Origin: Trueperaceae bacterium | GTDB lineage: Bacteria; Deinococcota; Deinococci; Deinococcales; Trueperaceae | Assembly: GCA_965215565.1 (NCBI GenBank) | Contig: CBDCDZ010000004.1 | Coordinates: 3,655,185 to 3,687,184, forward strand | Direction of reading: 5' to 3' | Length of the DNA: 32,000 nt | Shown here: one piece after another, positions 1-32,000 of the stretch | How the letters are laid out: the number at the start of each line of letters is the position of its first letter | Position numbering within the stretch: the stretch's first letter is position 1 | Made by a program: the position numbers and the translations under genes | The notes under the pieces: generated by a model | What the model was told of the DNA's origin: nothing | The model's database searches: none | What the model saw: only the letters and a program-made list of their open reading frames with translations

Positions 1-786
1 CAGTTTTCACTCGGTGAAGAGGTCTACACGCTTGCGGCAAATGAAGGCGAGCACAGTATGCACGGCGGCGCTCGCGGCTTTGATAAGCGGGTCTGGCAGG
101 CTCAAGTTTTGGACGAGGGGCTCGAGCTTCGCTACACCTCACCGGACGGCGAAAAGGGCTATCCAGGACGGCTCCGGGTGAGCGCACTTTACACTCTGAA
201 AGAGGGCAGGCTGAGGCTCGAGCTGCGCGCCGAAGCGGACCGAGCCACGCCCGTCAACCTCACGCAGCACAGCTACTTCAATCTTGCCGGAGAGGGCTCG
301 GGTGACATTCTGGACCACGAGTTGACGCTGAACAGTCGCTTCTACACGCCGACGGATGAGACCTCTATCCCAACGGGAGAAATTTTAGAGGTTGAGGGAA
401 CGCCCTTTGACTTCTCGGTAGCGAAAAGGATAGGTGCAGACATCGAGCAGCCAGCCGTGCAGCGCATCTCGGGCGGCGGCTACGACACGAACTTCGTCAT
501 CGCGGGCAGGGGCGACTTGCGGTTTGGAGCGCGGCTCCGTGACCCCTCTTCAGGGCGGACGATGGACCTTTACACAACGCAACCGGGGCTGCAAGTCTAC
601 AGCGGCAACTTCCTAGAGGGAAAGTTGAGAGGTAAAAGCGGCGCACTCTACGAGAAGCACGCAGGGGTGGCGCTCGAGCCCCAGCACTACCCCGACGCCG
701 TCAACATCCCGCACTTCCCTAACACTATCTTGCAGCCAGAAGAGGTCTACCGCCAAGTGATCGAATACAAATTTTCAGCTCGGTAA
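1..786 (+). CDS. galM: Aldose 1-epimerase (galactose mutarotase), 5' end outside window
   Basis: Frame 1 is open from base 1 (QFSLGEEVYTLAANEGEHSMHGG...). Mutarotase-type motifs are present: LHGG-like, NLTQHSYFNL, GGYDTNFV and ALEPQHYPDA. Confidence 0.85.
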   Translation, partial: QFSLGEEVYTLAANEGEHSMHGGARGFDKRVWQAQVLDEGLELRYTSPDGEKGYPGRLRVSALYTLKEGRLRLELRAEADRATPVNLTQHSYFNLAGEGSGDILDHELTLNSRFYTPTDETSIPTGEILEVEGTPFDFSVAKRIGADIEQPAVQRISGGGYDTNFVIAGRGDLRFGARLRDPSSGRTMDLYTTQPGLQVYSGNFLEGKLRGKSGALYEKHAGVALEPQHYPDAVNIPHFPNTILQPEEVYRQVIEYKFSAR

Positions 787-1049
787 AGGTGGAGTAGAGG
801 CGGAGTGGCTCGAGCTTTATCCGGTTCTCCTACCGCGTCACCGAAATACCTAGCGTCTCCGCGGAAAACTCACAGTCGGGATAGAGACCTCTTAGGTTGT
901 GGGCTGCTCGCGCAACTGACCGCAGGCCCGTGGTGCCCGTGTGAAGTTCGCGATACTGGGCTCGTCACCCCGGCGAACGCCGAGAAAGTGCGGCGCTAAT
1001 GTGGACTTTATCAGGTCACCTCGTGAGGGGGGCGCGTTAGACTGACGGG

Positions 1050-1808
1050 GTGCGATTAGGGCAGATAGGTCACGGTTCAGATGTCGGCAGGGTGAGGTCT
1101 CTCAACGAGGACTATCACCGGGTGTGGCAGTTCCCTTGCGCGGACGGCTTGGCGCTGCTCGCCGTAGCAGACGGCATGGGCGGCGCGGCGGCGGGTGAAG
1201 TCGCGAGCAAGCTGGCGATGGAGGTTATCGACGAGGCGTTCAGCCGCTACGTGGGCGCGCTCCAGCAGGGGCAACCCGTTGTCGGCATCGACAAGCTGAC
1301 CGAAAAGGCGCTGCGCTTAGCCAACCGCCGCGTGTTCGAAGCGGCCACCTCGAATACGGGGCGGCAGGGCATGGGCACGACGCTGACCCTAGTCGCGGTG
1401 AGCAACCATAAGGCGTACTTAGGGCACGTGGGCGACTCGAGGGCGTACCTCATTCGCGGCGAGCAGATTTACCAACTGACCAAAGACCACTCGTGGGTGG
1501 AAGAGCAGCTCGAGCAGGGTCTCTTGAATGAGGAGCAGGCGCAGAACCACGCCTGGCGCAACCTCATCACCCGCGCGCTCGGCACAAGAGCGCAAGTCGT
1601 GCCGGACATCGCGCAGATCGAGGTGCAGCAGGGAGACGTATTTATCATCTCGACAGACGGCCTGCACGGGCTCATCCAACCCGGCGAGATTTTGGATGAG
1701 GTCAGGAGGCGCTCGAGCCGTCAAGCGTCGGTGGAATACCTCATCGACTTGGCTAACGAGCGCGGCGGTCCCGACAACATCACGCTGGTCATCGCGGAGG
1801 TCGGCTGA
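1050..1808 (+). CDS. PP2C-family Ser/Thr protein phosphatase
   Basis: GTG start. PP2C motifs are present: RxxNEDY, VADGMGG, GTTL, VGDSRAY, STDGL and GGPDNIT. The stop overlaps the downstream kinase start by 1 nt (TGATG). Confidence 0.9.
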   Translation: MRLGQIGHGSDVGRVRSLNEDYHRVWQFPCADGLALLAVADGMGGAAAGEVASKLAMEVIDEAFSRYVGALQQGQPVVGIDKLTEKALRLANRRVFEAATSNTGRQGMGTTLTLVAVSNHKAYLGHVGDSRAYLIRGEQIYQLTKDHSWVEEQLEQGLLNEEQAQNHAWRNLITRALGTRAQVVPDIAQIEVQQGDVFIISTDGLHGLIQPGEILDEVRRRSSRQASVEYLIDLANERGGPDNITLVIAEVG

Positions 1809-3802
1809 TGCCCTGGTTGCTACTAGGTCTCGCCCTCATCGCAATTATCGCCTTGTTGCGCGCGCCGCGCTGGGTGAGCGCGGCTTTGTTCGGCTTCTCG
1901 CTGCTGCTGAGCGCCGGGCTCATGGTGCTCTCTGGACCGGAGCGGGCGATCGCGCCGATCTTGCTGCACGCTTTCGCCTTAGGGTTGTTCGTGCCGGCGG
2001 GCGCACGCGCGACGCGCATGGCGCGCGTCGCGCCCGCGCAGCGGCGCAGGGAGGCGCGCGAGGCTGAGGACACCTCGTCACCTTTTGATATTTCCGACAT
2101 TCCCGGCTACGACGTGTTGGAAAAGGTCGGCTCGGGCGGCATGGCGAGCGTCTACCGCGCGCGCCGCAAGCGCGACGGGAAGACGGTAGCGCTAAAAATT
2201 CCGATGGAGCAGTACGTCGCCGACGCGAAGTTCATCCGCCGCTTCCACCGCGAGGCGGAGGTGGCGCAGCGCTTAGACCACGTCAACATCGTGCGCACTT
2301 TTGAGCACGGCAGCGTCGGCGCGAAGCACTTCATGGCGATGGAGTTCGTGGACGGGCGCTCGTTAGAGAGCTACGTCGAGGGGCGAGAGCTGAGCCTCGA
2401 GTCGAGCGTCCAGATCATGCGCCGCGTGGCGGACGCGCTGCAACACATCCATATGGCGGGCATCATTCACCGCGACATCAAACCTGCCAACATCATGATT
2501 ATTAGAGGGGGCGTCGACGAGGGCGACGAGTGGGACGACCCTTACGTCGCGCCCGACGCCGTGAAGCTCATGGACTTCGGCATCGCGGGCGGCAAAATCT
2601 TGTCGCGTCTCACCATGACGGGCGCGCGCATCGGCACGCCTATCTACATGTCGCCCGAGCAAGCTAGAGGGCTTAAAATCGACCACCGCAGCGACATCTA
2701 CAGCTTAGGGCTCGTCTTTTACGAGATGCTCACGGGCGAAACAGCTTTTAAGGGCGGCTACGAGGTCATCGTGCACCAGCAGATTTTCCAGATGCCGCCG
2801 CCACCTAGACAGCTCAATATTGCGATTCCGCAAGCGCTGGACGCGCTCGTGATGCGCATGGTGGCCAAAGACCCCGACGAGCGCCCGGAATTAGAGGAGA
2901 TCGCGGCGCTTTTGGAGGGCAACTTAGAGGTGCCTCTCGCAGGCGTCGCAGCGTCGAGCGACCGCCTCATCTTGGCGGCGAGCGCGCGCCAAGGGGTGCT
3001 GCGTGTCCTCGATACGAACGGCAACTTGTGCGCGTCTTTCGGTGAAGTGGGCGCAGGTGAGGACGACTTCTCCGCTGCGCCGCAGTCCGTCGCGGTGGAC
3101 CGCAGCGGTAACTTCTACGTGGCGATTTTCGAATACCGCGTGGGTCAGGCGAGTTGTCCGATGATCCACAAGCTGAGCCCTTCAGGGGCGCGTCTCCTCT
3201 CCTTTGGGCATTACGGCATGAAACCCGGAGAACTGCTCTACCCGACCGCCGTTTCAGTCGGACCCGACGATACGGTCTACGTACTCGACGCGGAGACCTG
3301 CACCGTGCAGCGTTTCGACGTGGACGGAGACCACCTGGGTAGCTTCGGCGGACGCGGCGAGGGACACGGGCGCTTCAACGATCCTAAAACTCTGATTGCC
3401 GATGAGCGTGGCGTCTACGTACTCGACTATGGCAACCGCCAGATTCAGCGCTTCGACGCCGGGGGTCATTACGAGACCCGCTGGGCGTTCAAGATGGACG
3501 AGGGGATGCGCACGCTGAGCGGTCTCGCGCCGGACGAAGCGGGCAACCTCTACATCGCGGAGCGCTCGAGCGGCAAGGTGCGCAAAGTCACCCCGGCGGG
3601 CGATATCGCGGCGTCTTTTACCGTTCAACCTCTGCAAGCTGACAGCGACGCGCTCTTAGACCTCGCGGTAGACAGCGCGGGCAACCTCTACGCAGCGCAG
3701 CGCGGCGAGCAGCTCATCTATATCTACGACGCCGAGGGCAATCTCACCGACACAGCTGAGGTCTACGCGCCCATCAGTCAGATGATTTTGGCAAGAGGGT
3801 AA
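1808..3802 (+). CDS. Membrane-anchored Ser/Thr protein kinase with C-terminal NHL-repeat beta-propeller
   Basis: The N-terminus has hydrophobic helices. Hanks kinase motifs follow: GSGGMASVY, VALK, HRDIKPANI, DFG and SPEQ. The C-terminus has about 5-6 repeats of the type GxxYVxDxxNxxIQRFD. Confidence 0.9.
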   Translation: MPWLLLGLALIAIIALLRAPRWVSAALFGFSLLLSAGLMVLSGPERAIAPILLHAFALGLFVPAGARATRMARVAPAQRRREAREAEDTSSPFDISDIPGYDVLEKVGSGGMASVYRARRKRDGKTVALKIPMEQYVADAKFIRRFHREAEVAQRLDHVNIVRTFEHGSVGAKHFMAMEFVDGRSLESYVEGRELSLESSVQIMRRVADALQHIHMAGIIHRDIKPANIMIIRGGVDEGDEWDDPYVAPDAVKLMDFGIAGGKILSRLTMTGARIGTPIYMSPEQARGLKIDHRSDIYSLGLVFYEMLTGETAFKGGYEVIVHQQIFQMPPPPRQLNIAIPQALDALVMRMVAKDPDERPELEEIAALLEGNLEVPLAGVAASSDRLILAASARQGVLRVLDTNGNLCASFGEVGAGEDDFSAAPQSVAVDRSGNFYVAIFEYRVGQASCPMIHKLSPSGARLLSFGHYGMKPGELLYPTAVSVGPDDTVYVLDAETCTVQRFDVDGDHLGSFGGRGEGHGRFNDPKTLIADERGVYVLDYGNRQIQRFDAGGHYETRWAFKMDEGMRTLSGLAPDEAGNLYIAERSSGKVRKVTPAGDIAASFTVQPLQADSDALLDLAVDSAGNLYAAQRGEQLIYIYDAEGNLTDTAEVYAPISQMILARG

Positions 3803-3857
3803 TTGAGGTCAAGGTTCTGCCGTTACATCTTTGAAACTACGTGCGTTGTCGTTAAGC

Positions 3858-4795
3858 TAGCACTTCCAAAACATATTGAGACAGAGTGCCGCAGGTATCA
3901 CCTCACAATGTGCGTGCTAAGTACTTCGACTTCAATAATCTAAACTATCTCGAGGAAGTTTTTGCGCTCAGAACGAACTTCGTTGACATTCTCTAGTTTA
4001 GGTTATTTCGACACATCTACTTAAACAGTGTTTTCTACAGTGAGGGTGTCTCAGACCAGATGATACCTGCTAAGCTTATCAGCCCCGGCTGAAGGCTCCT
4101 TTGCGCGCAGAAAATAGCAGGTATCATCTGGTCAGCTACACTCTTACTTATAAGAACATTGTTTAGCACGCACTCTGAGGGATGATATCTGCGGAGAAGT
4201 GTAGCAATGAAACGTGGAAATGCTAAAAGATACGGATTCCGATGAGCTTCACGAAGTACCCCTGAAAGGGACGGAATCAACTCCGACTCCGTAGAAGCGC
4301 GAAGCGTCTGCTGGTTACGAAGTTTCCCTCCGGGAAAGCAAAATTTCATAACGGAGTGTATGCAGTAATCAATCGGAATCCATATGAGAAGAGACATTCT
4401 GCCTTCTGTATTCTGCCTTTACTTAGCACTTCCAAAACATACTGAGACAAAGGGGCGCAGATCTCTGTCCGCAAGGACTAGCGGGATTTCATCTCATAAT
4501 GTGCGTGTTGATTACGGAGTTTTCGCAAGGCGAAACAGTGTTTTTTATAGTGAGAGTGTTGCTTCGCAAAACTTACGTATACTCAAACCAGATGATACCT
4601 GCTAACTCTATTCAGCCGGCTGCTTTAGGTCTTTCGCCAAGTCTCACGTCGCGAAGCGTGAGCTAGCAAACAGTGCGTTAGATAAAGCAGTTCACAGAAG
4701 TACTGAATTGGAATAGCGCAAACATCATTTAAGAATGTGTGTGCTCGTCGGTGTTCTCCAACGTGAGACTGGCTCAAACCAAATGATACTTGCTA
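3858..4795. repeat. AT-rich, ORF-free field of a dispersed repeat family (modules A, B, C and D)
   Basis: Module A is TAGCACTTCCAAAACATAYTGAGACA at 3858-3883 and 4424-4449 (25/26 identical). Module B is CTCAYAATGTGCGTG at about 3902-3916 and 4493-4507, with a weaker copy near 4731-4745 and an inverted copy at 4163-4173. Module C is AAACAGTGTTTTYTAYAGTGAGRGTGT at 4023-4049 and 4533-4559. Module D is RACCARATGATACYTGCTA at 4054-4072, 4586-4604 and 4777-4795 on the + strand and 4115-4133 inverted. Confidence 0.75.
4054..4133. repeat. Perfect 19-bp inverted repeat (GACCAGATGATACCTGCTA / TAGCAGGTATCATCTGGTC) with a 42-nt spacer
   Basis: Read directly: 4054-4072 is the exact reverse complement of 4115-4133. 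Confidence 0.9.
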
Positions 4796-4808
4796 TAGTA
4801 TCTGAACG

Positions 4809-5585
4809 TCAGGCGGCGATAGGTAGCGCCCGGGTGAGTGCGCCGAGCATCTCTTCAGCGCTGCCGTAGCGCTCGCAAGGGTTGTGTAAGAGCGCCTTTT
4901 TGATGATAGGTGCTAGAGGCGCAGCCTCGTTTGGCAACGCGCCGAGATGCACAGTTGGGTCGCCCATGAGAAAGCGAAACACGTCTTTGCCGTAGGGGGG
5001 ACCGCCCGTCACCATGTGGTAGAGCACCGCGCCTACCGCGTAGAGGTCACTTCTTGGATCGCGCCGCTCGCCCGCGAACTGCTCGGGCGGCATGTAGTTG
5101 GGCGTCCCCAAAGACACGCCCTGCTGGGTGATCGCCGCGAGCGCTAAGTCTTTGGCGAAGCCGAAGTCTGTCAGGAGTGCCTTCTCGCCGTTGATGAGGA
5201 TATTCGACGGCTTGACGTCGCAGTGAATAACGTCACTCTTGTGGGCGTAGGCGAGCGCTTGGAGCACGTCCGTAGCAATCTTGATGCTCCGCTCTAAACT
5301 GAGCGTGCCTTGATTCAGCGCTTTCTCGAGCGACACGCCGGGGCAGTACGCAAAGATGAGGCTCATATCTTGCACAGCTAGGAGGGGCACGATGTTGTCG
5401 TGCTCCAAAAAGGTGACCACCGCAGCTTCGCGCCCTAATCGGTTGGCGAGCGAGGGCGAACCCCCTCTAAGCTCTTTAACCACCACGAGTTTATCGTGCC
5501 AGCGGGCTAACTCGACCCTCATAGGTCCGTGGTCCGAAAGTACGCGAATGGGAGTAAACATTGCCATAAGGTTATCATGTTTCAC
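4809..5585 (-). CDS. Stand-alone Ser/Thr protein kinase catalytic domain
   Basis: Kinase motifs are present: VVVKEL (Lys), HCDVKPSNIL, DFG and PPEQ. There is no sensor or TM domain. It starts 3 nt after the stop of the upstream MBL gene, so the two look co-transcribed. Confidence 0.85.
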   Translation of the reverse strand: MKHDNLMAMFTPIRVLSDHGPMRVELARWHDKLVVVKELRGGSPSLANRLGREAAVVTFLEHDNIVPLLAVQDMSLIFAYCPGVSLEKALNQGTLSLERSIKIATDVLQALAYAHKSDVIHCDVKPSNILINGEKALLTDFGFAKDLALAAITQQGVSLGTPNYMPPEQFAGERRDPRSDLYAVGAVLYHMVTGGPPYGKDVFRFLMGDPTVHLGALPNEAAPLAPIIKKALLHNPCERYGSAEEMLGALTRALPIAA

Positions 5586-5588
5586 ATC

Positions 5589-6278
5589 TTAATAATCTTC
5601 ATGGACAACGTGATTTTTCTTACTTTGAGTCTCAAGTGCGAGCTTCACCGCGCCCCCAACATGAGTTTGTAAGACGCGAACGCCGTGAGCCTGGAGCCGC
5701 TCCAAAACGCCCGTGTGTGGGTGCCCGTATCCATTTCTGCCGTAAGAAAGAACCGCCTGCTCGGGCTGCGCGGCCCTCAGGAGCGCGTCGGACGTTGAAT
5801 GTTTCGAGCCGTGATGCGCCACCATTAAGATATCGACGTCGGGCACGAACAGCTCCCTTTCGACGGGGCTCGAGAGGTCCCCCAAAAAGAGCGCCTTAGT
5901 GCCTTTTACGTCCAGCACAAAGGCCACCGAGTTGTCGTTGTCGCTCTCGTAAGGGACGGGCGGCGGGTTGAGAATCTCGAGGTCAGCCTCGCCTACGCTC
6001 AGCCTTTCGCCGCGCGTCACCTGCATCACCTTGACGCCCTTGCGCGCCGCAACCTCTAGGAGCGCGTCGAACACGGGTTTACCCGGTGCGGGTGCGCCGA
6101 TGAGGAGCGTTTGCACGGGCATGCCCTCTAATACACTGACGAGCCCTTCGATATGATCGGTGTCAGGGTGCGAGGCGACGACGAGTTCTAGTTCGTCCAC
6201 CCCTTGCGCTCGCAGCGCAGGCAGCACCGTGCCCTTCCCCACGTCGAAATCGCTGAAGGGCGTCCCGCCCCCGTCCAC
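5589..6278 (-). CDS. MBL-fold metallo-hydrolase resembling the ComEC/Rec2 C-terminal domain; apparently 5'-truncated
   Basis: Motifs SHPDTDHIEGL, HHGSKHS and GYGHPH are present. The frame stays open upstream as QRIEILVDGGG up to 6296 and is closed by a TGA formed inside the TGTCAG junction (6297-6299). The usual N-terminal DVGQGD strand is missing, and only a GTG start is available. Confidence 0.75.
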   Translation of the reverse strand: MDGGGTPFSDFDVGKGTVLPALRAQGVDELELVVASHPDTDHIEGLVSVLEGMPVQTLLIGAPAPGKPVFDALLEVAARKGVKVMQVTRGERLSVGEADLEILNPPPVPYESDNDNSVAFVLDVKGTKALFLGDLSSPVERELFVPDVDILMVAHHGSKHSTSDALLRAAQPEQAVLSYGRNGYGHPHTGVLERLQAHGVRVLQTHVGGAVKLALETQSKKNHVVHEDY

Positions 6279-6294
6279 TAAAATTTCGATGCGC

Positions 6295-6360
6295 TGTCAG
6301 ATACAATAATCTATGCGACTAAACAATAATCCTTGCGACTCTCACAATAATCTCTGCGAC
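6295..6360 (+). repeat. Transposon-end-like junction: 5'-TGT followed by three 20-bp-phased direct repeats ACAATAATCYNTGCGACT
   Basis: The repeats lie at 6303-6320, 6323-6340 and 6343-6360, differing only at two central bases. TGT lies at 6295-6297, directly against the truncated MBL gene. Confidence 0.6.
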
Positions 6361-6378
6361 TGACGTATACTCACCTGA

Positions 6379-8161
6379 GTGAGTGTCGTACCGCCTATCG
6401 ACAAATTTGTTTTGGGGGACCAATTATACTTCCTCGACTGGATAGGCGGTGTGACGCACAATCCAGGAAAGTCCAGCGAGCCCCTCATGCAGGTATTCAC
6501 GAGCCCGGTCATAACGAACAGCGGCGGCATGTCTTACGGAAAGCAGTTCGCTATGAACGTCGGCGTCGGTTTACTCCCTTACATGAAGATCGGCTCCCTC
6601 TGGTATGAAGGCAACCGTATCGGCCTGTTTCCTCTCCGCAAAGTCACCTTTAAGTTAAGAATCGCATCCGACAACCCCATCGTCTCGACGCTTCAGGAAG
6701 CTCTGGGAGATGAGCCCGGTGCGAGTAGGGGCGGGCGTACAGTACTCGGCACCGCTTTGTTCGACACGATAAGTCGAACGAACTGCTTGGTTTACCGTTA
6801 TGACACGACGCGCAGAAAGAAGAGCATACTCAGTAGCATCATCTTCCCGGTCATGGAAATTGTCAGGTTCTACTACGCGACCGGGACGAGGCTTAGCAAC
6901 GCCCTCTTCACGGGCGAGGTGCAAGGGGAGGACTTGTCGCGACTGTGCAGTGAGGGTTCGGGTCTCTATGACGACGTCGCCATCGTCAAGCTGAAGTCCG
7001 AATACGCCGACAGCTCTGCTTACATCATCGGCAGATGGCTGGGGTCGCCTCACGCCAGGGCGCAAGCGATTAAAATCTACCAGACTGTCCGCAAGGGAAC
7101 CATCAACCGGCGGGCCGACCCTTCGAGCGATCTGCACGTGTCGCCGGAAGTCACCTTTCCCTTCCTCGGACCCACCGATCTGAGTGTCCAAGGCACTTAC
7201 CTTACCCGAGAGAACGGCGAGCGACATTTCCTGGTCAGTCGTCTCCTACGCTGCACTGCACCTTTTCCCTACGAGGCGGTCACAGTCGAGCGTCCCCTCG
7301 GCAAGATCGAAGAGACGTTAGAAGGAGAAGAGGGTAATCCCATCTACAGGCGACCCTTTACTCGGAAGCGCAAACCTAAAGGCAGAATCAAACATCACAA
7401 CGAACCGAACCTCGGACTCCGAACCCTGAGCATCGACCTTTACGAAGAGAACTTCCCCGACTTAGAGAACAAACCCCTCCACAAGACCTACGGGGAAGCC
7501 TATATCCACCGCACCAAGAAGCGGAAAGAGGGCGAGGAAGGGGACGATTTCTCGAGCGGCTCCGGCGTCCACGGCGGCTCGGGTCCTAGAGGTATCAGGC
7601 TCAACACCGATCCTGCGGACGAGCCTCCTAAAGCGCAGAAAAAGCGTGCCACGCCGGTGCAGTTGGCGTTCACTAAAGACGCGCTGGACACGCTCAGGGA
7701 CGCATATAAAGTTCCCTATACGCTCCTCGATGCCGACGGTCAGGAACTATCAGAGGGGGAAGGATTCGCACTTCTCCCTAGCGAACTTCGGCTGCTGAAC
7801 GACTGGGCGGAGTACGAGGTGGGTGAGGAACAACACGCGCCACGTCCTCATCGCCGAACTCGAGCACGAATCTGGGCTTTTCACCATCTTCGAGGTCGAG
7901 CGGCGACTGAGCGGCGAGAGCGGTCGCTACCGGATGCTCATCGCCCATCTGATCACGATGGGAAGTTTGCGGTGGAATGTCAAAGCGATGCTCCAGGTCT
8001 TTGCAGAGGAGCAAAGGGTGTTCCTACCCGAAAAGAAAGCGTTGCAGGCGCTCAAGCCCAAATATTTCAATCATAAGATCGGAGAGACTGCGCCGGAATT
8101 TGCCAAGAGAGTATTCGACTACATGGAGGCACTAGCGAAGCGATCCCGTAAAGAAGGGTGA
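6379..8161 (+). pseudogene. Large (about 590 aa equivalent) protein broken by a +1 frameshift near 7799-7830; tentatively TnsE-like
   Basis: Frame 1 (6379-) reads plausibly to ...LLNDWAEYEVG, then turns into an Arg/Pro/His-rich tail. Frame 2 opens at 7799 and gives a plausible C-terminus (RHVLIAELEHESGLFTIFEVERR...NHKIGE...) ending at 8161. The central segment is K/R/E-rich and looks disordered. The TnsE resemblance comes from memory of sequence pattern only. Confidence 0.35.
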
Positions 8162-8219
8162 TTCCCTCATCTTTAGGCGTGTTAAACTCCCCCGAACTAA
8201 ATCAAGGGGGATAATTTTC

Positions 8220-8501
8220 ATGGCAAACATCTCGAAAGCCGACCTCGTAGACACGCTCGCCGGGGAAACCGAACTCAACAAGAGCCAGGCGAAAGACGCT
8301 TTGGAAGCGGTTCTGAGCACCATCACATCGCACCTCGAGAAAGAGGACAAGGTCACTTTAACCGGCTTCGGCACCTTTGAGGTGAGAGAGCGCAACGCCA
8401 GAGAAGGGGTCAAGCCGGGTACGAGCGAGAAGATTCAGATACCCGCGACTAAATACCCGGCGTTCAAAGCAGGAAAGAACCTCAAGGATCGCGTGAAGTA
8501 G
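8220..8501 (+). CDS. hup: HU/IHF-family nucleoid-associated DNA-binding protein
   Basis: 93 aa. It has the typical HU layout: MANISKADLV..., GFGTFEVRERNAREGVKPGT and IPATKYPAFKAGK. A GGGGGA RBS lies upstream. Confidence 0.9.
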   Translation: MANISKADLVDTLAGETELNKSQAKDALEAVLSTITSHLEKEDKVTLTGFGTFEVRERNAREGVKPGTSEKIQIPATKYPAFKAGKNLKDRVK

Positions 8502-8534
8502 GCATTTATCTCGTTCAGCGCTTAAACTGTAAAG

Positions 8535-8801
8535 GTGACCAAGCCTTCCCTCTTCGACCCTGCCGTGCTCGATCAGTTGGAAGGCTTGAACGAGCGCTAC
8601 GCCAAGCTGAGCGCTCGCATTGAAGAGCTGGAGGCCAGGATCGACGCGGGCGTAGCGTTCGACCTGCCGCCCGACACCGCGCAACTCGGCAGCTTGGTAG
8701 ACACGCGACGTAGAGTCGAAGTTACGAAGTTTTCCGAAGGAAAGGAGGCTGTAGCGTTGCTCGAGACGCTCCTCAACGAGTTGAGAGAAGCAGCCCCTTA
8801 G
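8535..8801 (+). CDS. Hypothetical small coiled-coil protein
   Basis: 88-aa ORF with a GTG start, plausible composition and no overlap with neighbours. I recognise no motif. Confidence 0.4.
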   Translation: MTKPSLFDPAVLDQLEGLNERYAKLSARIEELEARIDAGVAFDLPPDTAQLGSLVDTRRRVEVTKFSEGKEAVALLETLLNELREAAP

Positions 8802-8860
8802 TTCTGCTGCCACCTTCCCCAATCGCATCCTATCTAATCGTCTAGTTTAGGGAGGTTCTC

Positions 8861-9547
8861 ATGGCACTTCAAGTCATCGGCGCAGGCACAGGACGCACCG
8901 GCACTATGTCGCTCAAGCTCGCCCTAGAACAACTCGGCTACGGCAGGTGCTATCACATGGTCGAGCTGCTCCAACATCCCGAGGACGTGGTCCACTGGGA
9001 GCGGGCGAATAGGGGCGAGCCGGTGGACTGGGACACGCTCTTCGCAGGCTACCGTGCTACCGTGGATTACCCCGGCTACCTCCACTACAAGACGCTCATG
9101 CAGCGCTACCCTAATGCCAAAGTCATCCTTACCGTGCGCGACCCCGACGCCTGGTATGAAAGTGCTCTCGCGACGATCTACCGTGCCGAGCCCGGTTTGG
9201 CGCAAAAGCTCAAAATGGGCTTAGCCCTCCCTTTCTCCCCGAAGCTCCGCAAGCTCCTGCGCGTGTTCCAGCTCTCGGGCGAGGTTTGGGAGCGGGAGTT
9301 CGAGGGCAGGTTCGAGGACAAGGACTTCGCGGTAGCGAGGTTCGAGCGGCACAACGAAGAGGTCAAGCGCACTGTGCCCGCCGACAAACTTCTCATCTAT
9401 GAGGTCAAGCAGGGGTGGGGACCTCTTTGCGAGTTCCTGGAGGTATCCGTAGCCGACACGCCCTTTCCCCGCTCTAACGACCGACAGGCGTTTCAGGCGC
9501 AGCAGAGGCGGGGATTGCGAGCCTTACTCAGGAATGACATCGCTTAG
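8861..9547 (+). CDS. Sulfotransferase-family protein
   Basis: The N-terminal PAPS-binding-type loop VIGAGTGRTGTMSLKLALEQLGYGRCYHM and the size of about 228 aa are typical of small bacterial sulfotransferase-family proteins. A GGGAGG RBS is present. Confidence 0.65.
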   Translation: MALQVIGAGTGRTGTMSLKLALEQLGYGRCYHMVELLQHPEDVVHWERANRGEPVDWDTLFAGYRATVDYPGYLHYKTLMQRYPNAKVILTVRDPDAWYESALATIYRAEPGLAQKLKMGLALPFSPKLRKLLRVFQLSGEVWEREFEGRFEDKDFAVARFERHNEEVKRTVPADKLLIYEVKQGWGPLCEFLEVSVADTPFPRSNDRQAFQAQQRRGLRALLRNDIA

Positions 9548-9578
9548 CGGAGAGGTTGCTCAAAACCGTTCTTCACAT

Positions 9579-9617
9579 GAAAGAACACCCGCTACTCGGT
9601 GTAGCGGGTGTTCTTTC
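9579..9617. terminator. Perfect 17-bp stem / 5-nt loop hairpin downstream of the sulfotransferase gene
   Basis: GAAAGAACACCCGCTAC (9579-9595) pairs with GTAGCGGGTGTTCTTTC (9601-9617). Confidence 0.7.
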
Positions 9618-9720
9618 GGTTCGAGTCGACATGTGGTGTCATTGTTGCGAGAAGCAACTGTAGAGCGTTGTTCCAACCTCTCATGCTACGGTCGCTGCTA
9701 GTCGATGCCTTCTGGCATTT

Positions 9721-9761
9721 ATACCTAGGCGCTCCGCAAGCAAAGCGGAGCGCCTAGGTAT
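9721..9761. terminator. Perfect 17-bp stem / 7-nt loop hairpin between convergent genes
   Basis: ATACCTAGGCGCTCCGC (9721-9737) pairs with GCGGAGCGCCTAGGTAT (9745-9761). A TTT run follows on the + strand. The hairpin lies 4 nt from the stop of the minus-strand lipoprotein gene. Confidence 0.7.
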
Positions 9762-9764
9762 TTA

Positions 9765-10823
9765 CTATTGGAAGTTGAAAGAATCAGAGGTATTACAGGT
9801 GCCGGTTCTACCTCTATCCGACGCCGTGTGAGTCGTCGACTCCGAGCCGGACACTTCGATGTTCAAGCCTGCAACCCAGTAAGGGATTCTAGGCAGCGCC
9901 GAACCGTAGCGGCTGCTGGTGTAAGTGCCTGTCCGACTGCCCACCTCTTTAACAACGGTTCCTGAAACTGTAACGTTTTTCCGAACGCTGAGGCTCAAGT
10001 CTCCTTTGTTGGGCGTGTATATCCGACCCACATTTCCGGTTCCGGCGAATAAGCCGTATACCGAGGGGTTTCCTGGTAACTTGATCCAGGTGAATTTTGC
10101 CGCGCCGCTTGCGCCCACAACACGTCTGGCCCGGAGCCGTTTTTTGTAGTAGGTATCTACGCAGCTATCGGCGGCTAGCTCAGCTTTGGGGATCAGATAT
10201 TCTTTGATGAAGGAAATCAACCCTTGCGACTCCAAAACCGACGTACTCTCTACTGCGGCTGTAGAGCGCTCGATAGGGCTGTAGGCGACACCTAAATCCC
10301 TATTTGCCTGGGTGCTGAGAGACTCAGGCGTAGCAACAGCGCTCAGGTCGACCTGGGATAGAGAATCGACTGGGATAGCAACAATGTTATCGTCAGTGAC
10401 AAGGTAAACGATGTCCGCGATCTGTACTAGACCCTTCTCGTTTAGAATACTTTGAAGGTAAGGGTCGTGAATGATGGTCCGGGGTAAGAGGTCTTGATCA
10501 GCGAGAGATTCACGCTCCTCTGCACTGAGTTGAGCGAAATCCTCCTCCATAGAGAGGTTTTGCTGCTCAATTGTGTGTCTTTCCGAAGTGTAGCCCATGC
10601 GTTGCTCGAGACTATTCAAGAACGCTTCATCCTGATTGATGAGGCTACCCCAATAGGTTGCGAAGGCGTCGAAATCCGGAAATGTAAGGCGACCGTCGAC
10701 AAGCGACGCTTGAGCGGCAGAGTCGTATTCCTCTGGGGTTTGTACTGAGTTTTGCGTACCACACGCAGTTAAACCCACTGTTACAGACAGTAGTGCGACT
10801 AGTAGTAAGGATGTGCTTTTCAT
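9765..10823 (-). CDS. Lipoprotein of unknown function
   Basis: I prefer the internal ATG at 10823, which is preceded by AGGAGA. The signal peptide carries a lipobox (MKSTSLLLVALLSVTVGLTAC). GC content is lower than in the flanks. Confidence 0.65.
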   Translation of the reverse strand: MKSTSLLLVALLSVTVGLTACGTQNSVQTPEEYDSAAQASLVDGRLTFPDFDAFATYWGSLINQDEAFLNSLEQRMGYTSERHTIEQQNLSMEEDFAQLSAEERESLADQDLLPRTIIHDPYLQSILNEKGLVQIADIVYLVTDDNIVAIPVDSLSQVDLSAVATPESLSTQANRDLGVAYSPIERSTAAVESTSVLESQGLISFIKEYLIPKAELAADSCVDTYYKKRLRARRVVGASGAAKFTWIKLPGNPSVYGLFAGTGNVGRIYTPNKGDLSLSVRKNVTVSGTVVKEVGSRTGTYTSSRYGSALPRIPYWVAGLNIEVSGSESTTHTASDRGRTGTCNTSDSFNFQ

Positions 10824-11253
10824 AATTATCTCCTGTTTGAAAGAACTCGGGTCAGTCAAAGCTGAATCCAACAGACGGGACTTTGGAAACTCAGGGGTGT
10901 GAGTGCCGAATGTTAGATACTCGAACGAATCATGCTTACGGTGCTAAACGTAGCGTTGCTCCAGGCGCTTTGCAGCAAGGTGTCGAAATTTAGGTAGGAT
11001 GTGCCCGCTCTACCTATGCAGCTATGTACCGTGAAGAAAGCTTCCCTGCACCTACCTCCCTTTCTTTAGATTTAGGCTGTAAGCGTTACTAGTAACTTCA
11101 GCGATCAGTTGATCCACTAACAACCTTGACCTAAATCAAAAGCCTTCGAGGGTTCCCGGACGGAGCCACAAATCCTGGAACCTATTTGGAACCAAATACA
11201 AGTAAGGCTGTAGGCAACTTCGTTGAACTTGCGAAGCCGACAAGTAAGAAAGG

Positions 11254-11535
11254 ATGACGACCATGAAATATTTGCGCTTAGTTTGTCTTGGTATCCTCTT
11301 ATTAGGGTTTGGTGCACAGGTCTACGCCGAGCCAGCGCCCCCTTCGCAGGCTCAACACGAGAGCGAAGCGAGCGAGCATACCGACGCCGAAGACGCTTCT
11401 GGGCAGCATGAAGGTGGCTCGGACGAATCTACCGACCCTGAAGACCCAGGTGACTCAGTGGGGATGCCCTGTCCTTCAGGGGTCTGTGACAATAACGGGG
11501 GTGGCGCACGTAATCCGGTCGCTGCCGACCCGTGA
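11254..11535 (+). CDS. Small secreted acidic protein with a Cys pair
   Basis: Predicted signal peptide MTTMKYLRLVCLGILLLGFGAQVYA|EP. The mature part is D/E-rich and contains CPSGVC. Confidence 0.45.
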   Translation: MTTMKYLRLVCLGILLLGFGAQVYAEPAPPSQAQHESEASEHTDAEDASGQHEGGSDESTDPEDPGDSVGMPCPSGVCDNNGGGARNPVAADP

Positions 11536-11597
11536 GCCTCAATTCAGTCCGCAGTTGAGGCGAAGCAGGACGAACCGAGCGCCCAGGCTGGCTTCTT

Positions 11598-11786
11598 ATG
11601 AACACGGTCGGAAAAGCGACGCCGGACGAGCAGGTTACCGAGCAGAGCACTGAGGACGAAGGACACGACGATTCCAAACAAATTCTGAAAGACCTCGAGA
11701 TTGAGAAAGCTAAGGCGAGGGTGAAGGTTGCAGACGTCACCCTCGCCGCTTTAATCAGGCGACAACGCGAGAAAGATGAACCGTAG
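11598..11786 (+). CDS. Hypothetical small charged protein
   Basis: 62-aa ORF that fills the gap before the convergent regulator. No motif recognised. Confidence 0.25.
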   Translation: MNTVGKATPDEQVTEQSTEDEGHDDSKQILKDLEIEKAKARVKVADVTLAALIRRQREKDEP

Positions 11787-11791
11787 GTGCG

Positions 11792-14302
11792 CTAAAGAGC
11801 TAACTCGGCTCTCAACTGCTGAATGCGGCTCAACACAATAGGGGTGCGCGGGTCGCTGGGCGACAGACGTTCCGGCAGCGTCTCCCACAACGCCAAATCG
11901 TCCACCATGACGGTCGAGAGATAGTATTGCGCCTCGAGGTCTCCTGTAGACATTACGGCCTCTCTCAGGGCGCGTTCGAGGAAACCCTGCTCCTCGATGA
12001 GCCGTGGCGACTCCGCTGCCGCCAACAAAGGACCACGGTAAAGCTCTATCGCCTCGGAAATGTCGCCGCGCTTCAAGTGTGAGAGGAGCGCATTGAAATC
12101 GGCCTCGACTTGCCCGCTCAGGCGGTAGGGACGTGTCGAAATCGGAACGTGTTCGCGGAGCCGCGCAAGCAGGGATTTGATACTCGCCGCCGCTGCGTCC
12201 TCGCCGTATAAGTAAGAGGCCAAGCGCTGTCCGCTCAGACCCTCCGGGTAGAGTGCGAGCAGGGCGAGCACCTCGAGTTGGCGGGTGGACAAGGTGAGTA
12301 TTTGACCATCGAGCCGGACTTGCGGCGGTCCGAGGAAGGTCAGCTCGAGGTGCGCCTTACCCTGCTGCGTCCCGGCAACGACCTTCTGAAAGATCGTTGC
12401 GGGACCGACGAGGTAACGCTCGCCGCTCGTGCCGAGCGCACTGAGGTAAGGCTGCACGTCTTCCATCACACGGTGCGCCGTCACCGTGTCGCCGCGCTCG
12501 ACGTAGGTGAAGGCCAAATAGCTACAAGCGCGGGCATAATGTACGGCTTGAATAGGCGACTTGTAATGGTCCACCGTCCGCTGTAGGTAAGGCTCTGCCG
12601 CTGCTGCGTCGCTCAGAGAAAGTGCCATACCGAGGCTGAGGTCGGCTGCCGCGCGGTCTGTGGCAAGGTGCTGTGCGCGTTGCGCCCACTCCAGCGCAGC
12701 TTCGTGCTTGCCGAGTTCGAGCAGTGTACGCACGAGGTTGATGGCGTTCTCGCCGAACTGCGCCCTGTCCAAAGATTGCGCGTTGGCTTCGTAGTAGGGC
12801 AAGGCCCGGTCTGCCTGACCTTGCGACAACCAATAGTCACCCAAGGTCGAGCGGACTAGGGCCGCGAGCCCCGGCACGCTGGAGGCGAGATGGGCCTCTG
12901 CCTCTTCGAGCAGTGTTTCGAGTCCTGCCGTTTTACCCGTTAAAATACGCCCGAACGCCCACTCGTTGGCAGTGACCAACCACCGATAGGTATTTTTCAA
13001 ATCGTGCTTATCGAACAGCTCCAACGCCCACCCCGCCCAGGTCGTCCCCACATCGTAGCGGCCGACTAAAATGTAAGTCGCAGCGAGCGACCAAGCGTTT
13101 CTGACCACAGCGTACCCGTCCTCTTCCGCCTCGGCTTGCTCGACTGCCTCGTGCAAAACCTCGATGGCTCGTTCGGGCGCGTCGTAGTTCAAGGCCAGAC
13201 CATACTCGTAAAGCGTAAAGGAGGTCCGTGCGAGCGCGACCGCACGTTCCGCCTGTGTAAGGTGGGTGTCGCCGCCACTCAAGGGTGCGTAGAACGCACG
13301 CAAACGAGGGGCATCGTGGTGCTGGAGAAAAGTCTCGATACGCGCCAGAAGGGGTGCGACTTGACCGACACGTCGCGCCGCGACCAGGAGCCAAAACAGC
13401 ACGGCTTCGTTCTCTTGGTGCGTTTCGTCTAGCTGATTCAAGTGGCGCCACAACTGCCGATAGAGCCCCTGCGCTAAAAAGTAATTGCCGGACGCCTCGA
13501 GGATGGTGGGCACTTGCTCCGGTTTGAAGCGCACCGACAATTCCAATGCTTCAGACCATCGTTCCGTGTAGAGAAGGCTGGTGAGCACCTCACCGATGCT
13601 CGCTTCCTCCTCGAAGCCTTGTACGTACCAGTAGCCCTTCGCCGTCGGACGTAACGGAACGGGTCCGCCGTAGTGCTGATGGAGGAGCGCGAGAAAAGGC
13701 TCGAGCGCGCTGCGGCTTTCGGCCAGTAGGTCTGCGAGTACTGCGTCCGGAAGATCGGGGCTCAACTCACGTGCGTCGCCTAGCGACAAGGTGAGGGCGT
13801 CGCGGTCGAGGACGAGGCTGTTCGGGTAGGACAGCGGCAGCGCCTCATCGCTCGTCAAGATTAGGGAAGCCGTGCCGAGCGTGTTGCCTACGTCGGCGAC
13901 GAATTGGGGGTAGAGGTCGGCGTAGGAGATCGCGATCTGGAAGGGGTCGAGGGCGTCGCGGCAGCGTTGCAGGACCGATAGCCCGTAGGGGTAGGGCATA
14001 CCGTGCTGGAGGAGCGGACGACCGAGTGCACGGGTGAGCGCGTCGGCGAGACGGTTACCCAAGTAGACGGGGTCGCCCTGATCGTCCGGCTCCAAACTGA
14101 GCCAGGCGAGAGGTCGGTCCTCGGTCGGTAGACGATGGATGATCTGATGACTGCCCCAGGCCGGGTCGCCGGTAAATAAAACGGGCCCCTCGTGGTGCCG
14201 GATGCGCTCGGTATAGCGCGTGAGCCATGTGCTGTCGGCAAGGCGACCTAGAGTGACTGGCGCGGCGGATTCCCCTTGTCCGTACGAGTGTCTGCTATCC
14301 AT
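11792..14302 (-). CDS. Large TPR-containing transcriptional regulator with a C-terminal SARP-type winged helix plus BTAD domain
   Basis: The C-terminus (LELTFLGPPQVRLDGQ...LSTRQLEVLALLALYPEGLS...YRGPLL) fits the OmpR/SARP wHTH plus BTAD pattern. The middle is TPR-like. The N-terminus resembles the MalT/STAND family but has no Walker A. I prefer the start at ATG 14302 (GGGGGAA RBS) because the first 59 codons of the tracked ORF look non-coding. Confidence 0.7.
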   Translation of the reverse strand: MDSRHSYGQGESAAPVTLGRLADSTWLTRYTERIRHHEGPVLFTGDPAWGSHQIIHRLPTEDRPLAWLSLEPDDQGDPVYLGNRLADALTRALGRPLLQHGMPYPYGLSVLQRCRDALDPFQIAISYADLYPQFVADVGNTLGTASLILTSDEALPLSYPNSLVLDRDALTLSLGDARELSPDLPDAVLADLLAESRSALEPFLALLHQHYGGPVPLRPTAKGYWYVQGFEEEASIGEVLTSLLYTERWSEALELSVRFKPEQVPTILEASGNYFLAQGLYRQLWRHLNQLDETHQENEAVLFWLLVAARRVGQVAPLLARIETFLQHHDAPRLRAFYAPLSGGDTHLTQAERAVALARTSFTLYEYGLALNYDAPERAIEVLHEAVEQAEAEEDGYAVVRNAWSLAATYILVGRYDVGTTWAGWALELFDKHDLKNTYRWLVTANEWAFGRILTGKTAGLETLLEEAEAHLASSVPGLAALVRSTLGDYWLSQGQADRALPYYEANAQSLDRAQFGENAINLVRTLLELGKHEAALEWAQRAQHLATDRAAADLSLGMALSLSDAAAAEPYLQRTVDHYKSPIQAVHYARACSYLAFTYVERGDTVTAHRVMEDVQPYLSALGTSGERYLVGPATIFQKVVAGTQQGKAHLELTFLGPPQVRLDGQILTLSTRQLEVLALLALYPEGLSGQRLASYLYGEDAAAASIKSLLARLREHVPISTRPYRLSGQVEADFNALLSHLKRGDISEAIELYRGPLLAAAESPRLIEEQGFLERALREAVMSTGDLEAQYYLSTVMVDDLALWETLPERLSPSDPRTPIVLSRIQQLRAELAL

Positions 14303-14488
14303 ACATTCCCCCAAAGACCGTGCTAGAGCACATGAGTACATGGAAGATACGAGGCTTGCCCTGAATTTCATCTGACTGCAAGCCTGTGGAGGCTGCTTCA
14401 TACGTCTGAAAAAGTATGTTGCGGTTCGCAACAGGTGGACGCAGACACCTGGGCTTGGTCTAAAACCTTGGACACTCAAAGTATACAG

Positions 14489-15461
14489 CTAAGCGGCTAG
14501 GCTCACCTCCTGAGTCTCTTTTCGCTGCTGGGATAGTTCAAAGGTGTCAGGCGTCTCATAGCCGAGCGAGCTGTGCAGCCGCTCGCGGTTGTAGTAGACC
14601 TCGATATATTCGAACACCGCGACGCGGGCGTCATCGCGTGTGGCAAAGCGCTCAATGGGATAAACGAGTTCGCGTTTTAGTGTCGCCCAAAAGCTTTCAA
14701 TGATGGCATTGTCGAAGCAGGCTCCTTTGCCTGTAAAGCTCGGCAGCATCTTGTGCGCTTCGAGTTCGCGCTGATAAGCGTAGGAGGTGTATTGAGAACC
14801 CCTGTCGCCTAGGTGAAGGCTAAGAGCCTTTGAGCTTCGCTCTAACCTTGTGATGAATCAAACCGGGCTGGGGCTTGCGCCGCGTCGTGGCTGAGCATAG
14901 GGCTTGCAGCACGAGGTCAGTCTTCATATTGTCACTCATGGCGTAGCCCACAACGCGCTTAGAGAAGCCGTCAATGACGCCCGCTAGATAAAGCCAGCCC
15001 TCGGCGGTCGGCAGATAGGTAATGTCAACATGCCATACCTGATTGATCGCTGTTGGGCGTGGTTGTTCCAGCAACAGGTTCTGGGTCTCGAGATCACAGC
15101 GCTCATACTTAGTGCGGTGTTTCTTGTGACTCACAGCGTAGAGCCCTTCACGACGCATAAGACGTTTGACTCTGCCTAGCGAACACGAAACCTGCTGCTT
15201 CTTGAGTTCGGCGTGGACACGGGGGCTGCCATATCTGCCCTTATTCTTCTCGAATACCGCTTTGATCTTCTCCAACAGCTCGGCGTTGCGCTTTTCGCAT
15301 TTGCTCGGCTCCCGCTGCTGACGAGCCCGCCAGTGATAGTAGCTGCTCCTAGCCACGCCCAAGACCTTGCACAGCGCCGAGACGGAGAACTCGCTCTGGT
15401 GCGCCTCGATGAACGCGCACTTTAGGTTGTCTGTTTCGCAAAGTAAATGGCGGCCTTTTTT
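14489..15461 (-). pseudogene. IS3-family transposase OrfB (DDE/integrase core), interrupted by a 40-bp insertion
   Basis: It is split into tracked ORFs 14820-15362 and 14489-14749. Deleting 14809-14848 in silico restores the conserved GLIHHSDRGSQYTS motif in one frame. Confidence 0.85.
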
Positions 15462-15745
15462 ACGATCGCCAACTCTGTTTCAAGTCGCTTCACCTCCGCC
15501 TGGAGCCGTTTCAGTTCGGCTTCGTCAGCGGTCGGTTGTGCTCTTTTATGACCCATCACGAGTCGTCCCTCGCGGTATTGTCTACGCCACTTATGGATGT
15601 TCGACTCAGCAATACCCAAGCTCCGTGCCGCCTCGGTGATGCCGTAGCCCTTTTTCTCTACCAGTTCCACCGCATCGATCTTAAACTCCATTGGATACTG
15701 CCGAACCACCCTCTTGCCTTCTGCCATCGTCTTCCTCCTTAGCAA
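15422..15745 (-). CDS. IS3-family transposase OrfA (HTH)
   Basis: Typical IS3 OrfA sequence: YPMEFKIDAVELVEKKGYGITEAARSLGIAESNIHKWRRQY followed by a leucine-zipper-like C-terminus. Confidence 0.9.
   Translation of the reverse strand: MLRRKTMAEGKRVVRQYPMEFKIDAVELVEKKGYGITEAARSLGIAESNIHKWRRQYREGRLVMGHKRAQPTADEAELKRLQAEVKRLETELAIVKKAAIYFAKQTT
15455..15461 (-). promoter_or_regulatory. Programmed -1 frameshift heptamer AAAAAAG of the IS3 element
   Basis: The minus strand reads GTA AAA AAG GCC. The -1 frame continues as ...FIEAHQSEFSVSALCKVLGVARSSYYHW (OrfB). Confidence 0.75.
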
Positions 15746-15783
15746 AGTCTATTCCTACTAACTTTGTCCAAGGTAGTGGGCCA

Positions 15784-16080
15784 ATGCCAACCTTAGCAAG
15801 CGAAGGTGCTCGAGGAATAGTACGTAAAATCACAAAGAGATGTACTTTAACGTTTGATGAACGCTCAACGGGAGTTGACGAGGAGAGGCTGCGAAAGCGA
15901 ACACTCGCCCGTTCGTTGTCTGGATTGAAGGGGGTCGAGGCTCTCCTCGACGACGCTTTCAAAGCGCTCTATCCGGACACACTTTTCCTTCGTAAAGACG
16001 AATTTTGCGGAGGTTGCCCGGAGACGAAATCGCTCAACGCCAACCCTTTAGCGACCACTGAGAAAGCCGCCAGGTCTTGA
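15784..16080 (+). CDS. Hypothetical protein, or a gene remnant next to the IS end
   Basis: The ORF begins just outside the IS terminus, with an ATG at 15784. A 10-bp stem (16060-16069 with 16091-16100) spans its stop. No motif recognised. Confidence 0.25.
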   Translation: MPTLASEGARGIVRKITKRCTLTFDERSTGVDEERLRKRTLARSLSGLKGVEALLDDAFKALYPDTLFLRKDEFCGGCPETKSLNANPLATTEKAARS

Positions 16081-16396
16081 ACCGATCCGACGGCTTTCTC
16101 TCGTTGTAGTTCCCCCGGCGGAGCACTCTTATTTTAACGCCGTCGTCATATCGAGAACAGGTGTGTACGGACTAGCTAATTCGGGGTTGGAGAACCTACA
16201 AAGAAAAAGCTCGAGGGGACCTCCAACCGGGGGGCGGGATGTAGAAGGTACGGTCCTCGAGACTTTCCTCAGCCTAGCCGCTCTCGGTCCCTCCGAATGA
16301 GCCATTGCGTTACCGAACGTCACTGTGAAAAGGTTCACTCTTTCCGCCGAGGTGTAACAAATAATCGGAGTAGAGCACAGATTTACTTGCTTTCAC

Positions 16397-16690
16397 ATGT
16401 CTATAATTGTAAACAAAAGTATGATGCTAAAGGTGAAAAAGTCGAGTAAGCGCACCTCTTACGAACGGGCATTCTTTCGAGCAGTAGGTGCACGCATAGA
16501 GCTGTTCAGGTTGCGGCGCGGGCTGAGCTTGGAGGAAGTTGCTGCCCATACAGTGCATCCGCCCGAGTGGCTGAAGGGGCTCGAGGCGGGAGTGGAGGAA
16601 CCGAGGCTCGACGACCTATTCGGCATCGCCAAGGCGTTAGGCACCGACCCCAGCGAACTCGTGAGGGTGGAGCCGAAGGTGTTTTCTTGA
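16397..16690 (+). CDS. XRE/Cro-C1-family helix-turn-helix regulator
   Basis: HTH_3 pattern: IELFRLRRGLSLEEVAAHT...LKGLEAG...PRLDDLFGIAKALG. The start is ambiguous: a TATAAT at 16402-16407 would favour ATG 16421. Confidence 0.7.
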   Translation: MSIIVNKSMMLKVKKSSKRTSYERAFFRAVGARIELFRLRRGLSLEEVAAHTVHPPEWLKGLEAGVEEPRLDDLFGIAKALGTDPSELVRVEPKVFS

Positions 16691-16740
16691 TACGGTCAGC
16701 TCTCACGGCAGCATAGGGGAACGTGTGACACGATGAGGGC

Positions 16741-16980
16741 ATGTCAGGACGCCGCAAGGACCCGGAATACCAGGCTTACAACCGCAAGGTCGGGGAGAGG
16801 ATCAAGGAGCTGAGGCGGGATAAGAACCTCTCTCAGGAGGAGTTTGCTGCCGAGGTCGGACTCAGCCGCTCGTACCTGAGTTTGCTGGAGACGGCTAAGC
16901 AGGACCCGTCGCTCTCGACGCTCTTTAGGGTGGCGAAGGTTTTGGGGTTGAGTGTGAGTGAGTTGCTCGAGGTGGAGTAG
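16741..16980 (+). CDS. XRE/Cro-C1-family helix-turn-helix regulator
   Basis: Canonical pattern: IKELRRDKNLSQEEFAAEVGLSRSYLSLLETAKQDPSLSTLFRVAKVLG. Confidence 0.85.
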   Translation: MSGRRKDPEYQAYNRKVGERIKELRRDKNLSQEEFAAEVGLSRSYLSLLETAKQDPSLSTLFRVAKVLGLSVSELLEVE

Positions 16981-16996
16981 CGTCACCAGAAACTCT

Positions 16997-18664
16997 TCAG
17001 TAATCTATATTCATAGCTGCACTATCGGCGATTTCGTCTGCTGCTAAAGATAGAGCGTGCCTAAGTGCTTCCTGATTTTCATTCTTGAGCAAGCTGAATC
17101 GCGATTGACTCTGTTCGGGCAAGAGGGTTACGCCCGCCTTTTGAAGAAGTCCTCTATACGCAGGATTAGCCACGAATCCTATCATGTTGGAATAATCGTG
17201 CTTATACTTTTCTATGAAATACATAAGCCTTTCGTAAACCCGCGCTTGAGCTGTTTTATCGCGTTTAGATAAGAGGAAGTCGTAATTCAAAACAGCGGGC
17301 TCTTTCACGTAACGCAGAGGAACAGGTCCGTAAAGCCCGGATAAGAAAACAATGTCGATATCGTTCTCTAGTCCCTGTAAACTTTTCACGACTCGCTTAT
17401 ATGACGATGAGTCGGTGTACGGTTTAGCCTGAGAACAGGTGAGAATTAGACAGATAGGTTTCTTGGCCTTAAAACGCCTTTTACGTATATCGAAGGCAGT
17501 AGGGTCATTTCTGACTGGCTTCACCTCCACTGCTTCCGGTAGAGGCTCGCCCTCAAGCAAGGCGCGGAGCTGGGCTCTTGGACGAGCTAGTTCAACGAGA
17601 TAGTCTTCCAGTACGCCTTTCTCCCGAGCAGCAATTGCCTTATCAAGGATTTGCATATCCATTTCAAGATTGTGAAGTGCAGTCGCAGCATAAACGACAC
17701 TCTTACGTCCCCGCTTAACCTCACCTTTTTTGGCTCGCATTACGAAAACATCTTCATGCACATCGCGCGAGTAGCAGACTTGACATGTACATGGATAGGA
17801 CAAAAGTTCCCAAAGACGTCGTTCTTTGTAATTGGGGGTGATGTATTTAAGTGAGCGAGCTTTCTGAATATAACCACTAGTGTCGAAAGTAGTCGCCCCT
17901 GCATGTAAGAGGAAAGGGACGAGAAGTCCGGTGACACCAAAAACATGCATCGGTAACTCTCCTGCAGCGCCACGTACAGCGCGGACATAACGGACGATCT
18001 CCTGCTGTCTCCCCGCCTTTCTTAACGGAACTATGGAACCTAGCCCTACCCCGTGAACGATCTGCATGAGATTTTCCTTGTCGAGACGTTCAAGCACCTC
18101 CTGCGTGAAGATGGCAGCTTGCTCGGGTGTATTCCCGTGAACAGGAACTACAAGATTTATATCTTTATCCGGTCTCTCAGAAAGAATTCTTGCGCAGTAA
18201 AGTGCATTTTGAAGTGTCTTGTTCAGTCGGTTACGCGACTCTTCTTCAGTTAATCCAGGCGGTATCGGGTAATCTAAAGACACAATCCTCGAAGCGCCTA
18301 AAGCTAGCTGGAGTTCGAGAATCTTTTCCTGCATGTTATGTTCAAAGAAGCCGTAGCGATCCAATCCAGCGGGTGGACCCTGCATGAACACGTAACCACC
18401 TGAGTCAGCTAAAATGTGTGCATGATAATCTAAGTCGAAATTGCCATTGTAGTGTTTACGCAGAGGTTTAGACAGCCACATCTCGAGTTGTTTTGGTAGT
18501 ATGGCACCGTAGTTCAAAAAGTGTAGTGCTTGAACCATCACGGGTATATTACGCCTCAATAAACCTTGTTCCATGCCATGCAAGAGTTGCTTATACATGC
18601 CGCCGCCGTTTGGCGTTGTACCTGTCATCATAGCCGTAACTGGGTATAGGATAGAATTGTGCAC
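16997..18664 (-). CDS. TGT-superfamily (DpdA-like) transglycosylase fused to a C-terminal ArcS-like (DUF5591-type) domain
   Basis: TGT hallmarks are in the canonical order: DSGG (residues 87-90), GVGLGSIVPL, HVFGVTG...TFDTSGY (Asp261), and the zinc motif C292-x-C294-xx-C297 with H331-N. Residues 400-555 carry C410-SQA-KPY-TD-S419, which matches the ArcS PC-x3-KPY-x2-S signature as I recall it. Confidence 0.8.
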   Translation of the reverse strand: MHNSILYPVTAMMTGTTPNGGGMYKQLLHGMEQGLLRRNIPVMVQALHFLNYGAILPKQLEMWLSKPLRKHYNGNFDLDYHAHILADSGGYVFMQGPPAGLDRYGFFEHNMQEKILELQLALGASRIVSLDYPIPPGLTEEESRNRLNKTLQNALYCARILSERPDKDINLVVPVHGNTPEQAAIFTQEVLERLDKENLMQIVHGVGLGSIVPLRKAGRQQEIVRYVRAVRGAAGELPMHVFGVTGLLVPFLLHAGATTFDTSGYIQKARSLKYITPNYKERRLWELLSYPCTCQVCYSRDVHEDVFVMRAKKGEVKRGRKSVVYAATALHNLEMDMQILDKAIAAREKGVLEDYLVELARPRAQLRALLEGEPLPEAVEVKPVRNDPTAFDIRKRRFKAKKPICLILTCSQAKPYTDSSSYKRVVKSLQGLENDIDIVFLSGLYGPVPLRYVKEPAVLNYDFLLSKRDKTAQARVYERLMYFIEKYKHDYSNMIGFVANPAYRGLLQKAGVTLLPEQSQSRFSLLKNENQEALRHALSLAADEIADSAAMNIDY

Positions 18665-18704
18665 AGGAAGACCTTACCGTACGAAGAGCGATAAAGCAAG
18701 ACCT

Positions 18705-19151
18705 TCAAGTAGGAAGCAGGAATTCGTACCGCAACATTTTGCTTATATTCCTATGCGGGTTATCTACGATAAGAACGGTTTCAGCGTTGCGGTAAAAGCT
18801 GCCCCAGAGGAAGTTTGCTGACCCCACTAGAGCGATTTCATCAGTGATCAAACCCTTGCTGTGCAAGTGAGGAACAATGTGGTGTTTATCAGGCGTAAAG
18901 CGCGATAAAAGTGCATTGAGCCTCCGGTCCGGTTCTCTCGTATAGATTGAGGTTCGATGCCCCTGTCCTTGTAGATAAAGTAGCAAGGTGCTCAGTCGTT
19001 GCGGTCCCGATTTATTGACAGGATAAGGTAGCTGTAGGGGTAGATCGTCCATCCAAGGGCTGACAATTGCGATGTCACCCTCGCTACTCAACATAATCTG
19101 AGGAACCAACCACGGCAGCTTCTTAGAGGCTAAGAACACGGTTAGGTGCAC
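18705..19151 (-). CDS. PLD-superfamily (single HKD, Nuc-like) nuclease
   Basis: HSKGLITDEIALVGSANF gives an HxK(x4)D(x5)GSxN motif. The size of about 148 aa would require a dimer. The 5' end overlaps the helicase stop, so the exact start is uncertain (19151, 19139 or 19094). Confidence 0.8.
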   Translation of the reverse strand: MHLTVFLASKKLPWLVPQIMLSSEGDIAIVSPWMDDLPLQLPYPVNKSGPQRLSTLLLYLQGQGHRTSIYTREPDRRLNALLSRFTPDKHHIVPHLHSKGLITDEIALVGSANFLWGSFYRNAETVLIVDNPHRNISKMLRYEFLLPT

Positions 19152-22100
19152 CGCTCTCGAGAACCATCGGTAAGTTTTTCCCCTCTCTAGCCCTTTCGGA
19201 AAGTTCTTTGTTGCTCATCTCTATTATCAGCCTCGATAGTATTGACTCAGCGAGTAACCTTGAAGGCTCCTCGTCACCGATCTGCTGAGTACCGACACAA
19301 ACGGGGCAGCCATCAGTTTCTAAACAGGTGTATTGGAATGGCTCCCCACTCGCTCGTTGGTTGATCAACCGGGTAAGTTCGTTTGAAACTTCGACGAAAA
19401 TATCCTCTGGTAGCGTACTCTGGGGATCGGGTAGGTTGAGGCGTGCCACCGTACGCGTACGTAATAGTTGGGCGTCTATACCATCGCGCAATGCCTCTTC
19501 AGCTAAACCGACAGGGCATAGCACAACACGTAGCAGTTCTTGGTAAACCTGAAGTGCATCAGCCTCAAGTGCTTTCTGGAAAACTTCGATAAGACCCGCG
19601 CCCCCCTCAAAAACTTCCCACACCGAAACGTTATTGTCGCCGATCGCAGACTCTAAATCTTCACGGTGCACGCCGACGACACTTGCTACTGCCCGATGAA
19701 GCAGCTCTCGAGCGGTGGCAAGTGCCACTCCTCGGAGTTGCTGCGGCTGCGCTCGTCCCTCACTAAGCTCGTTGAGCAAGTCATCGAGCTGCCATCCAAG
19801 TGCTTGCGTGTCTATCGTATACACCATTGGCTCAAGGTAACGGACTTCAAAGCGGTCTGGATCGCCGCTAGCCCTGAAATACTCTGCGTCCGCGTCTCTA
19901 TCGTTTGAGTTACTCTTCAGATAACGATGTGACTCAACGTCAGAACCTAAAACTCTGGTCCTCCCTTGTCCCTCAAATACACGCAGTCGCTCGCTAATAC
20001 ACGTTCCCGTATGATTTTCGAAACGCCTCTCTAAGTAGGGCTGGGCGTAGAGCTTTCGAAATTCAAGTTGCCCGCCACATTCACAAACCCGCTTACTAAG
20101 ACTGTGAACCTTGTAGCATTGCTTACAAAATTTAACGACTTGGCGTCCTTGACGGTCCGTACGGACGCCGCGTAAAGGTACAATCTGAGGACGTACACCC
20201 CCTTCTACACTTAAACCCTCAATGGGTAAACGCACCCTGACCCTGCTTCCGTCAACCCAATCAGGGTGGTGTTCCGTATCGAGGGTTGCCAAAGTCGTGT
20301 CTCCATAATGACGATAAGTCAGTCTATACGGTAAATAAAGACTCGCTAAGTTGGAAACTTGCTCCTCTATGTAGTCAGAGCTGCCGCTAGAGTAACGCTT
20401 TTCGAAACGCAAAGGCTTTACGGTTTGAAAGTAAGATGAGGGTAGGAGAGAGCTGATGGAGACCGGACAGTTGTTCTCTACGCAGGTGTGGCTAGGTTCG
20501 CTTACTGCGTCGACGCCAGCGTGTAAATAGTAAAGCGAACCTAGCGTTACTTTTATGTCTTGTGGAGACGATTGGAAGGACCACCCTTTATTCCAGTGCT
20601 CCTTTAACGTGAAAAAGAAGTTGTGGAGCCGCTCGTAGTCAGAGATGCTTCCTTCGCCTGTTCGTCTTAGGTTATAGAGGTGAGCCCTAAGGTTAGTAAG
20701 CAAGGTCACTACTTCTGCGAGATGCTCGGCACGTTCAGGTTCATCAACGAGAATCTGGCTTACTTGGCTGATAAGACTATTGGTAGTAAGACGCTGTGTC
20801 GGCTGTGCTCCTCCAGCGAGGTAGTTGTCGATCTGCTCTCGGAATGCATCTAAGTCATTCATCAACTCGGTGGGAAAAGCGCTTCGAAGTTGAGTCAAAT
20901 GGCGTCTCAAATCGAGGATAGGTCCGGTTCTCTCTAATTCTCTATCAGCCCAGCCAATCAAAGCATCTTTGAATCCAGAAAGATCGAAGTAGCCTGCAAA
21001 TCTGTCTCTAAAATTGTCAAAGTCTTCCTGATACTTAGCACTCAATGTTGGGCAGGCTTCGAGCTGGTCGAGGATGTAACGTGCTATGGCCTTAGGTGGA
21101 AAACTTTCGTTTTGTTGGTAGTACTTGGCATATTGACTACGGTCCCGCTCCAGTCTCTCGTGTAATTGTTGAATAACCGCATTGTCCGTATTGAGGGGGA
21201 TGTCGAAAACGCCATTTAGTAACCGTTGACGTCTAAAAAGTGCGAAGTTATCCGGAGCGTCGTTACCCAATATAAGGATGCTATGACTTAGATCGCCTTG
21301 CTTTCGTCCAGCGCGTCCGCGCCTCTGAGTAAAACCTGCTAGAGAACGCGGTGGTCTGTATTGGACAACAGCTTTGATCTGTTCATTGTCCACGCCTACC
21401 TCCAGTGTAGGCGAAGCGACAAGAAGATTGGGACTAAGATTTTTACCCGTCTTCGATGTGACTTGAGCTACTGAGAGAGGCTCTTCACTAACTACTTCTG
21501 CTGGTTCATAGCAATCTTTGCCACCATGTATTCCTCTCCAGCACTCGCCCGCACTATAGATATCGCAGCGCATAGGTTCCTTGCGAGGGCAGGGTTCATT
21601 ATTCCCATTTAACGGGTAAGAAATATCTTCGACTACCGTGCGGAATGCCCAAAGCCCTTGATTGTGTTCAGCGTCTCGAAGCTGATTAAAAAAGCGCCCC
21701 GTCTGATCGAGAGAATCCGCAAAAATGATAACCTTCTCTTGAGGGGTCAAAAAAGCGTGCCCGAGTGCCATAGCGCACTGGATGAGTAAGGAAGACGGAG
21801 CAGGGCTTGACTCATCAGTTGGCGTCTGAAGCGTGACAAACCCTTCTATTCCTCCCAACTCTTGCTCTGCTTCGTAGGCACTTGAAAGAGCCTCGTGTGC
21901 TCGGACTCCCTGGTCACTCCCGTAAAATAATCGGCTCGCGAAACGTATAGGGTCCGAAATGGTTGCGCTGGCAGCAATGAGCGTGAGTTCTTTGCCAACA
22001 AGTTTCTTCAGCCGATTGATGAGCTGATGAACGTGGACGCCGTAAAGCGAATCGTACAGATGCGCCTCGTCGATAACAATTCCGCTGAGTCCTGTAAGGA

Positions 22101-23010
22101 ACGGTTCAAACTCCGGCCGAAGGTAGAAGGAATCGAGCGACTCGGCTGTCGTTACCATTATCGGTGGGTTTGCCTTGATATGCCCTTCACGCGATATTGA
22201 CACCGCAAAAGTTTTTTTGCAATCTGGGCACTCAAGTTCTCGGTAGGGTTGCTCTCCTTTTGGAAGGAGTCGCAATTTGACCTTCGCACCACAGACGGGA
22301 CATTCTTCTAGCGATTGAAATTCTCCTGATTCGAAGAGGGGAGAGCCATCATCGTCATATTGATTATCGACCGTTAATTGGTCAGAACGCTTGACGGAGC
22401 CGAACTGAATTCCTACCGGAATGACATGACCTTGCTGTCGCGCGAAATAGGCTGCGCTCAACACCCGCGCAAGTTGATCCTCAAGCAGGGCGATGCGAGG
22501 ATAGACTAAAATGAAACGCTGGGTGGGGTTCTTCAAAAGACTGTAGATAAGAGGAAGTACGAAAACTTCCGTTTTTCCGGCTCCCGTAGGTGCCGTGATG
22601 ACGAGTCCAGAGCGATTCTCCACTGATCTCAAAACTTCAGCCCAACCGTCGACCTGAAATCTACTAAATTCTGGGTACGGGCTCAGTTTGGCGACAGCTT
22701 CCTGTTCGGTCGTAGGAAAAGTGCTTACGCTGCGAATAGGTCTTGTGCGAGGTATGGCGTCAAAACGGAGGCGTCCAACAAGAACATTGCCGCTTTCGCT
22801 CGCTCCAAAGCGCTGTTTTACCGTCTCCAAAATCCGCAGTAGCTCAAGCGTTCGTGGCACCTTGACACTAGGGGAAAGGGCGACCATATGTGCATCTGTA
22901 CTGATAGCATTAGAACGCCGCGCCACAACCGCCGCATCTGGCGTTGTGTTGTTGCGATTTACTTCTGTGCTAATTCGCTCCAATTCTGCGAGTAGTTCAG
23001 GCAGCATCAA
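19123..23010 (-). CDS. Large superfamily-2 DEAH helicase with inserted zinc ribbons and a DUF1998-like Cys-rich C-terminus
   Basis: Helicase motifs: APTGAGKT (140-147), DEAH (314-317), SAT (348-350) and QRRGRAGR (562-569). A CxxC...CxxC ribbon (C237, C240, C261, C264) is inserted in the RecA1 domain and a 4-Cys cluster lies at 474-500. A CKQC...CEC ribbon and the DGCPVC motif near the C-terminus (about 1229-1238) fit the DUF1998/MZB signature as I recall it. A GAGG RBS precedes the ATGATG start. Confidence 0.8.
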   Translation of the reverse strand: MMLPELLAELERISTEVNRNNTTPDAAVVARRSNAISTDAHMVALSPSVKVPRTLELLRILETVKQRFGASESGNVLVGRLRFDAIPRTRPIRSVSTFPTTEQEAVAKLSPYPEFSRFQVDGWAEVLRSVENRSGLVITAPTGAGKTEVFVLPLIYSLLKNPTQRFILVYPRIALLEDQLARVLSAAYFARQQGHVIPVGIQFGSVKRSDQLTVDNQYDDDGSPLFESGEFQSLEECPVCGAKVKLRLLPKGEQPYRELECPDCKKTFAVSISREGHIKANPPIMVTTAESLDSFYLRPEFEPFLTGLSGIVIDEAHLYDSLYGVHVHQLINRLKKLVGKELTLIAASATISDPIRFASRLFYGSDQGVRAHEALSSAYEAEQELGGIEGFVTLQTPTDESSPAPSSLLIQCAMALGHAFLTPQEKVIIFADSLDQTGRFFNQLRDAEHNQGLWAFRTVVEDISYPLNGNNEPCPRKEPMRCDIYSAGECWRGIHGGKDCYEPAEVVSEEPLSVAQVTSKTGKNLSPNLLVASPTLEVGVDNEQIKAVVQYRPPRSLAGFTQRRGRAGRKQGDLSHSILILGNDAPDNFALFRRQRLLNGVFDIPLNTDNAVIQQLHERLERDRSQYAKYYQQNESFPPKAIARYILDQLEACPTLSAKYQEDFDNFRDRFAGYFDLSGFKDALIGWADRELERTGPILDLRRHLTQLRSAFPTELMNDLDAFREQIDNYLAGGAQPTQRLTTNSLISQVSQILVDEPERAEHLAEVVTLLTNLRAHLYNLRRTGEGSISDYERLHNFFFTLKEHWNKGWSFQSSPQDIKVTLGSLYYLHAGVDAVSEPSHTCVENNCPVSISSLLPSSYFQTVKPLRFEKRYSSGSSDYIEEQVSNLASLYLPYRLTYRHYGDTTLATLDTEHHPDWVDGSRVRVRLPIEGLSVEGGVRPQIVPLRGVRTDRQGRQVVKFCKQCYKVHSLSKRVCECGGQLEFRKLYAQPYLERRFENHTGTCISERLRVFEGQGRTRVLGSDVESHRYLKSNSNDRDADAEYFRASGDPDRFEVRYLEPMVYTIDTQALGWQLDDLLNELSEGRAQPQQLRGVALATARELLHRAVASVVGVHREDLESAIGDNNVSVWEVFEGGAGLIEVFQKALEADALQVYQELLRVVLCPVGLAEEALRDGIDAQLLRTRTVARLNLPDPQSTLPEDIFVEVSNELTRLINQRASGEPFQYTCLETDGCPVCVGTQQIGDEEPSRLLAESILSRLIIEMSNKELSERAREGKNLPMVLESGAPNRVLSL

Positions 23011-23449
23011 CGTCGACCTCTACTCAACTCTGTATTCAGTTGCTTCGAAGCGGTGCTCACTTCATCGGAAGTCTTTGACATTTTATTGAACTCCTCTAGC
23101 ACTCCAGCGCGTTCGCTCTTTGCGCTCCCCAAGCAGAGATTGTGGAGAAATAGTCTGAGAAAGGTTACTCCACATTCCCTTTTCTATCTGCTAGCTCTTT
23201 CCCCTTCCTTCAGGAACTCATCGGTAAAAATTCACAAGAACTAAATGGAAGCGTAACACGACGTAACGACCTGATGCCATAGTGGATTAAGGGCGTGAGG
23301 AACTTCACAACTACCGTTAGAAATGGCCCTAATCTTCCGCTGAACCAAAGGCATTACGCACAGCATCTTGAGACTAGCTTCTTATATTCGAAATAGGTTA
23401 GCGTTATGAAGCTTACGGCGACTTCAAAGTTTGAGAGAGTGAGATAAGA

Positions 23450-24061
23450 GTGCGAAGAGACGTGTTGATAACGGTTTTAGTAGCCATCTATATCGCTACT
23501 GAGTTAGTTTCGAACGCCACAGCGGGCCGCCTCGTGCAGCTAGGCGCATTTGTCTTCCCTGGAGCGATTTTTCTCTACTCCCTTACCTTTACACTGCGAG
23601 ATGCGGTGCATACAGCGGGCGGTTGGCGCGTCGCCAAAGCGCTCATTTGGGCTGGCTTCATCGCGAACGCTATTCTCGCGCTTTACGGGTTGTCCATTAA
23701 CGCATTTCCTAAACCAGTCTGGTTCGATGACTCAGCTTACCAAGCAGTGTTCGGAACGACGGCAAGGGTAGTCGCCGCTTCTCTGGTTGCTTATCTCGCG
23801 TCCACCTGGCTCGACGCTCTCATCTTTGAACGTTTCAAGCGCTCGATAGTCAACCGCGTGCTTGCCTCAAATGTCGTTTCTACGTCTGTCGATTCTGTCC
23901 TCTTTATTACTATTGCATTCGCCGGCACAGGTGCCCCGCTGCTCAACCTCATTGTCGGACAGATAGTCGTTAAGATGATCGTAAGCACCCTACTCATCCC
24001 TGTCGTATATTGGGTGCGGGACACTTTACGTGAACAAGGGTTGGCGATGGAGGGATACTAG
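23450..24061 (+). CDS. yhhQ: Queuosine-precursor (preQ0/preQ1) transporter, YhhQ/VUT family
   Basis: About 6 TM helices, with the typical motifs ATELVSN...AGRLVQLG, FPGAIFLYSLTFTLRD and SNVVSTSVDSVLF. The start is GTG. Confidence 0.8.
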   Translation: MRRDVLITVLVAIYIATELVSNATAGRLVQLGAFVFPGAIFLYSLTFTLRDAVHTAGGWRVAKALIWAGFIANAILALYGLSINAFPKPVWFDDSAYQAVFGTTARVVAASLVAYLASTWLDALIFERFKRSIVNRVLASNVVSTSVDSVLFITIAFAGTGAPLLNLIVGQIVVKMIVSTLLIPVVYWVRDTLREQGLAMEGY

Positions 24062-24757
24062 ATGTCAAGAGCAGTCGTTCTACTCTCGGGTGGACTCGAC
24101 TCCGCTACAGCAGCTGCACAGGCTATCGCAGACGGCTATGATCTCATGGCCCTTTCCTTCCGATATGGTCAACGTCACGAACGGGAACTCGAAGCTGCTA
24201 AAGCGGTAGCCGAAGCGCTGCACATTCAAGAGCACTTCGTTAGCGACGTCAACTTGGCACAGTGGGGTGGGTCGTCTCTCACCGATGAAGATATAGACGT
24301 GCCTACAGGAGGGAGCGACGCGAATGCCATCCCCTCGACCTACGTTCCCGGACGCAACACCGTCTTCATTGCGATTGCGCTCTCGCTCGCCGAGGCGAAA
24401 AACGCTGAAGCCATATACCTCGGTATCAACGCCGTGGACTACTCGGGTTATCCTGATTGTCGACCTGAGTACTTAGAAGCGTTCAAAAATCTCGCTGAGC
24501 TTTCGAGCAAAGCAGGACTTGAAGGTAATGCGCCTAGGCTTGTTGCCCCACTCGTTATGGACTCGAAGGCAGACATCGTCAGGCGTGCCCTCAGGCTAGG
24601 TGTGCCCATCGAGAGTACATGGTCCTGCTATCAAGGCATGGAGGAGCCGTGTGGAGTCTGCGATTCCTGTCGTATCCGTGATCAGGCTCTTATTAAAGCA
24701 GGGAAAGCAGACTTAGTCGGCTCCTTCAATTTATCTCGCGCTGTCCCGAGTTGCTAG
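24062..24757 (+). CDS. queC: 7-cyano-7-deazaguanine (preQ0) synthase
   Basis: PP-loop [22 protein letters not shown], and the C-terminal zinc cluster CYQG...CGVCDSC. The ATG follows the yhhQ stop directly (TAGATG). Confidence 0.9.
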
Positions 24758-25457
24758 CCCCTGGTTCATTGTCCGCTCCAATAAGGTTCTTATAGCTTTC
24801 GGCAAAAAGTGAAAGCGCAAATATAGTTTCATCAATAACTTCAATTGTCAGGTTGCTTGCTTTCTGAATGGAATCGAATTGAGGTCTCCAACCATTTGCT
24901 TTACTAATAAGTGTAAGTTTAGAAATTAGTTCGGGGTTCATTGTTTCTTTAGTAATTTTCCAGTCATCATGGGGATCATGATCAACTATGTAGCTATATA
25001 ACGGAGTTATTCCCCCACCTCCCGGTCGATCAAAACCGTAGAAGGTATATAGCGATGTTTCCCTGCCTTCAGGTAATGTGTAGAGACAGTTTCGCGCTCT
25101 TTCCTCTAACCATTTAGCCATCCAAGGATTAGAGCCATGTTCGCGCTCACTAGCAACCTTGATCAATTCCCTCAGAATACTTTGGAAGTCTTTGAGGACC
25201 CGCTGAACTAAAGAACAATAATTTAGCAGATGCGTAGCAACGGGGTAGTAGACAGTTTCTTGGATCAAATACCACGCAGCTATGTCTCCTCCCAGAACGC
25301 CATCTTCGTCAACGAACGTTTTAGCATGTCGCTCAATCATCACCGAATACATCTGTTCTAACGCCGACGCACGAGGGTACCAATCTTCATGACCTAGTTC
25401 TCTAATGTCACTAAATACAGAATTATCTGACTCGTCAGGGATCATTTCGTCTCCCAA
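24726..25457 (-). CDS. Hypothetical protein (lowest-GC gene in the window)
   Basis: 243-aa uninterrupted ORF in about 40% GC DNA. Its 3' end overlaps the queC 3' end by 32 nt. No motif recognised. Confidence 0.5.
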
Positions 25458-25458
25458 T

Positions 25459-25791
25459 CTAAACGTGAGAACTTAGAGTACAATATCTACAATTACAACA
25501 TTTTCGCATGGTCCAATTGTTTAGGATTTCGAGAAAAGTAATACAACTATGGCAATGACTCACAAGCCACTCCAAACGGTGCGGGTCGCCCGGCCCCGCA
25601 GCTCCGTAGAACGCTTGCGCCTCAGCCTGCGAGGAAAAGTTGCCACAGTCGTGATCCATCCCTTGGGGGTCGCAAGTGAGGCTTGGTGGACTCGAGACCT
25701 CATCAGTAATATTCGGTACGACAGGCTCAAGCTGCACCTGCTGCGTCGGTAGAGCCTCCGCCGATACCTCGTGAATCCCATCCTCCGACGA
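25459..25791 (-). pseudogene. Excalibur (calcium-binding) domain gene fragment, truncated and fused to AT-rich DNA
   Basis: DHDCGNFSSQAEAQAFYGAAGPGDPHRL matches the Excalibur pattern but stops just before the DxDxDGxxCE loop. Downstream of about 25570 the frame runs into low-GC sequence (EWLVSHCHSCITF...). There is no proper N-terminus or ATG. Confidence 0.55.
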
Positions 25792-25963
25792 TCACGAACC
25801 CGCTAAGCTCTACGCCCTCTACGCGGCAGCGAAAGCCCTGCGTGACGAGCACGAAGATACTATCTTCGACCTCGTCGCTGAGAAAGAGGTCGGGTTGACG
25901 CTGACCGTCAACTCGAGCCGCTTAGCTTTCACGCTCGCCTACTTGCTCGCAGAAAAGGAATGA
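25775..25963 (+). pseudogene. Orphan C-terminal gene fragment with no start codon
   Basis: A 62-codon open frame in high-GC DNA (…AKLYALYAAAKALRDEHEDTIFDLVAEKEVGLTLTVNSSRLAFTLAYLLAEKE*) with no ATG/GTG/TTG start after the upstream stop at 25772. Confidence 0.3.
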
Positions 25964-25973
25964 GGAGCTAGAC

Positions 25974-26838
25974 TCAGTAGAACGCCTCCGCAAAGAAGAT
26001 GAGCACGTCGTCCAGCGCCTCAGACCAGACCGCCCAGGTGTGTCCGCCGTCGGTGACGCGTAGTTGCGACTCTATCTCCGCTTCTTGGAGCGCAGCGTAG
26101 AACGCGGTGGAGCTCTCGAAGAAGTCGAAGACATCGTCATCACCAACCGTGATGTAGACAGGTAGGGGGTCCTCTGCTGACGCAACCTCAGCGATGAGCA
26201 TGAAGGGGTTGCGTTCCTGCTATAACGTCGAGTTAAAGGGCTCCGAAGGCTCCTGCAAGCAGCTCCTCGCGGCTCAGGCCCGCGTTGTCTTGCGGTGGCA
26301 CACCCTGGAACAGTGCTCCGCTCATCACTCCCACCGCCGCATAGGTATCCGGATGGCTGAACGCCAGGTACGCCGCGCCGTAACCGCCCATCGAGAGCCC
26401 GCCGATGGCGCGGGAGGTGCGCTCGGGAATGGTGCGGTAGGTCGTGTCGATGTGGTCGATCAAGTCTTCAGTGAAGGCCGTCTTAACATCGCCGAACGCC
26501 TCTGAAGGGACGTACCAACTGTTCTCTCCGTCGGGCATCACGATGATGGTTGGTGGGATGAGATTCTCGGCGATGAGCCGACCTGCTGTATGCGCCACGT
26601 CGCCGAAACGCACCCAGTCGGTGTCGCTGCCGCCGTAGCCGTGTAAAAGGTAAACGACGGGGTAGGCGCGGCTGTCACTGTCGTAGCCCTCGGGTAGATA
26701 GAGACTGTAGGTGAGCGTGTCGCCTAAGGCGTTGCTCTCAAAGCTCTGCCCCTCGAGCACCGTCCCTGCTGCCGCTCGGGAAATGAGTAGAAAAGCAATG
26801 AGGACAAAAAGAGTGGTGCGGAAGCCGTGACGTTGCAT
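25974..26838 (-). pseudogene. Secreted esterase (putative esterase / esterase-D-like alpha/beta hydrolase), reading frame disrupted
   Basis: Signal peptide starts at ATG 26838 (GAGGAG RBS). Motifs YPVVYLLHGYGGS, the GLSMGG nucleophile elbow and the C-terminal GGHTW sit in two different frames (26233-26838 and 25974-26201). A TAA at 26233-26235 and a stop at 26220-26222 in the downstream frame separate them. Confidence 0.6.
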
Positions 26839-27152
26839 AGGTGCTCCTCTCAATATTTTAGGTTGCAGCAGGATACCGCCTCGTCCCCGACACCGCGGCC
26901 AGAGAGGACACCTCGGAGTACTCAGTCCGCCAGCCAAACATAGTCCACGTGGGTTGATTGTGCCAATCCCTTCGACCATAGGTCACGTTCGAACACGAGC
27001 GCTACCTCACCGTGTCGGAGGCGGACCTCGGAAGTAACCTTGACCTAGTCGCGTGGGGTGGCGCGCTACCGCTTGAGCGTCACAACAGAATAATTTCAGA
27101 AAGCTCACCCGAGGTGTATGGAGTTAGGCCAACCCGTACGAAGCTCGGCGGG

Positions 27153-27776
27153 TCACGCCCTCGCCTTAAAGAGCCGCAGCGCGAACTGCATCAGCGGTCC
27201 GATGAAGAGCGCGAAGAGCACCGTTCCTAAGCCGACCGAGCCGCCCAAGAGGAAGCCGGTCACGAGCACGGACAGCTCGAGCAGCGCCCGCACCTTCCGG
27301 ATGCTCAGCTTCAAGGTCTGTGAAAGCCCCAACACCAGCCCGTCCCGAGGTCCCGCGCCGAGCCCCGCCGTGATGTAGAGCCCGCTCGAGAGTCCGACAA
27401 AGACGATGCCGAGTAGACACTGCGCCGTTCCCCAGAGGAAACCGTCGGCTACCGGAAACCATCCTTGTGCCACAAAGAGATCGACCCACAATCCAACTAA
27501 GACCATATTGAGCAGCGTGCCGAGCCCCGGCTTGACCCCCGAGAGGAGATAGCCGAGCACAATAACGAGGAGTCCCGTGAGTTGCATGACCCGCCCGAAC
27601 GAGAGACCCGAGCGTAAGCTGACACCCTCGTGGAAGACAGGCCAAGGACCTAAACCGACGTTCGCGGTGAGAACCAACGCAACGCCTAGAGCTAAACCGA
27701 CGAGTCCGAGGTTGAGTTGCACAAACCGCCGCCAGAAGCGGCTCGAGGCGAGTCTGTTGAGAGGGAGGGTACGCAC
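27153..27776 (-). CDS. Integral membrane protein (YczE/COG2364-like)
   Basis: About 6 hydrophobic helices, with GLGPW...F and AGLGAGPRDGL motifs that I associate with YczE-like proteins. Confidence 0.55.
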   Translation of the reverse strand: MRTLPLNRLASSRFWRRFVQLNLGLVGLALGVALVLTANVGLGPWPVFHEGVSLRSGLSFGRVMQLTGLLVIVLGYLLSGVKPGLGTLLNMVLVGLWVDLFVAQGWFPVADGFLWGTAQCLLGIVFVGLSSGLYITAGLGAGPRDGLVLGLSQTLKLSIRKVRALLELSVLVTGFLLGGSVGLGTVLFALFIGPLMQFALRLFKARA

Positions 27777-27965
27777 GGCTGACAGTCTAAACCGTCGGGG
27801 CGCAGCGCGATGTGCCGGAGTAAGTTAGCAGCGACCCAGGGAAAGCCGATGCGTTTCACCCTACAAGGGGTCTCCGGCGTTTGGGGTCTGCTCGAGCCGA
27901 CGTTGCGCTCGCTATCTTTTAGCTCTGCGCCTGCCCCAGTGCTACCCTGAGCCGAGGAGGAAAAC

Positions 27966-28721
27966 ATGGCAACGTATGATTTTGCGAACAAAGTCGCCCT
28001 CGTTACGGGCGCAGGCTCGGGCATCGGCGAGGCGTGCGCACTAACCCTGGCACGAGGTGGCGCGAAGGTTGTTGTAAGCGATGTCGACGCGACAGGCGGT
28101 GAGCGGGTGACGCAGGCAATTCGAGAGGGCGGAGGCGAAGCGACGTTCGTTAAGACCGACGTGTCCGACCCGGAGCAGGTCGAAGCGCTGGTGCAGCAGA
28201 CCCTAGACAATTACGGTCAGCTCGACATGGCGGTCAACAACGCAGGCATCGGCGGCGAGTCCAAGCCGACAGGCGAGTACAGTTTGGAGAGCTGGCATCA
28301 GGTTATGGGCGTCAACCTGCACGGCGTCTTCTACGGGCTGCGCTATCAGCTTCCCGCCATGCAAGAACGTGGCGGCGCGATCGTGAACATGGCGTCGATA
28401 CTCGGCAGCGTCGGTTTTGCGCAGTCGCCCGCCTACGTCACCGCGAAGCACGGCGTCGTGGGGCTCACCAAGAATGCGGCGCTCGAGTACTCCGCGCAAG
28501 GAATTCGGGTCAACGCGGTCGGTCCCGGTTTTATCAAGACGCCACTCTTAGACGAGAACTTGGACGACGAGACCCAGAAGATGCTCGCCGGGATGCACCC
28601 CATCGGGCGCATGGGTACAGCGCAAGAGGTCGCCAATTTGGTCGCCTTCTTGTGCTCGGACGACGCCTCGTTTGTGACCGGGAGCTACTACACGGTGGAC
28701 GGGGCGTACACGGCGCAGTAG
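27966..28721 (+). CDS. Short-chain dehydrogenase/reductase (FabG / glucose-1-dehydrogenase-like)
   Basis: TGAGSGIG Rossmann motif, NNAG, catalytic S...YxxxK (YVTAKHG), and PGFIKTP. A GAGGAGGA RBS is present. Confidence 0.9.
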   Translation: MATYDFANKVALVTGAGSGIGEACALTLARGGAKVVVSDVDATGGERVTQAIREGGGEATFVKTDVSDPEQVEALVQQTLDNYGQLDMAVNNAGIGGESKPTGEYSLESWHQVMGVNLHGVFYGLRYQLPAMQERGGAIVNMASILGSVGFAQSPAYVTAKHGVVGLTKNAALEYSAQGIRVNAVGPGFIKTPLLDENLDDETQKMLAGMHPIGRMGTAQEVANLVAFLCSDDASFVTGSYYTVDGAYTAQ

Positions 28722-29936
28722 CTACTCGATGATTTCTAGCACGTCCTTAGGCTCAATCTTGCCCTTAAACCAGATCACCTTGGCGCGGGTCTTGCTCACG
28801 TCCACACCCGCACCCTCGAGGTTGAGCCGTTCGGAGACCGCCAAGACCAGGTCGTCCCTGCCCGACTTCTCCACCTGCATAAACTTTTTGCGCAGATACT
28901 CAGGACGCCAGTAGCCCACGATCTCGAAGAGAAAACTGCGTCCATCGGGGTGGACCAGGCGGAAGTCTGGGATCATCACACTGCCGGGGATGGGGACGAG
29001 GTCGACTTCGCGCTCCAAGCGCCACTCGGTCTGTTGGGTGTCCCAGCGCTTGGACAGGGCTTGCTCGAGGATGGAGTCGTAGACCTTCCCCTTCTTGTAG
29101 TGGGAGACCAAGCCACTGTTGGGCTCGAGTGTATACCTCGCTTCTTCGGGCACACCGTCGTAGGTCTGCTTAGGATTCAAGACTGCCGTCATCTGCCAGC
29201 GGGTGACATGTAAAAGGGCGGGGAGGAACTTGGCCAAGTCCACACCATAGCGCGTGGAGGCTTTGAACAAACTATTCGGACCGTCCACTGTAATGGTGAA
29301 GCCGTGCTCAGGGTCGCCCTCAATATAGGCGAGTAAGCGAAAGAGCTTCAGGTAGCGGAAGAGCTGCTTGTACTCGCCGGGGTCGTTGCGATACGCCGTT
29401 AGGACGAGCTCGCTGGCGCGGTAGAGGACGCCCTGCGCTTGCGAGAGGTTGTAGCGGTGGATGAGGGCGTCAGGGGTAGGGGACTCGAAGCTCACCATGA
29501 TCTGGTTCTCCGCTAGGTCGGCATAGAGTCCGGCTCTGACTTGACTGGGTTCGACGTGGGTCTCGAGTTCTCGGCTCAGGGCGTCGGCGACTTCGCTGTG
29601 AATAGCCGTCTCCACCGCTTCGTCCGGTGCTTGCCTTGCAGCCAAAGCGAAGGCCCGCTCCCTAAGCTCTTCCGGTTCTAAGGGGCTGACCGTCTCGAAC
29701 TCAGCAAAGCCGGAGGTAAGGAGATGGGCCAACCCTCGTTTGACCCGGTAGTCCGTCTCTTCCCCCTCGAGCAGTTGCAACTCGGTATCGAGCACGTGAC
29801 GCGGCTTATTCAAGCAAGCACAGAAGACCTGAATGAGTTCTTGCGCCGTCGCCAGGTTCCCTTTACTCAGCTCGAGCCACTTGGGGACGATCTCCTCACC
29901 GTTGTAGCGGTGCATCAACAGCTCGCTCGGCAGCAC
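28722..29936 (-). CDS. DUF790-family (Bax1-like) nuclease partner of XPB
   Basis: The N-terminus LLMHRYNGEEIVPKWL... and the C-terminal IPDFRL...FEIVGYWRPEYLRKK (PD-(D/E)xK-like) fit DUF790. The GTG start overlaps the XPB stop by 1 nt. Confidence 0.7.
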   Translation of the reverse strand: MLPSELLMHRYNGEEIVPKWLELSKGNLATAQELIQVFCACLNKPRHVLDTELQLLEGEETDYRVKRGLAHLLTSGFAEFETVSPLEPEELRERAFALAARQAPDEAVETAIHSEVADALSRELETHVEPSQVRAGLYADLAENQIMVSFESPTPDALIHRYNLSQAQGVLYRASELVLTAYRNDPGEYKQLFRYLKLFRLLAYIEGDPEHGFTITVDGPNSLFKASTRYGVDLAKFLPALLHVTRWQMTAVLNPKQTYDGVPEEARYTLEPNSGLVSHYKKGKVYDSILEQALSKRWDTQQTEWRLEREVDLVPIPGSVMIPDFRLVHPDGRSFLFEIVGYWRPEYLRKKFMQVEKSGRDDLVLAVSERLNLEGAGVDVSKTRAKVIWFKGKIEPKDVLEIIE

Positions 29937-31381
29937 TACAGATCCTCGAAGCTCAGACTATCTTGGATTGGCACGTGCTCCATCACTGCTTTAGTCGGCT
30001 TCTTGAGGGGTTGCCCTTCACCCCGCCTGCGCCTTGAGACCCCCTCCTCGCTGGTGTTCTCGGCGATGACCTCATATAAGACCGCGAGCTTGCCCTCACC
30101 CTTGCGCAGGATTCTACCTAAGCGCTGCACGTACTCCCGTGTCGTGCCCGTCCCCGACATCACGATGGCGACGTTGGCTTCGGGTACGTCAACGCCTTCG
30201 TTCAGAACCCGCGAGGTCACGATACGCGGGTAAACCCCTTCTTTGAACTTCACTAAGGTGCTGTGCCGCTCTTTAACCTTCGTCTGATGCGTAATCGCAG
30301 GAATCAGATAGGTCTGCGACACCTTGTAGACCATCGCGTTGTCGTCTGTAAAGACAAGTACCCTATCGTGTTCGTGCCGTTGCAGCAGCTCAAGCAACAC
30401 CCTCAGCTTCCCTTCAGTTCCAAACGCAATCGAACGTGCCTCGCGGTGCGCCAACATCGCCGCCCGTCCCTCTTTACTCCTCGCACTCTCCCTGACGAAG
30501 CGTTGCCAGCCCTCGAGCGTCCCGAGACGGATACCGCGTCCTTGCAGGAAGTTGTTCCTCAGCTCCATATATGCGTCGTAACGCTTGCGTTCGTCGTCCG
30601 TCAGCTCGACCTTGATCTGCTCGATGCGGTGCTCGGCTAGGGCGTGACCGGAGAGTTCTTGCGGTGTCTTGCTGTGAACAACGGGGCCGACGAGCGTTTT
30701 TAGGTCCTCATGCTTACCGTCACCACGCTCTAAGGTCGCGGAGAGCCCTAAGCGGTAGGGTGCGAGTGAATACTCGGCAATCACTCGGGTGAAGTCCGCC
30801 GGTAGGTGGTGACACTCGTCGAAGATGAGTAAGCCGTAGCGACTACCGAGCTTCTCTGCGTAGATGGCGGCGCTGTCATACGTCGCCACTAGAATCGGAC
30901 TCTCGTCTTTACTGCCGCCACCAAGCAATCCTATCTCCGTCTCCGGGAAGGCGACCTCGAGCCCGGCGTACCACTGGTGCATGAGGTCCAACGTCGGCAC
31001 AACGATGAGCGTACTCCTGGGCGTGGCTTGCATTGCCAAGTAAGCGACGAAGGTCTTGCCTGCGCCTGTAGGTAGCTCAGCGATACCTCGGCGTCCTGCC
31101 CTGAGCCAGGCGTCTAAGGCATCTTGCTGGTGCTCGTATGGAGCGTGTTCGCTGATTAGCTCGAGATTAAGCTCGCTCCAGCCCTTCGCCTTGTCGTTCA
31201 CCTCTATCCCATCGCGCTTCATCATTTCCAAAAAAGCACGGTACTGCATAGCGGGCAGGCGGAACTTCTCGATGCGGTCGTCCCAGGTGACAAAGTCGAG
31301 CCAGGCTCTGCCCTTGGGCGGGGGATGCAGGATCAAGGTGCCGCGGTCAAAGGTCAGGGTAGAGGTACGGGTGCGTGCCAC
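29936..31381 (-). CDS. XPB/ERCC3-like superfamily-2 DNA helicase
   Basis: Motifs ELPTGAGKT, DECHH, GLSATLER, ...EGVDVPEANVAIVMSG... and QRLGRILR. The N-terminal segment of about 70 aa looks like a damage-recognition domain. Confidence 0.85.
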   Translation of the reverse strand: MARTRTSTLTFDRGTLILHPPPKGRAWLDFVTWDDRIEKFRLPAMQYRAFLEMMKRDGIEVNDKAKGWSELNLELISEHAPYEHQQDALDAWLRAGRRGIAELPTGAGKTFVAYLAMQATPRSTLIVVPTLDLMHQWYAGLEVAFPETEIGLLGGGSKDESPILVATYDSAAIYAEKLGSRYGLLIFDECHHLPADFTRVIAEYSLAPYRLGLSATLERGDGKHEDLKTLVGPVVHSKTPQELSGHALAEHRIEQIKVELTDDERKRYDAYMELRNNFLQGRGIRLGTLEGWQRFVRESARSKEGRAAMLAHREARSIAFGTEGKLRVLLELLQRHEHDRVLVFTDDNAMVYKVSQTYLIPAITHQTKVKERHSTLVKFKEGVYPRIVTSRVLNEGVDVPEANVAIVMSGTGTTREYVQRLGRILRKGEGKLAVLYEVIAENTSEEGVSRRRRGEGQPLKKPTKAVMEHVPIQDSLSFEDL

Positions 31382-31435
31382 CTCGTTAGGCTAGCATTTG
31401 TAAGCGGACGGTTCGAGGGTCCGAGCAATTTCGAC

Positions 31436-32000
31436 TCAGAAAGTTTCTGTAACAAGCTCCGCTATCTCACAAGGAATAGTTGCCGCGACAATTGCGCCAA
31501 GGTTATATACTTCTTCCTCGACCCCGTCGAAGCGTTCCAAGCTGACATACCTGAGCAGCTCCGGGTCGAGGTCGCTCGCATCGCAAGCACACCCAACACC
31601 CTTATGACAGGTATAGGATCGGCTGATACAGCTATTCCCACACGCCTTACCCTTGCTACAAATTTTGCAACAACTCCTGACCTGCTGAGGCGGTTCATAC
31701 GTTGGCTCAGGCTGAGGTTCGGTCATTGTTGAGGCTTGAAGCTGGTCGTAAGCCGAGGTGCCCAGGAGGGCGAGGTTCTGCGCCACGTAATCAACGGCTC
31801 GCAGATCGTCCTCGTTGCGCACGCTGGGATCCGCCCCTAGCTCGAATAGCCTGAGTACCACCTCAGGGTTGGGATTATCCCGAACCGCGTACATCAGCGC
31901 CGTCCAGCCCGCTAAGCTGGTCACGTCAAGCGCTGCGCCCGCCTCAACTAGCAGCGAGACGACCTCCGGGTCCTCGTTGCCCGCGGCGTACATCAGGAGA
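31436..32000 (-). CDS. Ankyrin-repeat protein with a Cys-rich C-terminal module; 5' end outside window
   Basis: Ankyrin repeats are present (GWTALMYAV..NPEVV..L...GADP). The C-terminus reads CCKICSKGKACGNSCISRSYTCHKGVGCAC. The frame is open to the window edge. Confidence 0.75.
   Translation of the reverse strand, partial: LLMYAAGNEDPEVVSLLVEAGAALDVTSLAGWTALMYAVRDNPNPEVVLRLFELGADPSVRNEDDLRAVDYVAQNLALLGTSAYDQLQASTMTEPQPEPTYEPPQQVRSCCKICSKGKACGNSCISRSYTCHKGVGCACDASDLDPELLRYVSLERFDGVEEEVYNLGAIVAATIPCEIAELVTETF

Follow-up and report, generated by a model that had tools for sequence, protein, structure and literature searches.

The window, a 32,000-nt stretch of DNA from a Trueperaceae bacterium of the Deinococcota, carries a comEC gene that is cut short. 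The remaining 3' fragment, which encodes the metallo-beta-lactamase domain, lies on the minus strand (5589-6294) and directly adjoins a short segment opening with 5'-TGT on the plus strand. This segment is followed by three directly repeated sites, by a single gene that reads inward and by a long row of further genes that we presume to be cargo.

The comEC fragment was recognized by the NCBIfam ComEC_Rec2 profile, of whose 663 positions the open reading frame covers 468-663 only. When aligned with relatives, homology to intact ComEC begins at the Arg codon 6291-6293: intact relatives read ...FLDVGQGDSTLIRLPxR-TEILVDGGG..., and the window protein opens with R-I-E-I-L-V-D-G-G-G, the stop codon falling within TGTCAGAT. 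A tblastn search with the ComEC of a relative gave a match spanning 6293 to 5631, and the best matches of the window ComEC came from MAGs (66%), a Trueperaceae MAG (55%) and Deinococcus (48%). The TGT occupies positions 6295-6297 and abuts the last comEC-homologous codon, which confirms the placement of a TGT terminus at the breakpoint in the original prediction. In relatives, the 5' part of comEC, comEA and holA adjoin comEC; none of these was found in the window. Relatives with syntenic comEC-kinase loci are free of the repeat-plus-gene module, and among the loci fetched there was no other member of the gene family inside the end that is flanked by comEC. The inserted element explains why comEC is a pseudogene here, and natural competence has probably been lost in this strain.

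Downstream of a Ser/Thr kinase gene, in the place taken by holA in relatives, we also noted an AT-rich stretch (3850-4800, GC 0.46-0.50) made of two direct repeat units of about 510-590 bp, with an internal 51-nt inverted repeat (4022-4072 / 4115-4165). Its open reading frames are without family match, and the stretch may represent a small mobile insert, MITE-like or of another type.

A break in comEC is not peculiar to this genome. In the closest relatives the gene is interrupted by a phage-like region (L019, 9400-10100) or by an unrelated insert (L101, 2100-2345), which would be in line with another kind of mobile element, such as a prophage or an integrase island, having broken comEC in the window as well, the repeats then being its arm-type or att-associated sites. 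We consider this highly improbable: no integrase or phage genes adjoin the window junction, the breaks in L019 and L101 fall at codons that differ from that of the window, and the junction itself aligns with the left ends of Tn7-family elements (see below). The truncated ComEC proteins of L019 and L101 were accordingly rejected as instances of the same insertion, being due to other elements at other breakpoints, and so was that of Deinococcus sp. QL22 (L102), in which comEC is merely frameshifted. Taken together, comEC seems to be hit repeatedly in the clade of the host, either as a casualty or as a landing site.

The junction itself reads cgc / TGTCAGAT / ACAATAATCTATGCGACT / aa / ACAATAATCCTTGCGACT / ctc / ACAATAATCTCTGCGACT / gacg on the plus strand. 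The 8-bp segment TGTCAGAT (6295-6302), which aligns with the termini of related elements, thus leads into site 1 (ACAATAATCTATGCGACT, 6303-6320), site 2 (ACAATAATCCTTGCGACT, 6323-6340) and site 3 (ACAATAATCTCTGCGACT, 6344-6361), all three being putative TnsB-binding sites that emerged from the window sequence, a repeat scan and the left-end alignment. The three copies of ACAATAATCNNTGCGACT start at 6303, 6323 and 6344. The three direct repeats that had been predicted are therefore present; their supposed exact 20-bp period is not, the spacing being 20 and then 21 bp. The sites are mutually alike at 16/18 positions and, together with the terminus, are packed into 67 bp. In a search with ACAATAATCNNTGCGACT at up to 3 mismatches they were the sole matches on both strands of the 32-kb window; a shuffle control led us to expect 0.16 matches, and 0/100 shuffles gave three. 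At the repeats, neither an Rfam family nor a tRNA nor a sigma-70-like promoter was detected.

The gene next to the repeats (6379-8161, plus strand) begins 17 nt past site 3 and reads inward. It is followed in frame 1 to about 7815 and continues in the frame of an open reading frame at 7823-8161, which is clean in this next frame; in the longer open reading frame (6379-8076) the final ~85 residues seem to be out of frame. The apparent 1-nt shift lies at 7790-7830 in the non-homopolymeric sequence GAGGAACAACACGCGCCACG and cuts most of a C-terminal TnsE_C-like domain off the rest of the protein. Either a real pseudogenization or an assembly or sequencing error may underlie this shift. The window protein had no match in Pfam, NCBIfam, PHROGs or PADLOC, and the original prediction had left the gene unrecognized. 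A database search revealed homologs in Neisseria and Ralstonia that are full-length (575-590 aa) and 26-32% identical, one homolog being named "TnsE C-terminal domain-containing protein" in UniRef. Homologs compared over the full length were at 23-29% identity, and the identity to any relative retrieved is put at about 18-29%. The frameshift-repaired protein aligns with its homologs from end to end, across the shift. In an exhaustive profile search the family comprised 1852 cluster representatives at E <= 1e-3, of which 408 reached E <= 1e-30. Pfam TnsE_C matches 7/80 family members (best E 3.8e-12), the window protein staying below threshold. An AlphaFold2 model of the repaired protein (pLDDT 85.7, pTM 0.84) was compared with the PDB by Foldseek; the best 7 matches were all TnsE C-terminal domains, and nothing else scored. 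The top match, 9d5l_A, had a probability of 0.99 and a target TM-score of 0.63, at a marginal E of 0.037. Likewise, hhalign paired the C-terminal domains of the window protein and of Tn7 TnsE from plasmid R721 (E 0.011). Judged by its homologs and its predicted fold, the gene is a remote TnsE homolog, that is, a putative transposon target selector, and we refer to it as tnsE-like.

A metagenome scan for homologous loci yielded 80 loci, from which 71 distinct upstream regions were compared. In 43/71 of these regions, three mutually similar 18-mers at a spacing of 19-21 bp precede the tnsE-like gene, and the third site ends mostly 10-21 nt ahead of the gene start. The self-similarity of the repeats is highest in the window (49/54; shuffle maximum 31), and the 20 + 21 spacing is common to the window and several relatives. 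An alignment of 10 representative left ends (the window and nine related elements, 72 nt) showed a mean column identity of 74%. All ends agree at T1, at the ACT of site 1 and at the AAC with which site 2 opens, and the window requires only one inserted nucleotide, before site 3. The window terminus aligns with the related termini TGTGAATTCT, TGTCAATTCC and TGACAATTCC, and the first bases of the soil relatives L084 and L096 are the identical TGTCAGAT; several subfamilies open with TGA or TCT in place of TGT. T1 and the ACT of site 1 lie 26 nt apart in the window, as they do in L003a, L013 and L081; the corresponding distance in Tn7 is 27 nt. A two-site pattern scan of the genome contigs brought up one clear relative, L013, the other matches being mostly chance.

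The layout of a terminus, three phased sites and an inward tnsE-like gene thus matches dozens of elements base by base, and the genes that flank them differ. The flanking gene is the 3' end of lipA in at least 28/69 loci and comM in two (L081 and L089); in L089 the flanking open reading frame matches ChlI and a truncated Mg_chelatase domain, which confirms comM. A megablast search of the comM-inserted locus L081 against plasmids gave no match.

Among the relatives, complete elements allowed both ends to be read. A Neisseria element (L003, 258-9912) starts behind lipA with TGTGAATTCTGA and three CGCTATTTGMGACT sites on a 20-bp phase, followed by the tnsE-like gene and a cargo of GmrSD, HEPN and methylase genes; tniQ, tnsC, tnsB and tnsA then follow on the opposite strand, and the far end shows the inverted sites AGTCGCAAA... 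and closes with ...GAATTCACA. The target site duplication (TSD) is CGAAT at both ends, and a second, degraded element stands in tandem behind the first. A complete 11-kb element in L042 (52-11147, TSD GCGAA) has the same order of left end, tnsE-like gene, cargo (here type III restriction-modification), tniQ, tnsC, tnsB, tnsA and right end. At the tnsA-proximal end of the Neisseria elements, the sites are ~45-52 bp apart. In the lipA group, we observed that insertion occurs in the last lipA codons, with the left end providing the stop codon (TGTGA...), and that a fresh and an older element can be arrayed in tandem at the lipA site.

A complete Tn7-like element of ~22 kb is also present on plasmid P3 of Deinococcus gobiensis. 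Here, a weakly related tnsE-like gene lies behind phased ...AAATGCTACT sites, and TniQ, TniB, TnsB and TnsA are encoded ~22 kb off on the circular record, adjoining three inverted AGTAGCA sites. The P3 element (L018, 11880-12000; L104, 18950-19050) appears to split an MmeI-family restriction-modification gene. At the termini presumed for it, no 5-bp duplication was readable, and its junctions may therefore have been rearranged or wrongly placed.

These comparisons bear on a second explanation, in which the repeats would primarily be operators or iterons of the downstream gene instead of a transposon end. In its favor, the third repeat lies 17 nt from the start codon, as it does at mostly 10-21 nt in the relatives, so that any protein bound there would cover the 5' leader. 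A secondary operator role is plausible, given that the tns promoter of Tn7 is repressed by TnsB occupying the right end. As the primary function, however, we regard it as very unlikely. The complete relatives carry the sites also in inverted form beside tnsA, together with 5-bp duplications; no sigma-70-like promoter overlaps the repeats, and these start 8 bp from the cut in comEC. Moreover, members of different phyla have the module, variously at lipA, comM and comEC and on a plasmid, which argues for a mobile unit and against a vertically inherited promoter. The alternative offered in the original prediction, that of iterons or operators for the downstream gene, therefore fails as the primary reading, and the Tn7-family end with TnsB-type sites proposed there is well supported by the comparison with complete relatives.

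The identity of the end could also be assigned from the relatives. From its tight packing, the repeat array had been likened to a right end. This does not hold, as the array packed at 20 bp stands at the tnsE end in this lineage, which is tnsA-distal and the reverse of the situation in Tn7. The window end is accordingly the tnsA-distal end, conventionally the left end. For comparison, Tn7L was read directly; the prototype Tn7 was represented by its R721 copy (L103). Tn7 and the window share a 5'-TGT terminus, an 8-bp terminal segment, direct repeats of roughly 20 bp and a TnsE-type target selector whose C-terminal domain has the same fold. The Tn7 core given in the original prediction, ACAATAAAGTCTTAAACT, is correct: the Tn7R string was found 100% identical in >60 plasmids, beside tnsA. 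Compared directly with the window repeat, ACAATAAAGTCTTAAACT also agrees at 12/18 positions, ACAATAA and ACT among them, as had been predicted. In contrast to the window, where the packed array and the tnsE-like gene are at the tnsA-distal end, Tn7 has a packed array of four sites at its tnsA-proximal right end, and its tnsE closes the tnsABCDE operon. Sequence similarity between Tn7 TnsE and the window protein is barely detectable, as reflected in the hhalign score given above.

Tn6022-like elements offer a closer match. They belong to the Tn7 family, in a TnsB clade with Tn5053/Tn6022, and form the AbaR backbone in Acinetobacter; the target of Tn6022 is comM. Like the window, they have a remote TnsE homolog at the left end that reads inward and is set apart from tnsABC, TGT/ACA termini and a defense-rich cargo, and the same TnsE-like family as in the window occurs in comM (L081, L089), the Tn6022 site. 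They differ in the target, which is comEC in the window, and in the host, here a member of the Deinococcota; tniQ and tnsABC are also absent from the window. TnsE proteins have been described as two very divergent branches with <10% identity and the same predicted structure, and in the Tn6022 type the gene for the remote branch is found close to the left end, where it is distant from tnsABC and lies on the opposite strand (PMC10293859). The Tn6022-type TnsE supports transposition into the F plasmid, and for both Tn7 and Tn6022, TnsE is reported to steer transposition into replicating or conjugating DNA (PMC11014353).

The lipA elements of Neisseria, Ralstonia and Gammaproteobacteria (L003, L042, L001, L013 and at least 28 metagenome loci) have the same left-end geometry as the window: a terminus of 8-10 bp is followed by three sites phased at 20 bp, and the tnsE-like gene begins 10-21 nt further on. 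The site core, which reads ACAAYRAT....GCGACT in Ralstonia and L013, is common to them and the window. They are oriented as lipA and complete with tnsA-B-C-tniQ and a 5-bp TSD, whereas the copy in the window interrupts comEC in mid-gene and runs against the direction of its target gene, with no core genes in view.

So far, our findings suggest that 6295-6361 is the tnsA-distal left end of a Tn6022-like Tn7-family transposon that inserted into comEC of a Deinococcota host, a reading to which we assign a probability of about 85%. It rests on the sequence anatomy, the disrupted target, the TnsE-like fold and the homology that links both end and gene with complete elements.

Considering this together with what is known of Tn7 and Tn6022, we infer TnsB binding, an operator function and the present activity state of the end. 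By analogy to these two systems, TnsB would bind the three sites, assemble this left end with a right end into the transpososome and, together with TnsA, cut at the terminal TG/CA. The connection between transposase and target selector would be made by TnsC; the selector may be TniQ (with or without TnsF) or TnsE, the latter being the type that in Tn7 and Tn6022 directs the element to DNA undergoing replication or conjugation. The target would be duplicated over 5 bp, TGCGC (6290-6294) being the predicted sequence. As site 3 ends 17 nt before the start of the tnsE-like gene, bound TnsB could also repress this gene. An intact insertion would then be expected to show AGTCGCANNGATTATTGT near ...ATCTGACA, followed by TGCGC, the 5' part of comEC and comEA.

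Within the window, this counterpart was not found. The predicted right junction ACATGCGC (ACA, then TGCGC) gave no match, and neither an inverted site cluster at up to 5 mismatches nor the reverse terminal 8-mer ATCTGACA or a degenerate right end was present in the window. Pfam and NCBIfam scans of the large open reading frames revealed no tnsA, tnsB, tnsC or tniQ and no remnants of them in the window, and tblastn with the Neisseria TnsA, TnsB, TnsC and TniQ proteins gave no match there either; the statement in the original prediction that tnsA, tnsB and tnsC are missing from the window thus stands. The only rve-domain matches in the window came from a degraded IS3-family copy (~14489-15745) with OrfA at 15422-15745 and OrfB split into 14820-15362 and 14489-14749.

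This IS3 copy lies within the presumed cargo (8220-25457, the right limit being provisional), whose membership is deduced from the position inside the end. Beginning next to the tnsE-like gene, the cargo comprises genes for HU (8220-8501), a sulfotransferase (8861-9547) and a TPR regulator (11792-14479), two HTH genes and, further on, genes for a TGT/DUF5591 protein (16997-18664), a DpdK-like protein (18705-19151), a DpdJ-like protein (19123-23010), a queuosine-precursor transporter (23450-24061) and QueC (24062-24757). The low-GC cluster at 16997-24757 resembles a 7-deazaguanine DNA-modification/restriction (Dpd) system with unusual parts. The TGT-family protein is fused to an archaeosine-synthase-like DUF5591 and was not called DpdA by PADLOC, and DpdB-I were not seen in the cluster. 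Cargo of such kind is typical of Tn7-like elements (PMC8649781). The GC content is 0.44-0.55 over 17-25.5 kb and at the host level of 0.58-0.64 beyond ~25.5 kb. At 28722-31381, where GC is host-like, a gene for an XPB-type helicase (XPB_DRD domain) is paired with one for a DUF790 (Bax1-like) nuclease.

The frameshift in the tnsE-like gene, the IS3 debris and the lack of tnsABC-tniQ in 25.7 kb suggest a decaying or non-autonomous copy. Carried further, the element may be a dead fossil, in which the right part with tnsABC-tniQ, the right end, the 5' half of comEC and comEA have been deleted and which would be immobile even in trans. We give this possibility a little less than an even chance; it is a sub-case of the left-end reading and does not contradict it. 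It would account for the frameshifted tnsE-like gene and the degraded IS3 copy inside the element, for the missing Tns core genes, right end and comEC 5' part in 25.7 kb, and for the return of GC to the host level (0.58-0.64) after ~25.5 kb. On the other hand, Tn7-like elements can reach up to 140 kb (PMC8649781), and the right end may therefore lie past the window. The near-identity of the sites (16/18) is unlike the outcome of long neutral decay, and the frameshift could be a sequencing error.

Extending the left-end reading in another direction, a lineage of Tn6022-like elements in the Deinococcota may use comEC for dedicated homing, or this left end, with its nearly perfect sites, may be part of a non-autonomous island with Dpd-like defense cargo that is still mobilized in trans; both are rather unlikely. 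If comEC homing were true, a second competence gene besides comM would have been chosen as a safe site. If mobilization in trans were true, the mobilizing Tns core would be encoded elsewhere in the genome.

The kind of element was already known, and the current understanding of Tn7-family transposition is unchanged by the left end described here. For the host, one boundary of a genomic island is fixed at base resolution, and the Tn6022-type group would gain an example that is inserted into comEC and resides in the Deinococcota. The left-end signature, a TG terminus followed by three 20-bp-phased sites and tnsE, may serve as a search key for islands that lack a Tns core.

What the first reader, a model, noticed from the sequence alone, without database searches (positions are those of the whole stretch)
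16397..24757. Candidate new defence system: DISARM-like helicase/DUF1998/PLD core coupled to 7-deazaguanine DNA modification instead of a methyltransferase
A low-GC operon on the minus strand encodes three proteins in order: a 1295-aa DEAH helicase with a DUF1998-like C-terminus, a single-HKD PLD nuclease whose start overlaps the helicase stop, and a TGT/DpdA-like transglycosylase fused to an ArcS-like domain. Divergently transcribed from the same 440-bp AT-rich intergenic region are yhhQ (preQ0/preQ1 importer) and queC (preQ0 synthase). Helicase plus DUF1998 plus PLD is the conserved core of DISARM (DrmA/DrmB/DrmC), where self-marking is done by a DNA methyltransferase. No methyltransferase ORF exists here. 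DpdA-type TGT enzymes insert preQ0 into DNA in the Dpd systems, but the ParB-like DpdB and the DpdC of the Salmonella-type island are not visible here. The simplest reading is a compact hybrid. Self DNA would be marked with a 7-deazaguanine derivative by the TGT fusion, fed by the island's own QueC and YhhQ, and unmodified DNA would be attacked by the helicase/PLD pair. To my knowledge this gene combination has not been described.
Basis: partly seen in the sequence, partly recalled or inferred. Interest (0 to 1): 0.9.

Follow-up and report, generated by a model that had tools for sequence, protein, structure and literature searches.

The report
Compact Dpd-like deazaguanine restriction-modification island
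A small low-GC island encodes a helicase, a nuclease and an unusual two-domain base-swapping enzyme, plus genes that supply a modified guanine. It most likely forms a stripped-down, previously uncharacterised relative of the known Dpd defence system, which marks the cell's own DNA with a 7-deazaguanine and attacks unmarked DNA.

Summary
All five ORFs exist at the stated coordinates, and profile searches support every domain call. DUF1998 is missed by Pfam but recovered by profile-profile and fold comparison.

The helicase and PLD match DpdJ and DpdK better than DISARM DrmA/DrmC. The known Dpd system already couples a YprA-type helicase and a PLD nuclease to 7-deazaguanine DNA modification, so "helicase/PLD plus deazaguanine" is not new in itself.

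What is unusual:
- DpdA, DpdB and DpdC are replaced by one protein: an archaeal-type TGT domain with intact catalytic Asp pair and Zn site, fused to an ArcS-core (DUF5591) domain and lacking a PUA domain.
- The system is only three genes plus yhhQ-queC.

A census supports a functional link:
- Every ortholog of this helicase with enough context sits next to a TGT-DUF5591 gene, despite gene-order changes.
- Elsewhere the same fusion pairs with other nuclease modules: NurA/HerA, GmrSD_N/HEPN and split DrmAB-like.
- About 45 Poribacteria genomes carry the fusion without any such partner.

I found no published description of this architecture. A 2025 preprint mentions uncharacterised deep-branching Dpd-like systems.

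Verdict: a new variant of a known kind. DNA modification and defence remain untested.

The parts
19123..23010 (-). YprA-family (DpdJ-like) SF2 DEAH helicase, 1295 aa. It has Zn-ribbon insertions in both RecA lobes and a C-terminal OB/DUF1998-like module with a Cys cluster. Predicted translocase/sensor of the restriction half.
   Evidence: - Pfam: DEAD, ResIII, Helicase_C.
- Best family hits: DpdJ 5e-53 in PADLOC and 1.8e-49 in NCBIfam. Only the N-terminal half matches, and the score of 168 bits is far below the 800-bit equivalog cutoff.
- hhalign against YprA: E 1.6e-39 for the motor. E 2.9e-6, Prob 88%, for the DUF1998 region.
- The family profile's best PDB hit is YprA/MrfA 6ZNP, 1e-30.
- Foldseek of the C-terminal model finds 6ZNP at 4.8e-7, then DrmB.
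- Walker A, DEAH, QRRGRAGR and four Cys clusters are invariant in 24 orthologs.
18705..19151 (-). Small single-HKD PLD-family nuclease (DpdK-like), 148 aa. Its start overlaps the helicase stop by 29 nt. Predicted DNA-cleaving effector.
   Evidence: - PLDc_2: 31.5 bits, cutoff 27.
- Best hits are DpdK: 3.3e-10 in PADLOC, 2.7e-9 in NCBIfam (36.8 bits, below the cutoff of 100). DrmC is weaker.
- H-x-K, SAN and RN-E are invariant in 12 orthologs, all directly downstream of the helicase.
- The overlap with the helicase 3' end is conserved in L164 and L165.
16997..18664 (-). Fusion protein, 555 aa. The N-terminal part is an archaeal-type TGT catalytic domain (about residues 1-372). The C-terminal part is a DUF5591 / ArcS-core (C1) domain (about residues 397-520). 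There is no PUA domain. Predicted DNA-guanine transglycosylase that inserts preQ0 and then modifies its nitrile.
   Evidence: - Pfam TGT and DUF5591. NCBIfam archaeal TgtA 1e-23 and ArcS alpha 2e-11.
- The family profile against PDB gives ArcTGT 1e-28, AF0587 2.4e-11, bTGT about 1e-6, Cap10 4e-4 and DpdA 7UI4 0.03.
- AF2 model pLDDT 89. The Foldseek top hit is 1IQ8, 8e-19.
- Invariant residues: D87 (DSGG), D131, and H331. Nearly invariant (>=90% of the alignment): D261 (FDxS) and the C292/C294/C297 cysteines that, with H331, form the zinc site. The ArcS motif residues C410, K414, P415 and Y416 are also invariant.
23011..23449 (.). 439-bp divergent intergenic region between the helicase operon and yhhQ-queC. 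Presumed to hold promoters for both transcription units.
   Evidence: - GC 0.45, the lowest non-coding stretch of the island.
- No Rfam family, including preQ1 riboswitches, at E<=1.
- The sigma-70 consensus scan finds nothing here, so the promoters are inferred only from gene arrangement.
- The same divergent arrangement occurs in L082.
23450..24061 (+). YhhQ/Vut_1 queuosine-precursor (preQ0/preQ1) transporter, 203 aa.
   Evidence: - Vut_1 4e-34.
- TIGR00697 queuosine precursor transporter: 80.6 bits, above the cutoff of 51.
- Found next to the system in L003, L021, L022, L069, L082, L164 and L165.
24062..24757 (+). [quoted passage not shown] Converts CDG to preQ0.
   Evidence: - QueC Pfam 5e-73.
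- TIGR00364: 229 bits, above the cutoff of 150.
- Full length with the C-terminal CxxCxxC, unlike the short Cap9 or QatC.
- Co-located in L002, L021, L022 and L082.
16397..16690 (+). Small Cro/C1-type HTH protein, 97 aa, convergent with the TGT gene. It could be a controller protein or could belong to a neighbouring element. Membership in the system is uncertain.
   Evidence: - HTH_31 7.5e-9, HTH_3.
- Weak PADLOC hits to HTH_VI, capH and control protein.
- No homolog in any related locus.
- A different HTH_3 gene sits beside the TGT fusion in Allocoleopsis L081.
14489..15362 (-). Frameshifted IS3-type transposase remnant near the left edge of the low-GC region. It is context and a possible island boundary, not part of the mechanism.
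   Evidence: - HTH_21 and rve in the 180-aa ORF.
- rve_3 and rve_2 in the adjacent 86-aa ORF.

Best explanation
The locus is a minimal, deep-branching Dpd-like restriction-modification system based on a 7-deazaguanine mark.

**Supply.** YhhQ imports preQ0, and QueC makes preQ0 from host-derived CDG.

**Marking.** The TGT domain of the fusion protein exchanges guanine in the cell's own DNA for preQ0. It uses the standard two-aspartate, covalent-intermediate TGT chemistry. The fused ArcS-core (DUF5591) domain then converts the nitrile of DNA-bound preQ0. The product would be the amidine (2'-deoxyarchaeosine, dG+) or a related amide or adduct.

**Restriction.** The translationally coupled YprA-type helicase and single-HKD PLD nuclease form the restriction half. 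The helicase would load on and translocate along DNA lacking the mark, and the PLD dimer would cleave it.

**Shown here.**
- Gene content.
- Intact catalytic motifs in all five proteins.
- Family relationships.
- Conserved linkage across distant genomes.

**Inferred.**
- DNA rather than RNA or protein as the TGT substrate.
- The chemical identity of the mark.
- Discrimination of modified from unmodified DNA.
- Any defence phenotype.
For: 1. **All catalytic equipment is intact.** This covers the TGT Asp pair, Zn site and hydrophobic preQ0-pocket pair. It covers the ArcS-core C...KPY...S motif (motif from PMC10516641 and PMC5699537). It covers the helicase motifs I, II and VI, the PLD H-x-K/SAN, and QueC and YhhQ above curated cutoffs.

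2. **The helicase and PLD are closest to DpdJ and DpdK.** These belong to the one known 7-deazaguanine restriction-modification system.

3. **Linkage is conserved.**
   - The helicase family has about 30 clusters among 5.8 billion proteins.
   - It lies next to a TGT-DUF5591 gene in every locus with enough context: the window, L082, L164, L165, L002, L003, L007, L010, L013, L015, L019-L022 and L069.
   - The adjacency holds in three different gene orders.
   - The one exception, L163, ends 260 bp after the helicase.

4. **The same fusion family sits beside other nuclease modules.** This swapping is typical of a modification gene serving varied restriction modules.
   - NurA+HerA.
   - GmrSD_N+HEPN.
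   - A split helicase plus an MZB/DUF1998 protein.
   - DUF4365 in place of PLD.
   - PD-(D/E)xK/AAA_11.
   - Haloarchaeal clusters with a DpdC-like DUF6884 protein, a second TGT and QueC/D/E.

5. **No PUA/tRNA-binding domain is present**. PUA-less DUF5591-only ArcS2 from phage nt-1, together with a DpdA, yields dG+ in plasmid DNA in E. coli (PMC10516641).

6. **The locus looks island-like.** It has low GC, an IS remnant and a sporadic distribution: 135 hits among 185,579 species genomes.

7. **Divergence from L082 is uneven.** HEL, PLD and TGT are 41-53% identical. YhhQ, QueC and the flanking XPB are 75-82% identical. That pattern is expected for arms-race genes.
Against: - There is no experimental evidence for DNA modification or defence in this or any related locus.
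- By sequence and fold, the TGT domain is nearest to tRNA-acting ArcTGT, not to DNA-acting DpdA. 7UI4 scores E 0.03 against 1e-28 for ArcTGT. No PADLOC DpdA hit was found.
- Salmonella DpdA needs the ATPase DpdB (PMC10164549), and no DpdB-like gene is present here.
- In the window's clade the ArcS motif deviates: P to T and H to Y.
- Euryarchaeal ArcS needs a radical-SAM partner to finish G+ (my recollection of Yokogawa 2019). No such partner is encoded here.
- Only QueC of the preQ0 pathway is present.
- About 45 of the 80 genome loci (Poribacteria) carry the fusion with no helicase or nuclease partner, in housekeeping-like neighbourhoods.
- The helicase and PLD fall far below the curated DpdJ and DpdK cutoffs.
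Confidence: 0.65

Rival explanations
1. The TGT-DUF5591 enzyme acts on invading rather than self DNA. In one version it is a base-exchange or base-excision effector that damages or tags foreign DNA. In another it senses phage DNA that already carries 7-deazaguanines. The helicase/PLD then processes the lesion, in a type-IV-like or glycosylase-type defence.
For: - TGT chemistry begins with base excision and a covalent enzyme-DNA intermediate (PMC10164549).
- DNA glycosylases are documented defence effectors (title and abstract of bioRxiv 10.1101/2025.10.29.685425).
- The fusion is always beside nucleases, which fits either polarity.
Against: - Island-encoded QueC and YhhQ supply a substrate base. 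That is needed for exchange, not for excision or sensing.
- The fused nitrile-modifying ArcS-core domain would have no role.
- Constitutive co-expression with an unregulated glycosylase would endanger self DNA.
Confidence: 0.1
2. QueC and the TGT fusion perform protein deazaguanylation, as Cap9 and Cap10 do in type IV CBASS. The modification would regulate the helicase or nuclease rather than mark DNA.
For: - QueC-like and TGT-like proteins in defence operons can conjugate 7-amido-7-deazaguanine to a protein N-terminus (bioRxiv 10.1101/2025.04.06.647259).
- The family profile detects Cap10 9NTN weakly, at 3.9e-4.
- The window QueC hits the PADLOC QueC model at 2.5e-28.
Against: - Cap10 lacks the Zn site and has remodelled its nucleic-acid surface. 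Here the CxCxxC...H Zn site is conserved across the family (H331 invariant, the three cysteines in >=90% of sequences).
- QueC here is a full-length canonical enzyme above the TIGR00364 cutoff, not a short Cap9.
- Many related loci have the fusion and helicase but no QueC.
- No CD-NTase is present.
- The fusion did not hit the PADLOC TGT (Cap10) model.
Confidence: 0.07
3. The fusion is a bacterial tRNA-modifying enzyme that makes an archaeosine-like base in tRNA. Its adjacency to helicase/PLD here is incidental or reflects a mobile-element cargo.
For: - The nearest characterised relatives, ArcTGT and ArcS, act on tRNA.
- In about 45 Poribacteria genomes the gene lies among housekeeping-type genes without nuclease partners.
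Against: - There is no PUA or other tRNA-binding C-terminal domain.
- Distribution is sporadic: 135 of 185,579 species.
- Outside Poribacteria nearly every neighbourhood is a nuclease/helicase module.
- The helicase family is linked exclusively to it.
- GC is island-like.
Confidence: 0.08
4. The locus is a decaying or inactive remnant of a larger Dpd-type island. It would have lost dpdB-I and so has no current function.
For: - An IS remnant lies about 1.6 kb from the operon.
- Canonical Dpd has 11 genes.
- A 243-aa orphan ORF and an HTH gene of unclear role flank the system.
Against: - All five ORFs are full length with intact catalytic motifs.
- The same compact set (yhhQ, TGT fusion, helicase, PLD) recurs as a tight four-gene operon in unrelated contigs L164 and L165, and with queC in L021, L022 and L082.
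- So three to five genes is the native architecture.
Confidence: 0.05

Closest known systems
Dpd system (dpdA-K; Salmonella Montevideo type)
   Same: - 7-deazaguanine-based restriction-modification logic.
- A TGT-superfamily enzyme plus preQ0 supply genes. yhhQ and queC are sometimes embedded in dpd clusters (PMC5699537).
[quoted passage not shown]
   Different: - No DpdB ATPase, no separate DpdC and no DpdD-I.
- The transglycosylase is not of the DpdA family. It is arcTGT-like (1e-28) against 7UI4 at 0.03.
- It is fused to an ArcS-core domain.
- The helicase matches DpdJ only over its N-terminal half and keeps the DUF1998 Cys cluster that canonical DpdJ lost.
- Three core genes instead of eleven.
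DISARM (DrmA/DrmB/DrmC plus a methyltransferase)
   Same: - A YprA-like SF2 helicase with a DUF1998 module plus a PLD nuclease.
- Self/non-self discrimination presumed to rest on DNA modification.
- A relative, L079, even has the helicase and the DUF1998 protein split as in DrmA/DrmB.
   Different: - Helicase and DUF1998 are fused in one chain.
- DrmA and DrmC profile scores are far weaker than DpdJ and DpdK.
- No methyltransferase, and no DrmD or DrmE.
- The mark is predicted to be a 7-deazaguanine.
BRIGADE systems of haloarchaea (Bell et al. 2025 preprint)
   Same: - Dpd-like.
- 7-deazaguanine biosynthesis genes together with YprA helicase(s) and a small PLD nuclease.
- Haloarchaeal loci found here (L065-L078) carry a TGT-DUF5591 homolog (26-30% identity) next to such genes.
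   Different: - BRIGADE is reported only in halophilic archaea and usually has two YprA helicases plus DpdG and DpdHI/BrxC.
- Those loci also carry a second TGT, a DUF6884/DpdC-like protein and QueD/E.
- The window has none of these and is bacterial.
Phage DpdA2 + ArcS2 (Vibrio phage nt-1) dG+ pathway
   Same: - A TGT-family DNA transglycosylase acts together with a PUA-less DUF5591 ArcS-core domain.
- The pair produces dG+ in DNA in E. coli without DpdB (PMC10516641).
   Different: - There the two are separate proteins of a phage and serve anti-restriction.
- Here they are fused in a cellular genome and linked to a helicase/nuclease.
- The window's motif has H to Y and P to T changes.
Archaeal ArcTGT / ArcS (tRNA archaeosine pathway)
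   Same: - Closest sequence and fold for both domains.
- Catalytic Asp pair, Zn site and the PCx3KPYx2S core are conserved.
   Different: - Lacks the C2 and PUA tRNA-binding domains.
- Occurs in bacteria, on a low-GC island, with defence-type neighbours.

Membership tests
Dpd system | DpdA-family DNA-guanine transglycosylase | tested here: not met
   - No PADLOC DpdA or NCBIfam DpdA hit at E<=0.01.
- The family profile gives 7UI4 E 0.031 against ArcTGT 1e-28.
- It is a TGT-superfamily member of a different lineage.
Dpd system | DpdB ParB/DndB-like ATPase required for preQ0 insertion | tested here: not met
   No ParB, DndB or DpdB domain in any window ORF scanned with Pfam or PADLOC.
Dpd system | DpdC (DUF6884) converting dPreQ0 to dADG | tested here: not met
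   - No separate DpdC gene.
- The fused DUF5591 domain is only a distant relative of DUF6884/DpdC-like proteins: hhalign Prob 75%, E 2.6e-5.
Dpd system | DpdJ helicase (NCBIfam NF041067 equivalog) | tested here: inconclusive
   It is the best-scoring family. However, the score is 168 bits against a cutoff of 800, and only residues 98-572 align. PADLOC gives 5e-53.
Dpd system | DpdK PLD nuclease (NF041068) | tested here: inconclusive
   It is the best-scoring family. However, the score is 36.8 bits against a cutoff of 100. PADLOC gives 3.3e-10.
Dpd system | DpdD-I accessory restriction proteins | tested here: not met
   None detected. The only other DpdF-type hit is the same helicase, weakly.
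Dpd system | dPreQ0/dADG present in genomic DNA and restriction of unmodified DNA | not testable with these tools
   Requires LC-MS/MS and transformation or phage assays.
DISARM | DrmA helicase and DrmB (DUF1998) as separate genes | tested here: not met
   - A single 1295-aa chain.
- DrmA hits are only 6e-15.
- The DUF1998-like module is present but fused.
DISARM | DrmC PLD nuclease | tested here: inconclusive
   NF038319 at 2.4e-4, 20.7 bits against a cutoff of 133. This is weaker than DpdK.
DISARM | DrmMI/DrmMII DNA methyltransferase | tested here: not met
   No methyltransferase domain in the window ORFs scanned.
YprA/MrfA helicase family | SF2 DEAH motor followed by an OB/connector/DUF1998 module with a Cys4 Zn cluster | tested here: met
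   - hhalign: 1.6e-39 for the motor and 2.9e-6 for the C-terminus.
- PDB profile top hit 6ZNP, 1e-30.
- Foldseek 6ZNP, 4.8e-7.
- Invariant C1165, C1235 and C1238 plus a majority Cys upstream.
- The Pfam MZB model itself does not fire.
TGT superfamily (active transglycosylase) | General acid/base Asp, nucleophile Asp and structural Zn site (CxCxxC...H) | tested here: met
   - D87 (DSGG) and H331 are invariant across 21 family members. D261 (FDxS), C292, C294 and C297 are conserved in at least 90% of them.
- D261 and the Cys triad align to ArcTGT FDSASY and CSCPVC.
ArcS (archaeosine synthase) | C1-domain motif PC-x3-KPY-x2-S-x2-H | tested here: inconclusive
   - The window has TC-SQA-KPY-TD-S-SS-Y. 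C, KPY and S are kept. P is changed to T and H to Y.
- Cyanobacterial relatives such as P0043 and P0047 match the motif exactly.
- The motif is taken from PMC10516641 and PMC5699537.
ArcS (archaeosine synthase) | PUA tRNA-binding domain | tested here: not met
   - No PUA hit, even at E<=10.
- The model ends in a helix after the DUF5591 fold.
Type IV CBASS Cap9/Cap10 | CD-NTase partner, and a Cap10-type TGT lacking the Zn site | tested here: not met
   - No CD-NTase.
- The Zn site is retained.
- The fusion has no PADLOC TGT (Cap10) hit.
- Cap10 9NTN scores only 3.9e-4.
BRIGADE | Haloarchaeal, usually two YprA helicases with DpdG and DpdHI/BrxC | tested here: not met
   One helicase, no DpdG/H/I hits, and bacterial flanks.

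The most novel reading that the evidence does not exclude
The TGT-ArcS-core fusion defines a portable, DpdB-independent DNA hypermodification module of cellular organisms.

- It would write dG+ or a still-unknown amidine or amide 7-deazaguanine adduct into genomic DNA.
- It would serve as the 'M' half for at least four unrelated restriction modules: fused YprA helicase/PLD, split DrmAB-like, NurA/HerA and GmrSD_N/HEPN.
- These occur across Chloroflexota, Cyanobacteria, Deinococcota, Acidobacteriota and Halobacteria.

That would amount to a new superfamily of 7-deazaguanine restriction-modification systems. The window locus would be its minimal three-gene YprA/PLD form. It would also be the first case of an archaeosine-type base in bacterial chromosomal DNA.
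Probability: 0.35. Interest if true: 0.8.

Novelty: new variant of a known kind. Interest (0 to 1): 0.62.

Why it matters
**Mechanism.** If the prediction holds, a single polypeptide would replace DpdA, DpdB and DpdC.
- It would show that cellular, not only phage, TGT enzymes can modify DNA without a ParB-like ATPase.
- A three-gene YprA/PLD system would be the simplest available model for how Dpd- and DISARM-type helicases tell marked from unmarked DNA. That question is still open for both systems.

**Chemistry.** The fused ArcS-core domain predicts dG+ or a new adduct in bacterial chromosomal DNA. No such base has been reported there in the literature I could search.

**Evolution.** The same modification gene pairs with four different nuclease modules. 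This gives a natural experiment in how restriction modules are swapped around a hypermodified base.

**Practical use.** A compact enzyme that writes a bulky 7-deazaguanine into DNA could serve for DNA protection or labelling.

Tried and rejected
- **Pfam DUF1998/MZB on the helicase C-terminus at E<=10.** No hit. This was resolved by hhalign and fold search.
- **preQ1 or other riboswitch in 14-27 kb.** None at E<=1.
- **Sigma-70 and terminator consensus scan.** Fewer hits than in shuffles and none in the intergenic region, so it was uninformative.
- **Reverse census by metagenome scan with the helicase alignment.** The derived patterns were generic helicase motifs and returned only about 25%-identical unrelated helicases, so it was unusable. 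I replaced it with targeted contig look-ups.
- **Identifying the source organism.**
  - The exact-protein contig look-up found nothing.
  - The cluster look-up gave no names.
  - XPB homologs gave only weak hints of Deinococcota-like MAGs at 66-70% identity. The organism remains unknown.
- **The primary Dpd paper (Thiaville 2016).** It is not held in the library. I relied on PMC5699537 and PMC10164549 instead.
- **WP_015211588.** I could not establish whether this 'DpdA' of Microcoleus PCC 7113 in PMC5699537 is the TGT-DUF5591 protein of Allocoleopsis PCC 7113 (P0066, L081).
- **ORF895 (11792-14479) as a system component displaced by an IS.** I considered this because its C-terminus matches the gene downstream of the TGT fusion in L082. 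It looks like a wHTH/TPR regulator and is not found in other loci, so I left it out.
- **The 243-aa ORF 24726-25457.** It has no homolog anywhere, so I left it out.

Full report
**1. What is in the sequence**

| Gene | Coordinates | Strand | Length |
|---|---|---|---|
| Helicase | 19123-23010 | - | 1295 aa |
| PLD | 18705-19151 | - | 148 aa |
| TGT-DUF5591 fusion | 16997-18664 | - | 555 aa |
| yhhQ | 23450-24061 | + | 203 aa |
| queC | 24062-24757 | + | 231 aa |

- The PLD's GTG start overlaps the helicase 3' end by 29 nt.
- The fusion gene starts 40 nt downstream of the PLD.
- yhhQ and queC lie across a 439-bp intergenic region and are transcribed divergently from the helicase operon.
- The three minus-strand genes have GC 0.47-0.50 and the intergenic region 0.45. 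The flanks have GC 0.575-0.60.
- A frameshifted IS3-type transposase remnant lies at 14489-15362.
- The flanks encode ordinary chromosomal genes: aldose epimerase, Ser/Thr kinases and PP2C, sulfotransferase, esterase, SDR, and a Bax1-XPB pair.
- No tRNA gene and no Rfam family, including preQ1 riboswitches, is present.

**2. Domain assignments**

Pfam supports the following:
- DEAD, ResIII and Helicase_C for the helicase.
- PLDc_2 for the nuclease.
- TGT plus DUF5591 for the fusion.
- Vut_1 for YhhQ.
- QueC for QueC.

YhhQ and QueC also pass NCBI's curated equivalog cutoffs.

The one claim Pfam does not support directly is the DUF1998-like C-terminus, which gives no hit even at E<=10. I tested it three further ways.

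- **Profile-profile comparison.** I aligned 24 orthologs and compared the C-terminal part with that of canonical YprA proteins carrying PF09369.
  - Window residues about 1059-1263 aligned with Prob 88%, E 2.9e-6.
  - The LHxxxH, (Y/E)xGGxG and C...GCPxC motifs were in register.
  - A ~70-residue insertion explains the Pfam failure.
- **Fold comparison.** An AlphaFold model of residues 641-1295 (pLDDT 83.5) has a single significant PDB match, the 'DUF1998 helicase' MrfA 6ZNP (E 4.8e-7). DrmB of DISARM (7S9V_B) is next. TM-scores are low because the model is multi-domain.
- **Family profile against PDB.** The full family profile's best PDB sequence match is YprA/MrfA, 1e-30. The motor aligns to YprA at E 1.6e-39.

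The helicase is therefore a YprA-family enzyme with a fused, insertion-bearing DUF1998-type module. It also has Cys4-type insertions in both RecA lobes and in the OB region (invariant Cys columns).

**3. Which known system do the restriction genes resemble?**

Against defence-specific libraries, the helicase's best model is DpdJ.
- PADLOC gives 5.1e-53 and NCBIfam 1.8e-49 for DpdJ.
- DruE and DrmA are far behind, at 1.6e-18 and 6.4e-15.

The PLD's best model is DpdK.
- PADLOC gives 3.3e-10 and NCBIfam 2.7e-9 for DpdK.
- DrmC scores about 1e-4.

Both fall far below the curated equivalog cutoffs: 168 against 800 bits, and 36.8 against 100 bits. Only the N-terminal half of DpdJ aligns. They are therefore distant relatives, not orthologs.

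This matters for the interpretation.
- The canonical Dpd system already joins a YprA-type helicase (DpdJ) and a small PLD nuclease (DpdK) to 7-deazaguanine DNA modification (PMC10164549).
- The 2025 preprint of Bell et al. [quoted passage not shown] The window helicase fits that description of a deeper-branching Dpd-like form. The preprint's text and held supplements do not mention TGT, ArcS, QueC or DUF5591.

**4. The modification enzyme**

The 555-aa protein is not a DpdA-family member.
- It has no PADLOC or NCBIfam DpdA hit.
- Its family profile scores P. horikoshii ArcTGT at 1e-28, bacterial and eukaryotic TGTs at about 1e-6, Cap10 at 3.9e-4, and Salmonella DpdA (7UI4) at only 0.031.
- Its C-terminal part matches NCBIfam ArcS alpha (2.2e-11) and the archaeal DUF5591 protein AF0587 (2.4e-11).
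- The AlphaFold model is confident (pLDDT 89). Its best Foldseek match is ArcTGT 1IQ8 (E 7.8e-19 over 495 columns).

Across 21 family members at 27-52% identity, the catalytic equipment is invariant or nearly so.
- D87 in DSGG is invariant. This is the general acid/base by analogy with D95 of ArcTGT and DpdA.
- D131 is invariant.
- D261 in FDxS is nearly invariant (>=90%). This is the nucleophile, and it aligns to D249 of ArcTGT.
- The Zn site combines the nearly invariant C292, C294 and C297 with the invariant H331.
- A hydrophobic pair (I211-V212) sits where ArcTGT has the preQ0-selective V-V pair.

In the DUF5591 domain the published ArcS core motif PC-x3-KPY-x2-S-x2-H (PMC10516641, PMC5699537) is largely kept.
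- C410, K414, P415 and Y416 are invariant.
- Cyanobacterial members match the motif exactly.
- The window and its closest relatives have T for P and Y or A for H.

There is no PUA domain. PUA is the tRNA-binding element of ArcTGT and ArcS.

A profile comparison also links DUF5591 distantly to the DUF6884/DpdC-like proteins of haloarchaeal loci (Prob 75%, E 2.6e-5). Either amidine (ArcS-like) or amide (DpdC-like) chemistry on the nitrile is therefore conceivable.

**5. Gene-neighbourhood census**

A scan of one genome per species (185,579 species) found 135 stretches encoding a relative of the fusion. I analysed the best 80 by ORF clustering, jackhmmer and Pfam/PADLOC scans of partners.

*Loci with the helicase*
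- A full-length ortholog of the window helicase lies directly beside the fusion in L002, L003, L007, L010, L013, L015, L019, L020, L021, L022 and L069.
- These come from Deinococcales, Thermoflexus, Microcoleus, Thermogemmatispora, Aggregatilineales/Anaerolineae, Spirulina and Chloroflexia.
- A PLD ortholog follows the helicase in seven of them.
  - Two contigs (L013, L015) are truncated at that point.
  - In L010 the PLD is replaced by a DUF4365 protein.
  - In L020 it is replaced by GmrSD_N+HEPN.
- A more distant helicase plus PLD occurs in the haloarchaeal L078.

*Reverse direction*
- The helicase family is tiny, about 30 clusters at 32-53% identity among 5.8 billion proteins.
- Contig look-ups of three members gave the following results:
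  - A tight yhhQ-fusion-helicase-PLD operon twice (L164, L165).
  - One contig that ends 260 bp after the helicase (L163).
- The closest relative, L082, has the window's architecture: queC and yhhQ divergent from helicase-PLD-fusion.
- Three more helicase/fusion pairs share contig lengths.
- Three gene orders occur: helicase-PLD-fusion, fusion-helicase-PLD, and convergent. Adjacency survives all of them.

*Other partners of the fusion*
- NurA+HerA in L001, L005 and L009.
- GmrSD_N (PADLOC NsnA 1e-60) plus a MAE_28990-type HEPN protein in nine cyanobacteria and L081.
- A split 1374-aa helicase plus a 639-aa MZB/DUF1998 protein plus UvrD in L079, a DrmA/DrmB-like arrangement.
- A PD-(D/E)xK/AAA_11 protein in L060.
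- An N6 DNA methylase in L004.
- Haloarchaeal clusters with a DUF6884/DpdC-like protein, a second TGT, a GHKL ATPase and QueC/QueD/QueE.

*Reading and caveat*
- This is the pattern expected if the fusion is a modification module that serves interchangeable restriction modules.
- About 45 of the 80 loci are from Poribacteria. There the gene has no helicase or nuclease partner and sits among metabolic genes. Ten of these loci have an N6_N4 DNA methylase immediately upstream. This part of the family is unexplained.

**6. Evolutionary signal**

Identities between the window and L082 are uneven.

| Protein | Identity |
|---|---|
| Flanking XPB helicase | 77.5% |
| YhhQ | 82% |
| QueC | 75% |
| Helicase | 53% |
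| TGT-DUF5591 fusion | 51% |
| PLD | 41% |

- The restriction and modification genes thus diverge much faster than both the precursor-supply genes and a neighbouring chromosomal gene.
- This fits arms-race or specificity evolution, or module replacement.

**7. Most likely mechanism**

*Steps shown by sequence:* all five proteins look catalytically competent and are genetically linked.

*Steps inferred:*
- YhhQ and QueC raise the preQ0 pool.
- The TGT domain exchanges G for preQ0 in chromosomal DNA. No DpdB is needed, as with phage DpdA2, which works alone in E. coli (PMC10516641).
- The fused ArcS-core domain converts the nitrile in situ, probably to dG+.
- The YprA helicase with its coupled PLD nuclease acts on DNA lacking the mark.

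I put this at about 0.65.

*Main uncertainties:*
- The substrate. The nearest characterised relatives act on tRNA.
- The absence of any ATPase partner or radical-SAM partner.
- The deviant H to Y in the motif.
- The total lack of experimental data.

**8. Rivals**

| Rival | Main objection | Estimate |
|---|---|---|
| The fusion acts on foreign DNA as effector or sensor | QueC, YhhQ and the nitrile-modifying domain would then have no role | ~0.10 |
| Cap9/Cap10-like protein deazaguanylation | Zn site retained, QueC canonical, many loci have no QueC, no CD-NTase | ~0.07 |
| A tRNA enzyme unrelated to its neighbours | No PUA domain, exclusive helicase linkage | ~0.08 |
| A decayed remnant of a larger island | The same compact operon recurs intact elsewhere | ~0.05 |

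**9. Novelty**

- Full-text searches for DUF5591, DpdJ/DpdK, ArcS+DpdA fusions and deazaguanine defence systems found no description of this architecture.
- The Bell et al. preprint acknowledges unnamed Dpd-like classes.
- A 2016 review lists a 'DpdA' from Microcoleus PCC 7113. I could not establish whether that is the fusion protein found here in that genome.
- I therefore rate the locus a new variant of a known kind (Dpd/DISARM-type YprA systems), not a categorically new system.
- The fusion enzyme and its modular partnerships are the most interesting part.

**10. Limits**

- The organism is unidentified.
- The rest of the genome could not be checked for folE, queD, queE or tgt.
- The primary Dpd paper was not available.
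- The census rests on crude ORF calling and on at most 10 kb of flank.

Noticed in passing
window 16997-24757 vs L082: Between the window and its closest relative locus, helicase, PLD and TGT fusion are only 53%, 41% and 51% identical. YhhQ, QueC and the flanking XPB are 82%, 75% and 77.5% identical. The restriction and modification genes evolve much faster than the supply and flanking genes.
   Followed up: partly
L079:9836-19963: In a Chloroflexota MAG the TGT-DUF5591 gene is next to a split pair and a UvrD-like helicase. The pair is a 1374-aa helicase and a 639-aa protein with a bona fide Pfam MZB/DUF1998 domain (1.2e-9). This is a DrmA/DrmB-like layout coupled to the same fusion enzyme.
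   Followed up: partly
L001:6191-9837, L009, L005; L006/L008/L012/L014/L016/L017/L045/L053/L081: The same fusion enzyme is paired with NurA+HerA in Thermosporothrix, Blastocatellia and an Anaerolineae MAG. In nine cyanobacterial genome loci plus Allocoleopsis PCC 7113 (L081) it is paired with a GmrSD_N (NsnA-like) protein and a MAE_28990-type HEPN protein. None of these have a helicase.
   Followed up: partly
L024-L063, L073, L074 (Poribacteria MAGs): About 45 Poribacteria genomes carry a TGT-DUF5591 gene with no helicase or nuclease partner, among metabolic genes. In ten of them an N6_N4 DNA methylase with a Rho_N-like N-terminus sits immediately upstream. Its role there is unexplained.
   Followed up: partly
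L021:16237-16641, L022: A nucleoside 2-deoxyribosyltransferase gene lies between the PLD gene and yhhQ-queC in two Anaerolineae-type loci. It may be a base-salvage or base-exchange accessory.
   Followed up: no
L065-L078 (Halobacteria): Haloarchaeal loci carry several genes in one cluster: the fusion, a DUF6884/DpdC-like protein, a second TGT of about 415 aa with a weak DpdA hit, a GHKL ATPase, and QueC/QueE/QueD. L078 adds two YprA helicases and a PLD, resembling the published BRIGADE systems.
   Followed up: partly
window 16997-18664 (N-terminus): The database protein for this gene (P0001, 544 aa) starts 11 residues later than the GTG ORF. The omitted residues include the strand 'ILYPV', which aligns with a conserved N-terminal strand in the family. 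The longer start is therefore more likely.
   Followed up: partly
window 11792-14479 (-): An 895-aa ORF has no Pfam hit. Its C-terminal 186 aa are 40% identical to the C-terminus of the 441-aa gene (ABC_tran plus weak YTH3_C) immediately downstream of the fusion gene in L082. By eye it resembles a SARP/BTAD winged-helix plus TPR regulator. An IS remnant separates it from the operon.
   Followed up: partly
window 14489-15362 (-): A frameshifted IS3-family transposase remnant. HTH_21 and rve are in one ORF, and rve_3/rve_2 in the next.
   Followed up: partly
window 24726-25457 (-): A 243-aa ORF with the lowest GC of the island (0.43). It has no Pfam, PADLOC or NCBIfam hit and no homolog in any related locus. 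It overlaps the 3' end of queC by 32 nt on the opposite strand. It may be an orphan gene or may not be a gene.
   Followed up: partly
window 28722-31993 (-): A Bax1 (DUF790)-XPB helicase pair is followed by an ankyrin-repeat protein. A second XPB paralog (71% identity) is on the same 4.39-Mb contig. XPB and ankyrin genes also flank the island in L082.
   Followed up: no
L163:4247-8947: In Crocosphaera sp. XPORK-15E the helicase ortholog is preceded by a DndB-family protein, a UvrD helicase and a PD-(D/E)xK protein. DpdB is DndB-like. The contig ends before any TGT gene could be seen.
   Followed up: no

Follow-up and report, generated by a model that had tools for sequence, protein, structure and literature searches.

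A TGT-DUF5591 protein in a low-GC island of a Trueperaceae genome, probably a single-protein variant of known 7-deazaguanine DNA-marking systems

The gene at positions 16997..18664 (minus strand) of the window, the whole stretch of 32,000 nucleotides from a Trueperaceae bacterium analysed here, encodes a two-domain protein in which a barrel of the tRNA-guanine transglycosylase (TGT) superfamily is followed by a DUF5591 domain of the ArcS-C1 type. On balance, we favour the explanation that this protein is a bifunctional 7-deazaguanine DNA-modification enzyme, supplying the self-marking half of a Dpd-like restriction-modification island that is compact and horizontally acquired. The architecture, residue conservation, homologies and gene linkages presented below were all obtained by computation.

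The ORF call gives a product of 555 amino acids, with a stop codon at 16997-16999 and a GTG start codon that has a Shine-Dalgarno-like AAGG 7 nt on its 5' side. The TGT TIM-barrel domain (residues 1-372; 17549..18664, minus strand) is joined by an inter-domain linker (residues 373-395; 17480..17548, minus strand) to the DUF5591/ArcS-C1-type domain (residues 396-555; 17000..17479, minus strand). Modelling of the structure, which the sequence-only reading of this DNA had proposed, gave an AF2 model with a pLDDT of 93.8 and a pTM of 0.90 over the whole protein (pLDDT 72-76 in the linker), ending at its C-terminus in a single long helix; the C domain modelled alone reached a pLDDT of 95.8. Foldseek matched the model to archaeal arcTGT (1iq8, 2.7e-18), to bacterial TGTs (about 1e-13) and, through the C domain, to the ArcS-like structure 2q07 (6.8e-5). 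The linker varies in length within the family, being longer in homologs of 600-750 aa. Pfam and NCBIfam profile searches found neither PUA nor TGT_C2 domains in the 555-aa protein, as expected from the earlier observation that it carries no PUA or tRNA-binding domain.

The N-terminal domain is assigned to the TGT superfamily by the family profile, by Foldseek and by residue conservation. Pfam TGT (PF01702) matches residues 80-361 at 46.2 bits (cutoff 26.3), while the NCBIfam superfamily model TIGR00449 stays below its cutoff (38.1 bits vs 47.6). The features that define the superfamily, namely a TIM-barrel fold, two catalytic aspartates, a base-recognising aspartate and a CxCxxC...H zinc site, are all present. 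Along the minus strand, translation places D87 at 18404-18406, at the head of DSGG (residues 87-90; 18395-18406), D131 at 18272-18274, H176-G177 at 18134-18139, D261 at 17882-17884, the CTCQVC segment with zinc ligands C292, C294 and C297 (residues 292-297) at 17774-17791, and the remaining zinc ligand, H331, at 17672-17674. Every catalytic and zinc residue that had been named from the sequence (DSGG, D261, C292/C294/C297 and H331) is thereby confirmed, and D87, D131, D261 and the zinc ligands are conserved in 78-80 of 80 homologs.

Judged by sequence, the nearest relative of the N domain is archaeal arcTGT, a tRNA enzyme, and not DpdA. The family profile matches arcTGT 1iq8 (PDB) at 6.4e-31 and the PDB entry for DpdA, 7ui4, at only 1e-3; neither the NCBIfam DpdA model NF041059 nor the PADLOC DpdA model matches the 555-aa protein at E<=1. 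On the TgtA model TIGR00432 the protein scores 83.4 bits, against an equivalog cutoff of 350 and scores of 460-580 bits for true arcTGTs. In the alignment, H176-G177 stands where arcTGT has Gln-Gly (His for arcTGT Gln169), and this His-Gly pair is common to the protein, to DpdA2 of Vibrio phage nt-1 and to Salmonella DpdA (H181-G182). The Salmonella DpdA active site consists of Asp95, Asp130, His181-Gly182 and Asp256 plus a zinc site (PMC10164549), and equivalents of this whole set are found here as D87, D131, H176-G177, D261 and the zinc ligands. Although first described as "DpdA-like", and although its active-site residues are of the DpdA type, His-Gly included, the protein is not a member of the DpdA family (no NCBIfam or PADLOC match; 7ui4 at 1e-3 vs arcTGT at 6e-31; no DpdB).

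The C-terminal domain is related to ArcS. Pfam DUF5591 (PF17884) covers residues 397-509 at 27.3 bits, barely over the cutoff of 26 for a single sequence; this narrow pass does not appear to be a chance match, since PF17884 is precomputed in all 90 homolog clusters, the family profile matches the ArcS-like AF0587 (PDB 2q07) at 2.7e-10 (6.7e-11 with the C domain alone), and 2q07 is the sole significant fold match of the C-domain model in a Foldseek search of the PDB. The NCBIfam ArcS model NF040592 gives 43.1 bits against an equivalog cutoff of 440, and the better-scoring of its two matching stretches is the C1 core (model positions 287-404). Comparison with ArcS2 of phage nt-1 (R9TEI9) returned a Foldseek value of 1.1e-5 (TM 0.67) and an hhalign E of 5.5e-6 (probability 86%). 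Homology to DUF5591/ArcS, which had been set beforehand as a check on the sequence-only reading, therefore held across Pfam, NCBIfam, 2q07, Foldseek and hhalign. Phage proteins labelled YaaA and DUF6884 were weak structural matches of the C-domain model as well (Foldseek E 4e-4 to 3e-3); sequence homology between DUF5591 and DUF6884 gained no support from hhalign, which was not significant (probability 0.8%).

The published ArcS motif is PC-x3-KPY-x2-S-x2-H (PMC10516641), as the sequence-only reading had given it. Here the corresponding segment (residues 409-422; 17399-17440, minus strand) is TC-x3-KPY-x2-S-x2-Y, or TCSQAKPYTDSSSY in translation, with the C, K, P, Y and S kept and with the two replacements already pointed out, Pro by Thr and His by Tyr. 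Position 409 is Pro in 75/80 family members, and position 422 is His in 32/80, Phe in 22/80 and Tyr in 14/80. Given these two replacements, and since the His varies among family members, the reaction catalysed may not be that of ArcS. The ArcS-C1 set C410, K414, P415, Y416 and S419 is invariant or nearly so (n=80), and SGLYGPVP (17318-17341, minus strand), Y461, R479 and Y503 are invariant in 80/80.

The C1 domain of arcTGT itself aligns to this C domain, so that the N+C1 arrangement corresponds to the ancestral arcTGT/ArcS layout, and the label "fusion" given to the protein at first is misleading. In the alignment, arcTGT C1 is without the motif Cys and Tyr. The N domain of ArcS, according to what Phillips et al. 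reportedly described in 2010, is without the catalytic aspartates. What seems unusual about the present protein is instead that each half appears to be active and that it has lost C2 and PUA.

This architecture is common to a family of about 90 homolog clusters from Chloroflexota, Cyanobacteria, Poribacteria, Acidobacteria, Deinococcales, haloarchaea and Thermoplasmata, and members are also carried by an ICE-like element and by a phage-like contig of 185 kb; no cultured-phage genome among 50,697 records was matched by the 555-aa protein in tblastn. Cultured carriers include Thermosporothrix hazakensis (locus L011), Allocoleopsis franciscana and Thermogemmatispora carboxidivorans. Among 80 members, D87, D131, H176-G177, C410, K414, P415 and Y416 are invariant and D261 is kept in 79. 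This conservation in both halves fits the earlier prediction that a single polypeptide carries out base exchange as well as nitrile tailoring. Public annotation of the family is tRNA-guanine transglycosylase, and no description of a DpdA-ArcS or TGT-DUF5591 fusion in cellular genomes was found in the open-access literature. Hutinet et al. (2019) remarked on "bacterial and archaeal homologs" with which phage ArcS clusters, and given this remark TGT-DUF5591 proteins may already be familiar to specialists.

The whole system lies in a low-GC island (16997..25457; 48.9% GC, against 57.5% and 59.6% in the flanks), directly to the left of which are remnants of IS3-family transposases (14820-15745), recognised by their transposase domains. 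The TGT-DUF5591 gene closes a co-directional helicase-PLD-TGT array on the minus strand, in which the helicase gene runs 29 nt into the PLD gene at its 3' end and the gap between the PLD and TGT genes is 40 nt; its earlier placement as the final gene of a nuclease/helicase operon agrees with this arrangement. The helicase is a DEAH protein of 1295 aa (19123..23010, minus strand; GAGKT at residue 143, DEAH at 314) and the nuclease a PLD-family protein of 148 aa (18705..19151, minus strand; Pfam PLDc_2, HKD motif HSKGLITD at residue 97). Their best PADLOC matches are DpdJ (5.1e-53) and DpdK (3.3e-10), respectively. The NCBIfam DpdJ model matches only residues 98-572 of the helicase, at 1.8e-49 and 168.4 bits against a cutoff of 800, and that for DpdK gives 2.7e-9 and 36.8 bits against a cutoff of 100. 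The two proteins are relatives of DpdJ and DpdK, not orthologs.

Divergent from the helicase operon is a gene for a YhhQ/Vut_1 queuosine-precursor (preQ0/preQ1) transporter (23450..24061, plus strand; Pfam Vut_1 4.2e-34, TIGR00697 80.6 bits vs 50.95). QueC, the 7-cyano-7-deazaguanine (preQ0) synthase, starts at the next base after the end of the transporter ORF (24062..24757, plus strand; Pfam QueC 5.2e-73, TIGR00364 229 bits vs 150.3). A 79-aa XRE-type HTH protein (16741..16980, plus strand; Pfam HTH_3 1.3e-17, PADLOC Control_protein 7.9e-15), encoded convergently with the TGT gene at the 3' end of the latter, resembles the controller (C) proteins of restriction-modification systems, and a second XRE-type HTH protein of 97 aa (Pfam HTH_31, HTH_3) is encoded at 16397..16690, also on the plus strand. 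A 243-aa ORF (24726-25457), which matches no family and lacks homologs among those fetched loci that were searched, was not counted as a component of the system. Within the island, searches of Pfam, NCBIfam and PADLOC identified no DpdB-like gene, and there is no radical SAM gene or RaSEA-type partner and no cyclase or CD-NTase gene. Neither tRNA genes nor Rfam matches (e.g. a preQ1 riboswitch) were found, nor any excess of promoter or terminator patterns.

The association with nuclease and ATPase genes is recurrent. Of 38 dereplicated non-Poribacteria loci, 24 carry within 6 kb a DpdJ-like helicase (with or without PLD), GmrSD_N/NsnA plus HEPN, or NurA plus HerA, and 14 carry preQ0 genes. The DpdJ-like helicase adjoins the TGT-DUF5591 gene in 12 dereplicated loci, including the present window. 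Linkage to these three modules is tight, with gaps of 12-94 nt or overlaps, and recurs across phyla. A haloarchaeal plasmid (Haladaptatus) has a homologous helicase-PLD pair beside its TGT gene, the helicases sharing 31% identity. In other relatives the partner module has been swapped for GmrSD_N(NsnA) plus HEPN or for NurA plus HerA, and even close relatives differ in this respect: locus L011, whose protein is 45% identical to that of the window, has NurA/HerA, and locus L012 (43%) has helicase/PLD. The cyanobacterial GmrSD_N partner was considered as a DpdB analogue; it has no NCBIfam match and is NsnA (Menshen) according to PADLOC, and such a role remains speculation. The Poribacteria-type loci, about 48 in number, have mostly metabolic genes as neighbours; a DNA methylase (12 loci) and QueD (10 loci) are the only ones that recur.

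Several known systems resemble this island in part. With the Dpd system of Salmonella Montevideo (DpdA/B/C for modification, DpdD-K for restriction) it would share a 7-deazaguanine restriction-modification logic fed by preQ0 from the queuosine pathway, and it shares DpdJ-like helicase and DpdK-like PLD genes and the DpdA-type Asp/Asp/His-Gly/Asp plus zinc site. The island nevertheless has only two restriction genes and no DpdA-family, DpdB, DpdC or DpdD-I proteins; its tailoring module is ArcS-C1 (DUF5591) rather than DpdC, and its zinc spacing is CxCx2Cx33H instead of the CxCx2Cx22H of Dpd. Phage nt-1 pairs a TGT-superfamily DNA transglycosylase (DpdA2) with a DUF5591 core that has no PUA (ArcS2), together with QueC-pathway genes; the same two activities are proposed here, and an HGNT segment is common to DpdA2 and our N domain. 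There, however, the two activities are encoded by separate genes in a phage anti-restriction device, whereas here they would occur in one polypeptide in a cellular genome beside restriction-type genes, and the N domain is only remotely similar to DpdA2 (hhalign probability 63%); phmmer of DpdA2 against the PDB gave no match. Archaeal arcTGT (TgtA) and its paralog ArcS have the same N barrel and C1 layout, and the C1 domain here bears the ArcS signature C-x3-KPY-x2-S; the 555-aa protein differs in being without C2, PUA and a RaSEA partner, and in combining an apparently intact transglycosylase site with an ArcS-type C1. In the recently described, BREX-related BRC system (HerA/FtsK + GNAT + TGT; PMC12839542), a TGT homolog is also a putative DNA self-mark enzyme beside HerA-type translocases, but it occurs with GNAT, PglZ, BrxB/C-like and STAND proteins that the present island does not have, and DUF5591 is not described there (PMC12839542).

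From these comparisons we infer DNA as the substrate, as well as the product and the restriction logic of the system. DNA seems favoured over tRNA because C2 and PUA are absent, QueC and YhhQ are adjacent and the His-Gly pair is of the DpdA type, and because operon-like linkage with helicase/nuclease modules recurs across phyla and on phage-like and ICE-like contigs. Going by gene identities, preQ0 would be made by QueC and imported by YhhQ. The conserved residues suggest that the TGT barrel then replaces guanine in DNA with preQ0 through the usual double displacement, with D261 as the putative nucleophile, D87 as general acid/base, D131 and H176 reading the Watson-Crick edge, and the CxCxxC...H zinc site holding the fold. 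Its homology to ArcS and to phage ArcS2 suggests that the ArcS-C1 domain attacks the installed nitrile, probably via C410 with K414 and Y416; the product would be dG+, a formamidine, or else an adduct with an amine or amino acid. Once ArcS has acted on preQ0, ArcTGT can no longer carry out the reverse exchange (PMC11298593), and by analogy nitrile tailoring could turn a reversible base exchange into an irreversible one. When ArcS2 and DpdA2 of nt-1 were present together in E. coli, plasmid DNA acquired dG+ (PMC10516641). Salmonella DpdA requires the ATPase DpdB (PMC10164549). The genetic context suggests that DNA without the mark would be attacked by the DpdJ-like helicase and the DpdK-like PLD nuclease, and that the small HTH proteins may control expression. 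Counted against this explanation are the closer affinity of the N domain to arcTGT than to DpdA and the absence of a DpdA-model match, the lack of DpdB and of a RaSEA-type partner, the Thr and Tyr replacements in the ArcS motif, DpdJ and DpdK matches far under the equivalog cutoffs, and the mostly metabolic neighbours of the Poribacteria-type loci.

The doubtful position of the motif His (Tyr in the window protein, His in only 32/80 members) leads to the reading that the N domain inserts preQ0 in DNA while the C domain makes no dG+, either hydrolysing the nitrile to an amide (dADG, the job of DpdC) or serving as a non-catalytic DNA-binding or dimerisation module, with dPreQ0 as the final mark. 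Hutinet et al. raised an amidohydrolase role for phage ArcS, and dPreQ0 predominates in nt-1 DNA, where dG+ is scarce and some dADG is present (PMC6884629); the weak Foldseek likeness of the C domain to YaaA and DUF6884 phage proteins (4e-4 to 3e-3) points the same way, DpdC being reported as a DUF328/YaaA-family protein (PMC12839542). Yet the hhalign comparison with a DUF6884 protein is not significant, the nearest tested relative, nt-1 ArcS2, yields dG+ (PMC10516641), and the invariance of C410, K414, P415, Y416, SGLYGPVP, Y461, R479 and Y503 in 80/80 members argues for catalysis over a scaffold. We consider this reading rather unlikely.

Still less probable is an RNA enzyme, that is, a bacterial or plasmid-borne arcTGT/ArcS hybrid putting archaeosine-like bases in tRNA or other RNA, beside nucleases merely through the crowding of defence islands. 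In sequence the N domain is closest to true arcTGTs, the public annotation names a tRNA enzyme, and ArcS of T. kodakarensis takes minimal preQ0 nucleoside substrates, so that a PUA domain is not strictly needed for the chemistry (PMC11298593). The tRNA-binding C2 and PUA domains are absent, however, the His-Gly pair is that of DpdA and DpdA2 and not the Gln-Gly of arcTGT, the TgtA model reaches just 83 bits of the required 350, and the family is tightly and recurrently linked to three nuclease/ATPase modules, to DNA methylases, and to an ICE-like element and a phage-like contig. It has further to be asked whether the TGT-like protein and QueC mark any nucleic acid, or conjugate deazaguanine to protein, as with the QueC-like Cap9 and TGT-like Cap10 of type IV CBASS, or act as an effector on invading DNA. 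The family profile has a weak local match to Cap10 (9ntn, 3.8e-5, profile positions 240-293), and defence roles are known for QueC-family proteins (PMC13279940). Since the island QueC passes the biosynthetic equivalog (229 vs 150 bits) and scores only 21.9 bits on the QatC model, no cyclase or CD-NTase gene is present, the protein has kept the complete catalytic set of nucleic-acid TGTs and a preQ0 transporter is co-encoded, this last reading appears very improbable.

The preferred reading, a DNA-modification enzyme, makes the system probably a single-protein variant of known 7-deazaguanine DNA-marking systems, as supported computationally. Tailored 7-deazaguanines in DNA, including dG+, are to our knowledge documented mainly in phages, and the one characterised cellular system we know of is Dpd, in which three proteins, DpdA, DpdB and DpdC, give dPreQ0 and dADG. 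More tentatively, the whole family could consist of single-polypeptide, DpdB-independent writers that install preQ0 in chromosomal DNA and convert it to dG+ or an amino-acid (lysine-type) adduct, a proposal that we regard as possible and do not press. If it is true, the mark would be a novel epigenetic self-mark in cellular organisms of two archaeal lineages and six bacterial phyla at least. Its readers would be three or more restriction modules that can stand in for one another (DpdJ/K-like, NsnA-like DUF262 plus HEPN, and NurA plus HerA). With barrel and C1 both active, it is also a possibility that the family preserves an ancestral bifunctional state preceding the specialisation of arcTGT and ArcS.

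A one-protein writer joining an arcTGT-like barrel to ArcS-type nitrile tailoring would broaden the chemistry of cellular DNA self-marks, and would offer a compact tool with which to edit DNA site-specifically with deazaguanines. A possible rationale for joining the two domains is that tailoring locks in an otherwise reversible base exchange. The occurrence of the same putative writer gene with three unrelated nuclease/ATPase modules would amount to a natural experiment on how restriction modules come to read a hypermodified base.

The 555-codon ORF at 16997-18664 (minus strand) translates with every residue named in the sequence-only reading (DSGG 87-90, D261, C292-x-C294-xx-C297 and H331), and with the ArcS-like motif TCSQAKPYTDSSSY at residues 409-422. 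It starts with GTG, and an AAGG Shine-Dalgarno-like site lies 7 nt 5' of this codon. The identical deposited protein (P0001) has 544 aa and begins at Met12. As the residues preceding Met12 are conserved in the family alignment (for P8, in 90% of members or more) and a GTG with its AAGG site is found at 18664, the deposited annotation probably omits the first 11 codons (region 18629-18664 (-)); a beta-strand is modelled at residues 5-10, ahead of Met12.

Pfam recognizes a TGT domain (PF01702, 46.2 bits, cutoff 26.3, residues 80-361), and the ArcS homology proposed for the C-terminal domain was upheld in profile searches, both by DUF5591 (PF17884, 27.3 bits, cutoff 26, residues 397-509) and by the match of the family profile to AF0587 (2q07, 2.7e-10). 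The NCBIfam arcTGT/TgtA model (83 bits, N part) and the ArcS model (43 bits, residues 396-513 against model positions 287-404) both score far under their equivalog cutoffs. With the family profile, E values are 6.4e-31 for P. horikoshii arcTGT (1iq8), between 1e-9 and 1e-6 for eukaryotic and bacterial TGTs, and 1e-3 only for Salmonella DpdA (7ui4). AF2 modelled the protein confidently (pLDDT 93.8, pTM 0.90), with 1iq8 as the top fold match (2.7e-18), and the C domain modelled separately (pLDDT 95.8) has 2q07 as its sole significant PDB match (6.8e-5). Among viral models, the C domain matches the DUF5591 protein R9TEI9 of Vibrio phage nt-1, which is ArcS2 (1.1e-5, TM 0.67), and hhalign supports this homology (probability 86%, E 5.5e-6); the relation between nt-1 DpdA2 and the N domain is weak (probability 63%). 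Expression of ArcS2 and DpdA2 in E. coli yields dG+ in plasmid DNA (PMC10516641).

The DpdA-like label needs refinement, as the protein does not belong to the DpdA family: neither NCBIfam, which includes a DpdA model, nor PADLOC matches it. In a multiple alignment, positions 176-177 are His-Gly in the family, its haloarchaeal relatives and nt-1 DpdA2, and Gln-Gly in five true arcTGTs; Salmonella DpdA has His181-Gly182 at the same base-recognition position (PMC10164549). Because His-Gly is thus common to the family and both DpdA proteins, the barrel is arcTGT-like overall but DpdA-like at this position. The protein had also been called a fusion, and it does carry N and C1 parts in one polypeptide, but the join is not new, since the C1 domain of arcTGT itself aligns with the C domain; this pairing is therefore the ancestral arcTGT/ArcS layout. 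In the aligned arcTGT C1 the motif Cys and Tyr are missing (e.g. LPETKIKPF), and the catalytic aspartates were reportedly found by Phillips et al. in 2010 to be lost from the ArcS N domain. The distinguishing features of the protein are the apparent catalytic competence of both its halves and the loss of C2 and PUA.

A word-indexed search gave 90 clusters, almost all of full length (about 540-720 aa), with precomputed DUF5591 in 90/90 and TGT in all except one. When 1.84 billion representatives were searched exhaustively by profile, 152 proteins reached E<=1e-30; the nearest relatives outside the family (about 1e-33 to 1e-36) are genuine arcTGTs passing the TgtA cutoff. In the 80-sequence alignment, D87, S88, G89, G90, D131, H176, G177 and H331 are invariant in the TGT half and C410, K414, P415, Y416, S442, G443, G446, V448, Y461, R479 and Y503 in the C half; D261 is found in 79/80 and the three zinc cysteines in 78-79/80. 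The ArcS motif reads P (75/80), C (80/80), any three residues, K-P-Y (80/80), any two, S (70/80), and its last position is H in 32, F in 22 and Y in 14 of the 80 sequences; these counts make Thr409 of the window protein a rare variant and the motif His no requirement of the family. Members come from Chloroflexota, Cyanobacteria, Poribacteria (many), Blastocatellia, Deinococcales, Symbiobacteriaceae and Kuenenia, and among archaea from haloarchaea, including their megaplasmids, and Thermoplasmata. Public annotation calls them only 'tRNA-guanine transglycosylase' or 'DUF5591 domain-containing protein'.

As had been read from the sequence, the TGT gene is the last of a co-directional array. A 1295-aa DEAH helicase (19123-23010 (-)), with DpdJ as best match (PADLOC 5.1e-53; NCBIfam 168 bits, cutoff 800), overlaps by 29 nt a 148-aa PLD nuclease (18705-19151 (-); DpdK-like at 3.3e-10 in PADLOC and 2.7e-9 in NCBIfam; HKD motif HSKGLITD), and the TGT gene follows after 40 nt. 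Divergent from this array are YhhQ (TIGR00697, 80.6 bits, cutoff 50.95) and QueC (TIGR00364, 229 bits, cutoff 150.3; QatC only 21.9 bits), and two XRE HTH genes, one R-M-controller-like (PADLOC 7.9e-15), converge on the TGT 3' end. The block looks like a horizontally acquired island: its GC content is 48.9% where the flanks have 57.5% and 59.6%, and its left edge is bordered by remnants of an IS3-family transposase (HTH_Tnp_1 ORF and truncated rve ORF, 14820-15745 (-)).

Inside the island, a 243-aa ORF (24726-25457 (-)) overlaps the QueC 3' end by 32 nt on the opposite strand, and has no Pfam match and no homolog among the fetched loci searched. At the right edge, an esterase gene (PF00756, 25974-26979 (-)) is seemingly interrupted, through either a frameshift or a sequencing error: about 30 nt beyond a 248-aa ORF comes a 75-aa ORF that resembles its C-terminal end. 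An XPB-type helicase with XPB_DRD and, following it, a DUF790 protein (PF05626, 475.7 bits) at 28722-31381 (-) resemble the XPB-Bax1 helicase-nuclease pair; in L005, the closest homolog locus, the island is likewise flanked by an XPB gene. The region 1050-5585 encodes a PP2C phosphatase, a 664-aa Ser/Thr kinase with NHL/beta-propeller repeats and, on the opposite strand, a second kinase, all of them ordinary signalling proteins without evident connection to the system. ORFs at 6379-8076 (+), 9765-10871 (-) and 8358-8828 (-) (565, 368 and 156 aa) have no Pfam match.

Ninety related loci were examined, 38 non-Poribacteria loci remaining after dereplication, and in 24 of these 38 one of three partner modules lies within 6 kb. 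A DpdJ-like helicase is found in 12, eight of them also with PLD (helicase loci include L005, L012 from Deinococcales, L013 from Thermoflexus, L024, L026, L027 and L067), often with YhhQ, QueC and a nucleoside deoxyribosyltransferase-like gene; GmrSD_N with HEPN occurs in nine cyanobacterial loci, the GmrSD_N protein matching PADLOC NsnA of the Menshen system (1.2e-58); NurA with HerA occurs in four (L003, L006, L011, L015). Helicase, GmrSD_N and HEPN are found together in L025. QueC, QueD or YhhQ is near the gene in 14/38, and an N6/N4 DNA methylase gene overlaps the TGT gene by 19 nt in L007, also outside Poribacteria. Among the 48 Poribacteria-type loci, the recurrent DNA-relevant neighbours are such a methylase (12) and QueD (10). 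An ICE-like element bears one homolog (L006), and another is on a phage-like contig of 185 kb (L008). The small nucleoside 2-deoxyribosyltransferase-like gene (PF05014) recurs beside systems of differing types (L006:15591-16019; L008:6847-7302; after the PLD gene in L026 and L027), in nine loci by neighbourhood clustering and in 3/38 dereplicated non-Poribacteria loci; it has no match in PADLOC or NCBIfam, and its product may serve salvage or release of deazaguanine bases.

A Haladaptatus plasmid carries homologs of the window helicase (31% identity, 2e-53) and PLD (25% identity, 1e-12) with the same 29-nt overlap, followed by DUF6884 (L095:3605-4066), a 352-aa TGT and a GHKL ATPase. The plasmid of Haladaptatus sp. 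YSMS36 (L009, L095; record 46-66 kb) has three TGT paralogs in one region, namely two convergent TGT-DUF5591 genes (654 and 673 aa) and the 352-aa TGT with its GHKL/MutL-like ATPase, along with two giant DEAD/DEAH helicases, a 1493-aa AAA protein and a PLD gene. DUF6884 was also noted in haloarchaea at L066, L068 and L071, where a 153-aa gene separates two TGT genes. Split versions, with a TGT gene and then a stand-alone DUF5591 gene, also exist: on a 2.2-Mb contig (L093:3103-8609), about 1.8 kb separate an upstream group, consisting of an N6/N4 DNA methylase gene and a tandem pair of MutH-family endonuclease genes, from adjoining genes for a TGT (393 aa) and DUF5591 (202 aa). The copy in a Coleofasciculus MAG (L094:7516-14196) looks like a decaying system, with a 190-aa stand-alone DUF5591 preceded, at the expected TGT position, by a 159-aa ORF without Pfam match, and a helicase split into 379- and 901-aa ORFs followed by intact GmrSD_N and HEPN.

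From these computational comparisons we infer that the family would mark DNA. Against this, the nearest relative is arcTGT, neither DpdB nor RaSEA is present in the island, the DpdJ and DpdK matches are sub-threshold and no nuclease partner was detected in many Poribacteria loci. That the window protein is a tRNA enzyme seems quite improbable; the absence of PUA in the sequence-only reading was borne out, Pfam and NCBIfam detecting neither PUA nor C2. It is unlikely, if less so, that the C domain makes dADG or is structural. Its model matches phage proteins labelled DUF6884/YaaA weakly (E 4e-4 to 3e-3), and the hhalign pairing with DUF6884 is not significant, although a Cys at the first-strand end lines up; it may be that DUF5591, DUF6884 and the DpdC family (DUF328) are remote relatives that all tailor nitriles.

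Protein deazaguanylation or an effector role, as for Cap9/Cap10, is very improbable. The remaining probability goes to mere co-location in a defence island, and to unknowns. Gaps to partner genes are operon-like (e.g. 12 nt in L006, 44 nt in L001), and the partner differs among close relatives, being NurA/HerA in L011 (45% identity to the window protein) and helicase/PLD in L012 (43%). Two known kinds offer a comparison for a DNA-marking family, the Dpd system and the DpdA2+ArcS2 pair of phage; searches of the open-access literature gave no description of an arcTGT-like/ArcS-C1 family in a single protein, nor of its modular partners for restriction, and a TGT+GNAT+HerA system in a 2026 paper is distinct (PMC12839542).

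Beyond the homologies, the mechanism proposed for DNA marking is inferred. PreQ0 would be supplied by QueC and YhhQ, and the barrel would swap G for preQ0 in DNA with D261 as nucleophile and D87 as acid/base, exchange chemistry of a type shown for DpdA and TGTs (PMC10164549). The C1 domain would next attack the nitrile of preQ0, where the invariant Cys, beside a Lys and a Tyr that are likewise invariant, points to activation of a thioimide type as in QueF/QueF-L (PMC5485725). For the product, nt-1 ArcS2 would suggest dG+ and T. kodakarensis ArcS (PMC11298593) a lysine-type adduct, the amide being the third candidate. Since ArcTGT cannot undo the exchange once ArcS has acted (Fujita et al., PMC11298593), there is a rationale for having both activities in one protein. 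DNA left unmarked would then be restricted by the helicase and the PLD nuclease.

Follow-up and report, generated by a model that had tools for sequence, protein, structure and literature searches.

An unsplit YprA-family helicase, a small PLD nuclease and a TGT-DUF5591 fusion as a probable minimal Dpd-like 7-deazaguanine system

The locus raises the question of which kind of system is formed by a large SF2 helicase rich in cysteine clusters and an overlapping gene for a small PLD nuclease, a pair that the initial annotation had related to DISARM and Druantia. The window analysed is the whole stretch of 32,000 nucleotides, in whose positions all coordinates are given (Table 1); the ORFs scanned were those between 16.4 and 25.5 kb and the larger flanking ORFs. 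The initial annotation ended at position 18705, missing the TGT-DUF5591 gene, QueC and the preQ0 transporter.

Table 1. Genes of the locus and predicted zinc modules of the helicase
Feature	Coordinates	Strand	Remarks
YprA-family (DpdJ-like) SF2 DEAH helicase	23010..19123	minus	1295 aa from TTG
Zinc ribbon 1 (predicted): C237, C240, C261, C264	22219..22302	minus	RecA1 insert between motifs I and II
Four-Cys cluster 2 (predicted): C474, C482, C490, C500	21511..21591	minus	RecA2 insert between SAT (348) and motif V (535)
Zinc ribbon 3 (predicted): C962, C965, C976, C978	20077..20127	minus	beta-rich region between helical domain and DUF1998 tail
DUF1998/MZB-type tail, residues ~1101-1240	19291..19710	minus	putative four-Cys site C1165, C1229, C1235, C1238
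Small single-HKD PLD-family nuclease (DpdK-like)	19151..18705	minus	148 aa; 144 aa from second GTG at 19139
TGT-DUF5591 fusion, 555 aa	18664..16997	minus	DpdA/ArcTGT-like domain and ArcS C1/ArcS2-like domain; predicted DNA-modification enzyme
Vut_1/YhhQ-family queuosine-precursor (preQ0) transporter	23450..24061	plus	divergent from helicase
QueC, 7-cyano-7-deazaguanine (preQ0) synthase	24062..24757	plus	TIGR00364 229 bits, cut-off 150.3

The helicase has the motifs GAGKT (143), DEAH (314), SAT (348, motif III), TLEVGVD (535, motif V) and QRRGRAGR (562), and matched Pfam DEAD, ResIII and Helicase_C. In the public call, P0001, the protein has 1294 aa, one fewer than the ORF from TTG, which fits an ATG at the second codon (23007). 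A profile search of the PDB with the helicase placed MrfA at the top (1.2e-31). AF2 models of the two halves reached a pLDDT of 89 (N) and 85 (C); in Foldseek the N-half model matched MrfA (3e-19) and then DrmA (1e-14), and the sole matches of the C-half model with probability >0.5 were to MrfA (4e-7 and 2.7e-3) and DrmB (0.02). As modelled, the C half carries an OB-CON-DUF1998 canopy, and judged from sequence and models the helicase is a member of the YprA/MrfA (DUF1998) family, of the defence type.

For both halves, no solved structure is closer than MrfA/YprA of Bacillus subtilis (PDB 6znp, 6znq, 6zns), which, like the helicase, has a DEAH core, an OB-CON-DUF1998 canopy and the C..DGCPxC zinc motif at its end. 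However, MrfA is a repair helicase of 751 aa partnered by the MrfB exonuclease, and several features of the window helicase are missing from it: the three extra predicted zinc modules, the helical domain of about 250 residues after RecA2 and the helical insertion in DUF1998.

Comparison with 29 homologues (32-55% identity) found fifteen cysteines conserved in 27-29 of them: those at 237, 261, 482, 490, 500, 962, 965, 976, 1165, 1235 and 1238 in all 29, and those at 240, 264, 474 and 1229 in 27-28. The cysteines listed in the initial annotation (237/240/261/264, 474/482/490/500, 962/965/976/978 and 1229/1235/1238) all lie exactly at the positions given there. From the positions of the cysteines and helicase motifs, ribbon 1 is placed in RecA1 ahead of motif II, and cluster 2 in RecA2 between SAT and motif V. 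Ribbon 1 was modelled as three-stranded with a pLDDT of 92-97; cluster 2, at about 88-91, has a conserved 'GECWRG' context in the homologues. The predicted ribbon 3, whose fourth ligand is Cys or His among the homologues, is flanked by beta strands in the C-half model (pLDDT 87-95), and the beta-rich region holding it is taken, by analogy with MrfA, to be the OB/CON part.

The DUF1998-like tail that had been proposed was borne out by the Foldseek matches to MrfA and DrmB and by the terminal motif 'C..DGCPxC', which aligns with the C-terminal 'HCPCHDGCPSCIG' of MrfA. Pfam MZB matched residues 1101-1155 below threshold (E=0.031, 15.4 versus 24.2 bits). The DUF1998-type site probably has as its first ligand C1165, which was overlooked earlier and is separated from C1229 by a helical insertion of about 60 residues; with C1165, C1229, C1235 and C1238 present in 28-29 of 29 homologues, a DUF1998 four-Cys cluster is predicted. 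Many zinc modules are not unusual in themselves, having been described as a hallmark of YprA helicases with a defence role.

Within the YprA family, the nearest profiles were those of Dpd. PADLOC DpdJ was the best profile for all 29 helicase family members (best 8e-70), with DruE and DrmA well below it at about 1e-17 to 1e-23, and DruE profiles matched short helicase motifs only, with up to 64 bits. Against the NCBIfam equivalog DpdJ (NF041067) the helicase scored 168 bits versus a cut-off of 800, and only over residues 98-572 in the N half; more distant relatives likewise scored 100-207 bits. The suggested kinship with DruE and DrmA thus holds for membership of the YprA/DUF1998 family, but the nearest profiles are DpdJ and DpdK, not DruE, DrmA or DrmC. 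The further suggestion that the helicase fuses two DISARM proteins reverses the logic, because the unsplit helicase-DUF1998 form is the norm of the YprA family, from which DISARM departs by its split (Bell et al., bioRxiv 10.1101/2025.09.15.676423).

The PLD ORF contains the pattern HxK(x)4D(x)6GSxN, with H97-x-K99-x4-D104 followed by GSAN at 18813-18863, and five PLD homologues all keep H97, K99, S111 and N113. Single-motif PLD/HKD members of the Nuc and BfiI type act as dimers. Pfam PLDc_2 was matched at 31.5 bits (cut-off 27). DpdK was the best family for all five homologues (best 4.6e-13, below cut-off); the window ORF scored 36.8 versus 100 bits against the NCBIfam equivalog DpdK (NF041068) over profile positions 31-159 of 167, and 20.7 versus 133 bits against DrmC. 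Translational coupling of this 148-aa single-HKD ORF to the helicase, as first described, was confirmed: counted from the first GTG the overlap is 29 nt, and from the second GTG (codon 5), the likely start according to the homologue alignment, it is 17 nt. The same 17-nt overlap occurs in loci L083, L084 and L085, and the PLD gene is kept downstream of the helicase in 10 other related loci.

The third gene encodes a fusion that matched Pfam TGT (46.2, cut-off 26.3) and DUF5591 (27.3, cut-off 26). Its TIM-barrel TGT domain has the acid/base, base-recognition and nucleophile Asp and the CxCxxC...H zinc site: D87, D131 and D261 align with D95, D130 and D249 of Pyrococcus horikoshii ArcTGT (1iq8), C292/C294/C297 and H331 align with the zinc site of the same protein, and all of these residues are invariant in five homologues. 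The domain is closer to archaeal tRNA ArcTGT than to bacterial DpdA, and a weak Pfam DpdA match was found in one homologue only. The C-terminal part matches AF0587 (2q07), and its DUF5591 domain has C-x3-KPY-x2-S. Compared with the reference motif of ArcS2/DUF5591 (PF17884), PC-x3-KPY-x2-S-x2-H, the window protein reads TC-SQA-KPY-TD-S-SS-Y, with T for P and Y for H but C, KPY and S unchanged. The final H is Y or F in the window, L001 and L083, and is retained in L084 and L085. As the motif is degenerate, the product may not be dG+.

The genes for fusion, helicase and nuclease lie side by side in the window and in 11 other loci, with short gaps or overlaps and in two gene orders: helicase-PLD-TGT in the window, L001, L083 and L091-L094, and TGT-helicase-PLD in L084, L085, L104 and also L099, which is cut by the contig end. 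L086 has the TGT-helicase order with a DUF4365 protein in place of the PLD; it is such a protein that fills the PLD slot in Thermogemmatispora. Cyanobacterial members of the helicase family adjoin DndB/DpdB-like genes, and in Pannus the neighbour is a fusion of DUF6884 (DpdC-type) and TGT. The fusion is also found without the helicase, together with GmrSD_N and HEPN, beside NurA/HerA, or without an obvious partner in defence. The transporter (TIGR00697 80.6 bits, cut-off 50.95; Pfam Vut_1 4e-34) adjoins the system in L001, L084 and L085 too, and QueC is linked also in L001 and in L083, where QueD and QueE accompany it.

The adjacent TGT-DUF5591 gene, QueC and preQ0 transporter point to a 7-deazaguanine (Dpd-like) system, not a DISARM- or Druantia-like one. 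In Salmonella, DpdA needs the ATPase of DpdB. The Dpd system of Salmonella enterica serovar Montevideo (DpdA-K) gave the best profiles for the helicase and PLD here, DpdJ and DpdK, and the likeness extends to a YprA helicase that is unsplit and has a RecA1 zinc module, to a small PLD partner, a linked TGT-family transglycosylase and preQ0 supply genes (QueC, YhhQ), and location in an island. DpdJ has been described as a YprA helicase with a small PLD partner (Bell et al., bioRxiv 10.1101/2025.09.15.676423), dpdD-K give restriction in Salmonella (PMC10164549), and the commonest neighbours of tgt genes are PLD or Cas4-like nucleases with a helicase (PMC5567051). The differences are considerable. 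There are three core genes here and eleven in Dpd; the canonical set (dpdA-dpdB(-dpdC) and dpdD-K operons) is absent from the scanned ORFs, which hold only J-like and K-like genes and the TGT fusion, with no match to DndB/DpdB, DUF6884/DpdC, SNF2 DpdE, DpdF-I or other Dpd proteins. The C half of the helicase is not recognisably DpdJ-like, and both the DpdJ and DpdK matches are far below equivalog cut-offs. The helicase has two extra predicted zinc modules and retains the DUF1998 four-Cys site, which is lost in canonical DpdJ and kept by deep-branching Dpd-like lineages (Bell et al., bioRxiv 10.1101/2025.09.15.676423). Here DUF5591 is fused to an ArcTGT-like transglycosylase; in Dpd the transglycosylase is paired with DpdB/DpdC.

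The same two predicted sequential activities, a DNA transglycosylase and a DUF5591 core, occur in DpdA2 and ArcS2 of Vibrio phage nt-1, a pair that makes dG+ in DNA; a DUF5591 domain with DpdA2 of this phage gave dG+ in E. coli plasmid DNA (PMC10516641). In the phage these are separate proteins with an anti-restriction role, whereas here they are fused in one bacterial polypeptide and coupled to a predicted restriction module, and the window protein has Tyr instead of the motif histidine. BRIGADE of haloarchaea (Bell et al. 2025) likewise combines a deazaguanine biosynthesis cluster with YprA helicases and a small nuclease of the PLD or PD-(D/E)xK type, but its YprA helicases, usually two and accompanied by DpdG and DpdHI/BrxC, are ARMADA-like and carry a BrxA-like insert, and it is reported only from halophilic archaea.

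Could the helicase and nuclease instead be a DISARM- or Druantia-like module acting alone, in which the helicase targets the PLD and base hypermodification plays no part? DISARM DrmA/DrmB/DrmC (PDB 7s9v, 7s9w) and DruE share the helicase family, DrmB is the counterpart of the C-terminal canopy, DrmC is a weaker match for the PLD, and no TGT gene lies within 10 kb in some members of the family (Crocosphaera, L087). We consider this unlikely, as the DrmA, DruE and DrmC profiles lie well below DpdJ and DpdK, no DISARM methyltransferase, DrmD/E or DruA-D partner was found in the operon and flanking ORFs scanned, and TGT-DUF5591 is adjacent in 12 of 15 helicase-bearing loci, in either order. In DISARM the helicase is split from its canopy, self-marking is by DNA methyltransferases and the PLD is larger, and the DrmA and DrmC profiles match the window proteins weakly. 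Membership of DISARM was rejected on the unsplit helicase, the DrmC score below cut-off and the lack of a methyltransferase among the scanned ORFs, and that of Druantia on the lack of any Dru-family PADLOC match in the scanned neighbour ORFs and on the short-motif DruE matches.

A modification-dependent (Type IV-like) system, in which the fusion would recognise or excise 7-deazaguanines of phage DNA and helicase-PLD would degrade the damaged DNA, is less probable again. Glycosylases attacking such DNA form a recognised class of defence (bioRxiv 10.1101/2025.10.29.685425) and GmrSD_N, with which the fusion also pairs, is a domain of Type IV enzymes; but linked QueC, QueD/E and preQ0 transporters suggest base synthesis and insertion rather than removal alone, and sensing needs neither a complete transglycosylase active site nor a nitrile-modifying domain. 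Least probable of all is that the fusion is a tRNA archaeosine-type enzyme merely adjoining an MrfA-like repair helicase. Against it stand the absence of PUA and C2 tRNA-binding domains, the tight and order-independent linkage in 12 loci, the low-GC island (0.47-0.52 versus 0.55-0.64 outside, with an IS3 remnant at its edge) and a nuclease slot alternating between PLD and DUF4365. The best named matches of the TGT domain are nevertheless tRNA enzymes (TgtA, 83 bits, and ArcTGT 1iq8), MrfA is the closest solved structure, and in L098 and L101 the fusion lies among housekeeping-type genes. The MrfA repair branch is separate from the defence branches, its conserved partner being MrfB or none and not a PLD (Bell et al., bioRxiv 10.1101/2025.09.15.676423). 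The finding that the initial annotation had named as fatal to its view, a tail without DUF1998 homology on a helicase clustering with MrfA-type repair helicases unlinked to PLD genes, was not obtained.

We therefore favour, with fair though not full confidence, a minimal Dpd-like 7-deazaguanine restriction-modification system without DpdB-DpdI. QueC and the YhhQ-type transporter would supply preQ0, and the TGT domain would, like DpdA, replace guanines in the cell's own DNA by it. The fused ArcS2-like domain would then act on the nitrile, with an archaeosine-type amidine (dG+) or a similar derivative as the most likely product. The helicase would load on DNA and translocate, with the canopy and three extra zinc modules as possible surfaces for DNA reading or partner binding, and on unmarked DNA would direct the co-translated PLD nuclease, which would have to dimerise, to cut, presumably as a complex. 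In this view bacterial defence would be provided by a compact system of three genes: the helicase and nuclease probably form its cutting half, and the TGT-DUF5591 gene is probably the one that puts a 7-deazaguanine base into the cell's own DNA as a mark.

A YprA-family helicase, a small PLD protein and a TGT-DUF5591 fusion are encoded by three tightly packed ORFs on the minus strand of the window, and the genes for QueC and a preQ0 (7-cyano-7-deazaguanine) transporter lie divergently upstream. The trio is best supported as a minimal restriction-modification system resembling the 7-deazaguanine system Dpd (DpdA-K of Salmonella); for the trio, the modification step, modified base, protein complex and restriction step are all predicted from homology and linkage. 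The initial annotation had described the helicase and the PLD protein, and its interpretation omitted the neighbour that defines the system, the TGT-DUF5591 gene immediately beyond the PLD ORF.

Features of the trio and its surroundings (window positions)
Feature	Position	Strand	Remarks
IS3-family element	14489-15745	-	left edge of low-GC island
Two XRE-type HTH ORFs	16397-16690, 16741-16980	+	convergent with operon 3′ end
TGT-DUF5591 fusion	18664..16997	-	555-aa ORF, 40 nt beyond PLD ORF
PLD ORF	19151..18705	-	148 aa, overlaps helicase stop; Pfam PLDc_2
Helicase	23010..19123	-	1295-aa ORF, first of three tightly packed ORFs (23010-16997)
243-aa ORF	24726-25457	-	3′ end overlaps QueC end by 32 nt, opposite strand
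XPB-type helicase (XPB_DRD, ResIII, ERCC3 C-terminal), then DUF790 protein	28722-31381	-	

The deposited helicase has 1294 aa compared with the longest ORF, which fits an ATG start at 23007. Helicase motifs were located at residues 143 (GAGKT), 314 (DEAH), 348 (SAT), 535 (TLEVGVD) and 562 (QRRGRAGR). The Cys residues and ORFs reported in the initial annotation were all found to be present, the Cys lying at C237/C240/C261/C264, C474/C482/C490/C500, C962/C965/C976/C978 and C1229/C1235/C1238. From the motif positions, the first ribbon (C237-C264) is an insertion in RecA1, and the second cluster belongs to RecA2, with SAT (motif III) before it and motif V after it. A search of 5.8 billion proteins yielded about 30 full-length homologues with 32-53% identity. 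Cys was found in 29/29 aligned homologues at positions 237, 261, 482, 490, 500, 962, 965, 976, 1165, 1235 and 1238, and in 27-28 of the 29 at 240, 264, 474 and 1229, so that 15 cluster Cys are present in 27-29 of the 29; other Cys, such as C412, C843 and C1004, were unconserved. As judged from this alignment, conservation across homologues excludes chance as the source of the pattern. The fourth ligand of ribbon 3 alternates between Cys and His among homologues, and the invariant C1165, which had not been listed before, forms a probable four-Cys site with C1229, C1235 and C1238.

The best solved relative of the helicase family profile was MrfA/YprA of B. subtilis (1.2e-31), and in the family profile search the short helicase stretch C..DGCPxCi aligned with the C-terminal HCPCHDGCPSCIG of MrfA. 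The Pfam MZB/DUF1998 model touched residues 1101-1155 only weakly (E=0.031). Because this match was marginal, the helicase was modelled in two halves (residues 1-640 and 591-1295) from the 29-sequence alignment. Foldseek with the N-terminal half (pLDDT 89.3, pTM 0.86) gave MrfA as the best match (3e-19) and then DrmA (1e-14), with Brr2, Lhr and Hel308 behind. For the C-terminal half (pLDDT 85.2, pTM 0.80), the only matches with a probability above 0.5 were MrfA (4e-7 and 2.7e-3) and DrmB (0.02, probability 0.84). Both halves thus have a YprA-family fold, and the DUF1998-like tail postulated from the sequence is real, since the C-terminal half matches MrfA and DrmB. In the tail, some 60 residues form a helical insertion that separates the first Cys from the second, which accounts for the weak Pfam score.

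The relationship of the helicase to known defence systems had been drawn to DISARM and Druantia; the YprA family was correctly recognised, but by profile the nearest system is Dpd rather than Druantia (DruE) or DISARM (DrmA). DpdJ, the YprA-family helicase of Dpd, was the top defence-system profile for 29/29 family members (best 8e-70), compared with about 1e-17 to 1e-23 for DruE and DrmA. The match to DpdJ is limited to the helicase core (residues 55-572) and scores 168 bits against an NCBI equivalog cut-off of 800. An exhaustive phmmer search of 1.84 billion cluster representatives with the C-terminal half returned 61 proteins at E<=1e-3, 33 of them at E<=1e-30, and these counts indicate that the family is a rare lineage. 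The possibility that the distant C-half relatives are canonical DpdJ was rejected, as all were sub-threshold and DpdJ-like. A profile scan of genome contigs with the helicase alignment, which keyed on generic helicase motifs, found Pannus as the only true relative, plus unrelated archaeal helicases. For DpdJ, DpdK and DrmC alike, the window proteins score below the curated cut-offs for membership; we therefore classed the system as Dpd-like in its mode of action and did not count its proteins as members of these families.

The PLD ORF exceeds the Pfam PLDc_2 cut-off (31.5 bits versus 27) and carries the single HKD motif noted previously, H97-x-K99-x4-D104, followed by GSAN. PLD proteins with a single HKD need two copies per active site, as established for Nuc and BfiI, and the dimerisation suggested in the initial annotation is therefore reasonable by analogy. 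In three loci containing the helicase (L083, L084 and L085), the end of the helicase gene and the beginning of the PLD gene share 17 nt, and alignment suggests that the overlap in the window is likewise 17 nt, counted from the second GTG of the PLD ORF. The PLD profile matched at least 92 clusters of ~157-aa proteins, nearly all without annotation; identical longest-contig sizes suggest that many of these clusters share contigs with helicase or TGT-DUF5591 matches.

The TGT domain of the fusion scores 46.2 bits in Pfam (cut-off 26.3). Alignment with P. horikoshii ArcTGT revealed that it keeps D87 (general acid/base), D131 (base recognition) and D261 (nucleophile), as well as the CxCxxC...H zinc site, and the catalytic Asp residues and zinc site are invariant in five homologues. 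Replacement of the nucleophile Asp by Thr was considered and rejected: in the alignment with ArcTGT (1iq8), the catalytic Asp249 corresponds to the motif's second Asp, an invariant residue here. The second part is DUF5591 (27.3 bits, cut-off 26), the C1 core of archaeosine synthase ArcS, and matches PDB 2q07; its motif C-x3-KPY-x2-S is kept, with the final His changed to Tyr. No homology between DUF5591 and the DpdC-type DUF6884 was seen with hhalign, in which the TGT part alone aligned, and the fusion had no match among the PADLOC models. In public records such proteins are called 'tRNA-guanine transglycosylases' or 'DUF5591 proteins', and the system genes bear no specific names. The family comprises at least 90 clusters, a wider set than the helicase-linked one; a profile scan of viral contigs with its alignment found nothing. 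The deposited fusion, P0071 (544 aa), begins 11 codons later than the longest ORF (window 18632-18664) and lacks an N-terminal 'LYPV' segment, whose Pro and Val do not vary across five homologues.

Five loci were found through the helicase (L001, L083, L084, L085 and L086, the last from Thermogemmatispora carboxidivorans) and six independently through the TGT-DUF5591 protein (L091, L092, L093, L094, L099 and L104). The fusion gene adjoins the helicase in all 11, in either of two gene orders, helicase-PLD-TGT or TGT-helicase-PLD. The coupling of PLD and helicase, already apparent from their overlapping ORFs, was borne out: a small PLD ORF follows the helicase in every locus but L086 and L099. 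L099 is an exception because it ends at a contig edge, and in L086 a DUF4365 protein (14093-14656) occupies the PLD position, apparently an exchange of one nuclease-slot gene for another. The L001 helicase is 53% identical to that of the window. Genes for preQ0 supply (Vut_1, QueC or QueD/E/C) lie beside the core in several loci. In three cyanobacterial loci of the helicase family (L002, L003 and L087) a DndB/DpdB-like gene is adjacent, and the Pannus helicase neighbours a fusion of DpdC-type DUF6884 and TGT, a canonical-style Dpd modification module. Homologues of the system proteins with names are from Chloroflexota, Cyanobacteria and Acidobacteriota.

The fusion was also found with other partners. 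In Allocoleopsis franciscana (L088, 10001-13621) and a metagenome contig (L100, 785-4446) it is followed by a GmrSD_N (DUF262) protein and a RiboL-PSP/MAE_28990 HEPN protein, a second recurrent trio in which the writer module may be served by a different effector set. In L096 the partner is an N6-methyltransferase. A 185-kb contig (L090) carries a distant TGT-DUF5591 (26% identity) surrounded by dozens of short ORFs on the same strand; a Dam-type methyltransferase and a nucleoside deoxyribosyltransferase are encoded there too. This contig has the appearance of a large phage or plasmid that employs the fusion by itself. No obvious partner was seen in L098 and L101. In a Blastocatellia contig (L089, 3533-11689), UvrD, NurA-like and HerA/DUF87 genes are followed directly by TGT-DUF5591, so that another helicase-nuclease set adjoins the fusion.

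Of the two genes upstream of the helicase, the transporter scores 80.6 bits with TIGR00697 (cut-off 50.95), and QueC scores 229 bits with TIGR00364 (cut-off 150.3). The GC content is 0.47-0.52 in the 17-26 kb block, versus 0.55-0.64 in its flanks. The IS3-family element is likely decayed, with orfA (15422-15745) intact and orfB split into two ORFs, 14489-14749 and 14820-15362, the latter with HTH_21 and the initial part of rve. The XPB/DUF790 pair also occurs in L001 (2762-5436), a few kb from the island, so that the island has the same chromosomal surroundings in this related organism. The second XRE-type ORF matches 'control protein' profiles of restriction-modification systems (PADLOC 8e-15); the XRE-type ORFs are probably not part of the core, since L001 has no counterparts. 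The 243-aa ORF had no match in Pfam, NCBIfam or PADLOC and none by tblastn in related loci. Ser/Thr protein kinase genes (1808-3802, +; 4809-5585, -), one with NHL repeats, and an 895-aa ORF (11792-14479) without a Pfam match at 1e-5 appear unrelated to the system. Neither a preQ1 nor any other riboswitch was found in the window, the 440-bp intergenic region between the divergent genes included, nor was a tRNA integration site, and a search for flanking direct repeats gave nothing beyond short chance matches. A promoter and terminator scan was uninformative, shuffled sequences giving more matches than the real one.

The YprA family includes DrmAB, DpdJ and DruE, and a small PLD protein is the partner of DpdJ (Bell et al., bioRxiv 10.1101/2025.09.15.676423); a helicase/PLD pair by itself is expected for this family. 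PLD and PD-(D/E)xK nucleases can replace one another in related systems, and only in DISARM is the canopy consistently split off as a separate gene (Bell et al., 10.1101/2025.09.15.676423). The earlier view that the window helicase fuses two DISARM proteins therefore reverses the logic. Compared with canonical Dpd, the window system lacks DpdB (the ATPase required by Salmonella DpdA), DpdC and DpdD-I, its helicase keeps four predicted zinc sites, and its transglycosylase is ArcTGT-like and fused to an ArcS-type domain. The family fits the description by Bell et al. of an uncharacterised deep Dpd-like lineage; the accessions retrieved for it were not found in the portion of their Table S1 that was compared, and no name for it was found in the literature searched. 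DUF5591 appears in the searchable literature only in the paper on phage ArcS2, and a compact trio of genes that includes a DpdA-ArcS2 fusion has not been described there.

In the proposed mechanism, the TGT domain would act as a writer that swaps G for preQ0 in DNA in the manner of DpdA, whose Asp95/Asp256 chemistry is the same as that of tRNA TGTs (PMC10164549). The DUF5591 domain would then alter the nitrile of the inserted preQ0; DpdA2 of Vibrio phage nt-1, together with the stand-alone DUF5591 protein ArcS2, produces the archaeosine-type base dG+ in E. coli plasmid DNA (PMC10516641). The helicase with the PLD nuclease would be reader and effector, paralleling DpdJ/DpdK, which belong to the dpdD-K set needed for restriction in Salmonella (PMC10164549) and were picked out by Tsai et al. 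as the Dpd helicase and endonuclease. Zinc modules are typical of defensive YprA helicases, with roles suggested in target recognition, structural stability or complex formation (Bell et al., 10.1101/2025.09.15.676423). Put together, these steps would amount to a self-sufficient three-gene epigenetic immunity, a joint reading that we offer tentatively and consider rather unlikely to hold in full: TGT-DUF5591 would place preQ0 in the chromosome with no help from a DpdB-type ATPase and, within the DNA, turn it into an amidine base of archaeosine type or a new one, the zinc-rich YprA helicase and dimeric mini-PLD would destroy unmarked DNA, and the same writer would also serve GmrSD_N+HEPN and NurA/HerA sets.

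If this joint reading is true, dG+ or a novel derivative would for the first time mark a bacterial chromosome, and no smaller deazaguanine restriction-modification system would be known. DpdD-K are described as having unknown roles (PMC10164549), which leaves the way in which the eleven-gene Dpd system restricts DNA unexplained; with only three genes, a natural counterpart would offer a far simpler setting for studying how a 7-deazaguanine mark is sensed by a YprA helicase and a PLD nuclease is licensed. The three-gene reading also predicts a bacterial DNA transglycosylase independent of DpdB and fused to an ArcS-type domain, archaeosine-type bases possibly present in bacterial chromosomes, and a portable writer module reused with several effector sets.
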